Assembly: GCA_965242565.1 (NCBI GenBank) | Contig: OZ251457.1 | Location: 2,904,653 to 2,968,652 of the forward strand | Source of the DNA: Dehalococcoidia bacterium | GTDB lineage: Bacteria > Chloroflexota > Dehalococcoidia > Bin125 | DNA: 64,000 nt | Reading direction: 5' to 3' | Shown: in pieces, positions 1 to 64,000 of the stretch | Position numbering within the stretch: position 1 is the first letter of the stretch | Layout of the letters: the number at the start of each line of letters is the position of its first letter | Notes under the pieces: model-generated | Told to the model about the DNA's origin: nothing | Databases searched by the model: none | The model's input: only the letters and a program-made list of their open reading frames with translations | Made by a program: the position numbers and the translations under genes

Positions 1-1093
1 AAACGACCGCAAATCCAACGATACCGACGCCCAAACCGCCGCCCGCGACTGGCACGCCGCTCTCGCCGAGCGACGCTGGGTCGCCCCCCACTGGCCCGCC
101 GAATACGGCGGCGGCGGACTCGGCCCCATGGAGCAGTTCATCCTCAACCACGAACTCGCCGAATCCGGCGCACCCGGCGTCGGCGGCTCCGGCGTCCAGA
201 TGCTCGGTCCCACCCTGATCATGCACGGCTCCGACGAGCAGAAAGCCCAATACCTGCCGCCCATCCTCAACGCCGAAGTCACCTGGGCCCAGGGCTACTC
301 CGAACCCGGTTCCGGCTCCGATCTCGCCTCACTCACCACCCGCGCCGTCCGCGACGGCGACGAATTCATCCTCAACGGACAGAAAATCTGGACCTCCGCC
401 GCCCACACTGCCGACGCCATGTTCGCACTCGTCCGCACCGACCCCGACGCCCCCAAACACCGCGGCATCTCCTTCGTCATGATCGACGACATCCACACCC
501 CCGGCATCACCGTCCGACCACTCATCAACGTCAACGGCGACCACTACTTCAACGAAGTCTTCTTCGAAGACGTCCGCATCCCCGCCCGCAACCTCGTCGG
601 CGAACTCAACCGCGGCTGGTACGTCGGCATGACCCTGCTCGATTTCGAGCGCTCCAACATCGCCGGCGCAGTCGCCGCCCGCCGCCAACTCCGCCAACTC
701 ATCGACCACATCCGCGAAAACGCCCAGGGCGCCGCCGAGCGCGTCCGCGGCCCGCTCCGCAACGAAATCGCCGAGCGCTGGATCGAAACCGAAACCCTCT
801 TCCAGTTTTCCTTCCGCATCATCTCCATGCAGACCGCCGGCCTCGTCCCCAACTACGAAGCCTCCACCGCCAAACTCTTCGCCAGCGAACTCAACCAGCG
901 CCTCGCCCTCACCGCTACCCGCGTCTTCGGCCTGCACGCCAACCACTGGGCCCCAACCGCCCAACTCGGCCCGCCCGCCTCCACCTTCACCCGCAACTAC
1001 ATCGCCATGGTCCCCGCCACCATCCGCGGCGGCACCAGCGAAGTTCAGCGCAACGTCATCGCCACCCGCGGCCTCGGCCTCCCGCGAGGATAA
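1..1093 (+). CDS. acyl-CoA dehydrogenase, 5'-partial (reading frame open to the window start; upstream translation ...DWHAALAERRWVAPHWPAEYGGGGLGPMEQ continues the domain)
   Basis: ORF-track protein carries acyl-CoA dehydrogenase middle and C-terminal hallmarks (QGYSEPGSGSD, GQKIWTSAAH, C-terminal IRGGTSEVQRNVIATRGLGLPRG). Clear paralogue of the gene at 31865..33058, which shares the C-terminal ATRGLGLPRG. Confidence 0.85.
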   Translation, partial: NDRKSNDTDAQTAARDWHAALAERRWVAPHWPAEYGGGGLGPMEQFILNHELAESGAPGVGGSGVQMLGPTLIMHGSDEQKAQYLPPILNAEVTWAQGYSEPGSGSDLASLTTRAVRDGDEFILNGQKIWTSAAHTADAMFALVRTDPDAPKHRGISFVMIDDIHTPGITVRPLINVNGDHYFNEVFFEDVRIPARNLVGELNRGWYVGMTLLDFERSNIAGAVAARRQLRQLIDHIRENAQGAAERVRGPLRNEIAERWIETETLFQFSFRIISMQTAGLVPNYEASTAKLFASELNQRLALTATRVFGLHANHWAPTAQLGPPASTFTRNYIAMVPATIRGGTSEVQRNVIATRGLGLPRG

Positions 1094-1095
1094 TC

Positions 1096-4000
1096 ATGAC
1101 CGAACGAGAACCCAATCTGCCGCCGACTCCCCCGGCGCAAGGCGACCAGGAGTTGCGCGACCGCGTCATCGCCGCGGCGATCGACCGCTGGGTGCGCGAC
1201 CTGACAGATCTGGGCGGGCGCAACAGCCTCATTTATCCCCCGCAGATCCGCGACGCCGCTCTCAACCTCACCCCATCCGCCGGTGCGGACGCCGACGCCG
1301 TCCAGCGAATCCTCAGCGGACAGCGCGTTGCGCTCTCCGAGTGCTTCCAGGCCAAACGACTTGCCGACGCTGCGCGCCGCGGTCGCACAATCGCGCGCCG
1401 CGCCGGCTGGCAAGCGGAAGAGACGGGCCTCCAGACGCTCTATCTCGGTCTGGGCGTCGTTTCGTGGAATGTCGAAGACGGCCCGCGCCCCGCCGCGCCG
1501 CTTCTACTCGCAGCCGTAGAGCTCACGCCGCGCGGACGCCTCAGCGAGGACTTCCGCATCGAGATCGTCGGTGACTGGCAGATCAATCTCGTCCTGATTC
1601 AGCTTCTCAAGAACGGCTTCGGCGTTGATCTCTCCGAGGGCGAATTCGAAGACATCCTGAAGGAGTTCGAGTCGCCCGCGCAGATCGATGATTTGTTTCA
1701 GGCCATCGCTGCTGTTCTGGATCGCGCGTGCGTCTCCATCCCCGGTTTTCGCATCGAAAAGACGGCGCTGCTGAGTAACTTTTCGTACGCGAAGCTTCCG
1801 ATGGTCCGCGATCTCGAGGAGTCCGCAGACTCTATCCGCAAACATCTGCTCGTTTCGGCGCTTGCCGGGGTCCCCGGCGCCCGGGAGCGGCTGCGCGACA
1901 GCGTCTTACCGGATGGCCGCGCTGATTTCGCCGCCGAGCTCCCGCCGCAAGATGAGTTCCTCGTCCTCGATGCGGATGCTTCCCAGTCCGCAGCGATCAA
2001 CGCCGCGCTCGCCGGACGCAACCTCGTCATCATCGGGCCGCCGGGCACCGGCAAGTCACAGACTATCGCCAACCTGATCGCCGCGCTTGTCGCGAATGAA
2101 AAGTCCATCCTGTTCGTCGCCGAGAAGCGTGCCGCCATCGAAACCGTGGCGGCGCGCCTCAAAAGCGTCGGCTTGGGTGATTTGCTCCTCGACGTCCACG
2201 GCGGCGTCCGCGACCATCGCCGTACGCTTGAGCAAATCGCGCAGGCGCTCGAAACGGCGCGCAGCGGGACTGTCGCTAACGATCCGTCGGACATTGGCCG
2301 CAGATTAATCCACAGCCGTAAGCGGCTCGCTGCCGCTGTGGAGGTGCTGCACCGGCCCGTAGAACCCTGGGGCCTTTCGGCATACGACGTCCAGGGCGAG
2401 TTGCTGGCGGTGGACGATCGCGATCGCCTGGACCGACGTCTCCGTGTGGAGTCGCTGAAACGCCTGGTCGGCGAAACGCTCGAATCCGTTCGGATAGACC
2501 TGCGCGCCTACGTCAATCTCCATCGACGTTTTGTCGATCCACAGAGTCCATGGTACGGCGCTTTTCGACGCGGGACGCTCGGGGTGCCTGCGCAAAGCGC
2601 GCAGGCCGTCGAAGAAATAGGCCAGCTCACCACCGTTACCCTGCCTCGCCTCCGGCGAGAGCTTGTCTCCCTGTCTGCAAAACTTGGCCTCGACCCGCCC
2701 GCGCGACTTGATGAAGTCGCCGGCTTAATCGATCGTGCCCGCCGGATCGTCGAGGCCTCCCGCACACTCAACGACGCCGCATCGCATTGGCGCAGCCAGT
2801 TTCAGACGGAAGCGGACCTCGCCGAATTACGCGATGCCCTCCAGCCGGTCCGCGGCGGCCCGGTCGCCAGGTTCGCCGCCGCTCTGTTGAGCAGTCGTTA
2901 CCGACAAGCGCGTGCGTCGGTTCGCGCAGCGCTGGTGCGTCAGACCGATGACGCCCGCGAAACGCTCCGCCTCCTCGATTGGCTGATCGACGCTCGATTC
3001 GCGCTCAACGACGCGGCGACGCCGAACCTGGCTCCGGAGTACGTTAATCCGCACAGGCTCGCCGAGATCGACCCCGAACCTGCCGCCAATGCGCTTCAGA
3101 CGGTTGAGCACTCTCTCAGCATCGTCGCCGATGTGGTCATGACCAAAGGATCCATGGCGAGCGACTTGGACCAGATCGAATCGATGCTCCGCGCCCTTGA
3201 CGCCGATCGCGACAGCATGCGCAATCTCATTCGTCTGCCCGAGCTTCACGACAGACTTGCCGAAGCCGGTCTCGGTGCGTTCACAGGTGTCGAGGCCGAT
3301 GTCGAACGCGATCCCGATTGGGACGGCGATGCGGCGGTTCGAGCTTTCGAGTACGCCAGGCTGCAAGGTATTCAGCAGTATCTGCTGGATCAATCCCCCG
3401 AGATCGCCGCCTTCGACGCCGCCAGTCACAACGCCGCGCTGAGCGAGTTCAACGAAGCGGACCGCGCACACGTCAGGACCAACCGGGATCGCATCCTTCG
3501 GCAGTGGGCGGAGAGAGTGATCGACGCGCGTGAACGTTTCCAGGCGGAAGGAGCTGAGCTGCTCTTCGAATCAAAGCGGAAACGTCGTCACATCCCGCTG
3601 CGGCAACTTTTCCACCGGGTTCCCAACATACTGACCCGGCTGAAGCCTTGTTGGGCGATGTCGCCGCTCGTCGTCTCCCAACTGCTGCCCAACGACGGAC
3701 CGCTATTCGATGTCGTCATTTTCGACGAGGCCTCGCAGGTGCGCCCGGCCGACGCTATCCCCGCGCTGCTGCGCGGCCGACAGGCCGTGATCGCAGGCGA
3801 TCCCAAGCAGCTGCCGCCGAACACCTTCTTCCTGTTCACCGCGTCCGATTCGGAAGACGAAAACGACGCTGCGGCGAGCGGACCGCCCACGGTCGATCTC
3901 GAGTCCATCCTCGATGCGGTCGCGGCGCTGCTGCCCGCTCCGTACGGCAGCCGGATGCTCAGCTGGCACTACCGCTCCCGCGACGAGCGGCTGATCGCGT

Positions 4001-5259
4001 TCTCCAATCGCCATGTCTACGGCCGACAGCTGACGACGTTCCCCGGCGCGCTGCGCGACGACTGCATTACGCACGTCGAGATTCCACGGTCGCCCGATTC
4101 CGTGTACCGCAACGCCTCGAACCCGGCTGAGGTTCGCAAAGTCGTCCAGCTCATTCTCGATCACGCCGAGCAGCGGCCGCACGAGTCGCTCGGCGTCATC
4201 GCGCTCGGTCTCCCCCACGCGAGTCAGATTGAAGAGATGCTGCGTCGTGCTCGACGCACTCGGCGCGACCTTGACGAATTCTTCAGCGAGGGAGGACATG
4301 AACCGTTTTTCGTCAAGAACCTGGAGCGCGTTCAGGGCGACGAGCGGGACGCGATCATCTTCACGGTCGGCTACGGGCGCGATCGTGACGGGCGGGTCCC
4401 CAACCGCTTCGGGCCGGTTGCCGGAGCCGGCGGCTACCGACGACTGAATGTCGCCATTACACGGGCAAAGCGTCGTATGACGGTAGTGTCGGCGTTCAGC
4501 GCCGACGATATCGATCCTGATCGCTTTCACAGCGAAGGCGTGCGCATGCTCGGGGAGTACATCGCCTACGCGGCCAGTGGAGGCCGGAACCTGAGTTTCG
4601 TCGACGCGGATACACAGCTGCTCAATCCGTTCGAAGCCGATGTAGAGCGCCGACTCGCCGCGGCCGGCATTCCGCTCAAGGCGCAATACGGCGCATCGGG
4701 CTATCGAATCGACTTTGCGGCGTTCCACCCGCAGCGCTCGAATCAGCCTGTCCTCGCCATTGAGGCCGACGGCGCTACCTACCATTCCGGTAAGAGCACT
4801 CGAGATCGCGATCGCCTCCGCCAGGATCACCTCGAGCGGCTCGGCTGGCGCTTCTACCGCATCTGGTCCACCGAGTGGTTCCGCAACCCGGAGCGGGAAG
4901 TTGAGCGATGCGTGGCAGCCTGGCGCGACGCCGTCGAGTCCTTGGAGAGCGGTGCAGAGCCCACATCGGTCGAACGCGCCGCCGAGCCGCTTGCCGCCGC
5001 TGCGCGACAGACACCGCAGCGCAGTCTCAGACCCAACATCGGTCCACCACGCGCGACCATCTCCGAGTACAGCGAAGCCGAACTTGCGGACCTTGTCCGC
5101 TGGATTCGGTCCGACGAAAAACTCCGCACGATGCAGGAACTGATTCAGGACACCATCAAGGAGTTGGGTTACCGTAAACGCAGCGGCGGAATCGAGGCCG
5201 CCGTCCGACGCGCGATCGCTGTCGCGAATCGGACAGGAGCCGACCATGACGACCAGTAA
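1096..5259 (+). CDS. large SF1 helicase-nuclease, 1387 aa. Domains: DUF4011-like N-terminus; Upf1/DNA2-like AAA_11-AAA_12 helicase (Walker A IIGPPGTGKSQT, motif II DVVIFDEASQ); Vsr/DUF559-like REase domain; C-terminal DUF3320-like tail. Resembles the 'Hhe' single-gene defence architecture
   Basis: Motifs read directly from the ORF translation. ATG sits 2 nt after the upstream stop. Domain-family names come from recall of Pfam architectures, not from a search. Confidence 0.8.
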   Translation: MTEREPNLPPTPPAQGDQELRDRVIAAAIDRWVRDLTDLGGRNSLIYPPQIRDAALNLTPSAGADADAVQRILSGQRVALSECFQAKRLADAARRGRTIARRAGWQAEETGLQTLYLGLGVVSWNVEDGPRPAAPLLLAAVELTPRGRLSEDFRIEIVGDWQINLVLIQLLKNGFGVDLSEGEFEDILKEFESPAQIDDLFQAIAAVLDRACVSIPGFRIEKTALLSNFSYAKLPMVRDLEESADSIRKHLLVSALAGVPGARERLRDSVLPDGRADFAAELPPQDEFLVLDADASQSAAINAALAGRNLVIIGPPGTGKSQTIANLIAALVANEKSILFVAEKRAAIETVAARLKSVGLGDLLLDVHGGVRDHRRTLEQIAQALETARSGTVANDPSDIGRRLIHSRKRLAAAVEVLHRPVEPWGLSAYDVQGELLAVDDRDRLDRRLRVESLKRLVGETLESVRIDLRAYVNLHRRFVDPQSPWYGAFRRGTLGVPAQSAQAVEEIGQLTTVTLPRLRRELVSLSAKLGLDPPARLDEVAGLIDRARRIVEASRTLNDAASHWRSQFQTEADLAELRDALQPVRGGPVARFAAALLSSRYRQARASVRAALVRQTDDARETLRLLDWLIDARFALNDAATPNLAPEYVNPHRLAEIDPEPAANALQTVEHSLSIVADVVMTKGSMASDLDQIESMLRALDADRDSMRNLIRLPELHDRLAEAGLGAFTGVEADVERDPDWDGDAAVRAFEYARLQGIQQYLLDQSPEIAAFDAASHNAALSEFNEADRAHVRTNRDRILRQWAERVIDARERFQAEGAELLFESKRKRRHIPLRQLFHRVPNILTRLKPCWAMSPLVVSQLLPNDGPLFDVVIFDEASQVRPADAIPALLRGRQAVIAGDPKQLPPNTFFLFTASDSEDENDAAASGPPTVDLESILDAVAALLPAPYGSRMLSWHYRSRDERLIAFSNRHVYGRQLTTFPGALRDDCITHVEIPRSPDSVYRNASNPAEVRKVVQLILDHAEQRPHESLGVIALGLPHASQIEEMLRRARRTRRDLDEFFSEGGHEPFFVKNLERVQGDERDAIIFTVGYGRDRDGRVPNRFGPVAGAGGYRRLNVAITRAKRRMTVVSAFSADDIDPDRFHSEGVRMLGEYIAYAASGGRNLSFVDADTQLLNPFEADVERRLAAAGIPLKAQYGASGYRIDFAAFHPQRSNQPVLAIEADGATYHSGKSTRDRDRLRQDHLERLGWRFYRIWSTEWFRNPEREVERCVAAWRDAVESLESGAEPTSVERAAEPLAAAARQTPQRSLRPNIGPPRATISEYSEAELADLVRWIRSDEKLRTMQELIQDTIKELGYRKRSGGIEAAVRRAIAVANRTGADHDDQ

Positions 5260-5300
5260 CCGAACTGACGCACTCCCCGGTCTCCCGCGAGGCTGACGCC

Positions 5301-8300
5301 ATGGCCCGCCGAACGCCCGCCAACGACCCCGACGCCGTCCGCCGCGCCCTGCGCAGCTGGACCAACCAGCTGATCGACACCGGCGGACGCAACCGTCTGC
5401 TCTACTTCAAACACCTCAAGCGCGGCACCCTCGACCTCGGCCCCGACTCCGGCGCAGACTCCGCCGTCGCCGTCGCCCTCCGGCGCGGGCGCAGCATCAA
5501 ACTCTCCGACTGCTTCCCCGACGACAGCGGCGCCGCCGCCTCCCAGCGCGCTCGCTGGATCCTCCGCAAAGCCCGCGAGCACGAAGAAGAACAGGGCATC
5601 CGCACCCTCTACCTCGGCTGGCGCTTCGCAACCTGGCAGCAGTCCGGCCCCGGCCCCGCTACCCCCAACGCCCCGCTCCTGCTCGCCGCCGCCGAACTCA
5701 CCCCCCAGGGCCGCATGGGCGACGACTTCACGCTCAGCATCGCCGACGACTGGGAGGTCAACCCCAGTATGGCCCAGCTGCTCAAGCGCGAATTCGGCGC
5801 GGAACTCGACGAAGCCGCTCTCGAAGACCTGCTTCAGGCCGACCCGCTCGACGACGCGGCCATCCTCAATCAGCTCCGCCGCGCCTACGACACCATCCCC
5901 GGCTTCAACATCCACGACGGCCTCGTTCTCGGCACCTTTTCCTACGCCAAGCTCCCCATGGTCCGCGACCTTGAAGCCGCCGAAGCCGCCGTCGCCCAGC
6001 ATCCGCTCGTCGCCGCCATCGCCGGCGATCCCCAGGCCCAGGAGCAGCTGCGCGACACTCAGCGCAACGGCGCGCGCGGCCAATCCGTCCCCGGCGGCGA
6101 CGACCTCCCCCCGCGCGACGAGTTCCTCGTGCTCGACGCCGACGGCACCCAAAGCGAAGTGATCAACGCCGCCGTCGCCGGCGCAAACCTCGTCGTCGTC
6201 GGACCGCCCGGCACCGGCAAAAGCCAAACCATCGCCAACCTGCTCGCCACTCTCACCGCCCACGGGCGCTCAACCCTCTTCGTCGCCGAAAAGCGCGCCG
6301 CCATCGACGCCGTCGTCAAACGCCTCAACAGCGTCGGCCTCGGCGACCTCGTGCTCGACCTCCACGAAGGTATGCGCAGCCGTCGCCAAACCGCCGAACA
6401 ACTCGCCGCCGCCCTCGAAACCGCCCACACCGCCCGCGCCCCCAACGTCGAAACCCTCCAGCGCACCCTCAATCAAAGCCGCAAGAGGTTGAGCGACGCA
6501 GAACGCGAACTGCACCAGCCGCACGAACCCTGGGGCCTGTCGATCTATCAGCTCCAGTCCCGCATTCTCGGGATGGGTGATTCGAAGGACATCGGACTGC
6601 GAACAAGCGGTCGCGCCCTCAACGCGCTTCATGGCGAAGCCCTTGAAGCAGCAAAAGATGAGCTCGCCGAGTACATCAATCTCAACGGCGCAGTTCTGGA
6701 TGCGTCCCCCGATGCCCCCTGGGGCGCAGCCCATCGCGCCTCAACGCTGTCGACAAGTGAGCGGGCAGCCGAAGCAGTCCGGCTGCTGGATGACCTGAGC
6801 GGTCGGCTGCTGCCGGAAGTCGAACACGAGCTGGCGGAGATGGCCCAACATCTGGGCATCGACCCGCCCGCGACAGAGTCGATGACGCAAGCGCTGCTTG
6901 AGGCGCTCGCGCGCTTCGAGCCGCTGCACGGGCGGTTTGCCCCCGCAGCGTTCCAAGCCGGCGATGTGGAGAGCCTGCTCTCAGCGCTTGAGCCCGCCGA
7001 GCGCGGTCCTCTTGCCGAACTCAGCGAGACCGACCTGACGCCGTGGGGAGTGACGGTCGAAGAACTCGATCTACGCATTCAGGCGCTTGGCCCTGCTCCT
7101 GAGACCAGCCTCCGCTTACGCGGCGATCGCCTCAAGCGGCTCCGCGGCGACATGCTGGCGCAAGCGATGGCCGATCTGGAGGAGTACATCGATCGTGGCG
7201 GCGCGGAGCTTGACGTATCCGATGCTGCTCCGTGGAGCGCCGCTCACCGAACGTCATCTCTAAGGTCGGAAGCCGCAATCGATGAGGCCGGGCGCCTCCT
7301 TGATCGGCTCAGCGGCGAATTGCTGCCGGCGCTGGAGCGTGAAATCGCCCCGATCGCACAGCAGTTGGGCATCGCTCCGCCCGCGACAGTGCCGATGACG
7401 CGAGCGTTGCTTGAGGCGCTCACGCGCTTTGGGCCGTTGCACGGACGGTTCACGCCCGCAGTGTTCCAGGCCGACGATGTGGAGAGCCTGCTCTCAGCGC
7501 TTGACCCCGCCGAGCGCGGTCCTCTTGCCGGACTGAGCGCGACCGATTCAACGCCGTGGGGCGTAACGGTCGATGAGCTTGACTCACGCATTCAGGTACT
7601 AGGCCAGGCTCCCGAGACTAATTTGCGCTTGCGTGGCGACGCACTCAAGCGGCTCGGCGGCGACTTGCTGGCGCCGATCATGGCTGATCTTGAGGAGTAC
7701 GTCGATCGCGGCGGCGCGGAGCTTGAGGCATCCGATGCTGCTCCGTGGAGCGCCGCTCACCGAGCGTCAACCCTAAGGTCGGAAGCCGCAACCGATGAGG
7801 CAAATCGTCTCCTTGATCGGCTCAGCGGCGAATTACTGCCGGCGCTAGAGCGAGAAAATACGTCAATCGCACAGCATCTGGGCATCGCCCCGCCGCCTAC
7901 GCCAGAGACGATGCGAATACTGTTCGAGGCTCTGGATCGCTTTGCGCCATTGCAGGCGCGCTTTACGCCTGCCGTGTTCGCAGCAGACAACCTGGATAAC
8001 GTTGTCGCGCAACTCGAAGTCGCGAGCCAAGGCCCTCTTGCCGGCGTTGGCGGCGACCAGCGCACTCCTTGGGGCGTGACAGCTGGCGAACTCGATCTGC
8101 GCATCCAGGCCTTGGGTGATGCTCCGCTGTGCGACTTGCGGCTGCGGGGGGACACGCTGAGTGCGCTGGCTGGCGACTCGTTGCAGCGTATGATTGGGCA
8201 CCTCGCCGAGTACATGAATCGCGGCGGTGCCGATCTTGATGCGTCCTTTGGTGCGTGGAGCCCTGTGCATCAGGCGGCGGCCATCGACTCGAACGAACGG

Positions 8301-11300
8301 GTCGCGACTGCAGCTGACTTGCTCGATGAACTGTCGTCAAAGCTGCTGCCTGGCGTCGAACACGAACTGCGCGGAATCGCCGAACGACTGAGCATCGATG
8401 TACCCGCCACGATCGATGAAGCCCACGCGGCGCTTGCGGCAATTCGGCAAATGCAGGGACAACGGGAATGGTTCGCATCAGCAGTGTTCGACGCGAACGT
8501 CGAAACACTGCTCAGCGATCTGGAGGCCAGCCAGGGAGGTGCATTTGGACAGATCATGGCCCGGCTGTTCAATGCGCGATATCGCAGGGCCGTGCGAGAC
8601 TCACGCGAGTTGCTGCTCGATGAACAATCTTCACCAGGGGAGGCGTACGCTCGCTTGGTCGCGTTCTCCAAGGCGTGCGAAGCGTGGCGTGGCATAGCGC
8701 CGGACGATCCGACCGCCGCCGTCTGGGAGATCGACATTGCGCCGTGCGAGGCTGCCCTGGATCTGTTCTCGGACACGCTCGCGACGTTCCACAACGTAGT
8801 CGGGTTTGGCGACGCTGGCCTCGACTGGGCTGCGCAGCGCGAATGGCTCGACGCGCTGGAGCGCGAACGCGCAGTCTTGCTCCAGCTGCCGCACTTGGGG
8901 TCGCTGCGGAACCTGCTCGAGGACGCATCTGTCGCAGAATTCGCCCGGGAAGCTGAGCGACGAGGGTGGAGTGGGAACGAAGCAGCGCAAGCGCTGGATG
9001 AAGCTTGGACCCACTCCGCCCTTGCCGAGCTGACGGAGAGCGAACCGACTTGGCGTGCGCCGTACCGCGCGGCGCGCGCGAACGCGGACGAATGGCTCGT
9101 CCACCCTGACATGCCAACCGCGTGGGTACATCGGTGGCTGCGCGAGTTCACGGATGCTCGCGACCTGTGGCAACGAGCAACTGCCGCGTCTCCGATACCT
9201 GCGGTCTGGACGATCGCTCCTGACGAGGGCGCTGATGCGCTGGAGCGATTCTCCGAGGCGCTCACTGCATTCTGTGCGCTCGCGGCGCTGGATGATGTCG
9301 ATCTCGACTGGCCAACACAACGAGCACAGCTGAATACACTCCAGAGCCATCGTGCGGTCCTGTTCCAGCTTCAACGCTTGGCTTTCCTGCGCGAGCGTCT
9401 CCAGGACACGGCGGTCCTGGGCTTCGCGCGTGAAGCGCAACGACGTGGTTGGACCGGTGGTAATGCGGCGCAGGCTCTCAGCGATGCTTGGACCCGCTCG
9501 GTGCTTGACGAGGTGCAAGAAAGCGAGCCGACATCACACGCGCCATACCGGGCAGCGCGTGCGCGTGTCGACGAATTGCTGGCTCATGCAGCCATGCCAA
9601 CCGCGTGGGCAACTCAATGGCTGCGCGAGTTCGTGGATGCTCGCGACCTGTGGCAACGAGCCACCACCGCGTCTCCGACACCGGCAGCTTGGACGATTGC
9701 GCCTGACCAAGCCGCCAATGCGCTGGAGCGATTCTCGGAAACGCTCGCTGCGCTTTGTGCGCTCGCCGCGCTGGATGACGCTCACCTCGACTGGTCAGCA
9801 CAGCGAATGCGATTGGAGGCGCTCCAGAACCACCGCGCGGTACTGTCCCAACTCCCACGCTTGGCCTCCCTACGCGAGCGCCTGCAGGACGCCGCGATCC
9901 TGGACTTCGCGCGCGAAGCGCAACAACACGGCTGGACTGGCGATCGCGCCGCGCGGGCCCTCAACGACGCCTGGACTCGCTCGGTGCTTGACGAGGTGCA
10001 AGAAAGCGAGCCGACATCACACGCGCCGTACCGGACAGCGCGTGCGCGGGTCGACGAACTGTTGACTCATACGGCCATGCCGACCGCGTGGGTGGTTCAA
10101 TGGCTGCGCGAGTTCGTCGAAGCTCAGCGCATCTGGCAGCGCGCCGTGGCGTCCACTCCCACCGCTGCCGTCTGGACTGCCTCGCCCGCAAACTGCGCCA
10201 CTGCGCTGGCGCAGTTTGCGGAAGCGGCTGACGCCTTCTCTAATCTCGCGGCGCTCGATGATGCCGCTCTCGATTGGGCGGCGCGGCGGGCGCAGATCGA
10301 CTCGCTGCAACGCGACCGTACAGTCGCGCATCGTCTCCCCCGGTTGCACGACCTGCGGGCAAGCCTGAAACGTCGTGGCATGACGCGACTCGTGGCGGCG
10401 GTCCATCGACGCGGACTCGACGGGCGCGGCGCGGTAGAGGCGTTTGAGGACGCTTGGGCTCGTTCCGTGCTGAATGCGGTGAGCGCGGATGCGCCGATCT
10501 TCGCCTCGTTCAACGCTGACGGGCATAACAAGGCCGTCGCGGAATTCTGCGACGCCGACCGCGAGCACATCGCTCAAAGCCCCCGGCGCGTCGTCCGCGC
10601 CTGGGCCGAAGCCGCCGTCGCCGCACGCGACGAACATCCCGAACAGTCCCAACTGATCATGCGCGAGGCCAACCGCAAGCGGCGCCACCTGCCCACCCGC
10701 GACCTCTTCCAGCAGGCGCCCGACGTGCTTACCGCGCTCAAACCCTGCTGGGTCATGAGCCCGCTCGTCGTCGCCCAGCTGCTTCCGCTCGACGGCGATC
10801 CTCCTTTCGACGTTGTCGTCTTCGACGAAGCCAGCCAAATCCCGCCCGCCGACGCCGTTTCCTCCCTGCTGCGCGGACGCCAGGCCATCGTCGCCGGCGA
10901 CCCCAAACAGCTACCGCCCACCTCCTTCTTCACCAGCAGCACCGACCCTGACGACGACGACGACCTAGTCCCCCTGCTCACCCAGGATGTCGAATCAATC
11001 CTCGACGCCATGAGCACCCTGCTGCCCATGCCCTGGGGCTCCCGCACCCTCGGCTGGCACTACCGCAGCAAGGACGAGCGCCTGATCGCATTTTCCAACC
11101 ACCATGTCTACGACCGCCGCCTCACCACCTTCCCCGGCGCGTTGCCCGACGACTGCCTCGAACATGTCGAAGTTCCCTTCGAGCCGGACGCCTCCTGGGT
11201 CAGCGGCTCCTACTCCCCCGAGGTACAGCGCGTCGTCGAGCTGATCCTGCGGCACGCCGCCGAGCGCCCCGACGAGACGCTCGGCGTGATCGCCCTCGGC

Positions 11301-12320
11301 GCGGCCCACGCCAACCGCATCGCCGAAACCCTGCGCCTCGCCCGACGCGACCGCCCCGAACTCGACGACTTCTTCAGCGAAGCCAACGCCGAACCGTTCT
11401 TCGTCAAAAACCTCGAGCGCGTGCAGGGCGACGAGCGCGACGCCATCATCCTCACCGTCGGCTACGGGCGCACCGAGCACGGCCGCATGCGCTACAACTT
11501 CGGCCCCATCAACCAGGAGGGCGGCTTCCGACGCCTCAATGTCGCCGTCACCCGCGCCAAGCGCCGTATGACCGTCGTCAGCTGCTTTTCCCACAAACAC
11601 ATGGACCCCGGTCGGCTCAACAACGAGGGCGTGCGGATGCTGCGCGACTACATCGAATACGCCGCCGGCGGCGGCCGCAAACTCGGCGCCGGCGCGATCG
11701 ACGCCCCGCCGCTCAACTCGTTCGAGATCGATATCAAAAACCGCCTCGAACGGCGCGGCCTCAAGCTCCAGCCGCAGTACGGCGTCTCCGGCTACCGCAT
11801 CGACTTCGCCGCAATGCACCCCGATGAACCGGGACGCCCCATCCTCGCCATCGAAGCCGACGGCGCGCAATACCACTCCGCCCAGGCCGCGCGCGACCGC
11901 GACCGTCTCCGCCAGGAAAACCTCGAGCGACTCGGCTGGCGCTTCCACCGCATCTGGTCCACCGAGTGGTTCCGCAACCCCGAGCTCGAAGCCGACCGTG
12001 CTCTGGACGCCTACCAAGAAGCGCTCGCCGACGACCGCAAAGCCCCCTCATCCGCGCCGCCGGAAGAACCCCCTGCTGAGCCGCCGGAAGAACCGCCTCC
12101 CCCACCGTCGCGCGACCCGCGACCACCGGTGCAGCCCGGCCAAAAGATCGACGACTACAGCCCCCGCCAGCTGACCAGCATCATCGAGTGGATCGAATCC
12201 GACGGCCGCCTCCGCACCGAAGACGAACTGCTCGCCGAAGCAATGCAAGAACTCGGCTTCAAACGCCGCGGAACCAAAATCGTTGCCGCCCTCACCGAGG
12301 CCATCCGCCGCGCCCGCTGA
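5301..12320 (+). CDS. giant paralogue (2339 aa) of the upstream helicase-nuclease, with the same N-terminal, Walker A (VVVGPPGTGKSQT), motif II (DVVVFDEASQ), REase and DUF3320-like regions. About 1000 extra residues lie between the Walker A and Walker B motifs as tandem repeats
   Basis: Collinear similarity with 1096..5259 at both ends. Starts 41 bp after the upstream stop, on the same strand. Confidence 0.8.
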   Translation: MARRTPANDPDAVRRALRSWTNQLIDTGGRNRLLYFKHLKRGTLDLGPDSGADSAVAVALRRGRSIKLSDCFPDDSGAAASQRARWILRKAREHEEEQGIRTLYLGWRFATWQQSGPGPATPNAPLLLAAAELTPQGRMGDDFTLSIADDWEVNPSMAQLLKREFGAELDEAALEDLLQADPLDDAAILNQLRRAYDTIPGFNIHDGLVLGTFSYAKLPMVRDLEAAEAAVAQHPLVAAIAGDPQAQEQLRDTQRNGARGQSVPGGDDLPPRDEFLVLDADGTQSEVINAAVAGANLVVVGPPGTGKSQTIANLLATLTAHGRSTLFVAEKRAAIDAVVKRLNSVGLGDLVLDLHEGMRSRRQTAEQLAAALETAHTARAPNVETLQRTLNQSRKRLSDAERELHQPHEPWGLSIYQLQSRILGMGDSKDIGLRTSGRALNALHGEALEAAKDELAEYINLNGAVLDASPDAPWGAAHRASTLSTSERAAEAVRLLDDLSGRLLPEVEHELAEMAQHLGIDPPATESMTQALLEALARFEPLHGRFAPAAFQAGDVESLLSALEPAERGPLAELSETDLTPWGVTVEELDLRIQALGPAPETSLRLRGDRLKRLRGDMLAQAMADLEEYIDRGGAELDVSDAAPWSAAHRTSSLRSEAAIDEAGRLLDRLSGELLPALEREIAPIAQQLGIAPPATVPMTRALLEALTRFGPLHGRFTPAVFQADDVESLLSALDPAERGPLAGLSATDSTPWGVTVDELDSRIQVLGQAPETNLRLRGDALKRLGGDLLAPIMADLEEYVDRGGAELEASDAAPWSAAHRASTLRSEAATDEANRLLDRLSGELLPALERENTSIAQHLGIAPPPTPETMRILFEALDRFAPLQARFTPAVFAADNLDNVVAQLEVASQGPLAGVGGDQRTPWGVTAGELDLRIQALGDAPLCDLRLRGDTLSALAGDSLQRMIGHLAEYMNRGGADLDASFGAWSPVHQAAAIDSNERVATAADLLDELSSKLLPGVEHELRGIAERLSIDVPATIDEAHAALAAIRQMQGQREWFASAVFDANVETLLSDLEASQGGAFGQIMARLFNARYRRAVRDSRELLLDEQSSPGEAYARLVAFSKACEAWRGIAPDDPTAAVWEIDIAPCEAALDLFSDTLATFHNVVGFGDAGLDWAAQREWLDALERERAVLLQLPHLGSLRNLLEDASVAEFAREAERRGWSGNEAAQALDEAWTHSALAELTESEPTWRAPYRAARANADEWLVHPDMPTAWVHRWLREFTDARDLWQRATAASPIPAVWTIAPDEGADALERFSEALTAFCALAALDDVDLDWPTQRAQLNTLQSHRAVLFQLQRLAFLRERLQDTAVLGFAREAQRRGWTGGNAAQALSDAWTRSVLDEVQESEPTSHAPYRAARARVDELLAHAAMPTAWATQWLREFVDARDLWQRATTASPTPAAWTIAPDQAANALERFSETLAALCALAALDDAHLDWSAQRMRLEALQNHRAVLSQLPRLASLRERLQDAAILDFAREAQQHGWTGDRAARALNDAWTRSVLDEVQESEPTSHAPYRTARARVDELLTHTAMPTAWVVQWLREFVEAQRIWQRAVASTPTAAVWTASPANCATALAQFAEAADAFSNLAALDDAALDWAARRAQIDSLQRDRTVAHRLPRLHDLRASLKRRGMTRLVAAVHRRGLDGRGAVEAFEDAWARSVLNAVSADAPIFASFNADGHNKAVAEFCDADREHIAQSPRRVVRAWAEAAVAARDEHPEQSQLIMREANRKRRHLPTRDLFQQAPDVLTALKPCWVMSPLVVAQLLPLDGDPPFDVVVFDEASQIPPADAVSSLLRGRQAIVAGDPKQLPPTSFFTSSTDPDDDDDLVPLLTQDVESILDAMSTLLPMPWGSRTLGWHYRSKDERLIAFSNHHVYDRRLTTFPGALPDDCLEHVEVPFEPDASWVSGSYSPEVQRVVELILRHAAERPDETLGVIALGAAHANRIAETLRLARRDRPELDDFFSEANAEPFFVKNLERVQGDERDAIILTVGYGRTEHGRMRYNFGPINQEGGFRRLNVAVTRAKRRMTVVSCFSHKHMDPGRLNNEGVRMLRDYIEYAAGGGRKLGAGAIDAPPLNSFEIDIKNRLERRGLKLQPQYGVSGYRIDFAAMHPDEPGRPILAIEADGAQYHSAQAARDRDRLRQENLERLGWRFHRIWSTEWFRNPELEADRALDAYQEALADDRKAPSSAPPEEPPAEPPEEPPPPPSRDPRPPVQPGQKIDDYSPRQLTSIIEWIESDGRLRTEDELLAEAMQELGFKRRGTKIVAALTEAIRRAR
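6670..8700. repeat. intragenic tandem repeat family A: 4 units of ~510 nt (~170 aa). Unit boundaries fall at about 6670, 7177, 7691 and 8205. The 4th unit is diverged
   Basis: Near-identical nucleotide stretches are visible, e.g. ...gaggagtacatcgatcgtggcggcgcggagcttga... recurs with ~510-nt period. Protein blocks DLEEYIDRGGAELD...APWSAAHR...LGIAPPAT...PLHGRFTPAVFQ are repeated. Confidence 0.8.
8700..10560. repeat. intragenic tandem repeat family B: ~4 units of ~480 nt (~160 aa)
   Basis: Protein blocks FAREAQRRGWTGxxAAQAL(S/N)DAWTRSVLDEVQESEPTSHAPYRxARARVDELLxHxAMPTAWxxQWLREFV recur with ~160-aa period. The corresponding nucleotide stretches are nearly identical. Confidence 0.75.
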
Positions 12321-12365
12321 GCTCGCCCCATCCGGCCGAGCAGCACGCGACCGGACGCTGCACCC

Positions 12366-12914
12366 TTAACAGTCGGCGATGCCGAGCGCATAATGTATCG
12401 CCCACCTCTCCGGCTCCTCCGCATTCGCCGCCCTACGGACGATCTCAACGAGCTCTGCGTATACGCGCATGTCGTCGTCGTTTTCGACAAATCGAGGGTC
12501 AGCCGGCCGAGTGGTTCGCGACACGAACGTTACGTACTGTCCGTTGATCACTCGCAATTCGTAATCCTCAACCCGCGACCCGTTCTGCTCGATGAGCGCC
12601 GCGAGCTCCTTTGGCAGCTCGGAATCAGCCGTGAGTCCGTGATCGATGATTGAGTCGAAATATGTTTCTTCATATCCCGACTCACTATCCTGTATGCACA
12701 CATCCTCATCTGGTATCCCCAGGTACTCCCCGCGGTCGTTCGTGTAGTCAGCCAACGCAAGGCCAAGCTGGCGCCCCGACCCACCCCCAATAGGCCACGG
12801 ATCGGGCGTTGGCGGCAGCGACGGGCTGGACGAAGGCCCCAATTGCCAAACGAGCACGGCAATGATCGCCGCCGCAACCGCCACGCCAACGCCGGCGAGA
12901 GTGAACGTCCTCAT
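12366..12914 (-). CDS. hypothetical membrane-anchored/secreted protein. Start taken at MRTFTLAGVGVAVAAAIIAVLV, an N-terminal TM helix or signal anchor
   Basis: ORF with a hydrophobic N-terminus. Gene body is clearly lower in GC than its surroundings. I recognise no domain. Confidence 0.45.
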   Translation of the reverse strand: MRTFTLAGVGVAVAAAIIAVLVWQLGPSSSPSLPPTPDPWPIGGGSGRQLGLALADYTNDRGEYLGIPDEDVCIQDSESGYEETYFDSIIDHGLTADSELPKELAALIEQNGSRVEDYELRVINGQYVTFVSRTTRPADPRFVENDDDMRVYAELVEIVRRAANAEEPERWAIHYALGIADC

Positions 12915-13242
12915 GGCCGTCTCGCTTCCCGATCCGCCGCTCCTCCGCCGCCGGGTGGGACCGCAGCGCGTCAAGGCGCATTATCGCACTGCGCACGCCA
13001 GGCTACCGCGCGCGTCGCACCCGGCCCCGCCGCGCTCGACTTGATCGGAGCCTGCCCTGACCTGAACAGAGGCGCTCAAGCCTGACGTCGTTCGCAGGCC
13101 GAAGCGACGATGAGGCCGCTGTCGCGGCGAACCGCGGCTGCCGGTGCGCAGCCCACATCGCCTGTGCGCATTTGCCGCTTGATAGTTGGCTTACCCCAAC
13201 ATACGCTCAGATCGTTGCCAAATACGCACGACAGGGCCGTGA

Positions 13243-14340
13243 ATGCCACGCTCGATCACCCTCCTCTGCGACATCGACGACGACCTGCGCGCCCGGATCG
13301 AGCAGGCGCAGCGCGCCGCCAACGCCGCCCAGGCCGCCGTCCCCGACGGCTACGAGCGCTTCCTGCGGCGGCGCGGCGGATACCTCAGCGGGCGCGCCTC
13401 CACCGTGATCGAGGGCAACCCGCTCGACGAGCGCGCCTCGCAGCTCGCAGCCTTTGACGGCGAGGGCGACTCGCCGGCTCACATCGACCTGCGCAACTCG
13501 ATCGAAGCCTGCGCGCTCGCGCTCGACTGGGCGCAGGACCTCTCTTTCCACCTCGACCAGGGCGCAATTCGCGCTTTCAATTCCGTGCTCCTGCGCGGCC
13601 TGCCCGGGCGCGCCGCCGACAACCGCGGCCGCTACCGCCTCGGCGGCAGCCTGGTTATGAACACCGCGACCCGCAGCATCGTCTACACCACCCCGCCGCC
13701 CGCCTGGCTGCCCGAACTGATGGACTCGCTGGAAGCGCGCATCGCCGAGTGGCAGCGCGACGACCCGCCCGCCGTCGTCGCCGCCAAAGCCCACTTCAGC
13801 CTCGTCTCCGTGCATCCCTTCGAGGACGGCAACGGCCGCACGGCGCGGCTGCTCGCCGACCTCATCCTGCACCGCGCGGGCCTCACCGCGGACGGAATGG
13901 CCGCGCTGAGCGGCGCCATCCTCAGCCGCCGCGCCGAGTACTACGAAACCCTCGCCGCCGTGCAGGGCGCGGAGTTCCAGTGCGTCGTCGACGTTGCGCC
14001 CTTTGTCCACTTCCACACCTCCGCGCTGCGCGACGCAATCGAAACGCTGCGCAGCTACGTGGACGCGCTGAACCGCCGCCGCCAGACGCTCCAGGCGCTC
14101 CAGGCGCTGCAAGCCGCCGACGCGCTCTCCGAGCGCCGCATCCTCGGCCTCCTTGCAATGCTTCAATTCAGCCCGCTCTCCGCTTCCACCTGGGGCGAGC
14201 TCGCCGAGTGCTCGCCGCAGACCGCCCGAACCGACCTCGCCGCACTGACCGCCGACGGCTTCGTCGAACGCATCGGGCGCGGCAAGGCGACCCGCTACGA
14301 CCTCTCGGCGTACACCCGCGACCTGCTCGGCGCGGCCTAA
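13243..14340 (+). CDS. Fic family protein (Fic/DOC fold)
   Basis: Canonical Fic active-site motif HPFEDGNGRTAR is present in the translation. The C-terminal region is consistent with a winged-helix tail. Confidence 0.85.
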   Translation: MPRSITLLCDIDDDLRARIEQAQRAANAAQAAVPDGYERFLRRRGGYLSGRASTVIEGNPLDERASQLAAFDGEGDSPAHIDLRNSIEACALALDWAQDLSFHLDQGAIRAFNSVLLRGLPGRAADNRGRYRLGGSLVMNTATRSIVYTTPPPAWLPELMDSLEARIAEWQRDDPPAVVAAKAHFSLVSVHPFEDGNGRTARLLADLILHRAGLTADGMAALSGAILSRRAEYYETLAAVQGAEFQCVVDVAPFVHFHTSALRDAIETLRSYVDALNRRRQTLQALQALQAADALSERRILGLLAMLQFSPLSASTWGELAECSPQTARTDLAALTADGFVERIGRGKATRYDLSAYTRDLLGAA

Positions 14341-14390
14341 ACCGCCCTCTACCCTGTGCCCGACCATCACTCCCGCCGAAGGAGGCGCAC

Positions 14391-17003
14391 GTGTCCGACA
14401 ACGAATCCGAACCCACCGAGGCGCTGCTCGACGGCGTCCGGGTGATCGAAATCGGCGAGGAAAACGTCGCCTACTCCGGACGCCTCTTCGCCGGCCTCGG
14501 CGCCGACGTGATCAAAATCGAGCCGCCCGAAGGCTGCCCGACCCGCGCCATCGGCCCGTTCTACGAGGATCAGCCCGGCCCCGAACGCTCGCTCTTCTGG
14601 TGGCACTACGGACTGGGCAAGCGCTCAGTCGCGCTCGATCTCGCATCAAGCGGCGACCTGCGCGATTTCGAGCGCCTGCTCGGCAGCGCCGACATCCTGC
14701 TCGATGGCACCCCGAACGGCATGTGGGAAGGAATCGGCCTGCCGCTCGAAACCATCCGCGATCGCTTCGGTTCGCTGATCGTCGCGCGCATGACCCCGTT
14801 CGGCGACGACGGCCCCTGGGCCGATTACAAGGCCTCCGACCTCGTCCACCTCGCGCTGGGCGGACCGATGATGAATTGCGGCTACGATCCGCAGCCCGAC
14901 GGTACCTACGACCTGCCGCCGATCGCTCCGCAGATGTGGCACGCCTACCACATCGCCGGCGAGCAACTCTGCATGAACGCGATCGCCGCATTAATAGATC
15001 GCCGCCGCTCCGGCCGCGCCCAACTACTCACCTGCGCCGTTCACGACGCCGTCTCCAAAAACACCGAACTGGACCTGATGTCCTGGGTCTACCGCGCCGC
15101 CACGTTCTACCGCCAAACCTGCCGTCACGCAGCCGAACAGATCACGCTTGTACCGTCAATCGGCCCGACCAAAGACGGCCGCTGGGTGATGGCGCTCGGA
15201 CGCGCCCGCTCCACACAACTGATCGACTTCCTCAAACAGTACGACATGGTCGCCGACCTCGAGCAGGATCCGCCGGAGAGCGGCGGCGCGAACCGCCGCC
15301 CGCGCGGCGAAGCAGCCGCGCACCTCGGCGAGGTCGTTCAGCGGCTCGTCCGCAAGTTCCGCTTCGGCGACGTTCCCTGGCGCGAGGCGCAGGAGCACGG
15401 CCAACTCTGGGCGCCTCTGCGCAAGCCTCACGAAAACGCCGAAGACCCGCACTGGTGGGAGCGCGGCAGCTTCGCCCGCGTCGCCCACCCCGAGCACGAC
15501 GCCGAATTCGTCTACACCACCAGCAAATGGGTATCGAGCGAAACTGCCTGGCGCGTCGGTCCTCGCGCCCCGCTGCTTGGCGAACATACCGAAGCAGTGC
15601 TCGCCGACCTGCCCGACGCGCCATTGCCAAACGACATGACCGCATCTCCGCCGTCGCACGCGACGAGCGACGGCGCGCTCTCGCGCTGGGGAACCCCATT
15701 CCCGCTCGACGGCGTGCGCATCCTCGATTTCACTTGGTGGCTGGCCTCCGGCGGCGCGCCTCGCTACCTCTCCGCGCTCGGCGCGGAAGATATCAAGGTC
15801 GAGTGGCACCAAAACCTCGATCTCCGCGTCGGTATGGCCCAGTACGGCGTCGGCGGACACGAAGCGCGCGCCGCCGCAACCGCGCCGCTGCCCGCCGACA
15901 TCAGCACCATCAACCGCTCCGGCCAGTTCAACGACTTCCACGCCGGCCATCGCGGTCTCTCGCTCAACCTGCGCCGTCCGGAAGGGCTGGAAATCGCCAA
16001 GCGCCTCGTCGCCGTCTCCGACATCGTCGCCGAAGGTTTCTCCCCCGGTGTGATGGAGCGCTGGGGGCTCGGTTACGACGTGATGCGCGAGATCAAGCCA
16101 GACATCATCTACCTCTCCCAATCCGGCATGGGTCAGGTCGGCGTCTACGGGCGCTACCGCACCGTCGGCCCGATCGCCGCGTCAATGGCCGGTATCTCGG
16201 AAATGTCCGGATTGCCCGAACCCTACGCGCCCGCCGGTTGGGGCTACTCCTATCTCGACTGGTTCGGCGCGTACAACCTCGCCACCGCGATGATGGCCGC
16301 TCTCTGGTACCGCGAGCGCACCGGCAAAGGCCAGTGGATCGACTCCTCGCAAGTCGACGCCGGCATCTACCTCAACGGTACCGCCGTGCTCGACTGGTCC
16401 GCCAACGGCCGCGTCTGGCGCCGCTACGGCAACCGCTCGCCCTACAAGCCCGCCGCGCCGCACGGCGCGTACCGCTGCCGCGCCGACGATCAGTCCGCCG
16501 ACCGCTGGATCGCCATCGCCTGCTTCACCGACGCGGAGTGGCAAGCACTGCGCAAGGTTATGGGCAGCCCCGACTGGACATCGCAGCCTCAGTTTGCCTC
16601 ACTCGCCGACCGCCTCGCTCACCAGGACCAGCTCGACGCGCACCTCGAAGCGTGGACCCAAACGCAAGAACGCTGGGACCTGATGGAACGCCTACAGGCC
16701 GCCGGCGTCCCCGCCGGCGTCTGCCAGGATGCCCAGGACCGCTACGAGCGCGACACCCAACTCCAACACCTGCGCTGGCTCACCGAGGTCGAGCACAGCG
16801 AAATGGGCGCCTGGCCCGTTCGCGAAGTCCCCGTCAAATGGGACCAAACCCCGCCCTTCATGGGCGGCCAAATCGACAGGGGCGCCCCCTGCTACGGCGA
16901 AGACAACCACTACGTCCTCGGCGAGCTGCTCGGCCTCAGCTCCAGCGAAATCGCCCGTCTCGCCTCAGACGGCATCATCGCCGAAGGCCTGACGAGCGTC
17001 TAA
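14391..17003 (+). CDS. tandem-fused family III CoA-transferase (two CaiB/BaiF-like domains in one ~870-aa chain)
   Basis: GTG at 14391 is preceded by the RBS gaaggagg and lies in frame with the long ORF. The N-terminal domain motif GVRVIEIG...SGRLFAGLGADVIKIEPPEG is typical of CaiB/BaiF. A second CaiB-like domain starts at LDGVRILDFTWWLASGGAPRYLSALGAEDIKVE. The Arg-rich extension 13749..14390 in the ORF track is rejected as an artefact. Confidence 0.8.
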   Translation: MSDNESEPTEALLDGVRVIEIGEENVAYSGRLFAGLGADVIKIEPPEGCPTRAIGPFYEDQPGPERSLFWWHYGLGKRSVALDLASSGDLRDFERLLGSADILLDGTPNGMWEGIGLPLETIRDRFGSLIVARMTPFGDDGPWADYKASDLVHLALGGPMMNCGYDPQPDGTYDLPPIAPQMWHAYHIAGEQLCMNAIAALIDRRRSGRAQLLTCAVHDAVSKNTELDLMSWVYRAATFYRQTCRHAAEQITLVPSIGPTKDGRWVMALGRARSTQLIDFLKQYDMVADLEQDPPESGGANRRPRGEAAAHLGEVVQRLVRKFRFGDVPWREAQEHGQLWAPLRKPHENAEDPHWWERGSFARVAHPEHDAEFVYTTSKWVSSETAWRVGPRAPLLGEHTEAVLADLPDAPLPNDMTASPPSHATSDGALSRWGTPFPLDGVRILDFTWWLASGGAPRYLSALGAEDIKVEWHQNLDLRVGMAQYGVGGHEARAAATAPLPADISTINRSGQFNDFHAGHRGLSLNLRRPEGLEIAKRLVAVSDIVAEGFSPGVMERWGLGYDVMREIKPDIIYLSQSGMGQVGVYGRYRTVGPIAASMAGISEMSGLPEPYAPAGWGYSYLDWFGAYNLATAMMAALWYRERTGKGQWIDSSQVDAGIYLNGTAVLDWSANGRVWRRYGNRSPYKPAAPHGAYRCRADDQSADRWIAIACFTDAEWQALRKVMGSPDWTSQPQFASLADRLAHQDQLDAHLEAWTQTQERWDLMERLQAAGVPAGVCQDAQDRYERDTQLQHLRWLTEVEHSEMGAWPVREVPVKWDQTPPFMGGQIDRGAPCYGEDNHYVLGELLGLSSSEIARLASDGIIAEGLTSV

Positions 17004-17019
17004 ATGAGAGCGGGCCTGC

Positions 17020-18864
17020 GTGAAGGTGCTAAACTGGGTACTTGGAGGACATCGCAGCGTGGTGAACGCATCGTGGCTTGTCAGGCAAGCAGTCAAATGG
17101 GCGACGATGCTTGTTCGGGCATCGAGGCGCGCCTGGCGTGCCACATGCAGGCTGTGGGCCAGATCGAAAGGCTGGCTCGTCCCGCTTCTGAGCTCGCTGG
17201 TGTTCACATTGGTTGTGTTCGGTTCGCTGTACTGCATTCTTCGAACGGTTGAAGAGTCCGTAGGCAGCGCGGACGCGGGCAATCTCGGGGCCATCCTCGG
17301 GGCGCAAGCCGCGATGACGGCCATCTTCCTCGCGGCGATGATCTTTATCGTGGAAGCGGTCCACCGACGCGAGGACCTCGATGATCCGCTCTACGAGTTG
17401 TTCTTGCGGAAGTCATGGGCGCGGTGGGTCTTCTGCGCCGCCGTCTGGCTTTTCGTCGGCACAGCGGGCGTGTATCTCGTCGGGTCGGTGACTCAGTGGT
17501 CGGCGAGTGTCGGTGGGAGTCGCGGCGACATCTTAGGTTTGGCGTCGCTCGTGACCGCTGCGTTGATCGTCTTGGCGTTCCTGCTCAGAGCGCTCCACAT
17601 CCTTCGTCCGACGACCTACCGAGAGGGCAAGCGAGAGGTGACCGTTGCCCAAGCGCGTGCAGCGGTGCGAGCCCGTGGGCAAGGTTCGGATTTGCAGCGA
17701 CTGCTGGCTCGGATCGGTCGCACGACGTTCGGCAAGTTCACCGAAACCGAAGACCAAGCTAACCGCGTGGTCGAACGCGTAGTTGACGATGCCCATAGGG
17801 CCATTGCCAACGCACGCCTGACGGATGTGCTCGACGCGATCGCGACGCTAGAGAGCGTGGCAGCAGCAGTCGCCGGCGAGATGGAGGTTGTTACGGAGAA
17901 GACGCCGGATGCGTTGCCTGATCAGCGCTCCGATTGGCCGACGTACGGCCCGATGAATGCCGGAGTGCATCGGCTGATCCACGCAGCGTACTCTCAAGGT
18001 AATCCTGACGTCACCACTTCTGCGTCCGAAGCGATACGAAATCGGCTCGCGCCGAGCGTGGAGGGAGGCAGCGAGCTGTTCGTGGCCGTCATCCTAAACG
18101 TGATGCACGACGAGCAGGACATGCCGGACAGGCGCGTCTACCGAAGAGGATCACACCACAACGTGCTCGAGCTCTACGGGATCTTCTCCGATGCTCTGCG
18201 TGCAGCACTGTCCACGACTGACGTTGGTGTAGATGCCGCGCGAAAGGATCGCATCGCGCAGAACGTGATTGCCGGAATTCATACATACGGAGTCAGGGCC
18301 CTGCTGCGTGCCGACCGGCGCGGTTTCGAAGATGTTGCGCAAGTGTTGTTCAGGCAAGTCGAAGTATGGCTCGGAGGGCCTACCACTGGCGCCGTGGATA
18401 ACGACGATACTCACGCGTTGCTGCGTCGAGTTGGGTTGGCGATGGTCGGGCTTGCCTTGGCCAAAGGTGTAAACACCGTTGTGCAAGCTGCGCAGGACCG
18501 ACCGGTTCCTAAGCCCTCGGACTTGTACGACGCTCTTCGCGAAGACGCGCTTGCGAAGTACGGCGTTGTTTCAGAACTCTCAATTGAGTGGTTCCGCGCA
18601 ACTGGACATACCCTGCGCGACGACGAGGACATCGCTTTCATCGAAGAGCGGTCTCTCGACTTCGTGCGACTAGGATACATGTGGTTGATCGTCGCGACGG
18701 AACACGATGACAGTGAGCACTGGGCGTCACACCGAACGCTGATTCGCCAAGAACTGTCGGAAGTCTGGCTCCGCCGTCGGTGGTCCCTGCTACGTGCATT
18801 CGCCGAACCGCGATCCGATGAGTACGCGGCGATCGAGCGGTGGTGCGACCGGGTATTCTCATAG
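17020..18864 (+). CDS. hypothetical integral membrane protein: ~4 N-terminal TM helices followed by a large soluble domain
   Basis: Long ORF with hydrophobic segments (LVPLLSSLVFTLVVFGSLYCIL, AAMTAIFLAAMIFIV, VFCAAVWLFVGTAGVYLV, LASLVTAALIVLAFLL). GC is lower than neighbours. Start codon is uncertain. Confidence 0.5.
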   Translation: MKVLNWVLGGHRSVVNASWLVRQAVKWATMLVRASRRAWRATCRLWARSKGWLVPLLSSLVFTLVVFGSLYCILRTVEESVGSADAGNLGAILGAQAAMTAIFLAAMIFIVEAVHRREDLDDPLYELFLRKSWARWVFCAAVWLFVGTAGVYLVGSVTQWSASVGGSRGDILGLASLVTAALIVLAFLLRALHILRPTTYREGKREVTVAQARAAVRARGQGSDLQRLLARIGRTTFGKFTETEDQANRVVERVVDDAHRAIANARLTDVLDAIATLESVAAAVAGEMEVVTEKTPDALPDQRSDWPTYGPMNAGVHRLIHAAYSQGNPDVTTSASEAIRNRLAPSVEGGSELFVAVILNVMHDEQDMPDRRVYRRGSHHNVLELYGIFSDALRAALSTTDVGVDAARKDRIAQNVIAGIHTYGVRALLRADRRGFEDVAQVLFRQVEVWLGGPTTGAVDNDDTHALLRRVGLAMVGLALAKGVNTVVQAAQDRPVPKPSDLYDALREDALAKYGVVSELSIEWFRATGHTLRDDEDIAFIEERSLDFVRLGYMWLIVATEHDDSEHWASHRTLIRQELSEVWLRRRWSLLRAFAEPRSDEYAAIERWCDRVFS

Positions 18865-18907
18865 AGAACGCACCCTAGTATCGCACCACGACATCCGCGA
18901 TCGCTCG

Positions 18908-20071
18908 CTACAGCGCCGCGTAGAGCGCGTCGATCAACCCGTTCACACGCGGGTCGCCGCTCAGGTTGTTCTGCATCTGGTTCATCGTGTAGCCGAAGCC
19001 GATACCCGCATCCAGATCCGCGTAGCCCAGCGAGCCGCCCGCGCCCGGATGCCCGAACGCGCGCGGATTCGGCCCCAGCGGCATGAAATCCGCCGTCAGC
19101 ATCCAGCCCAGACCGAAGCGCGTCGCCAGTTGCAAACAGGCGTCGGGGCCGTGCGACTGCTCGACGATCGCATTCTCGATCGTCGCCGGCTCCAGCACGT
19201 GAATCCCGTCGATTGCCCCGCCGTTCGCCGCGCCGCCGTAGACTCGCGCCAGCGCGCGCGCCGTCGCGTGCCCGTTGGCCGCCGGAATTTCCGCGCCACG
19301 CCAGCCGCGGCTCGCTGTGATGTTCTCCTCGTCCGGCCCCGCGATCGGCGGATTGGAAAACGCCGCCGCCCCTACTGTGTCCGGCCCGCCGAACATCTCG
19401 ATCAGATCAGGCACGTTGGGATCCGGCGGCGCATCGAGCAGCGTCGAAATCCGCCCGTCGAACTCCGGCCCCGTGCCGATGTGCGCGTCCAGGCCCAGCG
19501 GCGCGGCGAACTCCTCGCGCCAGTACGTGCCCAGCGAGCGCCCGTCGATCCGCCGCACCACCTCGCCCACCAGCCAGCCGTAGGTCAGTGCGTGATAGCC
19601 GTGCTGCTCGCCCGGCGTCCACCACGGCTCCTGCTCCGCCAGCGCCTCGCACATTGTGCCCCAGTCGAACAGGTCCTCCATCGTCAGCGGACGCCGCACC
19701 GCGGCCATCCCGGCCTGATGGTTGAGCAGCATCCGCACCGGGATGTCCTCTTTGCCCGCTGCCGCGAACTCCGGCCAGTACTGCGCCACCGGCGCGTCCA
19801 CATCGAGCAGCCCCTGCTCCACCAGCCGATGCGCGCAGAACGCCGCCAGCCCCTTGGTCGTCGAGAACACGTTGACCAGCGTGTTGCGATCCCACGCCCG
19901 CTCCCGCTCCGGCGAATACCAGCCGCCCCACAGGTCCACCACCGGCTCGCCGTTGAGGTACACGGCGACGGCCGCGCCCACATCGCCGTGTTCGCCGAAG
20001 TTGCGCGCAAACGCCTCGCGCACCCCTTCAAACTGCGGCTCGGTCCAGCCAGCGATCGGTGCGTCTGTCAT
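18908..20071 (-). CDS. serine hydrolase, beta-lactamase/esterase (class C-like) family
   Basis: The SxxK motif FSTTKGLAAF lies near the N-terminus. Overall length and composition fit EstB/AmpC-like hydrolases. Confidence 0.8.
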   Translation of the reverse strand: MTDAPIAGWTEPQFEGVREAFARNFGEHGDVGAAVAVYLNGEPVVDLWGGWYSPERERAWDRNTLVNVFSTTKGLAAFCAHRLVEQGLLDVDAPVAQYWPEFAAAGKEDIPVRMLLNHQAGMAAVRRPLTMEDLFDWGTMCEALAEQEPWWTPGEQHGYHALTYGWLVGEVVRRIDGRSLGTYWREEFAAPLGLDAHIGTGPEFDGRISTLLDAPPDPNVPDLIEMFGGPDTVGAAAFSNPPIAGPDEENITASRGWRGAEIPAANGHATARALARVYGGAANGGAIDGIHVLEPATIENAIVEQSHGPDACLQLATRFGLGWMLTADFMPLGPNPRAFGHPGAGGSLGYADLDAGIGFGYTMNQMQNNLSGDPRVNGLIDALYAAL

Positions 20072-20137
20072 GGTCTTCCGCCTCTCATCCGACGCTTGTT
20101 TGCCACAGTCTAAGGCGAGCGACGTGAGGGCGTGCGT

Positions 20138-20881
20138 CTAGAGAAGGCGTGCCGCTTGTAGGGTGGGCGCCTGTAGGAGCGCGTCTTCAATGGCGCTCGC
20201 CAGCTCGTCGGCGGTTTTGACGCAGATCGTCAGCTCGTGGCGCCGCAGCCGGGCGACTGCCGGGCTGTCGGTGTCGGAGTGATCGCGGCGCAGCACCAGG
20301 ACGAGCGGCTGGGGCTGCTTGCGCCCGTCGCGGCTGGTGCGCAGCGCCTCGCGCGCCGCGGCGATCGTGCCGCCCGACTCGCGCGGCTCCACGACAACGA
20401 TCACCGCCGAGAGCGCGCAGATCAGCGCATTGCGGGCCATTGCGCGGTGGACGGACCAGCCTGCGCCCGGCGGGAACTGCGACACGACGGTCAATTTGTT
20501 GTCGAGCTCGGTGTCAAAGCCTCGGTACTCTTCTCGCAGTCGGAATCGCTCGATTCCTTCGGCGAGCACCGCGATGGTTGAGCCTCCCGCCGACAGGGCG
20601 GCGACATGGCCGGCCGTGTCCACGCCGCGGGCGTAGCCGCTGATCAGCGGCATGTCGAGATTTGCCGCCGTCGCTCCCGCCGCCTGCGCCATCGCAATCC
20701 CTTGCTCCGACGCATCGCGCGAGCCGCACAAGCCGACGCCGGCTGTTCGCAGCAGCTCCGCCCTGCCATGCAGATCGAGCGATGCTGCGCCCGTGCCGGA
20801 TTCGCCGAAGACGCGAAGCCACTCCGGCAGCTCGTCCGCGGTGAGATCGAACCTTTCGACATCGTGAATGGTCACGGTCAC
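20138..20881 (-). CDS. DprA/Smf-like Rossmann (SLOG superfamily) protein
   Basis: Translation shows the DprA-type motif series GSRDASEQG...SGYARGVDTAGHVAALSAGGSTIAVLAEGIE...NALICALSAVIVVVEPRESGGT. The start is called at the GTG whose GTGA overlaps the stop of the upstream PRTase gene (4-nt start/stop coupling). The ORF-track start at 20926 would instead give a 49-nt overlap. Confidence 0.75.
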   Translation of the reverse strand: MTVTIHDVERFDLTADELPEWLRVFGESGTGAASLDLHGRAELLRTAGVGLCGSRDASEQGIAMAQAAGATAANLDMPLISGYARGVDTAGHVAALSAGGSTIAVLAEGIERFRLREEYRGFDTELDNKLTVVSQFPPGAGWSVHRAMARNALICALSAVIVVVEPRESGGTIAAAREALRTSRDGRKQPQPLVLVLRRDHSDTDSPAVARLRRHELTICVKTADELASAIEDALLQAPTLQAARLL

Positions 20882-21732
20882 GCCTCCATCGGCCAGTTGT
20901 CGGTGCTGGCCGTGAGGCCGTGGCAACCCCTGGCCGCTTTCGTCGCCGTCAGCGACAGAACTTCTCGAGCTCCGGCGGAGCGCAGGGCCAGCGTCATCGC
21001 CCCAACCGTGGCGCCCGACTCGTAGATGTCGTCAATGACCAGGACGCTCTTGCCCGCCGCATCGCCGATCACATCATAGTGCCGCGCGAGGCTTTCAGCG
21101 GATGCCTTTTCCTTCTCCGCCAGACCCTTTTGAGGCACCGTGTTCGATGACCGGATCGTCGCGATCGTTTTAGAGGTGAGCGACGACAGGTGCTCTGCGA
21201 TCATCGCTGGAAGGTCATATGCCTTGTCCGGATTGGTCGACGGTGCGGGAACGATCAGATCGGCATCGCAATAGAGCGGCATCACCGTGATCCACTGGAG
21301 CATCTCGTCGGCGAGCCGTTTTGCGGCCTGCTGATCGCCGCAGTTCCGTTCCCGGTCGTAGGATTTCGCTCGGCGTACCAGCTTGCCGATATCGGAGCGC
21401 ACCCAGCCGCTCGTCTCCTCATCCTTCGCATCATGGATGCGCAGCGCATGCGACGCATCGGCGGAATCGTTGATGGTCACGCTCGTCTCGAGCAGATACA
21501 GAACGGTCTCGGCCTGGGCGTGCAGGCTGTTCGCGCTGTTCGCGCCGCAACGGGCCTCGCCCTGAATGCAGCCGTTCGGGAGCGTCGCGATCTCCCAGTC
21601 CGGCAAGAGCCGCTGCACGATGGGGCCAAAGTCGACGGCCGGCCTGGCGTTTCGAGGCGACGCAACCAGGAAACGCCGGCCGGAACCAACGGCTGCGAAG
21701 GACACGCGCTCCAGGCGACCGCAGACAGGCAT
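20878..21732 (-). CDS. phosphoribosyltransferase-domain protein (ComF/type I PRTase-like)
   Basis: PRPP-binding motif VLVIDDIYESGATV lies near the C-terminus. Start is called at the internal ATG (MPVCGRLERV...); the ORF-track 5' extension is unsupported. The gene is directly coupled to the downstream DprA-like gene. Confidence 0.7.
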   Translation of the reverse strand: MPVCGRLERVSFAAVGSGRRFLVASPRNARPAVDFGPIVQRLLPDWEIATLPNGCIQGEARCGANSANSLHAQAETVLYLLETSVTINDSADASHALRIHDAKDEETSGWVRSDIGKLVRRAKSYDRERNCGDQQAAKRLADEMLQWITVMPLYCDADLIVPAPSTNPDKAYDLPAMIAEHLSSLTSKTIATIRSSNTVPQKGLAEKEKASAESLARHYDVIGDAAGKSVLVIDDIYESGATVGAMTLALRSAGAREVLSLTATKAARGCHGLTASTDNWPMEA

Positions 21733-21986
21733 GGCATGCTCTCCTTCCACCGCTCCGCTGTCGGCCCGCATGATAGTACACAAGTTCGGTTGCTGTACAG
21801 CCGTCGCCGCTCGCCAGCGCCTCTCTCCCAACTCGTCATAAACGTCGGTGCAGCCCGCGCGGGAGCGACGGCCATCCTGTCGCGTGCTCGTGCGGTTAGC
21901 CTTGGGGCATCGCACAGGCGCAGTTGACACGCAGTTGGCATGCAGTTGACAAGGGCGTGCTGCGCACGACTGGAGAGGAGTTCGAG

Positions 21987-22934
21987 ATGCAAGAGGTTCC
22001 GAGCGAAGCGCAGGTCATCGACTGGATGGACGAACTCTCCAACTGGGGCCGCTGGGGCGACGACGACCAGCTCGGCACGCTCAACCTCGTCACCCCCGAG
22101 GTGCGCCGCGCCGCCGCCGCGCTCGTCTCCGAGGGCGTGCCCGTCTCCTGCGCCTGGGATATCGAGAACACCCACCAGCCCGACCACGCCATGGGCACCC
22201 CGCAGCGCTTCATGGTCGCCACCGGCGAGAGCGCCGCCGCCCAGGCCGAACGCGGCGCGCGCATGGGCGGCTGCCTCGAATTCTTCGGCCTCGTCTACCA
22301 CGGCTACGCCATCACCCACCTCGACGGCCTCTGCCACATCTTCTGGGACGGCAAGATGTACAACGGCCGCCCCGCGCACCTGGTCAACGCCGCCGGCGGC
22401 GCGACCAACCTGCCGATCACCGAACTGCGCGACGGCGTCGTCACCCGCGGCGTCATGCTCGACATCGCCGCGCTCAAGGGCGTCGACTGGCTGGAGCCGG
22501 GCGAAGGCGTCTTCCCCGAAGACCTGGAGGCCGCCGAGCAGCGCCAGGGCGTGCGCGTGCAATCCGGCGACGCCGTGCTGCTGCGCACCGGCTACGGACG
22601 CCGCAAGCGCGAGGTGGGCCGCGAGCCGCTGCTCGAAACCGGCTTCCCCGGCTGGCATGTCGCCTGCGCGCCCTGGCTGCGCGAGCGCGGCGTCTCCGTA
22701 ATCGGCGCCGACACCGCGACCGACGTCAACCCCTCCGGCTACAACGAGCTGCGCATCCCGCTCCACGCCGTCGGCATCGTCGCCATGGGCCTCTGGCTGA
22801 TCGACAACATGCAGCTCGAGGACCTGGCCGCCGCCTGCAACCGCTACAACCGCCACGAATTCCAGTTCGTGCTTAGCCCGCTCCGCATCATCGGCGGCAC
22901 CGGCAGCCCCGCCAACCCCCTCGCCATCTTCTGA
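21987..22934 (+). CDS. putative cyclase / kynurenine-formamidase-like family protein
   Basis: ATG at 21987 is preceded by ggagaggag. The translation resembles cyclase-family proteins. Confidence 0.7.
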   Translation: MQEVPSEAQVIDWMDELSNWGRWGDDDQLGTLNLVTPEVRRAAAALVSEGVPVSCAWDIENTHQPDHAMGTPQRFMVATGESAAAQAERGARMGGCLEFFGLVYHGYAITHLDGLCHIFWDGKMYNGRPAHLVNAAGGATNLPITELRDGVVTRGVMLDIAALKGVDWLEPGEGVFPEDLEAAEQRQGVRVQSGDAVLLRTGYGRRKREVGREPLLETGFPGWHVACAPWLRERGVSVIGADTATDVNPSGYNELRIPLHAVGIVAMGLWLIDNMQLEDLAAACNRYNRHEFQFVLSPLRIIGGTGSPANPLAIF

Positions 22935-22937
22935 GCC

Positions 22938-23106
22938 TCCCACTCCGTCATACCCGCCCCTACTCCTCCGTCATACCCGCGCTTGCCGCGGGTATCTCGA
23001 CGCCAACGCGCCAAACGCAACGCAACACTTCCCGTCATTCCCGCCCACAAATTCCGTCATTCCAGCGCACGCTGAGCCTGCCCCCGGCTCGAACGGGGGA
23101 ATCCAT
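22938..23106. repeat. member of a dispersed intergenic palindromic repeat family (CCGTCAYWCCCGC sub-repeats around a hairpin ACCCGCG-CTTGC-CGCGGGT)
   Basis: The motif block ccgtcatacccgcgcttgccgcgggtatctcg plus ccgtcattcccgc copies recurs at 24995, 29801, 33926, 44370 and 47580. Confidence 0.8.
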
Positions 23107-23521
23107 ACGGCGGTCGTTGGCCCAACAAAGTACCGAGCTGCCCCGCGAACGGGCGTCGGCGAGCCGCTCGGACCCTCGGCACTGCGAACAGGCTTGGGTT
23201 TGGGTTCCCGCTTTCGCGGGAACGACGGAGGGGTCAACCACCACAATCGCGGCCAAGCGCAGTGTGGCGGCCTGCGACGCGCAGCTGCGCTCGTAGGCGG
23301 CATTGTAACTCGCGGCCAGCTCCGCGAGCTCCTGCATTGCGGTTAACAGCCGCATCCGCGCCCACTCACTCCGGTGGGCCGAGACCTGGGTCGTGCTCAG
23401 CGGGTGCTCTCGGGCCGTTTCGGAGTTGAGAGAGCTTCCGCGGGATACGGAGGTGTGGTCTTTGTGCTGTGACGTTTCTCCTGCGCGGGCACTACAACGA
23501 GCAGGGCCGGTCCGGTCGGTG

Positions 23522-24853
23522 CTAGGGGGTAGGGGCTTCCGTTTGACCCTCGTGATTGCGTCCCCAGCACGCAATTTCCCCGTTGTGCGTAACCCCGCAG
23601 GTGTGATGGTCTCCAGCGCTAACAGCTGTCCACCGACCATCCGGAACCTCGGTTTGCCCATAGTCGTTGGCTCCCCAACACACGATCTCGCCAGTAGTGC
23701 GTAGACCGCACTTGTGGGCAGGGCCCAAACCTACACCAGCACTGACAGTAGTGAAGCTCCCAGCAGGAGTGCCGGTTTGCAAGATGTCCGCAGCCACCCA
23801 GCACACGAGCTCACCAGTGCCACGCACTGCACAATCGCCGCCGCCGGTACCGATCGCGGTGAAGGTCCCTATCCGCGTCCTGTTGCCTGCCCGTCCCCAA
23901 CACTCGATCTCTCCCGTTGTGCGCAGGCCGCAGGTGTCCGCCCACCCTGCACTGATTGCGGTGAAACTGCCCACTGGCGTGTCGACTTGTCCGAAGTCGG
24001 CATTGGCTCCTGCCCATCCGCCTCCCCAACACTCAATTCCGCCTGTCGCATGCAGACCGCAGGTGTGTGTATAGCCGCTCGTGACGGCCGTGAAAACACT
24101 CCCTGCTGGCGGGTTACTTTGCCCGAAGATATTGCCGCCCCAGCACACGATCCTGCCCGTATCGCGCACTCCGCAGGTGTGGAGTTGACTGGCACTGACG
24201 GCAGTGAAGATCCCGGTGGGGGCATTTGCTTGGCCCCAGTCAACGGTGAGCTCGTCTTCGATCGTGGTGTCCGTATTAGCACCCCAGCACGTGACCTCGC
24301 CTGTTCTGCGAAGGCCACAAGTGTGCCAGCGCCCAGCACTGACCGCTATGAAGCGCTGAGGCTGCGCTACGATCGTGATCTCCGTGCTGCGCAACCAGCG
24401 GCCTACGCGGGCGCCAACTGGGAAGTAGCGCGACGGCGGGGCGATGCGCTCGCCATCTGTCGGCGTGAATGCGAATTCGATCCGGCCGTCGTCCCTCAGT
24501 CGCGCGTTGATCCGGCCAATCTCCACGCCGTCTACCTCTACCGGGCTGCTGTTCAGCCAACGGTCTACCTCTGCGTCGGCGGGGAAGTAGCGGGCGCGCG
24601 GCAAGACTCGCTCTCCGCCGGCGGGCTGCCAGCCGAACTCCGTTCGGCCGTCGTCGAGTCGCTGCGCGACGATGCGGCCTGTCTGCTCGTCGTCGCTCTG
24701 CGCGTGCGCGATCCCTGCCGCCCAAGCCGCCGTCAATGCCAGCAGCGCCGCCAATCCCAGCAGCAGCGCTTTAGTTGAGGGTTTTACCCCCCCCCCCCCC
24801 GAGATCCGTCCAAACGCGCAGACGCATGACCAGTTTCCCCTCCTGCCGGCCAC
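23522..24853 (-). CDS. secreted RCC1-repeat (beta-propeller) protein with two N-terminal ~50-aa modules
   Basis: Repeated HTCG(L/V)...GxxxCWG blocks (~8 copies). A signal-peptide-like KPSTKALLLGLAALLALTAAWAAGIAHA is present. The annotated start is GTG at 24853; see the homopolymer finding. Confidence 0.8.
   Translation of the reverse strand: MAGRRGNWSCVCAFGRISGGGGVKPSTKALLLGLAALLALTAAWAAGIAHAQSDDEQTGRIVAQRLDDGRTEFGWQPAGGERVLPRARYFPADAEVDRWLNSSPVEVDGVEIGRINARLRDDGRIEFAFTPTDGERIAPPSRYFPVGARVGRWLRSTEITIVAQPQRFIAVSAGRWHTCGLRRTGEVTCWGANTDTTIEDELTVDWGQANAPTGIFTAVSASQLHTCGVRDTGRIVCWGGNIFGQSNPPAGSVFTAVTSGYTHTCGLHATGGIECWGGGWAGANADFGQVDTPVGSFTAISAGWADTCGLRTTGEIECWGRAGNRTRIGTFTAIGTGGGDCAVRGTGELVCWVAADILQTGTPAGSFTTVSAGVGLGPAHKCGLRTTGEIVCWGANDYGQTEVPDGRWTAVSAGDHHTCGVTHNGEIACWGRNHEGQTEAPTP
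24787..24800. repeat. C14 (G14 on the coding strand) homopolymeric tract inside the 5' end of the RCC1 gene
   Basis: Plus strand reads ttttaCCCCCCCCCCCCCCgagat. On the coding strand it encodes SGGGGV immediately before the signal peptide. Confidence 0.9.
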
Positions 24854-24994
24854 TCGGTCCGGCGCATGAGCGACAGGCTACGCACGCCCGAACCGTTCGG
24901 TCAAACGACTGGAGGATGTGCGCTGCCACGCCGGCTGAAGCGACGGGAGAGTGGTTGGCGCGGGATGGGGTACGGCGTTGGGTGCTGCTCGCGT

Positions 24995-25107
24995 CGAGAT
25001 ACCCGCGGCAAGCGCGGGTATGACGGAGAGGGGGGCGGACATGACGGAGAGAAGGGGTGGGGGTGGCGGAGAGGCAGGGGGCGGGAATGGCGGGGTGCGA
25101 GCGCGCT
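24995..25107. repeat. dispersed palindromic repeat family member (reverse orientation)
   Basis: Contains gagatacccgcggcaagcgcgggtatgacgg plus the gggaatgg/gacggag sub-repeats. It ends in gcgcgctctag, as does the copy at 29801. Confidence 0.75.
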
Positions 25108-26148
25108 CTAGGCATTTGGCGTCAGATGCACCTTCACCGACAGGCTGCTCTTGTCCAGCGCCGTATCGAACGCCTCGTTCACGGCGTCCAGGCCGAAGCG
25201 GTGCGTGATTAGCGAGCGAGCCTCCTCGCGGCAGCCCGTCAGCATCTCCAGCGCCTTCTGATAGTCGGGTACCCGCCCGCCCGGCGCGGCGTAGGTCACC
25301 GCGCCGACCATCGTGATCTCCCGCCCCAACAGCGTCAGCGGATTCAGCCCCGCGTTGTCGATCGCGAACACGCCCAGAATCACCACCCGCCCCAGCCGCC
25401 GCACTGCGTCGACCGAGGTGCGAATCGTGTCCGCGTGGCCGCCCACGCACTCCGCGACCACATCGATCGCGTCGTCCGCGGCCAGCTCCGCCAGCCGCTG
25501 CTTGCCCGCCTCGTCGTCGCCGATGATCTCCGCGGCGCCCAGCCGCCGCGCCGCCTCCTGCTGATGCGGATAGCGCGCCAGCATGAGCACCCGCGCGCCG
25601 TAGGCCTGCGCCGCCAGCTGCGCCGTCAGCCCGATGCTGCCTCCGCCGATCACCAGCACCGTCTCCCCGTCGCCGAGGTTGATCTCCTCGAAACCATGCA
25701 CCGAGCAGGCCAGCGGCTCCGCGATCGCGGCCAGCTCGCCGTCCACGCCCGGCGGCGCGGCAAACACCGCCTCGCGCGGCGCGAACACCTGCTGCGCCAT
25801 CCCGCCGTCCACCGCGATCCCGATCAGCCCGCCCGCCACTTGACACTGGTTGTAGCGCCCCGCGACGCAATGCCCGCAGTTGCCGCAGCGCAGCAGCGGC
25901 TCCACGCCCACCACATCGCCCTCGCTCAGCCCCGCAACGCCCGCGCCGACCGCCGCGACCACGCCGCCGATCTCGTGCCCCGGTGTGCGCGACGCCTGCG
26001 GCGGGAAATCGCCGCGGTACCAGTGCAGGTCCGAGCCGCAGATGCCGGCGTTCACCACCTCCACCAGCACCTCGCCCTCGCCGGGCGCGCGATCTCCCTC
26101 GTCCAGCACGCTCAGCGTTCGGTCCGCATTCCAGGCCGCTCGACGCAT
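25108..26148 (-). CDS. zinc-dependent alcohol dehydrogenase (MDR family)
   Basis: GHEIGGVV and structural-zinc CGNCGHC motifs, followed by the Rossmann VLVIGGGSIGL. Confidence 0.85.
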   Translation of the reverse strand: MRRAAWNADRTLSVLDEGDRAPGEGEVLVEVVNAGICGSDLHWYRGDFPPQASRTPGHEIGGVVAAVGAGVAGLSEGDVVGVEPLLRCGNCGHCVAGRYNQCQVAGGLIGIAVDGGMAQQVFAPREAVFAAPPGVDGELAAIAEPLACSVHGFEEINLGDGETVLVIGGGSIGLTAQLAAQAYGARVLMLARYPHQQEAARRLGAAEIIGDDEAGKQRLAELAADDAIDVVAECVGGHADTIRTSVDAVRRLGRVVILGVFAIDNAGLNPLTLLGREITMVGAVTYAAPGGRVPDYQKALEMLTGCREEARSLITHRFGLDAVNEAFDTALDKSSLSVKVHLTPNA

Positions 26149-26230
26149 CGCTCACCCTCCCTCGCTCAGACTGGCGCGGCGCAAGGCTAGCACCTGCGCC
26201 GCCCGCCTGACTCACTTGTAGTCTGGCTGC

Positions 26231-27157
26231 ATGCTCGCCGCCTCGCGTCCGATCCTGCTCGCCGCGCCGCTCGTCGCGCTGCTGCTGATCATCGTGCTCT
26301 TCTTCGGCATCCCCGACGATCCCGACGCGCGCAAAGTCGCCGCGCGCATGAGCGACACCCACATCGTCCATCTGATCGGCGACGCCGAGCGCCCGGCGGT
26401 GCTCGCGCTGCCCCCGACCTTCGACGCCGAGCGCCCCTATCTGTTACTGATTGGCCTGCACGCATACGACAGCAACGCTTGGGACTACGACCAGTACCTG
26501 CGGCTCTCCGCGCTGACCGGCAGCGAACACCTGGCACTGCTGCTCCCCCACGGCCTGGAGGACGCCGACGGTTCGCGCTTCTGGAACGCGACGCCTTGGT
26601 GCTGCGCGCCGGAGGGCGGCGGCGTAGACGACACGGCGTACATCGCGTCGCTGCTTGAGGATGCCGCCGAGCTCATGCGGATCGAGCAGGTCGTCGCCGT
26701 CGGCTATTCCAACGGCGGCTTCATGGCCCACCGGCTCGCCTGCGACGGCTTGGACGGGCTGACCGCCGTCGTCAGTCTGGCGGGCTCGTCGTTCGCCGAT
26801 GAGGAGCGCTGCGCCGACGCCGCGCCCATCTCCGTCCTCCAGATCCACGGCGACGCCGACGATGAAGTGCTCTACGCCGGCGAGCTGGGGGTCGGCTACC
26901 CGGGCGCGCTCGCCGTCGCCCACCGCTGGGCGCGCCGCGCCGGATGCGACATCGGGCCGCCCGCCAACGTGCCCCGGCTGGACCTTGACCCCGGCATCGA
27001 CGGCGCGGAGACCGCCGTCCAGCGCTGGTCCGACGGCTGCGCGGACGATGTGGTCGTCGAGTTGTGGACCATCCACGGCGGCGGCCACGAACCGGACATC
27101 GAAGAGACGCTCGCAGCTCAAATCGTGGCTTGGCTGCGCGAGGTGTCGCCGCGCTGA
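26231..27157 (+). CDS. secreted alpha/beta hydrolase, PHB-depolymerase/esterase (LpqC-like) family, single domain
   Basis: N-terminal TM/signal segment. Nucleophile elbow GYSNGGFM and conserved RFWNATPWCC. Confidence 0.75.
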   Translation: MLAASRPILLAAPLVALLLIIVLFFGIPDDPDARKVAARMSDTHIVHLIGDAERPAVLALPPTFDAERPYLLLIGLHAYDSNAWDYDQYLRLSALTGSEHLALLLPHGLEDADGSRFWNATPWCCAPEGGGVDDTAYIASLLEDAAELMRIEQVVAVGYSNGGFMAHRLACDGLDGLTAVVSLAGSSFADEERCADAAPISVLQIHGDADDEVLYAGELGVGYPGALAVAHRWARRAGCDIGPPANVPRLDLDPGIDGAETAVQRWSDGCADDVVVELWTIHGGGHEPDIEETLAAQIVAWLREVSPR

Positions 27158-27182
27158 GCGGCGGCGCGTGTACGCTCAGTCC

Positions 27183-29141
27183 ATGCGCGCGCTGCTGTTC
27201 GTCCCTTTCCTGGTCGCGGCCTTGCTGCTCGCCCTTGCCTGCGGCGGCGACGATCAGCAGCAGCAGGAGACCGTCTCGCCTCCGCCGCCCCCGCAGCAGC
27301 AGGTAGAGCAACAGCAGACGGAGCAGCCGCAGGCCGCGCAGACCGAGAGCGCCGCCGCGCAACAGGCCGATCAGACGGTCGCTGCGCAGGATCAAACGCA
27401 GGATCAGGCGCAGGCCAACACGCAGGCCAAAGCGCAGGCCAAAGCGCAAGAAGGGGCGCAGGACCAGAAGAAGCCCGCCGCAGACGTCAAGAAGCTGACC
27501 ATCGGCGGCGAGCGCCCCGCAGCGCTGTTGCTGCCCGCGAACTACGACGACAGCGAGCCGCTCCCGCTGGTGCTGATGCTGCACGGCTACGGCGGCAGCG
27601 CAGCCGAGAACGACGCCTGGCTGGGGGCGTCGCAACTCGTCGCCGAGGGCGGCTTCGGACTCATTCTGCCCGACGGCACGCTCGATCAGGATGGCAACCG
27701 CTTTTGGAATGCGACCGATGCCTGCTGCAACTTCTACGGTTCCGAGGTCGATGACGCCGCCTACCTCGCGGCGCTGGTCGCGGAGGCGCAGACCTACGGC
27801 GGCGCAGGTCTGGTCGCCGCCGTGGGCGTCTCCAACGGCGGCTTTATGGCCTACCGGCTGGCCTGCGAGGGGCTGCCCGGCCTGATCGCTGTGGTCAGCG
27901 TGATGGGCTCCTCCTTCAACGATCCGGCCGATTGCGCCGCGCCCGCGCCGGTCTCCGTGTTGCAGATTCACGGCGACGCGGACGCGATCGTGCGCTACGA
28001 CGGCGGCCTGGCCGACGGCGAAGGCCGCCAATTCGCCGATACGCCCGGCGCGAGCGAAGTGACGCGGCGCTGGGCGGAGCGCGCCGGCTGCGACCTCGAC
28101 GCGCGCGAAGACCTCAAGCCGATCGAGATCGACTACAGCGCAGACGGCGCGGAAACGACGGTGCAGCGCATCCGACAGGGCTGCGCCGACGGCATCACTG
28201 TCGAGCTGTGGACGATGCAGGGCGTCGGCCACTTCCCCGCCTTCCAGCCGCACGCCATCGGCGCCGTCCTCTTCACCTGGCTCGGGGCGGCTGCGAGCGC
28301 GACCGCGGGCGAACAGCCGTCCGCGGCCGCAAGCGGCCTACAGACCTTCATCATCGGCGGCGACCGCCCCGCCGCGTTCCTGCTGCCCGAAACCCGTCTG
28401 CTCGGACCGCTGCCGTTGGTCGTCCTGCTGCACGGTTTCGGTATGAACGCCCCGCAGATTGACGGTTACTTCGGCCTCTCCCAACTCGCCGAAGACGGTC
28501 TGATCGCCCTGATCCTGCCCGACGGCACGCAGAACCCCGACGGCGATCGTTTCTGGAACGCCACCCCCGAATGCTGCAAATTCGAGGGCCAGGATGTCGA
28601 CGATGTCGGCTATCTCAACGGCCTCGTCGCCGAAGCCCGCCAATACGCCTCGTTCGACCGCCTCTACCTCGTCGGCTACTCCAACGGCGGCTTCATGTCC
28701 TACCGCATGGCCTGCGAAAACATGCCCGGCCTCACCGCGCTGGTCAGCGTCGCCGGCTCCTCCTACATTGACCCCGCCGACTGTCCGAATCCCACCCCCG
28801 TCTCGGTACTGCAAATTCACGGCACCGCCGACGTACTGGTGCCCTACGACGACGATCCGCGCGGCGTGCCCGGCGCAGAGACGCTCACCCGCCGCTGGGC
28901 GGAGCGCGCCGGCTGCGATCTCGCCGCCGCCGAAACGCTCGACCCCATCGAACTCGATCACAGCGTTTCCGACACCGAAACGACGGTCCGCCGCCTCCGC
29001 GAAGGCTGCGCCGACGGCGTTACCGTCGAACTGTGGACGCTGCATGGCATCGGCCACGGCCCGGCCTTTTCGCCATCCGTCATCGCCGGCCGGATCATCG
29101 GCTGGCTGCTCATTGAGTCGCGCGCCGAAGCCGCGTCATGA
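27183..29141 (+). CDS. lipoprotein with two tandem PHB-depolymerase/esterase-like domains, joined to the N-terminus by a Q/A-rich linker
   Basis: ATG at 27183, in frame. Lipobox-like LALACGG. Two nucleophile elbows (GVSNGGFMAY and GYSNGGFMSY) and two RFWNAT(D/P)xCC motifs. Confidence 0.75.
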   Translation: MRALLFVPFLVAALLLALACGGDDQQQQETVSPPPPPQQQVEQQQTEQPQAAQTESAAAQQADQTVAAQDQTQDQAQANTQAKAQAKAQEGAQDQKKPAADVKKLTIGGERPAALLLPANYDDSEPLPLVLMLHGYGGSAAENDAWLGASQLVAEGGFGLILPDGTLDQDGNRFWNATDACCNFYGSEVDDAAYLAALVAEAQTYGGAGLVAAVGVSNGGFMAYRLACEGLPGLIAVVSVMGSSFNDPADCAAPAPVSVLQIHGDADAIVRYDGGLADGEGRQFADTPGASEVTRRWAERAGCDLDAREDLKPIEIDYSADGAETTVQRIRQGCADGITVELWTMQGVGHFPAFQPHAIGAVLFTWLGAAASATAGEQPSAAASGLQTFIIGGDRPAAFLLPETRLLGPLPLVVLLHGFGMNAPQIDGYFGLSQLAEDGLIALILPDGTQNPDGDRFWNATPECCKFEGQDVDDVGYLNGLVAEARQYASFDRLYLVGYSNGGFMSYRMACENMPGLTALVSVAGSSYIDPADCPNPTPVSVLQIHGTADVLVPYDDDPRGVPGAETLTRRWAERAGCDLAAAETLDPIELDHSVSDTETTVRRLREGCADGVTVELWTLHGIGHGPAFSPSVIAGRIIGWLLIESRAEAAS

Positions 29142-29626
29142 CCGACGAACCCGGCGCGGAACATCTGCTGGCAATGCTCGAGATCGCCCGCCACGATCGC
29201 ATAGCGATTGCCGTTGCGCCAGGCATTGCACCCGGCCGAGCCGCCGACCTCGCTGAAACAATCACCGCCCGCCTCAATCAGGCGGGCGTCCCCCCAAGCT
29301 GCCGCGCCTGGATCGTCGCCCAGCCCGCCCAGGCCGACTCCCCCAACGCCGACGTACAGACCGCCGCCGTACTCGCCGCGCTCTCCGACGCCATCGGCGC
29401 GTCTCCGCTCACCATCCACAACCCGCGCGACGTCGACGACCTCATCTTCCGCCGCCGCCCGCCTAACCAGAAGCGCGGCGGCGTTTACCTCAACGCCCAA
29501 TGGATGCAGGCCGCCATCCGCATCGCCTGCGGCCCGCCCGACGAGCTCGCCGCCGGCCTCTCCGCCTGGTTCAACGACCCGGCTTCGCTCGTCCCAGAGG
29601 ACCTATCGGCGACGCTCGTCCTCTAG
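29138..29626 (+). CDS. hypothetical protein
   Basis: ORF with coding-like composition and an ATGA overlap with the upstream gene. No domain recognised. Confidence 0.4.
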   Translation: MTDEPGAEHLLAMLEIARHDRIAIAVAPGIAPGRAADLAETITARLNQAGVPPSCRAWIVAQPAQADSPNADVQTAAVLAALSDAIGASPLTIHNPRDVDDLIFRRRPPNQKRGGVYLNAQWMQAAIRIACGPPDELAAGLSAWFNDPASLVPEDLSATLVL

Positions 29627-29800
29627 AGTGTGTTCACACAAGCCCGCCTGCTGCCAGTGGTACACACCCAAGTTCCGTCGCCCCCGACTTGATCGGGGGC
29701 CCAAACCCAACTCTGTTCACGGCACGAGGGGGCGGTTTGCCTGCCAATGTCCGTTCACAGGTCATCCCGATACGTCGCGCCGCCGACAGCCCGTCGTAGG

Positions 29801-29892
29801 CGGTTCCCCCGTTCGGGCTGGGGGCCGATTCCCGCTCGGGGGCGGGAATGACGGAGAGATGGGCGCGGGAGTGGCGGGAGGTGTGAACGCGC
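29801..29892. repeat. dispersed palindromic repeat family member
   Basis: Reads gttcgggctgggggccgattcccgctcgggggcgggaatgacggagag...gcgctctag. Confidence 0.7.
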
Positions 29893-29893
29893 T

Positions 29894-30032
29894 CTAGCCC
29901 CGCGGCAGGCCCAGGCCCCGCGTCGCGATGATGTTCCGCTGGATCTCGCTCGTGCCGCCCTCGATCGTGTTCGCGATCGAGCGCAGGAAGCTGTAGGCGT
30001 AGCGGCCCCGCTTCGGCGCGTGCGGGTCCCGC
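29894..30032 (-). pseudogene. 3' remnant of an acyl-CoA dehydrogenase gene: a duplicate of the last ~45 codons of the gene at 31865..33058
   Basis: About 103 bp are identical to 31900..32003 (gcgatgatgttccgctggatctcgctcgtgccgccctcgatcgtgttcgcgatcgagcgcaggaagctgtaggcgtagcggccccgcttcggcgcgtgcgg). The fragment would encode ...GRYAYSFLRSIANTIEGGTSEIQRNIIATRGLGLPRG*. No upstream coding continuation exists. Confidence 0.7.
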
Positions 30033-30045
30033 CCTGCCGACGCCC

Positions 30046-31836
30046 CTATTCCTCAATCGGGCGCAGCACCATGTACTTCTCCAGCCATTCGACGATCTCG
30101 GGCGTGAGGTAGCGCTCCATGTTCGGGACTGCCGGATCTGGCACGCCCGCATGATTGAGAATGTAAAACGAGCAGAGCTCGGCGCTCAGCTCTCTGGGAC
30201 TGATGGAGTAGATGTTGCGGAAGATGCTGCCCCTTGGCAACACCCAGCTCCAGCCATTCGAGTGCCGCCGGAAGCCGACGAGCTTGATGAACTCCTGCGC
30301 CGCATCGGGCATGTGCTCGATCGCACGCGCGTAGATCCAACCTCTTTCCACCCACCCCAAAGACGGATGGTCAAACACGACCGGCCGGCCGGGCCTGTCT
30401 TGCTGAACGTCATAGTAGTTTTGCTGCCCATGGCACAGTTCGTGCGCGTCGAGGCTGGGACTTAGCAAGTGTTCCCCGCGCTGCTGGTAGACTCGATGTG
30501 CCGGTGATCCTTCCTCGGCATTGTGAGTGATGACAGGAAGTACTTGTAGGAGCAGGCCGCTGTCGCCGGTCGAATGGTATAGACCCCCCCCAAAGCCGCG
30601 GCCTCCGGGGACTATCTGTCTGACGATGCACAGGTGAGGCAGTACAGGAAGCAGCTGAGTTACCGCATGCTGCACATCCGGATGGTATGTCTGGGCGCAT
30701 GGCGCGTCGTCATCGAATATCCGGAATTCTGGGTTGAAGCGACGTCGATCTCGTGTTTCCGCCCAGGACAGGCACTGCCGGCCGGCGTCGATTGTTCCTG
30801 TGAGCTGGTCGTAGGTGCAAATGTTGATGCAGTCCGCCCAGAGTGTGCCGGCCGGAACAAACTCCGCGTAGTCGTCGGCGAACTGCTGAATCAGCACGGC
30901 TCCCACATTGTATTGGTTGTAAGCGCGCCAGCCGTCATCATGGAGGATGATCGTGTTCGCCATACAGCCCATGGTGGCCAGTCGTGCTTTCAGGTGATAG
31001 AGCGAGCCGCCGCCGTATTGGACCGGGAAGAGTCGGTCGTATTCGTCGGGGATCTCGGCGATGACCTGAGTTGGTTGGAGTGCGGCCCCGATCGTCGGGT
31101 CGGTTGCGGTCGGGTCGTTGAGAACCTCTCGCAGGTCAACGCAGTCGGCCCAAAGCGCGCCGGCGGGCGCGGAGCGTGCGTAGGTCTCGACGAATTGCCG
31201 ATTCTGAGCCGCCGGAACGCTAAATCGACTGTACGCGCTCCGCCGGTCATCGTTTACCACGATGATGTCGGCGATGCAGCCCGCGATGGCCAGGCGGAGA
31301 TACAGGTCGTACAGAGAGCCGCCGGTCCACCGGAATGGAAAGAACTGGTCGTGCTCGCCCGGAATGTCGGCGATGATGGGGCGGTTCTCCGGCTCGAGTC
31401 CATGGCTGGCGGGCGGCGGGTCGCCAAGCCGGCTGGTCAGGTCCGCGCAGTTTACCCAGAGTGGTCCCGACGGCACGAAACTCCCGTAGGTTTCGATGAA
31501 CGGTGAGTTTATCGCAGCGGGAACGTCGAAGTGGTTGTAGCCGTGCCACCGGCCGCCGTCGTAGAGCCAGATCGTGTTGGCGATGCAGCCGCGCACGGCG
31601 AGCTGCGCGCGGAGCTGCCGGAGAGAGCCGCCGCTCCATTGAACCGCAAAGAAATGCCCGTAGTCGTCGGGAATGGCGGCGACAAGCTCGATCGGTTGTC
31701 CCGATCTGTTGTGTGCTTCGTCGCCGGACTCTGCCTGTTCGCCGTCGTCCGCGGCCGCTGAACCAACGCCGATCAACAGCGCCGCCAGCAAGGACGCGGC
31801 CAGGATCAGCGCACGAGTCACACTCTGCACACACAT
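30046..31836 (-). CDS. secreted protein with three tandem ~95-aa repeats and a C-terminal HExxH (HELCH) putative zinc-peptidase-like domain
   Basis: Signal peptide LILAASLLAALLIGVGSAAA. Three copies of IPDxY..F(F/P)..(W/Y)xGGSL..L...LA..GC(I/M)ANTI.L.D.GRW..YN.F.VPAA.N..F.ETY...VP.G.LW..C.DL. A C-terminal HELCHGQQNYYD is also present. Confidence 0.65.
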   Translation of the reverse strand: MCVQSVTRALILAASLLAALLIGVGSAAADDGEQAESGDEAHNRSGQPIELVAAIPDDYGHFFAVQWSGGSLRQLRAQLAVRGCIANTIWLYDGGRWHGYNHFDVPAAINSPFIETYGSFVPSGPLWVNCADLTSRLGDPPPASHGLEPENRPIIADIPGEHDQFFPFRWTGGSLYDLYLRLAIAGCIADIIVVNDDRRSAYSRFSVPAAQNRQFVETYARSAPAGALWADCVDLREVLNDPTATDPTIGAALQPTQVIAEIPDEYDRLFPVQYGGGSLYHLKARLATMGCMANTIILHDDGWRAYNQYNVGAVLIQQFADDYAEFVPAGTLWADCINICTYDQLTGTIDAGRQCLSWAETRDRRRFNPEFRIFDDDAPCAQTYHPDVQHAVTQLLPVLPHLCIVRQIVPGGRGFGGGLYHSTGDSGLLLQVLPVITHNAEEGSPAHRVYQQRGEHLLSPSLDAHELCHGQQNYYDVQQDRPGRPVVFDHPSLGWVERGWIYARAIEHMPDAAQEFIKLVGFRRHSNGWSWVLPRGSIFRNIYSISPRELSAELCSFYILNHAGVPDPAVPNMERYLTPEIVEWLEKYMVLRPIEE

Positions 31837-31864
31837 CTCCTGTCGTCGCGCTACAGGCGAGGCG

Positions 31865-33058
31865 TCAGCCGCGCGGCAGCCCCAGCCCTCGCGTTGCGAT
31901 GATGTTCCGCTGGATCTCGCTCGTGCCGCCCTCGATCGTGTTCGCGATCGAGCGCAGGAAGCTGTAGGCGTAGCGGCCCCGCTTCGGCGCGTGCGGATCC
32001 CCGCCCTGCAGCTGGCCGTAGAGACCCAGCACCTTCATCGCCGTGCCCTGAATCCGCTGGTTCAGCTCCATCGCGTAGAGCTTCGCCATCGACGCCTCGT
32101 GATTCGGGATCATCCCCTGGCTCTGCATGCTCACGATCCGGTAGGAGATCATCATCGCCGTCTGCGCCTCGATGTAGCGATCCGCCAGCGCGTTGCGCGT
32201 CTCCTCGTTGTCGCCCAGCGACGACATCCCGCTGCCCCGGTACTGCTTCGCCACGTCGATGATCGCCTCCACCCCCTGCCGCATCCCCACCGCCGAGCCG
32301 ATGCTGCTCCGCTCGAAATCGAGCGTCGTCACCGCGCCGTACCAGCCGCGGTTCACCTCGCCCAGAATGTGTCGGCTGGGAATCCGCACATCCTCGAAGA
32401 AGACCTCGTTGAACTCGTGCGTGTTGGTCATGTTCACCAGCGGCCGCACTTCCACGCCCGGCGAGTGCATGTCCAGCATGAAGTAGGTGATCCCCTTGTG
32501 CTTGGGCGCGTCGGGGTCCGTCCGCGCCAGCAGGATCATCCAGTCCGCCCGGTGTGCGCCCGAGGTCCAGATCTTCTGCCCGTTCACCACCCAGTCGTCG
32601 CCGTCCTTCACCGCCCGCGTCTGGAGCGACGCCAGGTCCGAGCCGCTGCCCGGCTCCGAGTAGCCCTGGCACCAGATCGCCTCGCCGCTCAGGATCGGCG
32701 GCAGATGCTCCGCCTGCTGCTGCTCCGTGCCGATCGTGATGATCGTCGGCCCCGCCATCCCGATCGCGATCCCGCCCGGGCGCGGCGCGCGCGCCTCCGC
32801 CATCTCCTCGTTGAAGATGAACTGCTGCATCACGCTCAGTCCTGCGCCGCCGTATTGCTCCGGCCAGGCCGGCGCGATCCAGCCCCGCTGCGCCAGCTCG
32901 CCCTCCCAGGCCCGCATCGAGGGCGTGCGGTCGAACATCGCCGCACTCCGCGACTCCTCGCGCATCCGCTGCCGGCGCGGCTCAAACTCGCTGCCGATGA
33001 ACTCCCGCACCGTCGTGCGGAACGCCGCTTCCTCGCCCGTGTCCCTGAAGTCGACCAT
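31865..33058 (-). CDS. acyl-CoA dehydrogenase
   Basis: Start taken at MVDFRDTGEEAAFR (cat at 33056..33058). Full ACAD domain series with QGYSEPGSGSD and GQKIWTSGAH. Paralogue of the partial gene at 1..1093. Confidence 0.85.
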   Translation of the reverse strand: MVDFRDTGEEAAFRTTVREFIGSEFEPRRQRMREESRSAAMFDRTPSMRAWEGELAQRGWIAPAWPEQYGGAGLSVMQQFIFNEEMAEARAPRPGGIAIGMAGPTIITIGTEQQQAEHLPPILSGEAIWCQGYSEPGSGSDLASLQTRAVKDGDDWVVNGQKIWTSGAHRADWMILLARTDPDAPKHKGITYFMLDMHSPGVEVRPLVNMTNTHEFNEVFFEDVRIPSRHILGEVNRGWYGAVTTLDFERSSIGSAVGMRQGVEAIIDVAKQYRGSGMSSLGDNEETRNALADRYIEAQTAMMISYRIVSMQSQGMIPNHEASMAKLYAMELNQRIQGTAMKVLGLYGQLQGGDPHAPKRGRYAYSFLRSIANTIEGGTSEIQRNIIATRGLGLPRG

Positions 33059-33187
33059 CGTTCCAGCCTTCCCCGTCGACGCCCGCCGTCGGGCGCCCAA
33101 TGACCGCAGCCTATCGCATCGGTACCATTGCCTCACAGCCCCTCTACGGTCCCAGCGCGGACGCAGCGCGAAGGAGCAGGGAGCAGA

Positions 33188-33925
33188 ATGGTGCGCCGAT
33201 CACTGGTCGAAGACGACGCCCGCCGGCTGCTCGGCGGCGCGCCCGTGCTGATCGTCACCACCCAGTGGCGCGCCGTCTCCAACGCCGCCCCCATCGCCTG
33301 GGCGATGCCCGTCAGCATCAACCCCCCGCTGCTCGCCATCGCCGTCCACCCCTCCCGCCGCAGCCACGACATGATCAAGTACGGCGAAGAATTCGTCGTC
33401 AACATCCCCTCCCGCGTGCTGCTCAACCACACCCAGTGGCTCGGCATGGTCAGCAACTCCGTCGGCGACAAGCTCGAGGCCTCCCGCATCCCCTCCTTCC
33501 GCGCCCGCGAGGTCGACGCCCCCCTGCTCGAAGGCTGCGTCGGCTGGATCGAATGCACCCTGCACGACTGGTACACGATGGGCGACCACACCCTCTTCAT
33601 CGGCAAGGTCGTCTCCGCCCAGGCCGACACCGACGCCTTCGACTTCAACACCGGCATGTGGACGCTCGACGACGACGAATACAAGCCCCTCATGTACCTC
33701 GGCGGCCGCAGCTACGCCGTGCTCAACGACGCCTTCGACGCCACCGTCGAGCAGCGCAGCGTCGAGCAGATGCAGGAGGAGGGCCTCGGCCAGGAGCTCG
33801 AAGCAGCCGAAGAAGAGCGCCGCATCAAGCGCGAAGAAGAAGCCGAGCGCCGCGAAGCTGAAGAACGCCGCGGCGAGCACGAACCCGACACCTCCAGCCT
33901 CCCCCGCCAGCTCCCCGACGCCTGA
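33188..33925 (+). CDS. flavin reductase-like (FMN-binding split-barrel) protein with a charged E/R/K-rich C-terminal tail
   Basis: Start at MVRRSLVEDDARRLLGGAPVLIVTT. Similarity to the flavin reductase / HpaC family is recalled, not searched. Confidence 0.65.
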   Translation: MVRRSLVEDDARRLLGGAPVLIVTTQWRAVSNAAPIAWAMPVSINPPLLAIAVHPSRRSHDMIKYGEEFVVNIPSRVLLNHTQWLGMVSNSVGDKLEASRIPSFRAREVDAPLLEGCVGWIECTLHDWYTMGDHTLFIGKVVSAQADTDAFDFNTGMWTLDDDEYKPLMYLGGRSYAVLNDAFDATVEQRSVEQMQEEGLGQELEAAEEERRIKREEEAERREAEERRGEHEPDTSSLPRQLPDA

Positions 33926-34060
33926 CCGCTTCCCACCCGCCCCCACCGCCATCCCCGGCTCTCCATCACTGCCACACCCGCGCCCACCCACCACCGTCAT
34001 CCCCGCGCTTGCCGTGGAGCCTGCCCCCGGCCCGAACGGGGTATCTCGCCGTGAGCAGCG
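33926..34060. repeat. dispersed palindromic repeat family member
   Basis: Contains ccgtcatccccgcgcttgccgtgg and cccggcccgaacggggtatctcgccgtg. Confidence 0.7.
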
Positions 34061-34099
34061 CCGAAGTCGCAATCCCCTAAGCTGGCGCAGGAGGCCCCA

Positions 34100-36160
34100 A
34101 TGCTCGCTCGCCTCGGACTGACAGCTCTCATCGTGGCCACCGCCGCGCTCGCGCTGCTGCTGGTGAATGCCGGTACCGGGCGAGCCGAAATAATCGACGA
34201 GGGCGTCATCTCGATCGTCGCACGCTTGGCTCCCGACGATCGCATTGAGTTCGCCACGGTCATCTTTCCCGAGGAACGGGTTCTCCCCGAGCGGCGCTTC
34301 GTCGACGCCTCTGTCCGGCACGGCCGTTGGTTGCAGAGCTCGTTGATCGACTTTCGATGGGGACGCTCCGGGCGGATCGTCGCGCGGCGCCTGGCCGACG
34401 GCCGATTCACCGCGGGGTTGCGCTTGACTGGCTCTGAGGAAGTGCTCGTGCCCTACGGTTACGGCGGACGTTTCCACATGGATAACTTGGCTGGCGAGTG
34501 GCGGATCGTTGGCGTGATCGTCAGTTCCGCTATGCAGCATGCCTTTGTCGTGCGGCGTGGCGATGCAGCGATCAGCGCCGGCTACGACCACTCTTGCGCC
34601 GTCCTTGCCGACCGCGCGATCCAGTGTTGGGGCTCCAACGAGTTCGGTCAGAGCGCCGCGCCCGACGGCCAGTTTTTCTACGTCAGCGCGGGCCGCCGGC
34701 ACACCTGCGCGCTCAACATGACGCAAGAGGTTCTTTGCTGGGGATCCAACGAAGGGGGGCGCAGCGATCCGCCGGCGGGACGCTTCAACTCAATCAGCGT
34801 TGGCTATGACCACGCCTGCGGAGTGGCCTTTGGCGGCGGCCCTGTTCACTGCTGGGGCCGCAATGTCTACGGGCAGACCGACGCCCCAGCCGGGCGATTC
34901 ACCGCCGTATCCGCCGGGCATCGCCACACCTGCGCAATTGATGAAGCCAGCGCGCTGCACTGCTGGGGCGACAACCGCTGGGGCCAGTCCGACCCACCCT
35001 CCGGACGCTTCGCCGCCGTCAGCGTCGGCAACTCTCACTCCTGCGCGCTCAGCATCGATGGCATCCTCGACTGCTGGGGCTACACCGACGAGGCCCACCC
35101 CATCGAAGACCTCGACGGCAACCGCTACGAATTCCTCAGCGCCGGCGGCTGGCATGTCTGTGGCATCGCCCAGGGCGGACGCATGGATTGCGTCGGCTGG
35201 AACGGCTACGGGCACGCCGTCTCCCCGCCCGGCCGCTACGCGCTCGTCAGCGGCGCCGAAGAGCACACCTGCGCCGTCACCCTTAAAGGTGCGGTGACCT
35301 GCTGGGGACGCAACGGCTTCGGCCAGACCGACTCGCCCGGCGGCGCGTTCGCCTCGCTTGCCTCCGGCTACGACCACACCTGCGCTATTGACGAAAGCGG
35401 CGCGCTGTCCTGCTGGGGCGCCAACGGCGACGGCCAGATCGAAGCGCCCGATGGCGAATACATCGCTGTCGCCCCCGGCGACTGGCACACCTGCGCCGTC
35501 CGCGCCTCAGGCGAAATCGCCTGCTGGGGCTTCGACGGCTACGGCCAGATCGCCGACGCGCCCGCCGGCGGCGGTTACACCGACATCGTCGCCGGGCGTT
35601 CCTCCGCCTGCGCCCTGCACCAATCCGGCCGCGTCGACTGCTGGGGACGCAACGACCACGGCCAGGCCGAGCCACCCGACGCGCAGTTCACCGCAATCAG
35701 CGCGTCCTCCCTGCACGTTTGCGGCGTCGCAGCCGACGCGCAAATCCACTGCTGGGGCCGCAACCTCGAAGACCAGTCCGACGCCCCGCCCGGCCGCTAC
35801 ACCGCCGTCGCCGCTGCCGACTTCCACACCTGCGCCCTGCGCGAATCCGGCGAGATCGCCTGCTGGGGCCAACCAGACGACGACCGCACCAGTGCCCCCA
35901 CCGGGCGCTACACCGCCATCGGCGCCGGCCTCGCCCACACCTGCGCCGTGAGCGAATCCGGCCAACTCTCCTGCTGGGGCATCAACTTCTGGGCCCAGGC
36001 GGATCCGCCCGAGGGCGAGTACGCCGCAGTGGTAGCCGGCAACTCCCACAGCTGCGCCCTGCGCGCCAACGGCGAAATCACCTGCTGGGGCATCACCGTC
36101 TACGGCCAAACCGATGTGCCGGAGCGTTGGCGGGACGACGGGTCGATTAGCTGGGAGTGA
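34100..36160 (+). CDS. secreted RCC1-repeat (beta-propeller) protein
   Basis: N-terminal signal/TM segment LTALIVATAALALLLVNA. More than ten HTC(A/G)...CWG repeat blocks. The N-terminal duplicated module resembles that of the 23522..24853 protein. Confidence 0.8.
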   Translation: MLARLGLTALIVATAALALLLVNAGTGRAEIIDEGVISIVARLAPDDRIEFATVIFPEERVLPERRFVDASVRHGRWLQSSLIDFRWGRSGRIVARRLADGRFTAGLRLTGSEEVLVPYGYGGRFHMDNLAGEWRIVGVIVSSAMQHAFVVRRGDAAISAGYDHSCAVLADRAIQCWGSNEFGQSAAPDGQFFYVSAGRRHTCALNMTQEVLCWGSNEGGRSDPPAGRFNSISVGYDHACGVAFGGGPVHCWGRNVYGQTDAPAGRFTAVSAGHRHTCAIDEASALHCWGDNRWGQSDPPSGRFAAVSVGNSHSCALSIDGILDCWGYTDEAHPIEDLDGNRYEFLSAGGWHVCGIAQGGRMDCVGWNGYGHAVSPPGRYALVSGAEEHTCAVTLKGAVTCWGRNGFGQTDSPGGAFASLASGYDHTCAIDESGALSCWGANGDGQIEAPDGEYIAVAPGDWHTCAVRASGEIACWGFDGYGQIADAPAGGGYTDIVAGRSSACALHQSGRVDCWGRNDHGQAEPPDAQFTAISASSLHVCGVAADAQIHCWGRNLEDQSDAPPGRYTAVAAADFHTCALRESGEIACWGQPDDDRTSAPTGRYTAIGAGLAHTCAVSESGQLSCWGINFWAQADPPEGEYAAVVAGNSHSCALRANGEITCWGITVYGQTDVPERWRDDGSISWE

Positions 36161-36215
36161 CGACTTCTGACCCCTGAAGCGCTGGCGCCGCCTCGGTGTG
36201 GTAGGTGCGAGTGGG

Positions 36216-38675
36216 TCACTCCGCGTGGACTCCGTTTGCCCTGCCCTCGGACCCTTCCGGCATCGCGCCCGATGCCGGGATTTCCCAACCGACAAGGAGC
36301 ATGCGGTGCCAGCGCAGTACCGAACCGTCGCGCACCTCAAATGCCAGATAGGTTGCGTTTGAGGAACCTTCGAGCGGCTGGGGGCAGATCGCTGTGAACG
36401 AGTTCGCAGACAACGAACTGCGCGACGGAGACTCCAAATCGCGCGCCGTATATGGCGGTAGACCGCCGAGCGCACTCCAGAGCACTTCGACTTCCTCCCC
36501 GGGCGTGCAATTGGACGCTGCGGTTGCCGCGGAGGCGAGGAATGTATTCGGAAATGGAGGATCTTCGGTGATGGTGAGAAGCACCGGAACAGCGGCCGAG
36601 CGCCGAGGATCGCCGCTATCGGCTGCTAGAACCCAGACGGTCTGCTGCCCTGCCTCTGGCTGACACGTTACCCAAGCCGCGCCTTTGCGCGGCAGCAGGC
36701 CGTCGACTCCTTGCACTGCAACGAGATAAGGCGCTGTCGCGTCTTCTTGGATGCCCCAGGCGATCATCGCTCGCCCTCCCGGTTTGCAGAAACCCGACGG
36801 TTGTGGCACTGCCCACAGGTCGAGGCGCTCTTCGCCGCCGAATGCAGAAAGCACAGCAAAAGAAACATCTCCGCTGGCCTCTTGAGGCGGATCACTGTTG
36901 TCCTGGGCGCTGAGGTGGATGGTCCTGTCCCCAACCTCGTCGTCGCCGCACTCTACTGGGAACAGGCGATCCTCTGCCTCCATGCGTCCGTAACTCCGCG
37001 GCCCGTGGAGCCCTCCCATCCAGTGCCATCCGTCGCCGTAGAGGTTGGTGCCATCAGCAGTCACAGTATTTGGCGCCCAGAAACCGCCGCTGATGCTCAG
37101 GCGCAAGTTGACCGCACCGCCTGCCATAGTGCCGAGCAGCCTGCCGTCGTACAAGTCCATCGTGTTGTGAACGACTGGCGAACCAGCAACACAGCTTGGA
37201 GGATCTGCGTAGCCCGCGATTGTCAAAGGCGCGAGCTGATCGCGATGCTCCGGCGGCAGTTCAGGAGGACGCCCGATGGAAGCAAGGAGCGCGTCGATTT
37301 GGGCGTGAATTGGATGTGACGGCGGCAGGTCCTCTGTGCAGTCGGACTCGTATACCTTCGCACAGTCGAGGCCGCCGGTGCGACGCCAGCCCTCAGTGCC
37401 GGTTTCGATCCCGATCGAGACAAATGCTCCCGCCACACCTTCCCTGAGGCTGAAGTGCTGTTGATCTTCGCAGTGCCCGCTGCCATCGCAGGCGATACCT
37501 CCCAGTCCCTCATCCCGCACAGCCGCAGTGGGTGGAATGGTAATCAGAAGACCTGCTGAGTCGTAGAGGTAGAGGCGATAGGTCTCGCCGTTCGTAAGTT
37601 GGCGGGCTGCGTGTGCGTCTGCGATGGAGTAGATGTACGCCATGTCCGACGCGACATTGCCCTCAGCGTCGATTACTGTGCCATGGACGATTTGCAGGCC
37701 TGAGTCCGCGTATCGGCCTGTCAGCTCGCCGCATTGCACGTCGACACTACCGTTTGTGGCCTCGAACTCGCGACCGTTGATGATAACGCGATACGGCCCT
37801 GAAGCGCCCGATATCAACCATGCCACCGGAACGTCGCGAGTGGCAGCGCCACCCTGAGGCTCTGGATCTGTAGGTTGATCGCAGATCGCCGGCGCAACCA
37901 GTTTGAGTGTCAACTTTGGATCGTCGGTGTTGGCGATTCCGGGCGGCAAGGCGGCCAGTTCGGGCAGGCGACCAACGGACGCGACCAAGTCGTCAAGCGC
38001 GGCGTTGTATAGTGTCGCAATGCTGTGCGGGAGATGTTTGGCGACCTGCCGTCGCGCCTCGCGGCCGTCTGCCCGAGAGAACCAGATCACCGTTCCACCA
38101 CTGATGGCTTGGTCTGTCCAAGATCCGGTGTGCAAGACAGTCGCTACGTTATCGGGCCCGGTAGGGCTGGAGAGGTGCCGTCGCCGGTCGCCCAGGTACA
38201 GCTCTGGATCGTCGGGCATCGTCATGAGGACGCCGTAAACGCGATATGTGCGCCCTCTAGTCAAGCGTTGGTCGCGACGATTGTGAAATCGCTCAGCTGT
38301 CACAACGCGCACAGCGTACACAGGCTTGATTGCCGTCGCAGTACGCCCTTGCGCGTCAATCACACGCGCTTGAATCGTCATTACGCCAGAATCGACTTCA
38401 TCGCCCCACCAGACGCCGCAGAGCAGATCGGCTACCCCTTCGGCCTCGTCCGAGAGCGTGTTGCCGACAGCGACGCGGTAAGGCGGAGTTCCGCCAGTGA
38501 CTTCCCACGCCACATCAAGCGTCGGCATCACTTCACCGTCGTCGAAATCAGCCTCGCACATCATGGGCGCGGTGAGCTCGATGCGAAGCGGCGCCGCCGC
38601 GCTCGCGGTGGCCCAGCCCACCACCGCCGCCAAACCGAGGACGCACAGCAGAGCAGCGATCACCGCGCGCTTCAT
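36216..38675 (-). CDS. large secreted protein with He_PIG-type putative Ig-like domains
   Basis: Signal peptide MKRAVIAALLCVLGLAAVVGWATASAAA. Recurring GG(T/S)xPY motifs (TGGTPPYRV, SGASGPYRV, LGGLPPYTA). Lower GC than neighbours. Confidence 0.6.
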   Translation of the reverse strand: MKRAVIAALLCVLGLAAVVGWATASAAAPLRIELTAPMMCEADFDDGEVMPTLDVAWEVTGGTPPYRVAVGNTLSDEAEGVADLLCGVWWGDEVDSGVMTIQARVIDAQGRTATAIKPVYAVRVVTAERFHNRRDQRLTRGRTYRVYGVLMTMPDDPELYLGDRRRHLSSPTGPDNVATVLHTGSWTDQAISGGTVIWFSRADGREARRQVAKHLPHSIATLYNAALDDLVASVGRLPELAALPPGIANTDDPKLTLKLVAPAICDQPTDPEPQGGAATRDVPVAWLISGASGPYRVIINGREFEATNGSVDVQCGELTGRYADSGLQIVHGTVIDAEGNVASDMAYIYSIADAHAARQLTNGETYRLYLYDSAGLLITIPPTAAVRDEGLGGIACDGSGHCEDQQHFSLREGVAGAFVSIGIETGTEGWRRTGGLDCAKVYESDCTEDLPPSHPIHAQIDALLASIGRPPELPPEHRDQLAPLTIAGYADPPSCVAGSPVVHNTMDLYDGRLLGTMAGGAVNLRLSISGGFWAPNTVTADGTNLYGDGWHWMGGLHGPRSYGRMEAEDRLFPVECGDDEVGDRTIHLSAQDNSDPPQEASGDVSFAVLSAFGGEERLDLWAVPQPSGFCKPGGRAMIAWGIQEDATAPYLVAVQGVDGLLPRKGAAWVTCQPEAGQQTVWVLAADSGDPRRSAAVPVLLTITEDPPFPNTFLASAATAASNCTPGEEVEVLWSALGGLPPYTARDLESPSRSSLSANSFTAICPQPLEGSSNATYLAFEVRDGSVLRWHRMLLVGWEIPASGAMPEGSEGRANGVHAE

Positions 38676-38711
38676 TCCGCACCTCCCCGCCTTTCTGCGA
38701 TGACCGGCAGT

Positions 38712-39785
38712 CTACTGATTGAGCGCCGGCGCCACCCGCTCCATTAGCAGCCGCATCGAGCGCAGCACCTGCTCGTGCGGAATCATCCCCCCCGCGTTGC
38801 ACCACGTCAGAAAATGCCCCACCCCGTAGCGCTCCCGCAGCGACGCCAGCTTCGCCGCCACCTCCTCCGCGCTCCCGATCGCGCACACCTCCTCCACCAA
38901 CTCCTCGTAGCTCATCGACCGGTTGCGCTCCAACAGCGGCGGCAGATCGTTCGGATCGCCGCCCCGCGCCACGATGCTTCGCAGCCCCGTCGCCGTCACC
39001 ACGCCCATGTAGCTCATCAGGCTCGCCCGCGCCTCCTCGCGCGCCTGCTCGCCCGTCTCCGCCACATGCACCGGCAGCAGCAGCCCCGCGTCCGTCGCCG
39101 GCGGACGCGCCCCCTCGCCCGCCGTCCGCGCCCGCCAGTACTCCGCGTAGCGCCGGTCCAGATCTTCCAGGAACGCCGTGATCGGCGAGGCGAACACCCG
39201 CCAGCCCTCGCGCGCCGCCCGCTCGAACGACTCGTCGCTGTTCGCCGCCATCCGCAGCGGCGGATGCGGACGCTGCAACGGCTTGGGCACCACCTGCACA
39301 TCCGCGTAATCGAAAAAGCGCCCGTGGAAGTTGACCGGCTCGTCCGACCACGCCTGCGCAATCACTGCGAGCGCCTCGTCGAAGCGCTCCGCCCGCTCCC
39401 GCACCGGCACCCCGAAGCCCGCGAAATGCTCCGCAATCGAGCCGCGCCCCACCCCGTACTCCAGCCGCCCGCCGGAGATGATGTCCAGCGTCGCCGCATC
39501 CTCCGCCGCCCGAATCGGCTCGACCAGCGGCAGCAGCGCCACCCCCGTGCCCAGCCGAATGCGCGAAGTCCGCGCCGCCGCCGCCGCCATCGCCACCATC
39601 GGCGAGGGCAGCACCGAAAACTCCCGCACAAAGTGCATCTCCGCCAGCCACGCCGCGTCGAACCCCAACCGGTCCGCCTCCACAATCTGCGCGATCGTGT
39701 CGCGGTAGCGCGAGGCCGCATCCTGCCCCTCCGCCTGAGGCAGCTGAAAGAACAGCCCAAACTCCAGCGCCCCTGCGTCGCTCAT
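38712..39785 (-). CDS. LLM-class flavin-dependent oxidoreductase (luciferase-like monooxygenase family)
   Basis: The TIM-barrel LLM sequence pattern (FGLFFQLP..., ...GRLEYGVGRGS...) is recognised from recall. Confidence 0.75.
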   Translation of the reverse strand: MSDAGALEFGLFFQLPQAEGQDAASRYRDTIAQIVEADRLGFDAAWLAEMHFVREFSVLPSPMVAMAAAAARTSRIRLGTGVALLPLVEPIRAAEDAATLDIISGGRLEYGVGRGSIAEHFAGFGVPVRERAERFDEALAVIAQAWSDEPVNFHGRFFDYADVQVVPKPLQRPHPPLRMAANSDESFERAAREGWRVFASPITAFLEDLDRRYAEYWRARTAGEGARPPATDAGLLLPVHVAETGEQAREEARASLMSYMGVVTATGLRSIVARGGDPNDLPPLLERNRSMSYEELVEEVCAIGSAEEVAAKLASLRERYGVGHFLTWCNAGGMIPHEQVLRSMRLLMERVAPALNQ

Positions 39786-39892
39786 GGCCGCATCCCTCCC
39801 GCCCCCGCAGGCTACCCGACAGCCGCCGCCCGGCGCAGGGGTAGAATGGCGGGACGCGGCGCGGCAAGGCTGCGGGACGGGTTCTGAGGGCG

Positions 39893-42800
39893 ATGGCCAT
39901 CAACCACCAGGCGATCAGCGAGGACAACACGGGCCGATACGGGACCGACATCGCGGACTACGGCCCGGTGCTGCTCACGAATCCCTACGCTAAGCGAACT
40001 CACTTCGTCTTTGAGCTGATGCAGAACACGGAAGACGCCCTCCGCCGCTGCGCGAACCCCAAGTCGCGCGCCGTGAGGTTCGAGATCGGCGAATCCTCGC
40101 TGGTCGTGCGGCATTTTGGCGAGCCGTTCACAGAGGACGATGTGCGGAGCATCTGCGCGCTCGCCAAGAGCACCAAAAAGACGACGGACATCGGCCGCTT
40201 CGGCATCGGCTTCAAATCCGTCTATGCCTGGACCAACCGCCCCGAGATCCACTCCGGCGGCGAGCACTTCGCCATCGAGAACTATGTTCACCCGACACCG
40301 ACAGCCGAGATCGTCAGCGAACCTGACGAGACGGTGATCGTCATCCCCTTCAAGGACAAGATGGCCGGCTCCCGCGGTGAGATCGTCAAAGCCTTGCTAA
40401 GCGACAGCGGCAGCGCCCTGCTGTTTCTCCGCGAGATCGAGGAGATCGAGTGGGGCACCGACGGCGAGTCATCGGGCCACTATCTGCGCGAGCGAAAGCC
40501 GCTCGACAACGATGTGCATGTCGTGACAATCGTCGGCAAGGACGGCTCGGCGGAAACGGAGTCATCGTGGCTCGTGTTTTCCGAGCCGGTGGAGCACGAC
40601 GGAACGCGCGTAGGGCATGTGGAGATCGCGTTCAACCATGTCGCCGCGTCCGGCGACGATCCGGCCCGCATCAAGCCGGTGCCCTCGTCGCCCTTGAGCG
40701 CCTACTTCCCTACCGCGCTGGAAACCCATTTGGGCTTCCTCATGCAAGGCCCCTACCGCACAACGCCCGCCAGGAACTACGTGCTGCCCAATGACGAGTG
40801 GAACATTGACCTCGTGACGCAGACCGCAGCGCTGCTCAAGCGGACGCTGCCGTGGCTGCGCGACCACGGCTATCTCACCCCAGCCGGGCTCGAGTGCCTG
40901 CCGTTCGACCCGATCAGGTTCGACGACGCGAACATGTTCGCGCCATTGTTCAATGCGACGAAGGAAGCTCTCACGTCGGAGCCGTTGCTGCCGGCAGCCC
41001 TGCCTACCCATATCTCCGCGCGAGAAAGCGTGCTTGGTGGAACTACCACCCTGCGCGAGTTGTTCAGCGCCGAGCAGGTCACCGAGCTGCTGGGGTCGAC
41101 GGAAAGACTCGCATGGCTCGACGCACAGATCACGCGAGCTCGGACTCCGAACCTGCACAACTATCTTCATGGCGTACTTGACGTGCATGAGGTTGATGGC
41201 GTCGGCACGATCGTGCGGAGGCTGGACCGATCATTTCTGGAGCAGCAAACGGACGAGTGGATGCGTGCGCTGTACACGGCGCTCAAGGACCAAACGACGA
41301 TGCAGAGGCAGGAGTGGTTCGCCGCAATTCCGGTCGTTCGCTTGGAGGACGGGACCCATGTCCGGGCGCACGCAGGAGAAGCACCCGCAGCATACCTGCC
41401 CACATCGGCGGAAACAGGCTATCCCACAGTGCGGCGGGCAGTTTGCGACACGGATGACGCTCGCGGGTTCTTGGAGGAGATCGGCCTCCGCGAGCCCGAT
41501 CCAATCGACGACGTGATCGACAATGTCTTGCCAGCCTATGCGGACGGAACGGCGCCCGTCGATGACGAAGGACGATACGCTAATGACCTCCAGCGCCTCG
41601 TGGCTGCTTATCAGGCAGGGTCGACAAATCGGCGGCAGGACCTGGCGAGAAAATTGCGTCGCACGCCGTTCGTGAAGGCTACTGACGCTGAGACTGGTGG
41701 GGTCGCATACGTCAGGCCGACAACGGCGTATGCCCCAACCAGGGAGTTGCGAGCACTGTTCAACGGTGTTCTCGGCGTGTCGTTTCTCGATCCTTCGATG
41801 CGGTATTTCGACGATGCCGACGTCAAGGCAATGCTCGAAGCGTGCGGCGTATCGGCGAGGCTGCGAGCCAGGCGCGTCGTCTACGATAACAATACGCCGC
41901 CTGATCAATGGAAGAAGCTGGCGAACGACGTGCAACTACCGTACTCGACTCGAGAACGTCGAGTAGAAGATCGGGACCTTCGGGGGCTTTCAGCACTGCT
42001 TAAGACGCTCCCGAATCTCAACCAAGAGCGTCAAAACGAAATTGCACCAACGCTATGGGCATGCCTCGGCGATCTCGCCGCACACACCAACAACGCATCA
42101 TTCGACGGTATAGACCGCTACTTCTACCGTACAGCACAAGTCAAGCGGTTCCCTGCACAGTTCATCAGGGCATTGAATGCCGAGCATTGGGTGCCGACTG
42201 ATGACGGCCGACTGGCAAAGCCTGAAGAGGTCGTGTTCGAGTCGCTCGGATGGGTACCCAATCCATTCCTGGAAGAGCGGATTCAGTTCAAGGAGATCGC
42301 TGCACCTCCGATCGTTACACTGGCCGAACAGGCCGATGTCGATGTGGGGGCGCTCGCGTTGCTCAAGGAACATGGGGTTACCCAGGACGACCTGAAAGAG
42401 ATGCTGGACCGAAGGCGAGATGTCGAGCGAGAAGCTCAGACGGAGCCGGAGCGTCAGACGCCCGCTCGCACTGGCGGCTCACGCAGGGAATTCCGTTCCT
42501 ACGTGGCTGCTGAGCGCACGCGCGAGATCGCCGACGGGAGCGTCGAACAGGAGAGGCGGCTGCAGCTCGAGGAGCTTGCCATCCAGCACATTGAGGCTCA
42601 CGAGTCGGAGTGGACTCGAACGGAGCAGAACAACCCCGGCTTTGACCTCTACCAAACCAACGCCGACGGGGGGACCGTGAAGTGGTGCGAGGTCAAGTCG
42701 CTCAGCGGCGCGTGGGGAGATCGTCCCGTCACGATGTCGCACACACAGTTCGAGCTCGCACAAGACAAGGGCGACGCCTATTGGCTCTACGTCGTGGAGC

Positions 42801-42916
42801 ATGCGGGCGACCCGGAACGGATCCGGCTCCTGCGCATCCAGGACCCCGCCGGGCAGGCGCGAACGTTCACCTTCGATCAGGGCTGGGCGGAAGTCGCGGT
42901 CGGTGAGGCCGAGTGA
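39893..42916 (+). CDS. 1007-aa fusion of an N-terminal GHKL-type (sacsin/MORC-like) ATPase with a C-terminal DUF3883-like (predicted REase-fold) domain
   Basis: The Bergerat N-box-like FVFELMQNTEDA lies at the N-terminus and the G-box-like RFGIGFKSVY follows it. The C-terminal ~100 aa (GFDLYQTNADGGTVKWCEVKSL...YWLYVVEHAG) resembles DUF3883. Lower GC than flanks. Confidence 0.7.
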   Translation: MAINHQAISEDNTGRYGTDIADYGPVLLTNPYAKRTHFVFELMQNTEDALRRCANPKSRAVRFEIGESSLVVRHFGEPFTEDDVRSICALAKSTKKTTDIGRFGIGFKSVYAWTNRPEIHSGGEHFAIENYVHPTPTAEIVSEPDETVIVIPFKDKMAGSRGEIVKALLSDSGSALLFLREIEEIEWGTDGESSGHYLRERKPLDNDVHVVTIVGKDGSAETESSWLVFSEPVEHDGTRVGHVEIAFNHVAASGDDPARIKPVPSSPLSAYFPTALETHLGFLMQGPYRTTPARNYVLPNDEWNIDLVTQTAALLKRTLPWLRDHGYLTPAGLECLPFDPIRFDDANMFAPLFNATKEALTSEPLLPAALPTHISARESVLGGTTTLRELFSAEQVTELLGSTERLAWLDAQITRARTPNLHNYLHGVLDVHEVDGVGTIVRRLDRSFLEQQTDEWMRALYTALKDQTTMQRQEWFAAIPVVRLEDGTHVRAHAGEAPAAYLPTSAETGYPTVRRAVCDTDDARGFLEEIGLREPDPIDDVIDNVLPAYADGTAPVDDEGRYANDLQRLVAAYQAGSTNRRQDLARKLRRTPFVKATDAETGGVAYVRPTTAYAPTRELRALFNGVLGVSFLDPSMRYFDDADVKAMLEACGVSARLRARRVVYDNNTPPDQWKKLANDVQLPYSTRERRVEDRDLRGLSALLKTLPNLNQERQNEIAPTLWACLGDLAAHTNNASFDGIDRYFYRTAQVKRFPAQFIRALNAEHWVPTDDGRLAKPEEVVFESLGWVPNPFLEERIQFKEIAAPPIVTLAEQADVDVGALALLKEHGVTQDDLKEMLDRRRDVEREAQTEPERQTPARTGGSRREFRSYVAAERTREIADGSVEQERRLQLEELAIQHIEAHESEWTRTEQNNPGFDLYQTNADGGTVKWCEVKSLSGAWGDRPVTMSHTQFELAQDKGDAYWLYVVEHAGDPERIRLLRIQDPAGQARTFTFDQGWAEVAVGEAE

Positions 42917-42983
42917 GGGCGGCCGCGCTGACCTATAATGAGCGCGACGGCACGGACGCGGGCACGCGGGACGGAGGGCTGCC

Positions 42984-43538
42984 ATGACCTACACGCTGAT
43001 GGACTTTGCGCAGGAGGCGCAGCGCATCGTCGATCGCGGCGACGGCGCGGAGCGCACGATCGCCGCCATCGCCGGGCCGCTCGAGCGGATCATCTCGCGC
43101 CCCGACTGCCTCACCGACCTGCCCGACCGCGACGATCCCAGCCTCGACGAGGGCTTCATGATCCACCGCTCCGACAACCTCACGATTAACGCCGTCGTCT
43201 GGGCGCCCGACAGCGGCGCGCCGATCCACAATCACAACGGCTGGGCCATGGAAGGCGTCATCTCCGGCGTCGAACTCAACCGCAACTTCGACCGCACCGA
43301 CGACGGCTCGCAGCCCTGGTTCGCCACGCTTGAAGAGCGCGACCCCACCCGCGTTGAGGCCGGCCAGACCACCTACCTGCCCGAGCCGCCCTCCGACATC
43401 CACGCCGTCGAAATCGCGCACGGCAAGACCGTCGCCATCCATGTCTACGGACTCGACCTGTTCAAGCAGTGGCGCTACCGCTTCGACCTGGAGACGGGCA
43501 AGGTGACGCCGTTCGGCATGCGCACCCGCGCCCGGTAG
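42984..43538 (+). CDS. cupin-fold protein, possibly a thiol-dioxygenase-like metal-dependent enzyme
   Basis: Small ORF containing His-rich IHNHNGWAMEG and HAVEIAHG motifs typical of cupin metal sites. Confidence 0.55.
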   Translation: MTYTLMDFAQEAQRIVDRGDGAERTIAAIAGPLERIISRPDCLTDLPDRDDPSLDEGFMIHRSDNLTINAVVWAPDSGAPIHNHNGWAMEGVISGVELNRNFDRTDDGSQPWFATLEERDPTRVEAGQTTYLPEPPSDIHAVEIAHGKTVAIHVYGLDLFKQWRYRFDLETGKVTPFGMRTRAR

Positions 43539-43589
43539 CGGACAGCAGCGGGCGCGGAACCTCAGACGACAACACGGAAGGAACGGATC

Positions 43590-44366
43590 ATGGGCAAGCT
43601 CGATGGCAAAGTGGCGCTGATCTCCGGCGGTTCGCGCGGGCAAGGCGAGTCGCAGGCGCGGCTCTTCGCGCAGGAGGGTGCCTCCGTCGCCCTCGCCGAT
43701 GTGCTCGACGCCGAGGGCCAGCTGGTCGCCGCCAGCATCAACGACACCGGCGGCGACGCCGTCTACCACCACCTCGACGTCTCCGAGCAGAGCCAGTGGG
43801 CCGAGGTCGTCGACGCCGTGGTCGAGCAGTACGGACGGCTCGACATCCTGATCAACAACGCCGGCATCGCCCGCATGAAGCTGATCGAGGACTCCTCGCT
43901 GCAGGAATACCTGGAGGTGATCCGCATCAACCAGGTCGGCGTCTGGCTCGGCATGCGCGCCGCGATCAAGGCGATGAAGGACGCCGGCGGCGGCTGCATC
44001 ATCAACACCTCGTCAACCGCGGGGTTGGAGGGCTACCCCGGCCTCTCCGCCTACGTCTCCTCCAAGTTCGCGGTGCGCGGCATGACCAAAGTCGCCGCGC
44101 TCGAGCTGGGCCGCCACAACATCCGCGTCAACTCCGTACACCCCGGCCCGATCGACACGCCGATGATCCGCGACCCGCAGCTGGCGGCGCAGGCGCAGGG
44201 CGGCGAGATCGGCATCACCGCGCCGATCCCGCGCGTCGGCGAGGCCGACGAGGTCGCCAAGATGATGCTCTTCATCGCCGCCGATGCCACCTACAGCACC
44301 GGCGCCGAATTCGTCATCGACGGCGGCATCACCGCCGGCACGGCCCTCACCGCGCCGCCCGAATAG
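43590..44366 (+). CDS. SDR-family NAD(P)-dependent oxidoreductase
   Basis: Cofactor motif GKVALISGGSRGQG, NNAG, and the catalytic S...YxxxK (YVSSK). Confidence 0.85.
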   Translation: MGKLDGKVALISGGSRGQGESQARLFAQEGASVALADVLDAEGQLVAASINDTGGDAVYHHLDVSEQSQWAEVVDAVVEQYGRLDILINNAGIARMKLIEDSSLQEYLEVIRINQVGVWLGMRAAIKAMKDAGGGCIINTSSTAGLEGYPGLSAYVSSKFAVRGMTKVAALELGRHNIRVNSVHPGPIDTPMIRDPQLAAQAQGGEIGITAPIPRVGEADEVAKMMLFIAADATYSTGAEFVIDGGITAGTALTAPPE

Positions 44367-44369
44367 CCG

Positions 44370-44470
44370 CCTAACCCCCCGTCACACCCGAGCCCCCCCC
44401 CGTCAGCCCGCGCCCGCCACCGTCATACCCGCGCTTGCCGCGGGTATCTCGCCGTGTTCAGCAACCAACG
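44370..44470. repeat. dispersed palindromic repeat family member
   Basis: Reads ccgtcacacccg...ccgtcagcccgcg...ccgtcatacccgcgcttgccgcgggtatctcgccgtg. Confidence 0.75.
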
Positions 44471-44472
44471 CC

Positions 44473-45240
44473 CTACCCGTTGACATCGCAGCCCAGAAAA
44501 ACCCGCCCGCGCCGTCGGCACGCCTCCAGCACCGAAAACGTGCCGGCCGCCGGGTCCACCACCAGGTCGCCCGGATTGGTCACCGCCTCGATCAGCGCCG
44601 CCTGTAGCTCCACCGGCTTCGGGTGGACTCCCCCCTGCTTCGGGACCCGCTCGGTCCACACATCCGGGATCGTGTGAACCTTCCAGACGCCCTTGGCCTT
44701 GCGGGGCGATTTCTGTAGGACCACAAGGTGCTCCGACTTGCGGCGCGAGCGATAGCCCATGCCGATCTTGTCCTTGTCCCACGTGATCATGTCCACGGTT
44801 TCCAGCGAGGTGCCGCTGAGCCAGTCCCGGAAGCCGGTACAGAGGTGAAATTTGTCCATCCAGAGGAAGAGGTGGCCGCTGGGGATCAGGATGCGATCCA
44901 GCTCGCCGATGAACTCCGCGATGGTGTCGTCATTCATCTGCGGCAGCCCGGCGCGACCCTGCCCTCGGTTCTCGCCCTCGTTGCCGTACGCCAGGTGATC
45001 GAGCACACCGCGGTATTGCGGGTCGAAGAACGCCGCCGCGACCGCGCTCTCCGGCAATTGCGCGAGCAAATCGCGCCCATCCATCTGCAGCCGCGTATTG
45101 GGCGCCAGCTCCGCCGGCAGCGCCAACGCCGGCTGCTCAAGCGCGCGCTCACTGGAGAAGACGGATGCGGAATTCGCCTCAGCGTCGTCGAACAGCGGAG
45201 CCGAAGCTTCGCCGAGCGCGACTGTTGAACGGCGTGCCAT
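44473..45240 (-). CDS. DNA methyltransferase (N4-cytosine or N6-adenine, beta-class: motif IV before motif I), apparently orphan
   Basis: Motif IV FFDPQYR is followed later by the SAM motif I VVDPAAGTFSV. No adjacent restriction endonuclease candidate is visible. Confidence 0.7.
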   Translation of the reverse strand: MARRSTVALGEASAPLFDDAEANSASVFSSERALEQPALALPAELAPNTRLQMDGRDLLAQLPESAVAAAFFDPQYRGVLDHLAYGNEGENRGQGRAGLPQMNDDTIAEFIGELDRILIPSGHLFLWMDKFHLCTGFRDWLSGTSLETVDMITWDKDKIGMGYRSRRKSEHLVVLQKSPRKAKGVWKVHTIPDVWTERVPKQGGVHPKPVELQAALIEAVTNPGDLVVDPAAGTFSVLEACRRRGRVFLGCDVNG

Positions 45241-45301
45241 CGGCAGATCCTCTCTGGCTGAGCCAACATATCAGAAGCGCTGACCAAACGTTCTAGACCG
45301 A

Positions 45302-45658
45302 TTATTGAGCCAGCGGCTTGGCGAATGAGAGCTCGTGCCCGTCGGGATCGAGGATGTGGAAATACCGCTCGCGCCACGGCGCATCGCGCGGGGCGAACTC
45401 CGGACACAGGCCGGCCGCCAGCGCCGAGGCGTGGAATTCATCCACGTCCTCCACATAAAAGATCGCCCGTCCCCAGAAGCCCGGCGCGCCCTCCGCCGCG
45501 ATCAGGTTCAGGTAGCTCTCGCCCGCCCGATACGACGTAAAGCCCGCCTCGGGCCCGCCGTAGATCCGCTCAAAGCCCAGCGCCTCGTAGAACGCGACGC
45601 TGCGCCCCATCTCGCTTACCGCCAGCGTGACCGCGCTCAGCGCCGTGACCCTGCTCAT
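45302..45658 (-). CDS. VOC-family (glyoxalase/bleomycin-resistance fold) protein
   Basis: Small ORF, ~118 aa, with a typical VOC sequence pattern. Confidence 0.65.
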   Translation of the reverse strand: MSRVTALSAVTLAVSEMGRSVAFYEALGFERIYGGPEAGFTSYRAGESYLNLIAAEGAPGFWGRAIFYVEDVDEFHASALAAGLCPEFAPRDAPWRERYFHILDPDGHELSFAKPLAQ

Positions 45659-45665
45659 GCTCCGC

Positions 45666-46070
45666 TCACGTCAGATCGGTGAACGGGTTGTGCGCGACCT
45701 CCCACATGTAGCCGTCGGGATCGCTGAAATAGCCCGAATAGCCGCCCCAGAACGTTGACTCGGCCGCCTTGACGATCTCCGCGCCCGCTCGCTCCGCCTC
45801 TGCCAGCGTCGCGTCCACCTCGGCCGGCGAGCCGACGTTGCGCGCCAGCGTGATCGTCTGCGTCCCGCCGCCGCTCCAGGCGACCTCCGCCTCCTCGCGC
45901 AGCTTCTCCAGCGGGTAGAGCGCCAGCCAGGTCCCCTCCAGTTCGAAGAAGACGATGTTCGCGCCGTCCTCGTAGTCATGCGTGGGCAGACCGAGACCGT
46001 CGCGGTAGAAACGCAGCGACGCCGCCAGGTCCGCAACGCCGAGCGTGATGATGCTGATCTTGGGTTTCAT
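45666..46070 (-). CDS. VOC-family (glyoxalase-like) protein
   Basis: 134-aa ORF with a typical glyoxalase-fold pattern (GYFSDPDGYMWEV). Confidence 0.65.
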   Translation of the reverse strand: MKPKISIITLGVADLAASLRFYRDGLGLPTHDYEDGANIVFFELEGTWLALYPLEKLREEAEVAWSGGGTQTITLARNVGSPAEVDATLAEAERAGAEIVKAAESTFWGGYSGYFSDPDGYMWEVAHNPFTDLT

Positions 46071-46161
46071 GACGGCTCGTTGGGGCTGGCGTCGGACACA
46101 GCGACGGGGACGGAGCGTGCGGCTCCGTCCCTGTCGATTGGGCTTGGGCTGTCGACCTGAG

Positions 46162-47454
46162 CTAGAAGGCCAGCGGCGCCGGCTCGGCCTGGCCGCCCTC
46201 CAGACCCTGCGGCCACCAGTGGTCCTCCCAGCCTTCCTCGTCCCAGATGTGCTTGAGGTTGGGCAGCACCTCGCGGGCCGTCAGCTGGATGTTCGGGATC
46301 GCCAGTTCCTTGGGGATCGAGCCGAACTGGTTGAGGATCATCAGGTGCCCCACATGGAGCGTCTTGATCACTTCCTCGAGCTGCTCGGTGACCTGCTTGG
46401 GCGTGCCGGCGACGATGTTGCCCTCGCGGATCAGGTCGGCCCAGGTGATCTCCGAGTTGGCCTTGGAGGCCAGCATCTTCTCCTGGGTCTTCTCGCCCTT
46501 GAACTTGTCGGTGTCGCCGAAGACGGGCTTGAGGCCCTGGCTGCGGGTGAAGCCCTGCTCGATGGTGCGCACCGTGCGGTAGCCGGGCGGATCCGCGTAG
46601 CGCGGGTCGATGTGGAGCATCTTGTTGTAGAAGTACTCCGCGTGCGGCCCGAACTTGTCGGCCACTTCCTGCTCGCTCTCGCCGGTGGCGACCAGCTGGA
46701 GGAAGCCGGCCTGGTAGGGGTTCAGCGGCTTCTCGCGCTGCTGCATCGTCCGCCAGAACCCGTCCACGTTCTTCTGCCCGGCCTTGTAGCCCCCGTAGGA
46801 GAGGTAGCAGTAGACGTAGTTGTGCTCCGCGCACCACTCCCACGTCTCGACCGAGCCGCCGCCGGGGATCCAGACGGGTGGGTGCGGCTGCTGGATCGGG
46901 CGCGGCCAGATGTTGATGTAGCGCAGCTGGTTGTAGCGCCCGTTGTAGGAGAACATCTCGGGCCGCGTCCAGGCCTGCGTGATCACGTCGGCGGCTTCGT
47001 AGTACTTGTCGCGCAGGTGCGACGGGTTCGCGCCGTAGCAGAAGCAGTCGTCCATCGGCGTGCCGACCGGGAAGCCGGCGACCAGCCGCCCGCCCGAGAT
47101 GCAGTCGAGCATGGCGAACTCTTCGGCCACCCGCGTCGGCGGGTTGTAGAGCGCGATCGAGTTGCCCAGCACCACGATCGCCACATCCTTGGTGCGGCGG
47201 CAGAGGTTGGCCGCCATCAGGTTGGGCGAGGGCATCAGCCCGTAGGCGTTCTGGTGGTGCTCGTTGATGCAGATGCCGTCGTAGCCCGCCTCGGCGGCGG
47301 CCTCAAGCTCGTCCAGCCCGTCGTTGTACATCTGGTGCGCCTTGGCCGGATCGAACAGATCCGAGGGCACATCCACCCAGACCGAGTTGTGCTGCTCGGC
47401 GAAGTCGGGGGGCAGGTCCCGGTAGGGCATCAGGTGAAAGAATTCGAACTTCAC
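46162..47454 (-). CDS. LLM-class flavin-dependent oxidoreductase
   Basis: 430-aa ORF resembling luciferase-like monooxygenases. Confidence 0.7.
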   Translation of the reverse strand: MKFEFFHLMPYRDLPPDFAEQHNSVWVDVPSDLFDPAKAHQMYNDGLDELEAAAEAGYDGICINEHHQNAYGLMPSPNLMAANLCRRTKDVAIVVLGNSIALYNPPTRVAEEFAMLDCISGGRLVAGFPVGTPMDDCFCYGANPSHLRDKYYEAADVITQAWTRPEMFSYNGRYNQLRYINIWPRPIQQPHPPVWIPGGGSVETWEWCAEHNYVYCYLSYGGYKAGQKNVDGFWRTMQQREKPLNPYQAGFLQLVATGESEQEVADKFGPHAEYFYNKMLHIDPRYADPPGYRTVRTIEQGFTRSQGLKPVFGDTDKFKGEKTQEKMLASKANSEITWADLIREGNIVAGTPKQVTEQLEEVIKTLHVGHLMILNQFGSIPKELAIPNIQLTAREVLPNLKHIWDEEGWEDHWWPQGLEGGQAEPAPLAF

Positions 47455-47579
47455 AGGGGTCCTCCGCTCAGTCAGAGCCGTGTGCGGCCGCCGTCAGACA
47501 GCCGGCGCGTTGCGCGCAAGCTAGCGCCTGCAACCCCAGCCTGTCAAACAGCCCCGGTGGACGCAGCTCGCGCCCACCT

Positions 47580-47880
47580 CCGCCATCCCCGTCCCGCTCC
47601 ATCACTCCTGCCTCGTTCCGTCACTCCCGCCCCGCGCCGTCACTCCCGCCCTACTCCGTCATACCCGCGCTTGCCGCGGGTATCTCGCCGCCAACGCCAG
47701 GGGCCCCATTCCTCCGTCACTCCCGCCCTACTCCGTCATACCCGCGCTTGCCGCGGGTATCTCGCCGCCAACGCCAGGGGCCCCATTCCTCCGTCATTCC
47801 CGCCCCCTCCTCCCGTCATTCCCGCCCCCGAGCGGGAATCAGCCCCATCCCACCGCAGCCCTCCCCCAACCCCCTTCCGT
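47580..47880. repeat. ~300-bp array of the dispersed repeat family: two tandem ~66-bp units (each ccctactccgtcatacccgcgcttgccgcgggtatctcgccgccaacgccaggggccccattcctccgtcactcccg) flanked by further CCGTCAYTCCCGC sub-repeats
   Basis: A direct tandem duplication is visible at 47640..47770. No unique spacers are present, so this is not a CRISPR array. Confidence 0.8.
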
Positions 47881-48427
47881 CGCCCCCGACTTGATCCAGC
47901 GATAGCCCCGTCAGCCGCAGGTAGAGCGAATCCGGGCACAGCTCCAGGTCGTCCGACCATCCGACTGCGCCGTTTTCCGTGAGCCGCACCCGCTCGAAGA
48001 GCGAGCGCTCCCGCAACGCTGTGAACATGCCCAGCTCAAACAGATGCGAAACGTCGACCTCGCCGCTCGCGCCGTCGTCGTATTCGAGCCAGATGCGGCA
48101 GCCATCGCGGGCTTCAACCCTGACCGGCTTGGGCATGAACTGCGGCGCCGGTTCGGCGGCGTCCCAGATCGCCTCCTGCTCTGCGAGCGTTCGCCCCATT
48201 AGCTGGGCGTACAGCTCTTCGGCGACCAGGCGGATGCCCTCGCTCCAGACGACATCGCCATAGCCGTCGATCCGCACATCGCGGAAGAATGCGGCGTCGC
48301 TCCATGCGGCGTACTCGGCTCGACTCGCAAGCGGCGAGAGATCCACTTCGCCGCTCATCCCGTCGTCGAACTCAAGCCAGAGACGACAGCCGTCGTGCGC
48401 TTCCACCTTGGCCGGAATCGGATGCAT
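47816..48427 (-). CDS. protein with two tandem DUF2442-like domains; the C-terminal tail runs into the repeat array
   Basis: Two similar halves (VEAHDGCRLWLEFDDGMSGEVDLSPL... and VEARDGCRIWLEYDDGASGEVDVSHL...). The position of the true stop within the repeat array is uncertain. Confidence 0.55.
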   Translation of the reverse strand: MHPIPAKVEAHDGCRLWLEFDDGMSGEVDLSPLASRAEYAAWSDAAFFRDVRIDGYGDVVWSEGIRLVAEELYAQLMGRTLAEQEAIWDAAEPAPQFMPKPVRVEARDGCRIWLEYDDGASGEVDVSHLFELGMFTALRERSLFERVRLTENGAVGWSDDLELCPDSLYLRLTGLSLDQVGGDGRGLGEGCGGMGLIPARGRE

Positions 48428-48454
48428 GCCCCCAGCCTACCCGCCGCTCCCTCG

Positions 48455-50440
48455 TCAGGCGTAGTCCGGGTGCGTCGTGTCCAGCCAGCTGTCGTCGTAG
48501 CGGTGGCTCGCGTGGGCGAACTGGTAGACATCCGGCGAGTTGTTCACGTAAGGCCACTCCACCTGCGGCGAGATCGCGTTCATCACCGAGGGCTGGCCGG
48601 TCATCCCCTCCACGCCGTGGTCGGGATGCACGCCGAGGAAGATGCGCAGCAGCTCGCTCGCCGTCTCCTTGCGCTTCTCCACATCCAGCTCGCTCTTCAT
48701 GCCGACGATCAGCTCTTCCGCCGGCGGGTAGTTGTACTGCGAGAAGTTCGAGCTGCCGCCCACCACGTGCGTGATGTTCCACTCGCCGGTCGGATCCAGA
48801 TCCTGCGGCGGGTTCGTCCAGGCCGGCGTCTGCCCCGGATGCGTGCCCTCCAGCAGCCGCTGGAGGATCACCGTGTAGGGCTGGATGTCCATCGACAGCT
48901 CAACGTCGAGCGCCTGCTCGTACATCGCCTTCACCGTCTCGGTGATGCCGGGGTAGGTCTGTTCCCAGACATCGGGCGTGATCCAGAAGAACGTGCGGCT
49001 GCCCGGCTCCACGCCCGCCGCGCTCATCAGATCGCGCGCCATCTTGATGTCCGCGTCCCGATCCACCCGGTAGCCCGGCCAGGTCGCCAGCTCGTCCTCC
49101 GGCACGGTCCAGGCCTGGTTGAACCACGGCGCCTGGGCGATCGCCGAGATTTTCGCCGAGCCGAGGTAGACCGTGTCGATCAGCGCGTACCGATCGGTCG
49201 CCACGTGGAAGGCGTAGGCCAGCCGCCGATCGGCCCAGGGGTTGCCCAGGCCGTCTTCGCCCTCCCACTCGGCGTTGAAGTTGTAGCGAATCTGGATCGT
49301 GAAGCCGAACGGCACATCGAACGACTGGTGATCCGGGAAGTCGGCCAGGATGCCTTCGACCTGGAGGCTGGAAAGCGGGAAGCCGCCGATGTCGATCCCG
49401 CGCCCCCGGTAGGCGGCGTCGACCGTCGTCGCGTCGAGCAGGTTGGTGAACTCCACCCGATCCATGTAGGGCAGCGGCCCGCCGTCGTCGCCCAGCTTCC
49501 AGTAGTTCGGGTTGACGTTGAGGTGTATCCCGATGTCGGGGTCGTAGATCTCCGGGATGTACGGGCCGGTGCCCGACGAGAGCTCGACGTTGGTCTGCTC
49601 GTCGCGCCAGCGGTTGCCGAACTCATCGATCGCCTCGGGCGACGTCATCCACGAGAACGGTCCCAGATGCACGCCCAGATACGTCGCGTCGGCCTGCGCG
49701 GTGGTGAACTTGATCGTGACGTCGTCGAGCACCTCGATCGTGTCCGTCTGCTGGTACTTGCTGGCCGAGAGGAACGAGGTGTCCTCCACGCCGTCCGCGT
49801 CGACCGAGTCGATCTGGCGCTGCGCGTTGTAGCGGATGTCCTCGGCGGTGACCGCGCGCCCGCCCTCGGTGGGGAACTGGTCCCAGAAGCGCGCGCCCTG
49901 ATCGACGCTGAAGATGTAGGTGGTGTCGTCGGGAATCTCCGGCAGCGAGGCGATGTCCGGTTCCATCACTCCCTGCTCCTTGTTGCGCCAGCGGATCAGG
50001 TAGTTCATGTAGAACCCCATCCAGAACTGGGTGGGGCCGAAGACGCCGCGGTGCGGGTCGAAGTAGTCGTGCGTCGCCGCCGGGGTGGAAAACCGCAGCG
50101 TGCCCCCGCGCACGATGTTCGAGGTTTCGGCGACGGTCTGTTCCTGCTGCTGTTGATCGTCGGCCGGAGCGTCCTGTCGGTCCGCCTGCTGCGCCTGCCG
50201 ATCGGCGGCCGCTTGCTGTTCCTGCTGCATCGCCTGCTGCTGCGCCGCGGGCTGCGCCTGCTGCTGTTGCCGCGCGCCCGTCTGGGCGGCGGCCTGTTGG
50301 TCGTCGTCGTCATCGTCGCCGCAGCCGACCAGCGCCAGCCCCGCTGCTCCCACGCCGGCCCGCCCCGAGGCGTGCAGCAGCGCGCGCCTGCTCATCCGCG
50401 ACCTGCGCATCCGCTGCCAGTAGTTCGGTCGTTCGTTCAT
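48455..50440 (-). CDS. ABC transporter substrate-binding protein, family 5 (peptide/nickel type), with an N-terminal Tat-like signal (RRALLH) and a Q/A-rich low-complexity linker
   Basis: Length and sequence pattern fit SBP_bac_5. No permease or ATPase genes are nearby in the window. Confidence 0.7.
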   Translation of the reverse strand: MNERPNYWQRMRRSRMSRRALLHASGRAGVGAAGLALVGCGDDDDDDQQAAAQTGARQQQQAQPAAQQQAMQQEQQAAADRQAQQADRQDAPADDQQQQEQTVAETSNIVRGGTLRFSTPAATHDYFDPHRGVFGPTQFWMGFYMNYLIRWRNKEQGVMEPDIASLPEIPDDTTYIFSVDQGARFWDQFPTEGGRAVTAEDIRYNAQRQIDSVDADGVEDTSFLSASKYQQTDTIEVLDDVTIKFTTAQADATYLGVHLGPFSWMTSPEAIDEFGNRWRDEQTNVELSSGTGPYIPEIYDPDIGIHLNVNPNYWKLGDDGGPLPYMDRVEFTNLLDATTVDAAYRGRGIDIGGFPLSSLQVEGILADFPDHQSFDVPFGFTIQIRYNFNAEWEGEDGLGNPWADRRLAYAFHVATDRYALIDTVYLGSAKISAIAQAPWFNQAWTVPEDELATWPGYRVDRDADIKMARDLMSAAGVEPGSRTFFWITPDVWEQTYPGITETVKAMYEQALDVELSMDIQPYTVILQRLLEGTHPGQTPAWTNPPQDLDPTGEWNITHVVGGSSNFSQYNYPPAEELIVGMKSELDVEKRKETASELLRIFLGVHPDHGVEGMTGQPSVMNAISPQVEWPYVNNSPDVYQFAHASHRYDDSWLDTTHPDYA

Positions 50441-50518
50441 GATCGTCTCCTCCGCGCCGCCGCCCGCAGCGGCATTTCACCGCGCAGCGTAATGATTTCC
50501 GAGCGGCCTCGTCGGGCG

Positions 50519-51013
50519 TCAGAGCGAATGGATGCTCAGCTCCGCATCGCCTACTGCACCGAAACGCTCGCGCAGACGCCGCGCGCGGAAGCGGAAGATC
50601 TCGTGCAGGCGCGGCACGACGAGATAGTGGGCGACGGGCGTGCTGAGCGGTTCCAGCGGCAGCGCCCAATGCACGATGTCGCTCGCCTCCACGCCGCGCT
50701 CCACCTCGCGGAAGAGGTGCTCGTGATGCCACAGCGCATAGGGGCCGAGCCGCTGCTCGTCGGCGAAGTACTCGCGCTCGCGCACCTGCGTGATCTCCGT
50801 CGCCCAGGGCACCTCCAGCCCCAGCAGAGGCGTCAGGCGGTAGGTGATCATCATCCCCGCATACGCCGCCCGTGCCGGCTCGCAGGTCAGCCGGAAGCGC
50901 ATGTCAGGCGGCGTGATCTCGACCAGATTGCGCGGATCGGAGAAGAACGACCACGCGGTGTCCAGCTCCGTCGTCAGCGTCTGGCGAGCTTCAAGGCGAA
51001 ACGGCATGCTCAC
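50519..51013 (-). CDS. SRPBCC-superfamily (polyketide cyclase/dehydrase-like) protein
   Basis: 164-aa ORF. Assignment is by recall of the fold family. It overlaps the menA start by 4 nt. Confidence 0.55.
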   Translation of the reverse strand: MSMPFRLEARQTLTTELDTAWSFFSDPRNLVEITPPDMRFRLTCEPARAAYAGMMITYRLTPLLGLEVPWATEITQVREREYFADEQRLGPYALWHHEHLFREVERGVEASDIVHWALPLEPLSTPVAHYLVVPRLHEIFRFRARRLRERFGAVGDAELSIHSL

Positions 51014-51921
51014 GCTCCTCCGATCAGCGCGCCCAGCGCCAGCAGCGCGCCCGCGATCAGGTGCAGCATCGCAGTTCGCTTCAGCACCGTGATCAGCGCC
51101 GCGCCGGTTGCGCCTCCCGCCACGGCGCGGCAGAGCGGGACCGCCAGCGGCGCGGCCGCCAGCCCCAGCGCCGTCCAGGCCGGCAGCACGCCTGTCGCCG
51201 CGAAGATCAGGATCGTTGCAAACGCCGCGCCCACCAGCAGCAGATACTCGGCGCGCGTGCCCCGCTCGCCCAGCATCACCGCCAGCGTGCGCTTGCCCGC
51301 AATCCGATCGGTCTCAATGTCGCGCAGGTTGTTGGCGACGAGTATCGCCGTCACGAGGCAGCCCACGGGAACGGAGGCCGCCGCCAACTCCCAGGTCAGC
51401 TCGCCGCTCTGCACGTAGCCGCTGCCCATCACCGCGACCACGCCGAAGAAGGCGAAGCAGATCACGTCGCCCAGCCCGTGGTACCCATACGGCCAGGGAC
51501 CGCCCGTGTAGGCCACCGCCGCGACACAGGAGGCCGCGCCCGCCGCCAGAATCGGCCAGCCCGCGGCGATCGTCAGAAAGACGCCGATCGCAATCGCGCC
51601 GCCGAAGACGGTGATCGCGCCCGCCAGCATCTCCCGCTCCGACAGCCAGCCCATCGCCACCGCGCGCGGCGGACCGAGCCGCTCCGGCGTGTCTGCGCCG
51701 CGCCGAAAGTCCGACAGATCGTTGGCGAAGTTGACGCCGATCTGGATCAGAATCGCCGCTGCCAGCACCTGGAAAAACAGCGCCGCGTCGAACGGCCCCT
51801 CGATCGTCGCCACCGCCGTCCCGACCAGCACCGGCGCCACTGCCGCCGGCAGCGTCGGCGGCCGCGCCGCCAACAGCCAAATTCGCCACAACGGCGGAGC
51901 GGGCGCGATCTGCGAGCTCAT
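51010..51921 (-). CDS. menA: 1,4-dihydroxy-2-naphthoate octaprenyltransferase (UbiA prenyltransferase family)
   Basis: Multi-TM protein with the UbiA-family Asp-rich motif NDLSDFRRGAD and a second motif DIETDRIAGKRT. Genomic context includes menB and ubiE/menG. Confidence 0.75.
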   Translation of the reverse strand: MSSQIAPAPPLWRIWLLAARPPTLPAAVAPVLVGTAVATIEGPFDAALFFQVLAAAILIQIGVNFANDLSDFRRGADTPERLGPPRAVAMGWLSEREMLAGAITVFGGAIAIGVFLTIAAGWPILAAGAASCVAAVAYTGGPWPYGYHGLGDVICFAFFGVVAVMGSGYVQSGELTWELAAASVPVGCLVTAILVANNLRDIETDRIAGKRTLAVMLGERGTRAEYLLLVGAAFATILIFAATGVLPAWTALGLAAAPLAVPLCRAVAGGATGAALITVLKRTAMLHLIAGALLALGALIGGA

Positions 51922-51947
51922 CCGATCTCCGTTGCGTGCACGCCGGC

Positions 51948-52148
51948 CTAGACCGTCTCGAATTGCAGCGACGAGAGGTCGAGCCGGTCCGAGCGCTTCG
52001 AGAGGTGCAGAATCTCAACACCGACGACTTGCCGCGCCTCGTTGAAGTCGAGCACCACGCCCGACGAGACCTCCTCCGACTCCACGATGGCGGAGTCGTC
52101 AAGGCGCAGATAGAGCGCGTCTGCTTCCCGGTCCACCCGCAGTTTCAT
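51948..52148 (-). CDS. small DUF2283-like protein
   Basis: 66-aa ORF with the pattern ADALYLRL...EVSSGVVLDFNEARQVVGVEIL. Confidence 0.45.
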   Translation of the reverse strand: MKLRVDREADALYLRLDDSAIVESEEVSSGVVLDFNEARQVVGVEILHLSKRSDRLDLSSLQFETV

Positions 52149-52194
52149 CGTTCCCCTCGCATCGCGCGATCCCCGCGTGCGCCTGCTTGCTGGC

Positions 52195-53046
52195 CTAGGG
52201 GAAGCGCTCGTAGCGGCTGAAGTCGGGCCGGCGCTTCTCCAGGAACGCGTTCTTTCCCTCCTTGGCCTCCTCGGACAGGTAGTAGAGCAGCGTCGAATCG
52301 CCCGCGAACATCTGCATTCCCGCCAGACCGTCCGTGTCCGCCACCAGCGCGCGCTTGATGAAGCGCAGCGCGGTCGGCGACATGCACAGGATCTCGCGGC
52401 AGTAGTTGACCGTCTCCTCCTCCAGACGCTCGACCGGGAAGACGGCGTTGGCCAGCCCCATCTCCCGCGCCTCCTCCGCGTCGTACTGACGGCACATGAA
52501 CCAGATCTCGCCGGCCTTTTTGTGCCCCACGATCCGCGCCAGCAGCATCGTGCCGTAGCCCGCGTCGAACGAGCCCACCTTGGGCCCCGTCTGGCCGAAG
52601 CGCGCGTTGTCGCCCGCGATCGTCATGTCGCAGACCGTCGCCAGCACGTTGCCGCCGCCGATCGCGTAGCCCGCCACCATCGCGATTACCGGCTTCGGAA
52701 TCGCCCGAATCTGCCGATGCAGATCCAGCACGTTCAGCCGCGGCACGCCGTCGTCGCCCACATACCCGCCGTCGCCGCGGATGCGCTGATCGCCGCCCGA
52801 GCAGAAGGCTTCCTTGCCCTCGCCGGTCAGGATGATTACCCCCACCGACTGATCCTCGTGTGCGGCGTGGAAGGCGTGCTGCAGCTCGAACAGCGTCTGC
52901 GGGCGAAAGGCGTTGCGCACCTCGGGGCGGGCGATCGTGATCTTGGCGATCCCCTCCGCCACGTCGTAGCGGATATCGCCGTAGTCCCCGCGCCGCTCCC
53001 AGGCGGGCAACCCGCTGCGTTCCACCGTCACCGTCGGATACGACAT
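52195..53046 (-). CDS. menB: 1,4-dihydroxy-2-naphthoyl-CoA synthase (crotonase fold)
   Basis: Strong MenB-like sequence throughout (FCSGGDQ, the GYAIGGGN oxyanion region, C-terminal tail). Confidence 0.85.
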
Positions 53047-53720
53047 CAGCTCTGCTCCTCTGCGTGCTCCGGCTCTGTGCGTTCTATGTTCAGCTCGATT
53101 CCGTCCTCAACGCCCGCGCCGCGCAGCGCCAGGCGTCGAATCTCCGCTTGCATGCGCTGGGGCTGCGTCCGAATCCGGCCGTCGGCCCACGCGCCGATCA
53201 TGCCCTGCGCCATCGCCACCCAGGCCCGCGCCGCCAACTCCGGATCGAGCGGCGCGATCCGACCCAGCGCCAGCGCGCGCTCCAGCTCGGGGCGCAGCAG
53301 CGCGGCGAACTCATCCTCGATCTGCGCCGCCTGCGCGCGAATCTCCGGCCCCGCTGCGAGCGCCTCGTTCAGCACCCGCGCCAGCGCGCGCCGGCCCGAG
53401 AGCCCCGCGAACAGCGCCGAAAGCGCCGCGTCGGCGCGCGCCAGCGGATCGTCGCCCGCCTGCTCCATCGCCGCCCGCACCCGCCGCTGCAGCAGCGCGC
53501 CCGCGCGCGACACCACCGCCGCCAACAGCGCCTGCTTCGTGGGGAAGTGGAAATACAGCCCGCCCTTCGAGGTCTCCGCCGCCCGCGCCACATCGTCCAT
53601 CCCGGCCCGCCCGAAGCCGCGCTCGGCGAACACCCGCGTCGCCGCGCGCAGCAGCAGCTCGCGCCGCTCCACGGCACGCGCCTGCTGCGGCGCTCGCGCC
53701 TCCGACTCCGCAACGACCAC
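53046..53720 (-). CDS. TetR/AcrR-family transcriptional regulator
   Basis: N-terminal HTH pattern [37 protein letters not shown]. Confidence 0.8.
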
Positions 53721-53773
53721 GACCGAACCTCCGCAAAACCGACTCCCGCGTCGGTTTCCCTATCCTATCACCC

Positions 53774-54475
53774 GTGATCTCTCCCGCCGACCAACGCGCC
53801 CGCACCATCCAATCCATGTTCGGGCGGCTCGTGCCCCAATACGACCGCATGAACCGCGTGATGACGGCCGGTCTCGACGGACGCTGGCGGCGCCTCGCCG
53901 TGCGGGCCGCCAAGCCGCGCGGCGAGGCGGTGCTCGACCTCGGCGCGGGCACCGGCGACCTCTCGCGCGAGTTCCGCCGCGCCGGCGCGGCTCGCGTCGT
54001 CGGCGCGGACTTTTCCGCGCAGATGCTCCACCGCGCCCACCGCAAATTCGGCCCACAAACCGCCGACTGGCTCCAGGCCGACGCGCTGCGGCTGCCCTTT
54101 CCCGATGCCGCGTTCGACATCGCGGCCAGCGCTTTCGTTCTGCGCAACCTGGTCGACCTGCCGCGCGCCTTTGAGGAGATGCTGCGCGTCCTGCGCCCCG
54201 GCGGGCGGCTCGTCGCGCTCGACATCACCCACCCGCCCGACGACCTGCGCGGCCGCGTTCTGCGCCTCGGCTTCGAGCGGATCGTCACGCCCGCCGCCGG
54301 TCTGCTCAGCGGCGACCGCGACGCCTACCGCTATCTTCCCAACTCGCTTGCCGGCTACCCGACGGCGGATGACTTGGCCGAAATGCTGCGCGCCGCCGGC
54401 GCAGAGCAAGTCTCATACCAACGCCTCGCCGCCGGCGCCGTCGCCCTCCACACCGCCCACAAACCCTCTCGCTGA
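53774..54475 (+). CDS. ubiE: demethylmenaquinone / ubiquinone-menaquinone biosynthesis C-methyltransferase (UbiE/MenG family)
   Basis: SAM motif VLDLGAGTGD is present, and the sequence is UbiE-like N-terminal to it. Sits in the men cluster. Confidence 0.8.
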   Translation: MISPADQRARTIQSMFGRLVPQYDRMNRVMTAGLDGRWRRLAVRAAKPRGEAVLDLGAGTGDLSREFRRAGAARVVGADFSAQMLHRAHRKFGPQTADWLQADALRLPFPDAAFDIAASAFVLRNLVDLPRAFEEMLRVLRPGGRLVALDITHPPDDLRGRVLRLGFERIVTPAAGLLSGDRDAYRYLPNSLAGYPTADDLAEMLRAAGAEQVSYQRLAAGAVALHTAHKPSR

Positions 54476-54622
54476 CGAGCGATTCCTATCGCTCTCTGGA
54501 TAACGGCTTCAGTGAGTGCTTTGAGACAGCATGAGCGAGGAGGGCAGTCAGCGACAGAAGTGAGACGATTAGCTGCAATGGCAATGTGCGTCGCCATCCG
54601 ATGGATTGACAACGAAATCTCC

Positions 54623-57226
54623 TCAGGCGAGTTCTTTGTCAGAGTACCTTCGCACGCGGTTATGCCATTCCCGCAGCGTCTGAAGCGCTTCGTCGAGCTC
54701 CCTCGGATCGGGTGAACCATAGTTGGTGGTGACGATCTTGTCATGTCGCCGTGCCCAGATCGACACCTTGCTGTAGGAGGTTTGGAGTACCCGATTGTCC
54801 TTTTCCGAAACGTGTACGAGTAGGCGGAACATTTTTGGGTGGACTGCCATATCCGTCGGAGAAACGACTTTCTCAACGACAAGCTCGCGAACAGCTCGCT
54901 CCCAGGCTTCCGACAGTCTGCCGGCCCATTCCGCAGCTCGTTGCTCATACTCTTCCCCAGTGAGGCGGCCTCGAGCATTTTTGAGCTGAGCAAGGTCTTG
55001 TTCCAGTTGCCCTAGCCGTGTTTTCGTGTCCTTGGTTGGCCACGGGTGCCCATCTGAACATGCACCGGGAGTCACGCCACCTTTACGTTCCACAGTCCGT
55101 TTCGTGATCTCAACTCCGCGTTGGCCGGCTTCTAGAGCGAGAGCGCTAACGAAGGTGTGATCGTGCGTGAAGATGATCACTTGGCGGTCGATGGCGAAAT
55201 CCGCGAGTCGTGCAGCAACGCGAGCCCTGCGGTGCTGATCGAGCGATGACACGGGATCATCCAACACGATCGCCGAGTACGACCTGTCGAGAGTCGTGTC
55301 CGTGAAGAAGCCGGCCAACCCCAACGCAGTCTGTTCGCCTTCGCTGAGCACATTGTCCATCTGGTACGAGCGCTTGGCACCGTCAAGCGCGGGCTTGTTG
55401 GTGAGCTGTCCCTTCTGGCCGCCTGTGTCTTCGAGAATGACTCGCTCCAGGAGCAGGTTGTCCGCTTCTTTCGCGAAGCAACTCTGCACCTCGGGGGTGA
55501 CATACTCACGGGTGAGTCGTGTTGCCTCGGACGTGATGGCATTCGTGCGCGTTTGCCCTTTAGCCTTCTCGAGGCGTTTGCGTTCGGCCCGGCGAGCGAC
55601 TTCGCTCCGAATTGCCGCGCGTGCGCCGGCCATGAGCCGACTGTCTTGATTCTCCTTGATCCGGGTCTCGATGCCGCGAAGCTGCCGCTCATACGCGGTC
55701 TTATCGAGCTGCGCTGCCGATGCGCGCACGCGATCGGCTTCCGCGCGGAGTCCGTTGGCTTGAGAATCGCTCGGAACGGCATCCAACGCTTCCGCCAAAT
55801 TGCCACGTTCGATCGCGCGGACAACGTTCTGAAACGCTGTGATTTGTTCGCGGGATTGGAGAGCGAGCCCCTGATCGATCCTTTGGACGTGATCGAGAGC
55901 GACGGCCACATCGGTTGGTTCGATTGCCGCGGATCGCACTTGGGTTTCGGCAGTGTTCGCATCGCTCTCGGCGGCTTGCGCCTGTCGCTCTGTGCGATCT
56001 TGTACGGCTGCCTCGAAGCGGCGCAGGCGCGCCTGGGCCTCGTCAGATAGATCTTGATGGCAGAGCACGCACTTCGAGTCTGCGCCGAGGCGCGGGAACG
56101 TATCGCCCGGATAAGCGTCCGTTTCCGAGAAGCTGCGAGCAGCTTCCCAGAGCGCGCGCCACGTTTCGGAGCCGACCCCGGTTACTGGCTGGTCGCCTGA
56201 GGATTCTTGCGCGGCGATCGTGGCAGCTGCTCGCAGCTGCTCTGCTTTCACCTTCTTTTCGGCGAGCGCGGTGATCGCGTCGCGGCTGAGGTCTTTGTCG
56301 AGAGACGTCAGGTGATTCGCGAGTACGTCGAGGGCGCTCGCAAAATCCTCCAGGCGTTCGCGTTCGCGCGCAGGGCCCGAAGCTTGCAGGGTGTGAGCTT
56401 GCCGTTCTAGCGCCTCGATCTCAGCGTCAACATCGGCGGCAACCCGACAAGCGCGTGCTATCTCGTCGTTCGTCGTCGACGGCGAAAGCTTGCCCAGAAA
56501 GCGGGCTGCTTGGCCGTCTGGTGAAACGCTTGGCAGCGTTGTTGCTCTGTTCTCGTTTTCGCCGAGCAGCCGATCGAGCTCGGCCCTGACTCCGTCGCAT
56601 GCGCGACTGAGGCCGTCGAACAAGTTGAGCTCTGCTGGTCGGTACGTGACCTCTGACTCCTTCGTCAAGAACGCTTCGCCGCAGCTCTCGTCAAAGAAGC
56701 CGATCCGGCTTGCTGCTGGCGGGACATCTGCCCACTGACACCGGATGGCCTCTTCACCATGAAGTGAAATGCCGACCTCAGCTCGAGGCGAAGAATCTGT
56801 GCTGGTCGCGAAGATGTCCGGCAGGACCGGTTCGGTGACTCGAGCCCGTGAGATCTGCTTGATCAATCGGGCATACCCGGATTTGCCACTTCCGTTGTCT
56901 CCGTAGACGACCGTCAGGCCCGTCGGCGCGAATGTGAGCGTCTCGCCAGCTGCGAGCGCGTTCACGTTGACCGTCTGGGCTATCTCGACCAAGCCAACGG
57001 CACCGCTGGTCTCGCGCCCTGCGGCAGCGGCGAGCGTGAACGTAGCTTGTGGGTCATCGTCGCCCGCAGCGAGCCGTTCAGCGATTGCTCGATGATCAGC
57101 CGCGCCGAGGGTTTCACCCTGCGCGAGTCTGCTCAGGACGCGACGCTGCCATCCCGGGCGGCCTTCAGCCCATTTGACGAGGTCCGACGCGATCGAAGAC
57201 ATGTGGGCAGAGTACCACACCGACAC
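54623..57226 (-). CDS. Rad50/RloC-like ABC-type ATPase with a ~500-aa coiled-coil insertion and a mid-coil CxxC zinc-hook-like motif, plus a C-terminal ~200-aa domain of unknown function (possible nuclease)
   Basis: Walker A GDNGSGKSG (aa ~110). The ABC signature-like LSEGEQ, Walker B/D-loop AIVLDDPVSSLD and H-loop IIFTHD are all near aa 620-680. CVLCH sits at aa 386-389, midway between Walker A and the signature motif. The 3' end of the gene is markedly lower in GC (~52%). Confidence 0.65.
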   Translation of the reverse strand: MSVWYSAHMSSIASDLVKWAEGRPGWQRRVLSRLAQGETLGAADHRAIAERLAAGDDDPQATFTLAAAAGRETSGAVGLVEIAQTVNVNALAAGETLTFAPTGLTVVYGDNGSGKSGYARLIKQISRARVTEPVLPDIFATSTDSSPRAEVGISLHGEEAIRCQWADVPPAASRIGFFDESCGEAFLTKESEVTYRPAELNLFDGLSRACDGVRAELDRLLGENENRATTLPSVSPDGQAARFLGKLSPSTTNDEIARACRVAADVDAEIEALERQAHTLQASGPARERERLEDFASALDVLANHLTSLDKDLSRDAITALAEKKVKAEQLRAAATIAAQESSGDQPVTGVGSETWRALWEAARSFSETDAYPGDTFPRLGADSKCVLCHQDLSDEAQARLRRFEAAVQDRTERQAQAAESDANTAETQVRSAAIEPTDVAVALDHVQRIDQGLALQSREQITAFQNVVRAIERGNLAEALDAVPSDSQANGLRAEADRVRASAAQLDKTAYERQLRGIETRIKENQDSRLMAGARAAIRSEVARRAERKRLEKAKGQTRTNAITSEATRLTREYVTPEVQSCFAKEADNLLLERVILEDTGGQKGQLTNKPALDGAKRSYQMDNVLSEGEQTALGLAGFFTDTTLDRSYSAIVLDDPVSSLDQHRRARVAARLADFAIDRQVIIFTHDHTFVSALALEAGQRGVEITKRTVERKGGVTPGACSDGHPWPTKDTKTRLGQLEQDLAQLKNARGRLTGEEYEQRAAEWAGRLSEAWERAVRELVVEKVVSPTDMAVHPKMFRLLVHVSEKDNRVLQTSYSKVSIWARRHDKIVTTNYGSPDPRELDEALQTLREWHNRVRRYSDKELA

Positions 57227-57311
57227 CGGATCGGATCACCCAGCCATCAACGTTTCGAGACTGGCCAAGGCGAGGAGCGATGGGAGGGAACGCTTTGGGC
57301 TGGCCCATGGG

Positions 57312-60149
57312 TTAGAGGCGCCGGTTGGAGACGACGGGTTCGGAGGCGAGCAGGCGACGCAGCGGCTCCAGGTTGGGGAGGTCGAGGATCTCAGCGAGAC
57401 CGTCGTCGAGCTTCGCTCGGGCGGGGTCGTCGGCCATTTGGGGGAGGGGCAGGAACTCGACCTCGGCCATTTCGTTGAAGAGGGCGTGGAGGGCGTCGAG
57501 CTGGTCCTGCGTGAGTTGTCGGACGTCGAGGATCGGCATTTGGGCGAGGTCGGCTTTCTTCAGCTTTACCCATGGTCCTCGAGTTGTGTTCCGCGTGGCG
57601 AGCAGGGATAGCAGTCCCAAGCTGCTGTTGAGCCAGAGCGCCAACGGTCGTTCGCGTCCCGTATCACCGACATTGACCGGCCAGAACACATTCGACAGCA
57701 CCTGCCGCTCCGTGCAGATTGCGATGGTGCGGCAAGTGTTCAACCACAGGCGCTCGCCGATCAGGAGTTTGCCCGCCTTCGGCCAGAGCAGGTCGAGCGG
57801 CTTGAGCTTTCGTCGCGGTCTGGGCGTCGTCAAGGGCGAGAGGTAGTTGTCCGGTTCGGCGAGCAGCCTGGTGCGTTTGTCGGTATCGTGGCCGTCGATC
57901 ATCTCGTAGGCGGTGACGCTTTGCGTTCGCTCGAAGCCGTCCCACACATCGCGCACATCGGGCCCGATCTGCCCGAGTTCGGTCAGGGTGGTGAGCGGTA
58001 TCGAACCGACCTCTCTCGCACCGGGCATTCGCACGCTTCCGTCGCGCAGTACTCGCGACGCGATGCGTGTCACGTCCGCTCGCGCGAACTGCACGCCCAG
58101 CCACCGCTCGCCCAGGATCTGGTCCGACGGCATCAGCAGCACTTCGCCCATGTGCCGATCATCGACCGACAGGAGCGATGTACCGTCTGCGTCGATGCGC
58201 GCCGGAGCGATCGTCTCAACGGCTTGCGCGATCTTCTGGGCGTCGATGACGCCTCGGGGATTGCGCCAGAGGCTGACGAAGCGCGTCTCGTAGTCGGGCG
58301 GGTCGCCGTTTTCGCGGCGGCGGGTGGCGATCAGCAGGGCCTCAGAGAGATCGGTGCTGTCGGAGAAGTTCCAACGTTCTGGGTCGTGGGACGCGATCAC
58401 GGTGTCAATCGTGAAATCGCGCTCGATCAGGGAGCGCGTTTGTTGCCATGAGGGGCCGGTGCAGACCGTGAGCGGCAGCACGAGGGCGAGCCGGCCTTCG
58501 CCGGGGCGCAGTTTCGGCGCGGCGGCGGCGACGAACGCGGAGCCGAGGCCGGCGGTGACAGCGCCGTTGCGGGTCTTGAGTCGGCGTTTGAGCTCGGCCT
58601 GGAGTTTGCTTCGTTCCGGCTGGGGGAGGCTGCCGAAGAGCAGGTTGCCGCCGACGGAGCGGGTGAACGGAGGGTTCATGATCACGAGGTCGAGGTCGGG
58701 CAGTCTGACGGTGACGCCTTCGGCGGCGCCCTTGAGGCCCTCGCCGCTGACGCGCCCGACGTCCTGAGGGACGATGGCGAGATCGCCGCCGCCGCCGAGC
58801 GACATTTGCACGGGGGCTTCGCGGCTGCCGAGGAATTCGAGCGAGCCGAGCCGGATGTTGTCGCTCTCAACGCCGAGCGGCATCGTGTAGAGGTTCATTT
58901 TGTCGAATTGGATGTCGGGGTTGAGCAGGGCCAGGCTGGTGGCGGCGAAGTGGATGGCGGAGAGTTGCACATCGAAGCCGATCAGCGCCTGTTCGACAAG
59001 GTGTTTGTGCAGCGAGGGGATGTCGCGTCCGCCGGCGTCGGCATGGCGGCGTTGCGTTTCGGAGGCGACGGCCATCAGCAGCGTGCCGGTGCCGCAGGCA
59101 AGGTCGGCCACGTTGAGCGAGGCGGGGAATTCGTGATCGCTCCAGTCGACATCCTTGGGCCAGCCGTCGAAGACGAGGTGGGCGAGCATCGCGGCGGCGG
59201 GTACCGAGGTGTAGTAGGCGCCACTGAATTTGGCGTCGGAGAGGAGTGTGTGGAAGAGGCGGCCGGAGAGGTCGTGGCCTTCGAGGTGGCGGGTTTTGTG
59301 GACCGCTTCAAGCAGCGGACGCAGGACGGGCTGTTGGTGTTCGGGATCGCCGTAGGCGAGCACGCGCAGGATTTCTCTGGCGACCTCGAAGACGGGCACG
59401 TAGTCGATGTCGGTGCAGATCTCCTCCCAAGCCGCTTGCAAGGGTTTGGCGCCCTCGGCGGCGACTTCCTCGACGGAGGGGATGTCGTCGCGCACGAGCG
59501 CGAGCCGGCGGTGGAACGCAAGCGCGTTGAACAGCACCAGGCAGCCGATTCGCTTGCCCGCTTCGCGTTCCTTTTCGTCGGCCGTTTCGGCGACGACTTC
59601 GGCGACGAGTCGGGCGACGCGGGCGTGGGTGTTGAGGCCGCGGACGGCCTCGGTGAGCGCGTAGCCGACTTCGAGCGTGGCGGCGTAGACGCGGTCGGTA
59701 CCCTCGATCTCGAGCGGGAGCAGGCGCAGCTGGGCGGCCAACGCCTGCACCTGGCCTTTGCGCAGGATCGGATCGTCGTAGATCTCGGCGCGGGAGCTGT
59801 GCAGGTACCACTCGAGATCGCTGAGCCAGCTGAGCACGTCGCCGACGTCGTCTTCGACTTTGAGGTAGTCGGGGTAGAGCACGCCGAGGCGAGCGATGGC
59901 GTCGGGGAAGTCGTCCACGCGCTCGGCGAGTTGGCGGTCCAGCTCGGTGCGGCTGCCCTCCCACTTGCACTCGATCAGGATCAGCTCGCCGGAGGGCAGC
60001 TCGAAGCGGAGGTCGGGTGCGTCGCCGTCGCTGCGGCGCTCGGCGCGGGCGGGGATGCCGCGCGCTCTGAGTAGCTCGCCGAGCAGCACGTTGACGGCTT
60101 CTTCGCGGACGGTTTCGCCGCTGTGGGCGCGTTTGGAATGGGATGGCAT
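57312..60149 (-). CDS. Type IIG (MmeI-like) restriction-modification enzyme: N-terminal PD-(D/E)xK nuclease motif, gamma-class N6-adenine MTase, C-terminal target-recognition region
   Basis: D46...E60-C-K62 in DLRFELPSGELILIECKWEG. MTase motif I DLACGTGTLL precedes motif IV VIMNPPFT (NPPF). Length is 945 aa. Confidence 0.7.
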   Translation of the reverse strand: MPSHSKRAHSGETVREEAVNVLLGELLRARGIPARAERRSDGDAPDLRFELPSGELILIECKWEGSRTELDRQLAERVDDFPDAIARLGVLYPDYLKVEDDVGDVLSWLSDLEWYLHSSRAEIYDDPILRKGQVQALAAQLRLLPLEIEGTDRVYAATLEVGYALTEAVRGLNTHARVARLVAEVVAETADEKEREAGKRIGCLVLFNALAFHRRLALVRDDIPSVEEVAAEGAKPLQAAWEEICTDIDYVPVFEVAREILRVLAYGDPEHQQPVLRPLLEAVHKTRHLEGHDLSGRLFHTLLSDAKFSGAYYTSVPAAAMLAHLVFDGWPKDVDWSDHEFPASLNVADLACGTGTLLMAVASETQRRHADAGGRDIPSLHKHLVEQALIGFDVQLSAIHFAATSLALLNPDIQFDKMNLYTMPLGVESDNIRLGSLEFLGSREAPVQMSLGGGGDLAIVPQDVGRVSGEGLKGAAEGVTVRLPDLDLVIMNPPFTRSVGGNLLFGSLPQPERSKLQAELKRRLKTRNGAVTAGLGSAFVAAAAPKLRPGEGRLALVLPLTVCTGPSWQQTRSLIERDFTIDTVIASHDPERWNFSDSTDLSEALLIATRRRENGDPPDYETRFVSLWRNPRGVIDAQKIAQAVETIAPARIDADGTSLLSVDDRHMGEVLLMPSDQILGERWLGVQFARADVTRIASRVLRDGSVRMPGAREVGSIPLTTLTELGQIGPDVRDVWDGFERTQSVTAYEMIDGHDTDKRTRLLAEPDNYLSPLTTPRPRRKLKPLDLLWPKAGKLLIGERLWLNTCRTIAICTERQVLSNVFWPVNVGDTGRERPLALWLNSSLGLLSLLATRNTTRGPWVKLKKADLAQMPILDVRQLTQDQLDALHALFNEMAEVEFLPLPQMADDPARAKLDDGLAEILDLPNLEPLRRLLASEPVVSNRRL

Positions 60150-60180
60150 GTGGGCGATTGTCGCATATGCGGGCGCGGCG

Positions 60181-60801
60181 TCAGCGCGACGCCGCCAGAA
60201 CTACCCCCGCCCGCCCGCTCCCTTTGACCAGTCGGCCCGCCCAGCGCGTCGACGGCGCGTCCGACGCCTCCAGCCAGCCGCAGGAGTCGATCGCAAACCC
60301 CGCCGCCGCCAGCGGCCCGCGCAGCCCTGCGTCCAATGATGTCGGCGTCGGCGGCGCGCAGCCCGGCGGGGCTGCTTCGGCATTCAGGATGAGCTCTACG
60401 TCAGCCTGATCTGCGCAGAGGTGGTCGGCGAGCGCGGCGAACGCTGCGGCGTCCTCCAGGATCAGCCGGAGCAGCGCCGCCCAGGGGAAGTGAACGGTGA
60501 GCCGCCGCGCCGCGCCCTCCAGCTCCGGCGGCGGGCGCTGGGCATCGGCGGCTGCGAAGATGGCATTCGGCGCGCCGCCGCGCTCCGGGCGGCGCGCAGC
60601 GCGTTGCGCCGCTCGCCGCAGCGCGTCGCGGTCCGTGTCCAAGCCTACCGCCAGCCAGTCGGGGTGCTCGCGCGCGAAGCGCCGCACGTGCCCGCCGTCG
60701 CCGCAGCCCAGGTCGAGCAGCAGCGCCTGGTACGGGGAGCGCAGCGCCGCCCACTCCGCCGCGTCGCAGCGCCGCCCCCCGGAGCGCGTCATCAGTTCCA
60801 C
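60181..60801 (-). CDS. small class I SAM-dependent methyltransferase. First gene of the three-gene minus-strand group, 31 bp upstream of the Type IIG gene
   Basis: Motif I LLDLGCGDGGHV. Size and FPW-containing pattern are reminiscent of small rRNA/tRNA methyltransferases, but the substrate is unknown. Confidence 0.55.
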   Translation of the reverse strand: MELMTRSGGRRCDAAEWAALRSPYQALLLDLGCGDGGHVRRFAREHPDWLAVGLDTDRDALRRAAQRAARRPERGGAPNAIFAAADAQRPPPELEGAARRLTVHFPWAALLRLILEDAAAFAALADHLCADQADVELILNAEAAPPGCAPPTPTSLDAGLRGPLAAAGFAIDSCGWLEASDAPSTRWAGRLVKGSGRAGVVLAASR

Positions 60802-60881
60802 GCCGCCAGCCTACGCGCGACGCTGCGGCGCCGGGCGATTAGACTTGGGCGGCGATTGCCGAACAGAGGAAGAGCCGCATC

Positions 60882-61994
60882 ATGCCTACGCCCGCCCGCG
60901 TCGTGTTTCTGCCCCAGGAAGACGCCCCGCTCGCCGTCGAACACGTCGAACTGCCCGACCCCGGGCCGCTTCAGGTCGTTGTGCGCCAGTTCGCCAGCGG
61001 TATCTGCCACTCGCAGCTGCACCAGATGCACAACCCGCGCCCCAGCGACCAGGTGCTCGGGCACGAGGCGACGGGCGAGGTGATCGCCGTGGGCTCCGAG
61101 GTGACCAACGTCGCCGTGGGCGACATCGTGTTCGTGACCTGGGTGCCGCGCGATCCGTCGGTCGCCGCCCGCGCGGTGGAGGAGATCAGCATCGAGCGCC
61201 CCAACGGACGCCGCGCCACCACGCGCAATGTGTTCACCTGGGCCGACCACACGATCGCCGACGAGAAGTACATCGTGAAGGTGCCGCAGGACACGCGGCG
61301 CGATGTGACCTCGATCATCGGCTGCGCGGTGCTGACCGGTTCGGGGGCGGTCTACAACACAGCGGCGGTCCGCGAGGGCGACTCGGTCGCGATCTTCGGC
61401 GTCGGCGGCGTCGGCCTCTCCGCCGTGGTCGCGGCTTCCGTGGTCAAGGCGGATCCGATCATCGCCGTCGACCTCGACAACGAGAAGCTGGAGTTCGCCA
61501 AGCGGTTCGGCGCGACGCACGGGGTGAACGCGGGCGGCGGCGATGCGATCGAGCAGGTCAAGGCGCTCACCGCGGGCGCGGAGGGCGTCACCACCAGCTT
61601 CGGCGAGCCCGTCTCCGGCGTCGACTTCGCCTTCGACTGCATCGGGCGCGAGGTCACGATGGGCCAAATTCTCCGCGCGGTGCGCCCCGGTGTGCTGGGC
61701 GACGAGGGCGGCGGCACCGCGGTGCTGGTCGGCGTGCCGCAGTCCGGTCTCCGGTTCAGCGAGGATGACATGCGGGGGCTGCTGATCAATGAGAAGCGCT
61801 ACATCGGCTCGATCGGCGGTTCGTGTCGGCCGGATCGGGATTTCCCGATGTTTCTGGCGTGGTCCGACGATGGGGCGCTGGATCTGGACGCGATGGTGAC
61901 GGAGCGCTTCACGATCGGGCAGATCAACGAGGCGACGACGGCGCTGGAGCACGGCGAGATCTTCGGCCGGGCGATCATGGAGTTTGACGACTAG
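60882..61994 (+). CDS. zinc-dependent alcohol dehydrogenase (MDR family)
   Basis: GHEATGEV, the Rossmann AIFGVGGVGLS, and ADH-like overall sequence. Confidence 0.8.
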   Translation: MPTPARVVFLPQEDAPLAVEHVELPDPGPLQVVVRQFASGICHSQLHQMHNPRPSDQVLGHEATGEVIAVGSEVTNVAVGDIVFVTWVPRDPSVAARAVEEISIERPNGRRATTRNVFTWADHTIADEKYIVKVPQDTRRDVTSIIGCAVLTGSGAVYNTAAVREGDSVAIFGVGGVGLSAVVAASVVKADPIIAVDLDNEKLEFAKRFGATHGVNAGGGDAIEQVKALTAGAEGVTTSFGEPVSGVDFAFDCIGREVTMGQILRAVRPGVLGDEGGGTAVLVGVPQSGLRFSEDDMRGLLINEKRYIGSIGGSCRPDRDFPMFLAWSDDGALDLDAMVTERFTIGQINEATTALEHGEIFGRAIMEFDD

Positions 61995-62449
61995 CCCTCA
62001 AGGCGGCTCAGCTCTGCGGCGACTTCGTCGGCGGTGACGGTGCGGGTGATCGCGCCGACGGCGTGGTTGAGGGTGATCTGTCGGATTTGCGAGTCCCGAG
62101 CGATGACGCGCTCGATTTCACGCTCGTGTTTGAGGATGAGTTGGAGTTGTTCGTCGGCGTCTCCAGAGCCGAGCTGTTCCTGGCGAAAGCGGAGTTGAAT
62201 GATCCGGAGGCCGTTTCGCATCGCGCGGAGAGCGGGCAGGCGCGCGCCGCGCTTAGCGTAGCGGTCTTTCGTGACGATCGCGTCGTAGTCGTGCGCCACT
62301 GCAAACGCCAGCACGACCGCGTCGGGCTGATTGTCGAGTCTGAGCGGCTTGGCGTGATCGGCCTGCCAGCCGCGCTCGCGCAGCGGGGCCGCCACCGCTT
62401 CAGCGATGTTCTCATCCAGCAGCAGGCGTATGGACCTGGGCAGCGTCAT
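61991..62449 (-). CDS. DUF5615-family (PIN-like) putative toxin
   Basis: N-terminal IRLLLDENI pattern. Paired with and overlapping the upstream DUF433 gene. Duplicate of 63086..63541. Confidence 0.65.
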   Translation of the reverse strand: MTLPRSIRLLLDENIAEAVAAPLRERGWQADHAKPLRLDNQPDAVVLAFAVAHDYDAIVTKDRYAKRGARLPALRAMRNGLRIIQLRFRQEQLGSGDADEQLQLILKHEREIERVIARDSQIRQITLNHAVGAITRTVTADEVAAELSRLEG

Positions 62450-63047
62450 ACAGCGCCTGTTCAAATTCGAGAATGCGGCGCGCCTGATAGACGGTCAGCC
62501 CGTATTCGTCGACCATCTGCTCGGTGTGCGACGCGGTGGGGTAGGTGTTCGCAAGCATCGCCGTGCGCAGCCGGCGGGCGCGGGCGGTCGGCTCGCCTGC
62601 GCAGTAGTTTGGGCGCATTTCCACGGCGTCGGCGAAGCGGAAGAGGCGTCCGAGGGGGCCTTCGTGGCGGCGTTCGCTCCAGAAGCGTTGGAGGTCGATC
62701 TCGGTGGGCAGCGCCGCCTCGAGCGCGCGCTGGGGGAGGGTTGCGGCCCACTGGGGGCAGGCGTCGTCGAGGCGGGCGAGCGCGTCGGGGAGGTGGGCCT
62801 CGGCGAGGCCGAGTTCGAGCAGCTTGGCGGCGGCGAGGACGCGGTGGTGGTCGTTCCAGCTGTAGTACCAGGGCGGGTCGCCGAACTCCTCGCGATCCGG
62901 GTCGTCGTTGATCACCGAGGCAGGCAGCAAACCTTCCGCGCGCCAACGCTCGAGCTGCTCGGGATCCAACCCCGAAAGCCCGGCGACGATGGCCGGCGAG
63001 ATCGCGCCTTCGTCGCGCAGCGGATCGGACTCTGCGTGACAGCTCAT
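62412..63047 (-). CDS. DUF433-domain putative antitoxin with a long N-terminal extension
   Basis: C-terminal DUF433-like HTEQMVDEYGLTVYQARRILEF. Overlaps the downstream DUF5615 gene. Near-identical nucleotide copy at 63800..64000. Confidence 0.6.
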   Translation of the reverse strand: MSCHAESDPLRDEGAISPAIVAGLSGLDPEQLERWRAEGLLPASVINDDPDREEFGDPPWYYSWNDHHRVLAAAKLLELGLAEAHLPDALARLDDACPQWAATLPQRALEAALPTEIDLQRFWSERRHEGPLGRLFRFADAVEMRPNYCAGEPTARARRLRTAMLANTYPTASHTEQMVDEYGLTVYQARRILEFEQALYDAAQVHTPAAG

Positions 63048-63085
63048 TGCATTCGTCTTTCGTCGTCGCTCTCAGCGTAGACGGC

Positions 63086-63541
63086 TCAGCCACCCGTATC
63101 ACGCGGCTCCAGGCGGTGCAGTGCAGCGGCCACCTCGTCGGAAGTGATGGTGCGGGTGATGCCGCCGACATCGTGGTTGATGATCAACAGGCGGATATCC
63201 GAGTTGGGGGTGATCGCTTGCTCAATTATGGGTAGGTGGTCGAGGATCAGCTGGAGCTGCGCCTCGGTCGATCCTGCGGCGGGCGCATTCTGTCGAAAGC
63301 GGAGTTGGATGATGCGCAAGCCGCCGTTCATGGCGCGAAGCGCCGCGAGGCGATCCTCACGTTGGCTGTAACGATCCTTGGTGATGATGGCGTCGTAGCC
63401 GCGAGCGACAGCGAACGCGAGGACGACAGGGTCAAGCGCGCTGGTCAGTTCCAAGCCATGCAGGTGGTCCACCTCGATCCCGCGTTGCCGCAGGGCCGCT
63501 TCGAGGCTGGGCGCCATGTTCTCATCCAGCAGCAGGCGCAT
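63086..63541 (-). CDS. DUF5615-family (PIN-like) putative toxin, second copy
   Basis: MRLLLDENMAPSLEAALRQRGIEVDHL...; paralogue of 61991..62449. Confidence 0.65.
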   Translation of the reverse strand: MRLLLDENMAPSLEAALRQRGIEVDHLHGLELTSALDPVVLAFAVARGYDAIITKDRYSQREDRLAALRAMNGGLRIIQLRFRQNAPAAGSTEAQLQLILDHLPIIEQAITPNSDIRLLIINHDVGGITRTITSDEVAAALHRLEPRDTGG

Positions 63542-64000
63542 CGGCTACCACCGCGGTGTACAGCGCTTGTTGGAATTCGACGGCGCGGCGCACTTGGAAC
63601 GGCGTCAGCCAGTACGTCTGCGCGATCTCATCAATGCTCATGCCGCCGACGTGATAGGCGGCCACCATGCCGGTCTCGATTCGGCGTCCGCCGACATTCG
63701 GGAGACCGCCCAGCTTGCCGCTCTCCATCTCCACCGCATCGGCGAAGCGGAAGAGGCACCCCAGCGCACCTTCGTGTCGGCGTTCGCTCCAGAAGCGGCG
63801 GAGGTCTACTTGCTCGGGCAGCACCGCCTCAAGCACGCGCTGAGGGAGCGTCACCGCCCACTGGGGGCAGGCGGCGTCGAGGCGGGCGAGCGCGTCGGGG
63901 AGGTGGGCCTCGGCGAGGCCGAGTTCGAGCAGCTTGGCGGCGGCGAGCACGCGGTGATGCTCATTCCAGCTGTAGTACCAGGGCGGGTCGCCGAACTCCT
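63522..64000 (-). CDS. DUF433-domain putative antitoxin, second copy. 5'-partial: runs off the window end
   Basis: C-terminal ...IDEIAQTYWLTPFQVRRAVEFQQALY is DUF433-like. The 5' portion (63800..64000) is nearly identical at nucleotide level to 62790..62900. Confidence 0.6.
   Translation of the reverse strand, partial: EFGDPPWYYSWNEHHRVLAAAKLLELGLAEAHLPDALARLDAACPQWAVTLPQRVLEAVLPEQVDLRRFWSERRHEGALGCLFRFADAVEMESGKLGGLPNVGGRRIETGMVAAYHVGGMSIDEIAQTYWLTPFQVRRAVEFQQALYTAVVADAPAAG

What the first reader, a model, noticed from the sequence alone, without database searches (positions are those of the whole stretch)
1096..12320. Two tandem paralogous Hhe-like helicase-nuclease genes in direct succession
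Two head-to-tail genes, 41 bp apart, encode the same rare architecture. That architecture is an N-terminal DUF4011-like region, a Upf1/DNA2-type SF1 helicase (GPPGTGKSQT ... DVV(I/V)FDEASQ), a Vsr/DUF559-like endonuclease block (YRIDFAA(F/M)HP...LAIEADGA(T/Q)YHS...RDRLRQ..LERLGWRF.RIWSTEWFRNPE) and a DUF3320-like tail. To my recollection this is the single-gene 'Hhe' anti-phage protein architecture. Hhe is normally a solitary gene. A tandem pair in which one member is massively repeat-expanded is unusual. It suggests sub-functionalisation (for example sensor versus effector, or two specificities), or a diversifying locus. Immediate neighbours are an acyl-CoA dehydrogenase, a low-GC membrane protein and a Fic protein.
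Basis: partly seen in the sequence, partly recalled or inferred. Interest (0 to 1): 0.7.

Follow-up and report, generated by a model that had tools for sequence, protein, structure and literature searches.

The report
Tandem Hhe-like defence helicase-nucleases, extendable arm
Two adjacent genes encode relatives of a known single-gene anti-phage helicase-nuclease, and the second carries a fast-changing helical arm that grows or shrinks only by equal numbers of two different modules, which probably marks the part of these poorly understood enzymes that sets their specificity.

Summary
Gene A (1096-5259, 1387 aa) and gene B (5301-12320, 2339 aa) lie 41 bp apart. Both have DUF4011, a Upf1-like SF1B helicase and an MTES_1575/Vsr-type nuclease, with intact catalytic motifs. 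No DUF3320 tail was detected.

Their best family matches are PADLOC candidate PDC-S37 and NCBIfam ProA. Hhe ranks second, and both proteins score below the curated ProA and Hhe cut-offs.

The tandem pair is rare. None of 80 diverse loci has a second copy. B is the resident gene at this site in all seven related loci. A sits between a duplicated 3' end of the upstream acyl-CoA dehydrogenase gene, and one sister strain carries a different paralog in that slot.

B's extra length is four copies of a 171-aa module (R1) followed by four copies of an unrelated 161-aa module (R2). Both arrays lie inside helicase domain 1. Orthologs are (1,1), (2,2), (3,3) or (4,4), never unequal. Alleles with 96-99% identical cores have inserts only 34-58% identical. 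Covariation suggests that R1 and R2 pack antiparallel.

My reading is a diversifying defence locus whose hypervariable, length-matched arm is the specificity or sensor element. Function is inferred, not shown.

The parts
128..1093 (+). Acyl-CoA dehydrogenase gene, 5'-truncated in this ORF call. Its stop codon lies 2 bp before the ATG of gene A. It is the conserved left flank in all related loci.
   Evidence: Pfam Acyl-CoA_dh_N/M/1. 95-99% identical in L001, L002 and L083-L086.
1076..1089 (+). Direct repeat, copy 1 (GGCCTCCCGCGAGG). This is the true 3' end of the dehydrogenase gene and encodes ...GLPRG*.
   Evidence: The 11-mer CTCCCGCGAGG occurs only twice in the 64 kb window, at 1079 and 5282.
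1096..5259 (+). Gene A, 1387 aa. Order of parts: DUF4011 (aa 25-171), Walker A GPPGTGKS (aa 314-321), one R1 module (aa 423-600), one R2 module (aa 601-775), motif II DEASQ (aa 877-881), RecA2 (about aa 950-1132), MTES_1575/Vsr-type nuclease (aa 1179-1274), and a conserved about 60-aa tail.
2362..3420 (+). Gene A insert: a single R1 module (2362-2895) followed by a single R2 module (2896-3420). It lies inside helicase domain 1, between motifs I/Ia and II.
5279..5292 (+). Direct repeat, copy 2 (GGTCTCCCGCGAGG, followed by CTGA), inside the 41-bp A|B spacer. It is a relic of the dehydrogenase 3' end (GLPRG*), which directly precedes the B start codon in single-gene relatives.
5301..12320 (+). 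Gene B, 2339 aa. Same architecture as A: DUF4011 (aa 24-161), Walker A (aa 301-308), motif II (aa 1842-1846), RecA2 (about aa 1914-2094) and nuclease (aa 2141-2234). The difference is four R1 modules followed by four R2 modules. B is the resident gene of this site in all seven related loci.
6380..10600 (+). Hypervariable cassette of gene B (about aa 360-1765). Against the sister strain L002, DNA identity is 93-100% outside this stretch and 32-68% inside it.
6525..8576 (+). R1 array, four 171-aa (513-bp) modules: R1a 6525-7037, R1b 7038-7550, R1c 7551-8063, R1d 8064-8576.
   Evidence: Purifying selection between units: R1b versus R1c has dN/dS 0.31 and dS 0.68.
8577..10508 (+). R2 array, four 161-aa (483-bp) modules: R2a 8577-9059, R2b 9060-9542, R2c 9543-10025, R2d 10026-10508. 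R2 is not homologous to R1.
   Evidence: hhalign of R1 against R2 gives probability 1%. R2b versus R2c has dN/dS 0.22 and dS 0.65.
4630..4917 (+). Nuclease domain of A (MTES_1575/DUF559, Vsr-like). The predicted catalytic glutamate is E1223 in IEADG.
   Evidence: (E 1.2e-31). The equivalent E1731A change abolishes Hhe defence (bioRxiv 10.1101/2022.06.16.496414).
11721..12002 (+). Nuclease domain of B (MTES_1575/DUF559). E2185 lies in IEADG.
   Evidence: (E 8.3e-33).
12366..12974 (-). Small ORF (202 aa) with an N-terminal hydrophobic segment and no family match. It is present only in the loci that also carry an upstream slot gene. Whether it belongs to the system is uncertain.
13243..14340 (+). 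Fic protein matching the PADLOC SoFic defence model. Context, not part of the pair.
   Evidence: E 2.5e-40.

Best explanation
Both genes encode self-contained, single-polypeptide helicase-nucleases of the Hhe / ProA / PDC-S37 superfamily. Each combines an N-terminal DUF4011 region, a Upf1-like SF1B motor and a Vsr/MTES_1575 endonuclease.

They most likely act independently as anti-phage or anti-mobile-element enzymes. By analogy with Hhe, the ATP-driven motor loads on invader-associated nucleic acid and the C-terminal nuclease cuts it. This step is inferred.

B is the long-term resident of this chromosomal site. A is a second, deeply divergent family member. It was placed immediately upstream, leaving a duplicated 3' end of the dehydrogenase gene as a scar. 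That slot is exchangeable by recombination. These steps are shown.

Helicase domain 1 of every family member is split by an all-helical insert made of two unrelated modules, R1 and R2. I propose that they pack antiparallel into a two-sided arm, going out through R1 and back through R2. This rests on covariation and on length matching, so it is inferred.

The arm is the hypervariable part of the protein. It can be lengthened only by adding the same amount to both sides. This explains why B alleles are (1,1), (2,2), (3,3) or (4,4) and never unequal. The pattern is shown; the structural reason is inferred.

I propose the arm is the specificity or sensor surface, or the surface targeted by phage inhibitors. 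On that view, two genes and many arm alleles broaden or shift the range of invaders recognised. This is inferred.
For: Family and motifs:
- Pfam finds DUF4011, AAA_11, AAA_12 and MTES_1575 in both proteins.
- PADLOC PDC-S37 scores 951 and 961 bits; Hhe scores 478 and 481 bits.
- NCBIfam ProA scores 917 and 939 bits; Hhe scores 642 and 650 bits.
- All catalytic motifs are intact in both proteins.

Defence context:
- A SoFic-like gene and a PsyrTA/Shosta-like pair lie within 10 kb.

B resident, A added:
- L083, L085 and L086 have B alone, directly after the dehydrogenase stop codon.
- A direct repeat flanks A.
- A forms a deep separate clade.
- In L001 the slot gene is only 50% identical to A, except for its last roughly 550 bp, which are 94-98% identical.

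Rarity of pairs:
- None of 80 diverse loci has a second copy.

Matched modules:
- Copy numbers are (4,4) in three proteins, (3,3) in four and (2,2) in one; two further (4,4) cluster members appear.
- Unit trees show positional orthology, a parallel gain of a middle unit in both arrays, and a parallel loss in P0007.
- The youngest duplicates have equal synonymous divergence, dS 0.68 in R1 and 0.65 in R2.
- Across 171 family proteins, R1-side and R2-side lengths correlate with r=0.98. Nine expanded length classes have near-equal extensions on both sides.

Hypervariability:
- Alleles with 96-99% identical cores have inserts only 34-58% identical.
- The breakpoints of the variable stretch have been mapped.

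Repeat units are functional:
- dN/dS between units is 0.2-0.36.
- The AlphaFold model of R1c-R1d-R2a-R2b has pLDDT 88.7 and pTM 0.53.

Antiparallel register:
- 62 of the top 100 covarying pairs link R1 to R2.
- For the top 40 inter-module pairs the slope is -0.81, r=-0.75, p=3e-8.

Hhe biology:
- Hhe is a single gene, its nuclease glutamate is required for defence, and it is triggered by phage functions rather than by one protein.
Against: - No experiment bears on these two proteins. PDC-S37 is only a candidate system, and I could not find the source of the ProA model.
- Both proteins score below the curated ProA and Hhe cut-offs.
- B is syntenic in every relative examined and appears translationally coupled to a metabolic gene. 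No promoter-like or terminator-like site lies between them. This looks more like a core gene than a mobile defence gene. A DUF4011 gene is a core gene in P. aeruginosa (PMC10250203).
- Whole-segment dN/dS is below 1 everywhere, so there is no direct signal of positive selection.
- The antiparallel packing was not seen in coordinates, because the tools returned none.
- The covariation rests on only about 180 effective sequences. A mean-field DCA run was uninformative. Nested recombination tracts centred on the R1|R2 junction could mimic the antiparallel pattern.
- One length class (P0031, P0043, P0046, P0049) could not be assigned cleanly to the two sides.
Confidence: 0.55

Rival explanations
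1. B, and perhaps A, is a conserved housekeeping helicase-nuclease working in DNA repair or nucleic-acid quality control rather than immunity. On this view the variable arm reflects relaxed constraint on a spacer-like region.
For: - The B-type gene sits at the same site in all seven related loci.
- Its start codon follows the stop codon of a metabolic gene by 2 bp, with no promoter-like site between them.
- dN/dS is below 1 throughout.
- A DUF4011 gene is core in P. aeruginosa.
- Upf1, DNA2 and IGHMBP2 are housekeeping enzymes with the same motor fold.
Against: - Inserts are 34-58% identical inside cores that are 96-99% identical, with cassette-like breakpoints. That is not simple relaxed drift.
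- Repeat units are under purifying selection and keep matched numbers.
- The best family matches are defence models.
- Neighbouring genes are defence genes.
- The upstream slot is present, absent or swapped among close strains.
- The family is patchy across phyla, including archaea.
Confidence: 0.17
2. A and B form an obligate heterodimeric helicase-nuclease, like the paralogous subunits of mycobacterial AdnAB or of AddAB. The long arm of B would act as a scaffold.
For: - The two genes are adjacent, on the same strand and 41 bp apart, with no terminator-like site between them.
- AdnAB-type enzymes are encoded by tandem paralogs. This point rests on my own knowledge of that family.
Against: - B occurs without any partner in L083, L085 and L086.
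- The partner is a different paralog in L001.
- The same A (94% identical) pairs with either a (4,4) or a (1,1) B.
- None of 80 other loci is paired.
- Both proteins keep complete motor and nuclease motifs.
Confidence: 0.08
3. The pair is sub-functionalised into a sensor and an effector. One copy would have lost catalysis.
For: The two proteins are asymmetric in size, and only one carries the repeat expansion.
Against: Walker A, motif II, motifs III-VI and the nuclease D/E/H residues are all conserved in both proteins.
Confidence: 0.05
4. The repeat arrays are an assembly artefact or neutral junk expansion with no functional meaning.
For: Long tandem repeats are prone to mis-assembly.
Against: - Units are only 57-79% identical at the DNA level, so they are easy to assemble.
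- The (4,4) form recurs in independent assemblies: P0001, P0002, P0137 and P0140.
- The reading frame is intact, dN/dS between units is 0.2-0.36, and the units model confidently.
Confidence: 0.03

Closest known systems
PDC-S37 (PADLOC 'phage defence candidate', single-gene)
   Same: It is the best-scoring model for both proteins, at E 4.5e-286 and 3.2e-289 with about 950 bits. Two matched stretches span most of the 1550-position profile. The size class, about 1350-1400 aa in the (1,1) form, is the same.
   Different: PDC-S37 is a computational candidate. I found no paper in the library that describes or tests it. I found no description of a tandem pair, a hypervariable insert or matched module expansion for it.
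ProA (NCBIfam NF058533, 'anti-phage protein ProA')
   Same: It is the best NCBIfam match, at 917 and 939 bits.
   Different: The scores fall below the curated cut-off of 1500 bits. The profile has 1903 positions, and the best matched stretch covers only profile positions 1101-1786 for A and 804-1764 for B. I could not locate the source publication.
Hhe (Gao et al. 2020 single-gene system; NCBIfam NF042953, PADLOC PDLC02194)
   Same: - It shares DUF4011, an SF1 helicase and a Vsr-like nuclease in one polypeptide.
- The nuclease glutamate needed for Hhe defence (E1731) is conserved here in IEADG.
- Hhe is normally solitary.
   Different: - It is only the second-best match: 642 and 650 bits against a cut-off of 2000, and 478 and 481 bits in PADLOC.
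- An Hhe-like comparator (L045) has about 400 aa before DUF4011 and a DUF3320 tail. Both features are missing here.
- The gap between motif I and motif II is about 620-640 aa in many of the more distant genome loci, including the L045 comparator, against about 550 aa in this subfamily.
Upf1-like SF1B helicases (Upf1, IGHMBP2, SETX/Sen1, DNA2, Aquarius, ZNFX1)
Type I restriction-modification HsdS target-recognition domains
   Same: A conserved enzymatic core carries a hypervariable cassette that is exchanged by recombination. In HsdS, the length of a helical spacer also affects specificity. This is a functional analogy from my own knowledge.
   Different: There is no homology, and here the variable part is inserted in the motor protein itself. 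A role in specificity is untested for this family.

Membership tests
Hhe | Score at or above the curated equivalog cut-off of NCBIfam NF042953 (2000 bits) | tested here: not met
   A scores 642 bits and B scores 650 bits.
Hhe | N-terminal DUF4011 domain | tested here: met
   PF13195 with E 1.3e-9 for A and 3.5e-12 for B.
Hhe | SF1 helicase core (AAA_11 + AAA_12) with intact motifs | tested here: met
Hhe | C-terminal Vsr-like endonuclease with the catalytic glutamate | tested here: met
   MTES_1575 with E 1e-31 and 8e-33. IEADG is conserved. For Hhe E1731A.
Hhe | DUF3320 C-terminal domain, as in the Hhe-like comparator L045 | tested here: not met
   Pfam gives no hit at E<=10 on either tail, but finds DUF3320 in L045 at E 2.5e-9. 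BLASTP gives E 1.8. hhalign gives 8% probability over a short motif.
Hhe | Protection against phage when expressed alone | not testable with these tools
   This needs a phage-challenge assay.
ProA (NCBIfam NF058533) | Score at or above the curated cut-off (1500 bits) | tested here: not met
   A scores 917 bits and B scores 939 bits.
PDC-S37 (PADLOC) | Best-scoring PADLOC model with a near full-length match | tested here: met
   E 4.5e-286 and 3.2e-289, about twice the Hhe score. This output lists no curated cut-off.
PDC-S37 (PADLOC) | Occurs as a solitary gene | tested here: not met
   Two family genes lie 41 bp apart here and in L001, L002 and L084. The gene is solitary in 80 of 80 other loci.
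Upf1-like SF1B helicases | RecA1 fold and motifs most similar to Upf1, IGHMBP2 and DNA2 | tested here: met
AdnAB/AddAB-type heterodimeric helicase-nucleases | Both subunits always co-occur | tested here: not met
   B occurs alone in L083, L085 and L086, and the partner is swapped in L001.

The most novel reading that the evidence does not exclude
The R1/R2 insert is an extendable, two-sided antiparallel arm that serves as the specificity-determining sensor, or as the decoy surface for phage inhibitors, across the whole Hhe / ProA / PDC-S37 superfamily. Its sequence and length would be kept polymorphic by phage pressure. Alleles with (1,1) to (4,4) modules would coexist on near-identical enzyme cores and be exchanged by recombination. 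Arm length itself would act as a molecular ruler that tunes what the helicase-nuclease recognises or how far from the motor it acts. If so, this is a new mode of diversification for a single-protein immune enzyme. It would also give a direct experimental handle on how Hhe-like proteins sense infection.
Probability: 0.35. Interest if true: 0.8.

Novelty: new variant of a known kind. Interest (0 to 1): 0.62.

Why it matters
In the papers I could search, nothing describes how Hhe-type single-gene helicase-nucleases sense infection or choose their targets.

This locus marks one region, the helical insert in helicase domain 1, as the fast-evolving and recombining part. That region obeys a strict rule: R1 copy number equals R2 copy number. 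The rule predicts the region's architecture, an antiparallel arm of adjustable length.

This yields concrete experiments: arm swaps, arm-length series and unequal-number constructs. It also supplies natural allelic series, (1,1) to (4,4), on nearly identical cores.

The locus further shows how a second family member can be stacked onto a resident one, and later exchanged, at a chromosomal site that is not an obvious mobile element.

Tried and rejected

2. Mean-field DCA on 235 modules was dominated by gap-associated pairs and showed no trend. I replaced it with gap-free MI-APC. A first MI run on 142 sequences was only suggestive.

3. R1 and R2 as diverged copies of one repeat. Rejected: hhalign gives probability 1%.

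4. A as a recent tandem duplicate of B. Rejected: A is 44-57% identical to B, while B orthologs are 69-95% identical to one another. A is a deep separate branch.

5. Pervasive positive selection in the insert. Not seen at whole-segment level: dN/dS is 0.29 in the insert against 0.17-0.20 in the core. Site-level tests were not run.

6. Literature search for PDC-S37, ProA, and an Hhe structure or mechanism. Nothing relevant turned up.

7. The first full-length MAFFT alignment made for the arm model covered the query poorly. I rebuilt it from module sub-sequences.

8. Organism identification. The genome-contig scan did not return the window's own lineage; its best hit was 42% identical. Rfam found nothing in the window. 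The nearest named relatives are Actinomycetota MAGs, so the host is probably an uncultured actinobacterium with a genome of about 3.2 Mb and about 66% GC. This is an inference.

9. The P0031 length class. Its extra roughly 140 aa match the C-terminal part of R1 and the N-terminal part of R2 only weakly. I left it as ambiguous.
Full report
**What is there.** Two + strand ORFs occupy the stated coordinates. Gene A is 1096-5259 (1387 aa) and gene B is 5301-12320 (2339 aa). They are separated by 41 bp. Pfam finds the same domain order in both: DUF4011, an AAA_11 domain split in two, AAA_12, and the MTES_1575/DUF559 (Vsr-like) endonuclease. The proteins are 54% identical in the C-terminal 663 aa and 44% in the N-terminal 575 aa. 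The upstream neighbour is an acyl-CoA dehydrogenase whose stop codon lies 2 bp before the ATG of A. Downstream lie a small unknown ORF on the minus strand, a Fic protein, a double CoA-transferase and a lower-GC membrane protein.

**Which family.**
- PADLOC ranks the candidate system PDC-S37 first, at about 950 bits (E 1e-286 and 1e-289). Hhe is second at about 480 bits.
- NCBIfam ranks 'anti-phage protein ProA' first (917 and 939 bits, cut-off 1500). Hhe is second (642 and 650 bits, cut-off 2000). Both proteins therefore fall below both curated thresholds.
- No DUF3320 is detectable in either tail even at E<=10. An Hhe-like ORF from Acetobacter (L045) does show DUF3320, and it also has about 400 aa ahead of DUF4011 that are absent here. 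Pairwise and profile comparisons of the tails give only a weak 'LGFxRRG' resemblance.
- The proteins are therefore members of the Hhe-related superfamily and best filed under PDC-S37. They are not Hhe proper.
- What the literature says about Hhe: it is a single gene, it is active against several coliphages, it depends on its nuclease glutamate, and it seems to be triggered by phage functions rather than by one protein. I found no structure or mechanism paper, and nothing on PDC-S37 or ProA.

**Anatomy of the expansion.**
- B differs from A by two tandem arrays inside helicase domain 1, between Walker A (aa 301) and motif II (aa 1842).
- The first array is four 171-aa R1 modules (aa 409-1092). 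The second is four 161-aa R2 modules (aa 1093-1736). Each module occurs once in A.
- The order is R1x4 then R2x4, not (R1R2)x4. R1 and R2 are not homologous to each other (hhalign probability 1%).
- Units are under purifying selection, with dN/dS of 0.22-0.36 between units.
- A model of R1c-R1d-R2a-R2b is all-helical and confident (pLDDT 88.7, pTM 0.53).

**Matched copy numbers.**
- Among the closest homologs of B, module counts are (4,4) in the window, P0001 and P0002, (3,3) in P0003-P0006, (2,2) in P0007, and (1,1) in P0008 and the more distant homologs. Further (4,4) cluster members are P0137 and P0140. No unequal allele was seen.
- Unit trees show positional orthology of first, middle and last units. 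The fourth unit arose by duplication of the middle unit in both arrays. P0007, sister to a (3,3) allele, lacks the middle unit in both arrays.
- The youngest duplicates in the two arrays have the same synonymous divergence, dS 0.68 and 0.65.
- In other lineages of the family, smaller sub-segments of R1 and R2 have expanded, again on both sides.
- Over 171 proteins, R1-side and R2-side lengths correlate at r=0.98. Nine expanded length classes have near-equal extensions, from (+96,+77) to (+512,+482). One ambiguous class is the exception.
- A single tandem duplication cannot add a unit to both arrays. The matching therefore implies selection for equal length on the two sides.

**Antiparallel packing.** No model coordinates were available to me, so I tested the idea by covariation on 235 single-copy R1-R2 modules (about 180 effective sequences). 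Some of these came from a profile search of 1.84 billion representatives. That search found 1165 proteins with the module, and only the B clade covered a full 2+2 profile. A mean-field DCA was uninformative. Gap-free MI with APC placed 62 of the top 100 pairs between R1 and R2. The top inter-module pairs run in opposite directions: Spearman -0.64 to -0.55, and for the top 40 a slope of -0.81 with r=-0.75 and p=3e-8. The first third of R1 pairs with the last third of R2, and so on. This is what an out-and-back arm predicts. The caveats are the low sequence depth and the possibility that nested recombination tracts mimic the pattern.

**Hypervariable cassette.**
- Allele pairs whose N- and C-terminal parts are 96-99% identical have inserts only 34-58% identical, and they differ in copy number. 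Examples are P0005(3,3)/P0013(1,1), P0007(2,2)/P0014(1,1) and P0006(3,3)/P0015(1,1).
- On a tree built from the conserved parts, expanded and single-copy alleles are interleaved.
- Against sister strain L002, flanking genes are 94-99% identical. B DNA is 93-100% identical up to about nt 6380, drops to 32-68%, and returns to 94% at about nt 10600.
- Whole-segment dN/dS is 0.29 in the insert and 0.17-0.20 in the cores. Diversification therefore appears to come mainly from old divergence plus cassette exchange, not from pervasive positive selection.

**History of the pair.**
- Seven related loci share the context: dehydrogenase, then helicase gene or genes, then Fic and CoA-transferase.
- L083, L085 and L086 carry only the B-type gene, which starts 0-2 bp after the dehydrogenase stop codon.
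- The window, L084 and L002 carry A plus B. L001 carries a different paralog (P0028, 50% identical to A) plus B.
- The A|B spacer contains a copy of the dehydrogenase 3' end (GGTCTCCCGCGAGGCTGA, reading GLPRG*). The 11-mer CTCCCGCGAGG occurs only twice in 64 kb, at 1079 and 5282, bracketing A.
- The L001 slot gene is A-like (94-98%) only in its last roughly 550 bp. This places one recombination breakpoint in the conserved nuclease region.
- A's own clade is small (82-94% identical), followed by a jump to 57%.
- In 80 loci from diverse species, 44 of them with at least 4.5 kb of flank on both sides, none has a second family gene.
- The tandem state is therefore rare, lineage-specific and exchangeable.

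**Context.** The Fic protein matches PADLOC SoFic (E 2.5e-40). The DprA-like plus phosphoribosyltransferase pair at 20138-21930 matches PsyrA/PsyrT and ShosA/ShosT. The gene between the CoA-transferase and the beta-lactamase-like gene is absent, different or diverged among strains. The region is a chromosomal mix of metabolic genes and defence-type genes. I found no sign of a mobile element.

**Interpretation.** I favour (0.55) two autonomous defence helicase-nucleases stacked at a diversifying locus. Their hypervariable, length-matched arm would be the specificity or sensor element.

- Main rival (0.17): B is a core housekeeping enzyme. Its strict synteny, its tight coupling to a metabolic gene and the core status of a DUF4011 gene in P. 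aeruginosa support this. The cassette-like hypervariability, the defence-model similarity and the neighbours argue against it.
- Obligate A-B heterodimer (0.08): contradicted by solitary B, by the swapped partner, and by the same A pairing with either a (4,4) or a (1,1) B.
- Catalytic sub-functionalisation (0.05): contradicted by intact motifs in both proteins.
- Artefact or junk repeats (0.03): contradicted by independent assemblies and by purifying selection on the units.

**Verdict.** The 'Hhe' label is only approximately right, and the 'diversifying locus' idea is supported. The most interesting result lies inside gene B: a modular, hypervariable arm that changes length only in matched R1/R2 steps. 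This is a new variant of a known (candidate) kind of defence protein. Its function and arm geometry remain to be shown.

Noticed in passing
window 13243-14340 (+): The Fic protein matches the PADLOC SoFic defence model (E 2.5e-40). It is present in all related loci but is more diverged than its flanks: 69-77% identical against 86-97% in the distant relatives.
   Followed up: partly
window 20138-20926 (-) and 20878-21930 (-): A DprA-like protein plus a phosphoribosyltransferase match PADLOC PsyrA/PsyrT and ShosA/ShosT, a toxin-antitoxin-type defence pair. The pair is absent from L083 and L086. In L085 it is accompanied by an N6_N4 methyltransferase gene.
   Followed up: partly
window 17020-18864 (+): A lower-GC (about 0.60-0.62) 614-aa membrane protein with no Pfam or PADLOC match occupies a variable slot between the CoA-transferase and the beta-lactamase-like gene. 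The slot is empty in L084 and L085. L001 has a different 862-aa gene there, L083 has two other genes, and L002 and L086 have copies 83% and 72% identical.
   Followed up: partly
window 12366-12974 (-): A 202-aa ORF with an N-terminal hydrophobic segment and no family match. It is 97-99% conserved in the three relatives that carry an upstream slot gene (L001, L002, L084). It is absent from the three that have B alone.
   Followed up: partly
window 1091-1098 and related loci L083/L085/L086 around 9998-10001: The helicase gene always starts 0-2 bp after the stop codon of the acyl-CoA dehydrogenase gene, with no promoter-like site between. In one homolog (P0040, 1870 aa) the precomputed domains include Acyl-CoA_dh_1, which suggests a called fusion or read-through of the two genes in another lineage.
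   Followed up: no
P0111 (1799 aa): A family member carries an extra RNase_T/DnaQ-like exonuclease domain (PF00929) and is named as a DNA polymerase III epsilon family exonuclease by its source. It is a different accessory-domain variant of the same helicase-nuclease.
   Followed up: no
window 39893-42916 (+): A 1007-aa protein has a Sacsin-type domain at the N-terminus and a NOV_C (NO VEIN C-terminal) domain at the C-terminus. From memory, this combination has been seen in defence-associated proteins. I did not examine it further.
   Followed up: no
window 34100-36160 (+): A 686-aa protein made of about nine RCC1 repeats. A similar RCC1/WD40_RLD gene lies near the locus in L084.
   Followed up: no
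window 1-64000: No Rfam family reaches its gathering score anywhere in the 64 kb window, so no riboswitch, rRNA or other curated RNA was detected.
   Followed up: yes

What the first reader, a model, noticed from the sequence alone, without database searches (positions are those of the whole stretch)
6670..10560. ~3.9-kb block of near-identical intragenic tandem repeats (4 x ~510 nt, then ~4 x ~480 nt) expanding the helicase insertion domain
The segment between Walker A and motif II is ~500 aa in the first helicase and ~1500 aa in the second. The extra length comes from two successive repeat families (A and B), each present about four times. The first three A copies and B copies 2-4 are almost identical at nucleotide level. 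This implies very recent duplication or ongoing gene conversion. In the first helicase one A-like and one B-like module is present, so the unit A+B looks like the ancestral insertion domain. The result is an unusually long, modular spacer or coiled arm between the two RecA lobes' motifs. Such a repeat structure is recombinationally unstable and could vary in copy number between strains, like a contingency locus. It is also a classic source of assembly collapse or expansion artefacts.
Basis: seen in the sequence. Interest (0 to 1): 0.75.

Follow-up and report, generated by a model that had tools for sequence, protein, structure and literature searches.

The report
Nested-repeat arm of a helicase-nuclease
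A 2339-residue bacterial helicase-nuclease, related to anti-phage proteins, carries four copies of its helical insertion domain nested inside one another, most likely forming a long two-stranded arm whose length (1 to 4 modules) differs between closely related strains; the copies are old and diverged, not recent and not an assembly error.

Summary
The repeats are real. ORF2 (5301..12320) holds four in-frame 513-nt A units (6528-8579) followed by four 483-nt B units (8562-10493). They are not near-identical: the best pairs share 74% (A2/A3) and 78% (B2/B3) of bases, dS is about 0.7, and A4 and B1 are far more diverged. Every unit is under purifying selection.

The 4+4 layout was assembled independently at least three times, so it is not an artefact. 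One A plus one B is the standard insertion module of this DUF4011/SF1-helicase/Vsr-nuclease family (Hhe, ProA and PDC-S37 relatives). Coevolution analysis shows that the module is an antiparallel hairpin.

In ORF2 the outer modules are split exactly at the tip turn and each holds the next module inside it (A1[A2[A3[A4 B1]B2]B3]B4). All 21 known expanded sequences have equal A and B numbers (4+4, 3+3 or 2+2). Duplication ages are mirrored between the two arrays. Removing B2 lowers AlphaFold confidence for A3 only.

Four lineages each keep both long-arm and single-module alleles at the same chromosomal locus. Other family branches lengthen the same arm with different short repeats, again in roughly matched numbers. 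The arm's function is unknown. This is a new variant of a known kind.

The parts
1096..5259 (+). Helicase 1 (ORF1, 1387 aa): a paralogue with a single A-like plus B-like module. Domains: DUF4011, AAA_11, AAA_12, MTES_1575 nuclease.
   Evidence: ORF1 424-780 aligns with ORF2 923-1262 (A4+B1). Present only in lineage-I loci.
5301..12320 (+). Helicase 2 (ORF2, 2339 aa): DUF4011 + SF1 (Upf1-like) helicase + Vsr-like nuclease, with the 4+4 arm.
   Evidence: Identical to P0272.
5370..5783 (+). DUF4011 N-terminal domain (aa 24-161).
   Evidence: Pfam PF13195, E = 3.5e-12.
6201..6224 (+). Walker A motif GPPGTGKS (aa 301-308).
6528..7040 (+). A1: base-proximal outgoing unit (aa 410-580). Proposed partner: B4.
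7041..7553 (+). A2: middle outgoing unit (aa 581-751). Proposed partner: B3.
7554..8066 (+). A3: middle outgoing unit (aa 752-922). Proposed partner: B2.
   Evidence: AlphaFold confidence for A3 falls when B2 is removed.
8067..8579 (+). A4: tip-proximal outgoing unit (aa 923-1093). It overlaps the start of B1 at the turn.
8520..8594 (+). Intact tip turn LEASQGGAFGQIMARLFNARYRRAV (aa 1074-1098). The homologous motif is split in the outer modules: A1-A3 end '..LEPAERGPLAGLS..' and B2-B4 start '..APYRAARA..'.
   Evidence: DCA local pairs 147-170.
8562..9044 (+). B1: tip-proximal returning unit (aa 1088-1248). Partner: A4.
9045..9527 (+). B2: middle returning unit (aa 1249-1409). Partner: A3.
9528..10010 (+). 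B3: middle returning unit (aa 1410-1570). Partner: A2.
10011..10493 (+). B4: base-proximal returning unit (aa 1571-1731). Partner: A1.
6849..7061 (+). Younger patch shared with 7362-7574 (A1/A2): 86% nt identity, pS 0.25. A second patch, 7149-7331 with 7662-7844 (A2/A3), has 88% identity and pS 0.19.
9489..9602 (+). Younger patch shared with 9972-10085 (the B2/B3 and B3/B4 boundaries): 91% identity, pS 0.24. It includes a 50-nt exact repeat (9495-9544 = 9978-10027).
10821..10838 (+). Helicase motif II, FDEASQ (aa 1841-1846).
11217..11582 (+). Second RecA-like domain (AAA_12, aa 1973-2094).
11721..12002 (+). C-terminal Vsr-like PD-(D/E)xK nuclease (MTES_1575/DUF559, aa 2141-2234).
   Evidence: Pfam PF18741, E = 8e-33.

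Best explanation
ORF2 is an Upf1-like superfamily-1 helicase with an N-terminal DUF4011 domain and a C-terminal Vsr-like nuclease. It is a relative of the anti-phage proteins Hhe and ProA and of the PADLOC candidate PDC-S37.

Its first RecA-like domain carries an all-helical insertion module of about 330 residues. By my recollection of the Upf1, IGHMBP2 and Sen1 structures, this is the position of their subdomain 1C. The module is an antiparallel hairpin: half A runs out from the motor and half B runs back. The start of A packs on the end of B (the base), and the end of A packs on the start of B (the tip).

In this lineage the module has been multiplied by nesting. Each outer module is opened at its tip turn and holds a complete module inside it, giving A1[A2[A3[A4 B1]B2]B3]B4. 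The result is a two-stranded arm four modules long.

Because both strands must span the same distance, only alleles with equal numbers of A and B units are seen (4+4, 3+3, 2+2, 1+1). The duplications are old: dS is about 0.7 for A2/A3 and B2/B3, about 1 for A1/A2 and B3/B4, and saturated for the rest. They were paired in time and were followed by partial gene conversion. Arm length now varies between strains through recombination that swaps the arm as a cassette.

Shown: the repeat anatomy, the ages, purifying selection, equal copy numbers, the antiparallel coupling within a module, the split tip motif, and the polymorphism.

Inferred: direct A(i)-B(5-i) packing in the four-module protein, and the function of the arm. 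My best guess at function is a rigid spacer that sets how far the tip module sits from the motor and nuclease. On that view its length and surface are kept polymorphic because they tune recognition of a target or partner, or escape from phage inhibitors.
For: Repeat anatomy and significance.

Family assignment: Pfam finds DUF4011, AAA_11, AAA_12 and MTES_1575. PADLOC gives PDC-S37 at E = 3e-289 and Hhe at 2e-144. NCBIfam gives ProA at 939 bits and Hhe at 650 bits.

Position of the insertion: ORF1 279-355 aligns with IGHMBP2 177-253, and ORF1 793-911 with IGHMBP2 294-407.

Equal copy numbers: nA = nB in the window and in all 21 full-length expanded sequences found among about 15 billion proteins. 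These are 5 of 4+4, 14 of 3+3 and 2 of 2+2. All other relatives examined have one module, apart from a few branches with short-repeat expansions.

Positional unit classes: unit trees for A and B show mirrored first, middle and last classes.

Mirrored ages: dS is 0.70 for A2/A3 and 0.72 for B2/B3, and 0.93 for A1/A2 and 1.11 for B3/B4.

Selection: dN/dS is 0.14-0.41 for every unit.

Coevolution (DCA) on 194 single modules: 21 of the top 30 pairs are A-B pairs. All 21 have i+j between 300 and 360, against a background of 36%. Spearman correlation is -0.86.

Split tip motif: the tip-turn motif is intact at A4-B1 and split between the ends of A1-A3 and the starts of B2-B4.

AlphaFold: the A3A4B1B2 model has mean pLDDT 90 and is all-helical. 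Removing B2 lowers A3 from 91.0 to 78.6, while A4B1 is unchanged.

Independent assemblies and cassette-like allele differences.

Four lineages each hold long and short alleles.

Parallel two-sided expansions occur elsewhere in the family, with roughly matched counts. For the 45/52-aa repeats, N-side/C-side counts are 5.8/6, 4.8/5 and 3.8/4. For the 32/26-aa repeats they are 10.3/11, 7.7/7.5 and 4.0/4.4.
Against: No atomic coordinates or predicted-error map were available to me, so A3-B2 contact in the model is inferred from a confidence drop and was not seen directly.

The DCA rests on only about 173 effective sequences, and it tests pairing within a single module, not between nested modules.

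The 21 expanded sequences come from about 7 clusters in 4 related lineages, so they are few independent events. Cassette exchange between alleles that already have equal numbers would by itself preserve equality.

Copy counts for the short-repeat branches are approximate.

The gene sits at a conserved chromosomal place beside metabolic genes, not in an obvious defence island. NCBIfam scores are below the Hhe and ProA cut-offs. A defence role is therefore only by family resemblance.
Confidence: 0.7

Rival explanations
1. One reading: very recent tandem duplications, or ongoing homogenisation, create an unstable locus that changes copy number at high frequency by slippage or unequal crossing-over between near-identical units, like a contingency locus.
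For: Copy number does differ between close relatives. Local patches of 86-91% identity and a 50-nt exact repeat show that some exchange between units has occurred. P0003's middle B unit looks like a B2/B3 hybrid.
Against: Units share only 57-78% of bases. dS is 0.7 to above 1.6, against 0.09 between strains. The 4+4 alleles of lineages I and II (87% aa identity, dS about 0.38) keep the same eight positional units, so the layout has been stable for a long time. Alleles differ by replacement of the whole arm with diverged sequence, not by gain or loss of identical units.
Confidence: 0.1
2. Assembly artefact: the true gene has one A and one B unit, and the array arose from repeat mis-assembly.
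For: Long intragenic repeats are a known source of assembly errors. Some cluster members are fragmented gene calls (P0276-P0278).
Against: The units differ at 22-60% of positions, so they cannot be copies of one unit. The reading frame is intact over 7 kb. The identical protein (P0272) is on record from a 3.26-Mb contig. 4+4 also occurs in a circular 3.23-Mb contig at 19x, in a 1.04-Mb contig and in two metagenome scaffolds. Every unit has dN/dS below 0.41.
Confidence: 0.01
3. Two independent helical repeat arrays: the A array and the B array fold separately as beads on a string, and the equal numbers reflect shared history or chance, not pairing.
For: Each unit has 8-9 helices and could be a small domain by itself. 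Only about 4 lineages are sampled. No coordinates were seen.
Against: DCA shows strong antiparallel A-B coupling within the single module. The array boundaries fall exactly at the tip turn. Removing B2 lowers confidence in A3 alone. Duplication ages are mirrored. Three different repeat types in other branches also keep the two sides about equal.
Confidence: 0.1
4. A tolerated, functionless expansion: a large insertion domain that simply accumulated neutral duplications in a gene of relaxed importance.
For: dN/dS in the arm (0.22-0.28) is about twice that of the helicase core (0.10-0.12). Single-module alleles coexist with long ones, so long arms are not essential.
Against: All eight units are under purifying selection. 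There are no frameshifts or stops in 21 sequences. Copy numbers are strictly equal. Long alleles are retained across lineages that have diverged to dS about 0.4 or more.
Confidence: 0.09

Closest known systems
Hhe (DUF4011 helicase + Vsr endonuclease single-gene anti-phage protein, Gao et al. 2020, from my knowledge; NCBIfam NF042953, PADLOC Hhe)
   Same: The same domain order: DUF4011, an SF1 helicase (AAA_11/AAA_12) and a C-terminal Vsr-like nuclease. Strong profile matches: PADLOC E = 2e-144 and NCBIfam 650 bits.
   Different: The score is far below the NCBIfam equivalog cut-off (650 against 2000). The matches cover mainly the C-terminal half. Nothing I found describes a nested, multiplied insertion module for Hhe. 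The gene here sits at a conserved chromosomal locus, not in an obvious island.
NCBIfam 'anti-phage protein ProA' (NF058533) and PADLOC candidate PDC-S37
   Same: These are the best-scoring named families: ProA 939 bits and PDC-S37 961 bits at E = 3e-289.
   Different: The ProA score is below its cut-off (1500). PDC-S37 is, to my knowledge, only a candidate. I found no paper on ProA. The profiles are 1550-1903 positions long and align in two stretches around the arm.
CoCoNuT CnuH helicases, especially type III-B (PMC10542128)
   Same: They are Upf1-like SF1 helicases with 'a large helical insertion' after Walker A, partly predicted as coiled coil. In type III-B a Vsr-like nuclease is fused directly to the helicase.
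   Different: CnuH is defined by its linkage to McrBC-like CnuB/CnuC genes, and none is nearby here. The paper does not report whole-module nesting or arm-length polymorphism.
Subdomain 1C of Upf1, IGHMBP2 and Sen1 (the 'prong' of Sen1)
   Same: The same place in the chain: between motif Ia and motif II of the first RecA-like domain. The arm replaces IGHMBP2 residues about 254-293. That this stretch is subdomain 1C is my recollection of the structures.
   Different: It is 40-55 residues long there, against 330 to 1320 residues here. No sequence or fold similarity was detected.
Antiparallel coiled-coil arms of SMC, MukB and Rad50
   Same: Functional analogy only. The outgoing and returning strands must match in length, so changes on one side need a matching change on the other. 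Foldseek gives only weak, non-significant hits to MukB and SMC arms.
   Different: There is no homology. The arm here is built of helical-bundle modules inserted into a helicase domain, and its length is polymorphic within lineages.
Contingency loci (simple-sequence phase variation)
   Same: Intragenic repeats whose copy number differs between strains.
   Different: The units are 483-513 nt and only 57-78% identical, and changes are rare recombination events. There is no evidence of reversible high-frequency switching.

Membership tests
Hhe anti-phage protein | DUF4011 N-terminal domain | tested here: met
   PF13195 at E = 3.5e-12 in ORF2 and 1.3e-9 in ORF1.
Hhe anti-phage protein | SF1 helicase core with intact Walker A and motif II | tested here: met
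   AAA_11 and AAA_12 hits. GPPGTGKS at aa 301 and FDEASQ at aa 1841.
Hhe anti-phage protein | C-terminal Vsr-like endonuclease | tested here: met
   MTES_1575 at E = 8e-33 and DUF559 at 6e-6.
Hhe anti-phage protein | Score at or above the NCBIfam equivalog cut-off (NF042953, 2000 bits) | tested here: not met
   650 bits for ORF2 and 642 bits for ORF1.
Hhe anti-phage protein | Protects against phage when expressed | not testable with these tools
   Needs a plaque assay.
ProA anti-phage protein (NF058533) | Score at or above the curated cut-off (1500 bits) | tested here: not met
   939 bits for ORF2 and 917 bits for ORF1.
PADLOC PDC-S37 (candidate single-gene defence) | Significant full-length match to the PDC-S37 profile | tested here: met
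   E = 3.2e-289 for ORF2 and 4.5e-286 for ORF1, each in two stretches flanking the arm. The library gives no curated cut-off.
Upf1-like SF1 helicases | Sequence relatedness of the motor to Upf1, IGHMBP2, Sen1 and DNA2 | tested here: met
   PDB hits: IGHMBP2 at 1e-13, Sen1 at 2e-6, DNA2 at 8e-6 and Nam7/Upf1 at 2e-5. TIGR00376 (IGHMBP2 family) at 6e-25.
CoCoNuT type III-B CnuH | Encoded next to McrB-like (CnuB) and McrC-like (CnuC) genes and a coiled-coil CnuA | tested here: not met
   The neighbours are acyl-CoA dehydrogenase, the paralogous helicase, a small unknown ORF, Fic and a CoA-transferase, both in the window and in 9 related loci.
Contingency locus | Near-identical short tandem units prone to slippage | tested here: not met
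   The units are 483-513 nt and 39-78% identical. The longest exact repeat is 50 nt.
Nested (domain-in-domain) repeat arm, as proposed here | Equal numbers of outgoing and returning units in every allele | tested here: met
   All 21 expanded sequences plus the window.
Nested (domain-in-domain) repeat arm, as proposed here | Antiparallel contacts between the A and B halves | tested here: met
   DCA: 21 of the top 30 pairs are A-B, all near one anti-diagonal, rho = -0.86. This holds for the single module.
Nested (domain-in-domain) repeat arm, as proposed here | Direct packing of A(i) on B(n+1-i) in multi-module proteins | tested here: inconclusive
   The support is indirect. A3 pLDDT falls from 91.0 to 78.6 when B2 is removed, while A4B1 is unchanged. 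The tip motif is split. No coordinates were available.

The most novel reading that the evidence does not exclude
The arm is a length-adjustable functional element of an immune helicase-nuclease. Nesting complete modules into the tip turn is an evolutionary way to lengthen a two-stranded arm in steps. Selection keeps short-arm and long-arm alleles side by side in the same populations, because arm length and surface decide which invader, DNA structure or partner is engaged, or which phage inhibitor is evaded. The same solution, matched two-sided repeat growth, has arisen at least three times in the family with different repeat units.
Probability: 0.3. Interest if true: 0.78.

Novelty: new variant of a known kind. 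Interest (0 to 1): 0.6.

Why it matters
Tandem domain repeats are common. A Russian-doll arrangement is rare: complete modules sit inside the tip of one another, which forces the two halves of the array to grow in step. The case gives a clear natural example of how a two-stranded protein arm can be lengthened in steps.

The family includes proven and candidate anti-phage proteins whose mechanism is unknown. A naturally occurring series of 1-, 2-, 3- and 4-module alleles with nearly identical motors and nucleases is a ready-made experiment for asking what the insertion domain does. Three of these alleles occur in coexisting genomes of one sample.

The finding also warns annotators. The very different lengths of these orthologues (about 1350, 1673, 2010 and 2339 aa) are real alleles, not mis-assemblies.

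Tried and rejected
- Scanning the genome collection with arm peptides found no relative.
- The listing of cluster members returned no source names. The exact-protein look-up of P0272 found no record.
- Tandem Repeats Finder sees only part of the B array.
- Self-BLASTP hid internal repeats, so I used in-register comparison, unit HMMs and diagonal scoring instead.
- I considered that the small minus-strand ORF at 12366-12914 might be a partner of long arms. It is present in four loci with 3 or 4 modules and absent from the 1+1 and 2+2 loci first examined. The idea was rejected because two further 3+3 loci lack it.
- Correlated per-unit divergence between orthologues was considered as evidence for pairing. 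I dropped it because contiguous recombination tracts would give the same pattern.
- Literature searches for ProA and for any description of the Hhe or DUF4011 insertion domain found nothing specific.
- No tRNA or Rfam element lies in the window.

Full report
**1. Observation**

The window starts with part of an acyl-CoA dehydrogenase gene. Two same-strand paralogous genes follow: ORF1 (1096..5259, 1387 aa) and ORF2 (5301..12320, 2339 aa).

Inside ORF2 there are two successive tandem arrays, both in frame and without gaps:
- Four A units of 513 nt (171 aa) start at 6528, 7041, 7554 and 8067.
- Four B units of 483 nt (161 aa) start at 8562, 9045, 9528 and 10011. The array ends at 10493.

Self-BLASTN gives E = 8e-176 for the 513-nt offset and 2e-170 for the 483-nt offset. 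The distance from Walker A to motif II is 559 aa in ORF1 and 1537 aa in ORF2.

**2. The copies are not near-identical**

| Unit pair | Nucleotide identity, in register |
|---|---|
| A1/A2 | 67% |
| A2/A3 | 74% |
| A1/A3 | 57% |
| A4 vs other A units | 39-41% |
| B2/B3 | 78% |
| B3/B4 | 62% |
| B2/B4 | 58% |
| B1 vs other B units | 48-56% |

Third codon positions are the most diverged.

Nei-Gojobori estimates of dS are:
- 0.70 for A2/A3 and 0.72 for B2/B3
- 0.93 for A1/A2 and 1.11 for B3/B4
- 1.6 or saturated for all other pairs

For comparison, dS between the window and its closest orthologous locus (L009) is 0.09. The duplications are thus many times older than the strain split.

Short patches are younger: 6849-7061 and 7149-7331 at offset 513, and 9489-9602 at offset 483. 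They have 86-91% identity and pS 0.19-0.25, against 0.46-0.71 elsewhere. One includes a 50-nt exact repeat. This indicates partial gene conversion or hybrid units.

**3. Not an artefact, and under selection**

A protein identical to ORF2 (P0272) is on record from a 3.26-Mb contig. Further 4+4 genes occur in a circular 3.23-Mb contig (L009, 95% aa identity), in a 1.04-Mb contig and in two metagenome scaffolds (L010, 87%).

Between orthologues, dN/dS is 0.14-0.41 for every one of the eight units. It is 0.22-0.28 for the whole arm and 0.10-0.12 for the helicase core.

**4. What the protein is**

Both ORFs have the same domains: DUF4011, an AAA_11/AAA_12 superfamily-1 helicase, and a C-terminal MTES_1575/DUF559 (Vsr-like) nuclease.

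The best named matches are:
- PADLOC PDC-S37 (E = 3e-289) and Hhe (2e-144)
- NCBIfam 'anti-phage protein ProA' (939 bits, cut-off 1500) and Hhe (650 bits, cut-off 2000)

They are relatives of these families, not members by the curated thresholds.

The motor is Upf1-like. Sequence matches in the PDB are IGHMBP2, Sen1, DNA2 and Nam7.

In the IGHMBP2 alignment, ORF1 279-355 matches chain residues 177-253 and ORF1 793-911 matches 294-407. The arm therefore replaces about 40 residues between motifs Ia and II of the first RecA-like domain. From my knowledge of those structures, that is the place of subdomain 1C. The insertion is not between the two RecA lobes.

The CoCoNuT paper notes that related CnuH helicases have a large helical, partly coiled-coil insertion after Walker A, and in type III-B a fused Vsr-like nuclease (PMC10542128). 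No McrBC-like genes are near this locus.

**5. One A plus one B is the family's standard module**

I built HMMs from the A and B units. They find exactly one A followed by one B in almost all of 120 homologues, where the Walker A to motif II distance is about 540 aa.

A profile search of 1.84 billion representative proteins finds the module in 1226 of them. The only representative with whole-module multiplication is P0003, which stands for this clade.

**6. A and B copy numbers are always equal**

| Layout | Full-length sequences | Which |
|---|---|---|
| 4+4 | 5 | window/P0272, P0001, P0275, P0002, P0279 |
| 3+3 | 14 | clusters of P0003, P0004, P0005, P0006 |
| 2+2 | 2 | P0007, P0290 |

A second homologue search with the arm alone found no further expanded clusters. 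No unequal full-length allele exists among the 21 sequences. The apparent AAAABBB (P0278) is a truncated gene call.

Unit trees show mirrored positional classes: first, middle and last A units correspond to last, middle and first B units. A 2+2 allele has first and last units only. A 3+3 allele adds one middle pair, and a 4+4 allele adds two.

**7. The module is an antiparallel hairpin, and the copies are nested**

Mean-field DCA used 194 non-redundant single modules (316 columns, about 173 effective sequences). Twenty-one A-B pairs fall among the top 30 couplings. All 21 lie near one anti-diagonal (i+j between 300 and 360, background 36%), and Spearman rho is -0.86. The start of A couples with the end of B, and the end of A with the start of B.

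The turn joining the two halves carries a conserved motif, L.P..RG..G.L.A.L....YR.A.
- It is intact in single-module proteins and at the A4-B1 junction of ORF2 (LEASQGGAFGQIMARLFNARYRRAV, 8520-8594).
- In the outer units it is split. A1-A3 end with LEPAERGPLAGLS followed by a few residues and then the next PWG. B2-B4 begin with PT..APYRAARA straight after the previous unit's ...ESE.

Each outer module is therefore a complete module opened at its tip turn, with another complete module (PWG...ESE) inside it: A1[A2[A3[A4 B1]B2]B3]B4.

**8. Structure prediction**

AlphaFold2 on A3A4B1B2 (33-row alignment) gives mean pLDDT 90 and pTM 0.61. The model is all-helical, and confidence dips only at the A3|A4, A4|B1 and B1|B2 junctions.

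I repeated the run with B2 removed and the same alignment depth. Mean pLDDT of A3 falls from 91.0 to 78.6, with every 10-residue block lower. A4B1 is unchanged or slightly higher. This fits A3 packing on B2. I could not inspect coordinates, so it remains indirect.

**9. Population picture**

The gene sits at one conserved chromosomal place in every locus fetched: acyl-CoA dehydrogenase, helicase(s), Fic, CoA-transferase.

Flank identity defines four lineages. Flanks are 92-99% identical within a lineage and 82-92% between lineages. Each lineage holds both long and single-module alleles:

| Lineage | Alleles (modules) |
|---|---|
| I | window 4, P0001 4, P0003 3, P0008 1, P0010 1 |
| II | P0002 4, P0004 3, P0009 1, P0011 1 |
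| III | P0005 3, P0007 2, P0013/14/16 1 |
| IV | P0006 3, P0015 1 |

Three lineage-I alleles (1, 3 and 4 modules) lie on three separate contigs of about 3.2 Mb from one sample, ERZ26050812. Two of those contigs carry the circular suffix '_c' and the third '_rc'.

At the DNA level the arm behaves as a cassette:
- The window and L002 (1+1) are 94% identical up to nt 6825 and again from 10533. The arm between those points has been replaced.
- The window and L001 (3+3) are 85% identical up to 7594, about 75% in the centre and 95% from 9423. The net difference is 996 nt, exactly 513 + 483.

It varies by recombination between old, diverged alleles, not by slippage.

**10. The same solution elsewhere in the family**

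More distant members lengthen the same region with other repeats, one family on the N side and another on the C side, in roughly equal numbers:

| Repeat type (N side / C side) | Protein | N-side copies | C-side copies |
|---|---|---|---|
| 45 aa / about 52 aa | P0042 | 5.8 | 6 |
| 45 aa / about 52 aa | P0033 | 4.8 | 5 |
| 45 aa / about 52 aa | P0035 group | 3.8 | 4 |
| 32 aa / 26 aa | P0052 | 10.3 | about 11 |
| 32 aa / 26 aa | P0051 | 7.7 | 7.5 |
| 32 aa / 26 aa | P0045 | 4.0 | 4.4 |

These counts are approximate. They point to a general rule for this arm: both strands grow together.

**11. Mechanism, with its limits**

- **Shown:** the anatomy, the ages, purifying selection, equal copy numbers, the antiparallel coupling, the split tip motif and the polymorphism.
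- **Inferred:** direct A(i)-B(5-i) packing in the four-module protein, and the function of the arm.

The longest helix in the model has 33 residues, about 5 nm. If modules stack end to end, four of them could reach roughly 20 nm. That is a rough inference without coordinates.

How A and B were added in step is unknown. The near-equal dS values suggest paired events. One register-shifted double crossover of a linear fragment could add one A and one B at once, but this is conjecture.

My preferred functional reading is a rigid spacer that sets the distance between a tip module and the motor and nuclease. On that reading it is kept polymorphic because it affects recognition or inhibitor escape. 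This rests only on family resemblance to defence proteins and on the allele pattern.

The gene's core-like, non-island location argues for caution. A DUF4011 gene is likewise a core gene flanking a defence hotspot in Pseudomonas aeruginosa (PMC10250203).

**12. Verdict**

The repeats and copy numbers are right, and the near-identity claim is wrong.

It is an expanded insertion domain with an ancestral A+B unit and strain-level copy-number variation. It is not recent, not a contingency locus and not an artefact.

This is a new variant of a known kind: a known helicase-nuclease family with a previously undescribed nested, equal-numbered, polymorphic repeat arm.

Noticed in passing
window 1096-5259; L001 3871-7959; L003, L010, L011-L014: The tandem paralogue, helicase 1, is present only in lineage-I loci; the other lineages have helicase 2 alone. 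In L001, helicase 1 (P0028) is a mosaic. Its last ~130 aa are 91-98% identical to window ORF1. The rest is closer to single-module helicase-2 alleles (65% to P0008, 50% to ORF1).
   Followed up: partly
window 12366-12914 (- strand): A small ORF (182 aa from its ATG) with an N-terminal hydrophobic anchor and no family match, lying between helicase 2 and Fic. It is present in the window, L001, L009 and L010, and absent from L002, L003 and L011-L014. It is therefore variable but not tied to arm length.
   Followed up: yes
window 13243-14340 and orthologous loci: A Fic-domain gene lies immediately downstream of helicase 2 in every locus examined, across four lineages. Whether it is functionally linked to the helicase is unknown.
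   Followed up: no
P0042, P0033, P0035/40/44/47/48, P0052, P0051, P0045, P0173, P0163 (relatives, not in the window): Other branches of the family lengthen the same insertion with different short repeats: 45/52 aa, 32/26 aa and about 63-89 aa. One repeat type lies on the N side and another on the C side, in roughly equal numbers.
   Followed up: partly
window 9495-9544 and 9978-10027: A 50-nt exact direct repeat spans the B2|B3 and B3|B4 unit boundaries. It is the longest identical stretch in the gene and the most likely site for unequal crossing-over.
   Followed up: partly
window 39893-42916 (+): A 1007-aa protein with a sacsin-type HATPase region and a C-terminal NOV_C/DUF3883 domain. This combination also occurs in candidate defence proteins.
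   Followed up: no
window 54623-57226 (-): An 867-aa AAA_13 / SMC_N / AAA_21 ATPase, an ABC-type ATPase of the kind common in defence systems.
   Followed up: no
window 23522-24853 (-) and 34100-36160 (+): Two proteins rich in RCC1 repeats; the second has nine RCC1_2 repeats.
   Followed up: no
L002, L009 and L001 (sample ERZ26050812): Three ~3.2-Mb contigs from one metagenome sample (suffixes '_c', '_c' and '_rc') carry 1-, 4- and 3-module alleles at the same locus, with 94-98% identical flanks. Closely related strains that differ in this gene coexist in the sample.
   Followed up: partly

Follow-up and report, generated by a model that had tools for sequence, protein, structure and literature searches.

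Two adjacent minus-strand genes in the window (the whole 64,000-nt stretch of Dehalococcoidia DNA that was analysed) encode a ComF-like type I phosphoribosyltransferase (PRTase) and a DprA/SLOG Rossmann-fold protein. Together they probably form a self-contained toxin-antitoxin or abortive-infection module of the PRTase-DprA superfamily, which includes ShosTA and PsyrTA/RqlHI. Among the explanations offered by the sequence-only reading, an uncharacterised two-gene defence module comes nearest to the truth, but the kind of system is already known from ShosTA and PsyrTA. A PRTase gene combined with a DprA gene is the known layout of ShosTA (Millman et al. 2022 preprint, 10.1101/2022.05.11.491447).

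Organisation of the gene pair

Both open reading frames are co-directional and span exactly positions 20138-21732. A summary of the features is given in Table 1. The promoter-like site upstream of the PRTase gene lies within a region of ~250 bp shared with a divergent cyclase gene. It is found once compared with 0.1 sites expected from shuffled sequences, and it is a consensus match alone with unproven function. A longer ORF for the PRTase starting at GTG 21930 was ruled out, since the close homologues (38 of 38) have a length of 253-301 aa, mostly ~280 aa, and those aligned all begin with MPxCGR. The position of the Shine-Dalgarno sequence likewise speaks against it.

The start of the DprA-like gene had been read as a GTG overlapping the stop codon of the PRTase gene in the form of GTGA. 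This sequence is indeed present (GTG 20881-20879, TGA 20880-20878), but a different codon is favoured as the true start. The GGAGG motif, which is embedded in the final codons of the PRTase gene (M-E-A), is separated by 7 nt from GTG 20875 and by just 1 nt from GTG 20881. Moreover, the N-termini of DprA-like homologues (MTIHDV...) correspond to a start at 20875, and the publicly annotated gene has exactly the 245-aa product from this codon. Hence, as far as can be read from the sequence, the junction most likely consists of the stop codon, 2 nt and the start codon rather than of a 4-nt overlap. TTG 20926 was ruled out by homologue N-termini and Shine-Dalgarno position; GTG 20881 is disfavoured on the same grounds, though less firmly than the other rejected starts. 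A junction of stop, 2 nt and start also occurs in two related loci (L001 and L004), and among the relatives as a whole the two genes overlap by up to 8 nt or lie up to 11 nt apart. The pair is thus probably a tight operon with coupled translation, as had been proposed from the overlap, and the tight linkage holds even with a start 2 nt past the stop.

A scan for intrinsic terminators found none in the 66 nt that separate the DprA-like gene from the beta-lactamase-family gene downstream, and transcription may read through into the latter. This neighbour is not conserved at other loci.

Table 1. Features of the PRTase/DprA-like gene pair (positions of the window)
Feature	Position	Strand	Remark
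PRTase gene, putative toxin, PsyrT-type without helicase	20878..21732	-	284 aa; ATG 21732 to TGA 20878
DprA-like gene, putative antitoxin	20138..20875	-	245 aa; in-frame alternative GTG 20881
Promoter-like TGTACA-18 nt-TATCAT, 5' of PRTase gene	21770..21799	-	sigma-70-like consensus match
Shine-Dalgarno AAGGAG, 8 nt 5' of PRTase ATG	21741..21746	-	read from sequence
Shine-Dalgarno GGAGG of DprA-like gene	20883..20887	-	read from sequence
PRPP-binding loop VLVIDDIYESGAT	21007..21045	-	residues 230-242; acidic pair D234/D235
N-terminal subdomain of PRTase protein	21547..21732	-	residues 1 to ~62, begins MPVCGR
DprA/SLOG Rossmann core	20321..20773	-	residues ~35-185; from alignments

The two proteins and their known relatives

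The folds assigned to both products by the sequence-only reading were borne out. The 284-aa protein matches Pfam PF00156 with 26.3 bits, which is exactly at the cutoff, and carries the PRPP-loop motif of type I PRTases. The acidic pair of this loop, VLVIDDIYESGAT, is invariant among the close family and is kept in 142 of 149 wider representatives. The N-terminal subdomain shows a ferredoxin/ACT-like alpha/beta fold which is specific to the subfamily. A hydrolase domain (HAD/PPase) was not matched in Pfam, nor was a helicase domain found using Pfam and PADLOC models. The 245-aa protein matches PF02481 with 111.7 bits (E 3.6e-32). Its Rossmann core exhibits the motifs GSR (R53), SGYARGVD, RN (R148) and GGT. 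According to the alignments ~35 residues precede this core, and an N-terminal SAM domain is absent.

The nearest relative of the window PRTase is the PRTase domain of PsyrT. In PsyrTA/RqlHI the toxin (RqlH/PsyrT) is a RecQ helicase with a C-terminal PRTase domain that confers toxicity, while the DprA-like part alone constitutes the antitoxin RqlI/PsyrA (PMC4670107). PsyrT is consistently the best PADLOC match for members of the PRTase family, and the window protein reaches 45.6 bits (E 7.9e-13) at model positions 523-684 of 689, corresponding to the C-terminal PRTase part. A profile of the window family scores RecQ-PRTase fusion proteins with 97-100 bits; one fusion, P0159, comprises a full RecQ (DEAD, Helicase_C, RecQ_Zn, RQC, HRDC) joined to a PRTase. 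The DprA-like protein matches the PADLOC model of PsyrA with 135 bits (E 9.1e-40), restricted to the Rossmann core (positions 123-265 of 398). The suspected kinship with PsyrTA/RqlHI is therefore real. The sequence-only reading had, however, taken PRTase plus DprA as the domain content of the PsyrA/RqlI antitoxin, whereas the PRTase belongs to the toxin (PMC4670107), in line with the PsyrT positions matched. Hence the pair is not a split or orphan antitoxin, as it carries both the toxin and the antitoxin half.

The order of toxin and antitoxin in one operon is the same as in rqlH-rqlI (PMC4670107), the PsyrA-family gene following directly downstream, 2 nt past the toxin stop. In contrast to PsyrTA/RqlHI, the window PRTase has no RecQ helicase, HRDC or RQC, is 284 aa long instead of ~690-1030 aa and possesses a private N-terminal alpha/beta subdomain of 62 residues; the putative antitoxin has 245 aa compared with the 398 positions of the PsyrA model. 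The PRTase domain of RqlH, to which RqlI binds, is genotoxic, and the D663A variant of RqlH loses toxicity; in E. coli the PRTase domain alone is non-toxic without the helicase part (PMC4670107). For this reason the mechanism of the pair may differ from that of RqlHI, and toxicity of a PsyrT-type PRTase that has no helicase cannot be taken for granted. The clade of such helicase-less PRTases paired with a DprA-like protein comprises hundreds of clusters at 50% identity, mostly of 260-300 aa.

ShosTA shares the adjacent, co-directional PRTase (PF00156) and DprA (PF02481) genes as well as the acidic-pair PRPP loop, which hhalign aligned to the VIDD loop of ShosT (D234/D235 to D331/D332). Toxicity of ShosT depends on PRPP binding and on the DD loop, and the D331A/D332A variant loses it (PMC11961720). 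The window PRTase is nevertheless only remotely related to ShosT. It reaches 34.6 bits (E 4.4e-9, model positions 79-210 of 237) on the PADLOC model PDLC03962, compared with 142-180 bits for true ShosT proteins, which score 973 bits on PDLC03012. The window-family profile gives 13 bits for E. coli ShosT and -0.7 bits for Sphingobium ShosT. The hhalign probability for the match to ShosT is 86%, and PDB sequence searches with the PRTase did not retrieve ShosT. In addition, the HAD/PPase domain that makes up residues 1-164 of E. coli ShosT is missing at the N-terminus, and the gene order is T then A in the window but A then T at the E. coli P2-like phage locus and on the Sphingobium plasmid. The HAD/PPase domain is not universal in ShosT, the Sphingobium protein having 221 aa.

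The DprA-like protein matches the PADLOC model of ShosA with 103.7 bits. ShosA requires both ssDNA binding and RecA binding (PMC11961720, PMC12961424). Its ssDNA-binding residues R139/R234/R261 align to R53/R148/R175 of the window protein. The RecA-contact residues K200/R206 align to R112/R118, both of them basic, which suggests R112/R118 as candidate RecA contacts. The dimer contacts L181/F182 are not kept (S95/A96), and there is no counterpart of the SAM domain, without which E. coli ShosA is impaired (PMC12961424).

Related loci and genomic context

A search for homologous gene pairs and their neighbourhoods, as had been suggested, revealed that PRTase and DprA-like genes adjoin in 11 of 11 examined distinct loci that carry either partner (12 locus records, L001 and L006 being on the same contig). 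The pairing persists at 27-30% PRTase identity and crosses phyla, including Dehalococcoidia MAGs, Amycolatopsis and Tenggerimyces. The flanking genes vary by locus, with secDF in L004 and a KAP NTPase together with TIR-SAVED in L010. In a related genome (L011) this neighbourhood carries such a pair too, but a distinct one and at another junction. Synteny of the pair is shared by the window and L001, and thus by at least two related Dehalococcoidia genomes; hence its spread is partly vertical. DprA-like/PRTase pairs are also plasmid-borne (L014), and a tblastn search of plasmids with the window PRTase gave no match. An N6/N4 methyltransferase upstream of the L001 pair was rejected as a component because it is missing from the window and the other loci.

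The GC3 of the two genes is 0.74/0.79 compared with 0.88-0.92 in the flanking genes. Two Hhe/PDC-S37-like helicase-nucleases are found 8-19 kb from the pair, and a SoFic-like Fic gene lies within 19 kb. The defence-island context is moderate, with metabolic genes interleaved among the defence genes. In agreement with the sequence-only reading, no RecQ-like helicase gene adjoins the pair in the window, the nearest helicases being the two Hhe-like ones, and none does so at the related loci. The Hhe-like helicases were rejected as a missing partner, as they are of the SF1/DUF4011/MTES_1575 type and not RecQ, and are absent from L002, L004, L010, L011 and L012. Between 19800 and 22300 direct or inverted repeats amount to short chance-level matches in DNA of 67% GC, and att-like or IS-like boundaries were not seen.

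Proposed mode of action and alternative explanations

For toxicity, substrate, mode of neutralisation, trigger and anti-phage function of the pair we infer the following scheme. The 284-aa PRTase would act as toxin, binding PRPP via its DD-containing loop and perturbing nucleotide or DNA metabolism, which by analogy to ShosT and RqlH would lead to replication stress and DNA damage. The antitoxin would be the DprA-fold protein of 245 aa. Since it keeps the ShosA-type ssDNA-binding arginines and the basic residues at the RecA contacts, two routes of neutralisation appear most likely, namely a type IV mode as in ShosTA, in which RecA-dependent repair counteracts the toxin indirectly, or direct binding of the PRTase domain (as RqlI does on RqlH). 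Phage infection would then remove or titrate the antitoxin via host shut-off, phage ssDNA or replication intermediates, and its loss would set the toxin free, so that the infection is aborted.

The same two proteins might have nothing to do with phage defence and instead be a toxin-antitoxin module that maintains a genomic island by addiction or functions in stress physiology. The sequence evidence for this is identical to that for a defence function, initial reports presented RqlHI as a physiology/virulence factor and PsyrTA as a simple toxin-antitoxin system (PMC4670107, PMC8790059), and the plasmid-borne pairs point in the same direction. We consider it unlikely, however, as ShosTA and PsyrTA were both phage-protective when tested (10.1101/2022.05.11.491447, PMC11961720) and defence genes are found in the neighbourhood of the pair in the window and in L010. 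The two roles do not exclude each other. Far less probable is a nucleotide-signal pair, in which the PRTase makes a modified nucleotide that is sensed or processed by the SLOG/DprA-fold protein, with no toxin-antitoxin relation between the two. SLOG domains sense or process nucleotides in Thoeris ThsA or LOG enzymes. Two-gene units of a SLOG-superfamily Rossmann protein and a PRTase, e.g. the YpsA-PRTase branch, have been described in the comparative genomics of nucleotide-centred conflict systems (PMC6459960).

Alternatively, the pair could represent ComFC (a PRTase-like DNA-uptake protein) and DprA (a RecA loader) of this lineage, acting on incoming ssDNA. ComFC carries a four-Cys zinc finger, and many canonical DprAs have a C-terminal winged-helix domain. 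The window PRTase has one conserved N-terminal Cys instead, and the DprA-like protein, besides having no SAM domain, is probably too short with its 245 aa for a winged helix. Both stay far below the NCBIfam cutoffs (25.3 vs 233.55 bits for the PRTase on TIGR00201 comF, 87.4 vs 191.15 bits for the DprA-like protein on TIGR00732 dprA). The sequence-only reading had seen no competence context among the neighbours, and indeed comEA, comEC and comFA are found neither among the large ORFs of the 64-kb window nor in the gene tables of the relatives L001, L002, L004 and L010-L012. Varying genomic positions, a GC3 below that of the flanks and defence genes among the neighbours indicate mobile, defence-type contexts. 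The resemblance to ComF is non-discriminating, the PRTase of RqlH being ComF-like too (PMC4670107). Hence a role in competence is seemingly very improbable.

It is also conceivable, but rather doubtful, that PsyrT-type PRTases which lack a helicase and are paired with a DprA-like protein constitute a large separate defence clade working unlike ShosTA and PsyrTA. For instance, the private ACT/ferredoxin-like subdomain could be a sensor of ligands or nucleic acids, and the PRTase could transfer phosphoribosyl groups directly to DNA or a nucleotide; the DprA-like protein would then be a direct inhibitor or ssDNA sensor and not a repair factor.

If the toxin-antitoxin reading is true, the compact PRTase and the minimal DprA core represent a simpler system than ShosT or RqlH/PsyrT, with which the substrate of defence PRTases, neutralisation by DprA-like proteins and phage sensing could be addressed. 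The pair would also show whether toxicity can do without the helicase, which is not the case for RqlH in E. coli. The practical novelty is small if existing pipelines simply call the pair 'Shosta'. The PRTase-DprA superfamily is present in MAGs of Dehalococcoidia (Chloroflexota), a lineage with a sparsely described anti-phage repertoire, and the pair there shares a small, variable island with Hhe/PDC-S37-like and SoFic-like genes.

Gene starts and domain content

The window has a GC content of 66.6%, and its features are compiled in the table. A longer reading of the PRTase gene (gene 1) from GTG 21930 is excluded because 38 of 38 close homologues measure 253-301 aa, mostly ~280, and the aligned homologues share an MPxCGR N-terminus at their start. 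The exact 284-aa product is also a public gene call.

Coordinates of the features in the window
Feature	Position	Strand	Details
Helicase-nuclease, first	1096-5259	+	1387 aa, tandem with second
Helicase-nuclease, second	5301-12320	+	2339 aa
Fic-domain protein	13243-14340	+	365 aa; PADLOC SoFic E 2.5e-40, 137 bits
ORF	17020-18864	+	614 aa; no Pfam or PADLOC match
Spacer, gene 2 to beta-lactamase-family gene	20072-20137		66 nt
Gene 2, DprA-like	20875-20138	-	245 aa; GTG start
GGAGG	20887-20883	-	1 nt from GTG 20881, 7 nt from GTG 20875
Gene 1, PRTase	21732-20878	-	284 aa; ATG to TGA
Shine-Dalgarno-type AAGGAG		-	8 nt 5' of gene 1 ATG
Sigma-70-like site	21799-21770	-	upstream of gene 1
RCC1-repeat protein	23522-24853	-	443 aa; multiple RCC1-type repeats, RCC1_2 E 4.2e-38
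ORF	30046-31836	-	596 aa; no Pfam family at E <= 1e-5
Sacsin/HATPase-like protein	39893-42916	+	1007 aa; N-terminal sacsin/HATPase-like, C-terminal NOV_C (DUF3883)
ORF	57312-60149	-	945 aa; no Pfam family at E <= 1e-5

The frame of the DprA-like gene (gene 2) is open from GTG 20881, and this codon shares bases with the TGA of gene 1 (GTGA), as described in the sequence-only reading. This literal 4-nt overlap is probably not used. The spacing of the GGAGG motif, the homologues, which begin at the equivalent of the next in-frame GTG (20875), and a public gene call identical to the product from there all favour GTG 20875. Most probably the junction consists of stop, 2 nt and start with the Shine-Dalgarno sequence within the last codons of gene 1, and the earlier inference of an operon with coupled translation still stands. 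Among related loci the gap is likewise 2 nt in L001 and L004 and 11 nt in L011, while the genes overlap by 8 nt in L002/L003.

Both domain calls hold. Gene 1 matches PF00156 (residues 179-262) with 26.3 bits, exactly the gathering score, its NCBIfam PRTase matches all being sub-threshold, and gene 2 matches PF02481 with 111.7 bits. Of the PADLOC defence-system models, PsyrT matches gene 1 with E 7.9e-13, residues 98-266 aligning to model positions 523-684 of 689, i.e. the C-terminal PRTase part of a helicase-PRTase toxin; ShosT follows with E 4.4e-9. In a confident AlphaFold model (pLDDT 91.5) the gene 1 product is predicted to begin with an alpha/beta subdomain, after which comes an extended type I PRTase. 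The acidic pair D234/D235 of the PRPP loop is kept and is invariant in the close family.

Relation to PsyrTA/RqlHI and ShosTA

The toxin of RqlHI/PsyrTA, RqlH/PsyrT, carries the PRTase domain at its C-terminus and requires it for genotoxicity, which is removed by D663A in RqlH; the DprA-like region is all that the antitoxin RqlI/PsyrA comprises, and this antitoxin binds the toxin's PRTase domain (PMC4670107). In ShosTA, the two-gene version, the toxin is a PRTase and the antitoxin is DprA-like (10.1101/2022.05.11.491447). According to two structural studies, ShosT (424 aa) combines an N-terminal HAD-like pyrophosphatase domain with a non-canonical PRTase domain, and its toxicity needs PRPP binding (D331/D332); ShosA forms a DprA-like dimer whose activity depends on binding to ssDNA (R139, R234) and to RecA (K200, R206), and it does not bind ShosT (PMC11961720, PMC12961424). 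The architecture given in the sequence-only reading, with the PRTase as part of the antitoxin, was therefore wrong (PMC4670107). Hence the window pair holds one toxin-type and one antitoxin-type component and is neither a split nor an orphan antitoxin.

Gene 2 scores higher on PADLOC PsyrA (E 9.1e-40) than on ShosA (E 2.7e-30). In the alignment its R53/R148/R175 are equivalent to ShosA R139/R234/R261, and the RecA-contact positions are basic (R112/R118 for K200/R206). Gene 2 lacks the SAM domain and the ShosA dimer contacts L181/F182, and disorder is predicted for its final 8 residues.

As bona fide ShosTA references we used a P2-like E. coli phage locus (L013), in which ShosA (349-aa annotated ORF) precedes a 424-aa ShosT (the two PADLOC ShosT models give it 973 and 180 bits), and a Sphingobium plasmid locus (L014), where the ShosT after ShosA is short (221 aa) and scores 142 bits. 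By comparison, the ShosT model gives the window PRTase just 34.6 bits. Conversely, a profile of its own family gives 13 bits for the E. coli and -0.7 bits for the Sphingobium ShosT, while two helicase/large-protein fusions score 97-100 bits; of these, P0159 (1029 aa) joins a complete RecQ (DEAD, Helicase_C, RecQ_Zn_bind, RQC, HRDC) to a PRTase. The PsyrT score exceeds the ShosT score in 10 of 10 sampled family representatives and in every PRTase partner encoded at the related loci. Profile-profile comparison nevertheless connects the family with ShosT over the PPi-loop to PRPP-loop region (probability 86%, E 4.7e-6). Moreover the toxin-then-antitoxin order is that of rqlH-rqlI, whereas both ShosTA references are reversed. 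In our reading gene 1 is a PsyrT-type PRTase which, unlike PsyrT, stands alone without the helicase, giving a ShosTA-like two-gene layout.

At E < 1e-10 an exhaustive profile search matched 843 clusters of 50% identity (68 at E < 1e-30); nearly all are 200-300 aa long and stand alone. Residues about 65-266 form the conserved core, with D89, D92, S94, H100, G116, K123, Y125, P164, K170, D173-L-P, K202, D234-D235-x-Y, G240, T242 and K265. Of 149 representatives only about 43 possess the initial ~62 residues with the MPxC start; the N-terminal subdomain is thus subfamily-specific. As the RqlH PRTase domain by itself was non-toxic in E. coli (PMC4670107), the helicase-less form might require its own N-terminal subdomain or act in a different way.

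Pairing, distribution and probable function

We inspected five Dehalococcoidia or Tepidiformaceae MAG loci from a genome scan, including ones whose PRTase identity is 29% and 27-31%, additional loci from metagenome contigs, and actinomycete loci. The partner gene is adjacent in every one. In Amycolatopsis (L010, CP092497.1) and Tenggerimyces (L012) the pair is divergently transcribed across about 290 and 455 bp, hence no operon. Flanks vary, with secDF in L004, ornithine decarboxylase and holB-like genes in L002, and KAP NTPase and TIR-SAVED in L010.

Kinship with the PRTase-DprA family (ShosTA, PsyrTA/RqlHI) is well supported, and the pair probably constitutes a toxin-antitoxin or abortive-infection module. 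Its toxicity, neutralisation mode, trigger and substrate we infer by analogy with ShosTA and RqlHI. A comFC/dprA reading as competence genes is disfavoured: the family scores are sub-threshold (comF 25.3 bits against an NCBIfam cutoff of 233.55, dprA TIGR00732 87.4 against 191.15), accessory domains are missing, synteny with com genes is lacking, locations vary and neighbours are of defence type. The lack of competence context noted earlier extends to the related loci, whose gene tables contain no comEA, comEC or comFA. Beside the toxin-antitoxin module, a pure addiction role and a nucleotide-signal (SLOG-sensor) role are minor alternatives. A PRTase toxin with a DprA-like antitoxin is already known as a kind, with structures for two members, and not a new category; this clade is a variant by its helicase-less PsyrT-type PRTase with private N-terminal subdomain, its minimal antitoxin without SAM domain and its occurrence in Dehalococcoidia.

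Genomic neighbourhood

The two genes of the pair have GC3 values of 0.74 and 0.79, versus 0.88-0.92 in flanking metabolic genes. The upstream 1-14 kb of the window contains the tandem helicase-nuclease genes and the Fic gene. Both helicase-nucleases carry DUF4011, AAA_11/AAA_12 (SF1) and, at the C-terminus, an MTES_1575/DUF559 nuclease; their PADLOC scores are 951 and 961 bits for PDC-S37 and 478 and 481 for Hhe. In the second protein an insert of roughly 1400 residues separates the Walker-A region from the remaining helicase.

Window and L001 are syntenic, sharing in this order acyl-CoA dehydrogenase, DUF4011 helicase, Fic, CoA-transferase, beta-lactamase-family gene, pair and cyclase. The window additionally has the second helicase (L001 has a single gene of this type) and the 614-aa ORF, and L001 a methyltransferase. 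The Fic gene lies between helicase-nucleases and CoA-transferase gene in both. The L001 N6/N4 DNA methyltransferase gene (9139-9891, 250 aa) is immediately 5' of the pair, where the cyclase gene adjoins in the window.

The related Dehalococcoidia genome L011 harbours a different pair (5252-6699; PRTase 245 aa, 134 bits on the window-family profile; DprA-like 232 aa, about 45% identity) at another junction of this neighbourhood (window 17-22 kb), which suggests a local integration hotspot for defence genes. At that beta-lactamase/CoA-transferase junction the window has the 614-aa ORF, which lies in the region's lowest-GC stretch (0.60-0.62 versus about 0.68) and may likewise be an accessory or defence gene inserted there. 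The 1007-aa gene (GC3 about 0.75 versus about 0.9 in neighbours) may be another horizontally acquired conflict-type gene.

The RCC1-repeat protein has a hydrophobic, signal-like N-terminus and a local GC of 0.63-0.65, below its neighbours. The same-strand spacer between gene 2 and the beta-lactamase-family start is identical in length in L001; it contains no terminator-like site, and read-through transcription from the pair into this gene is possible.
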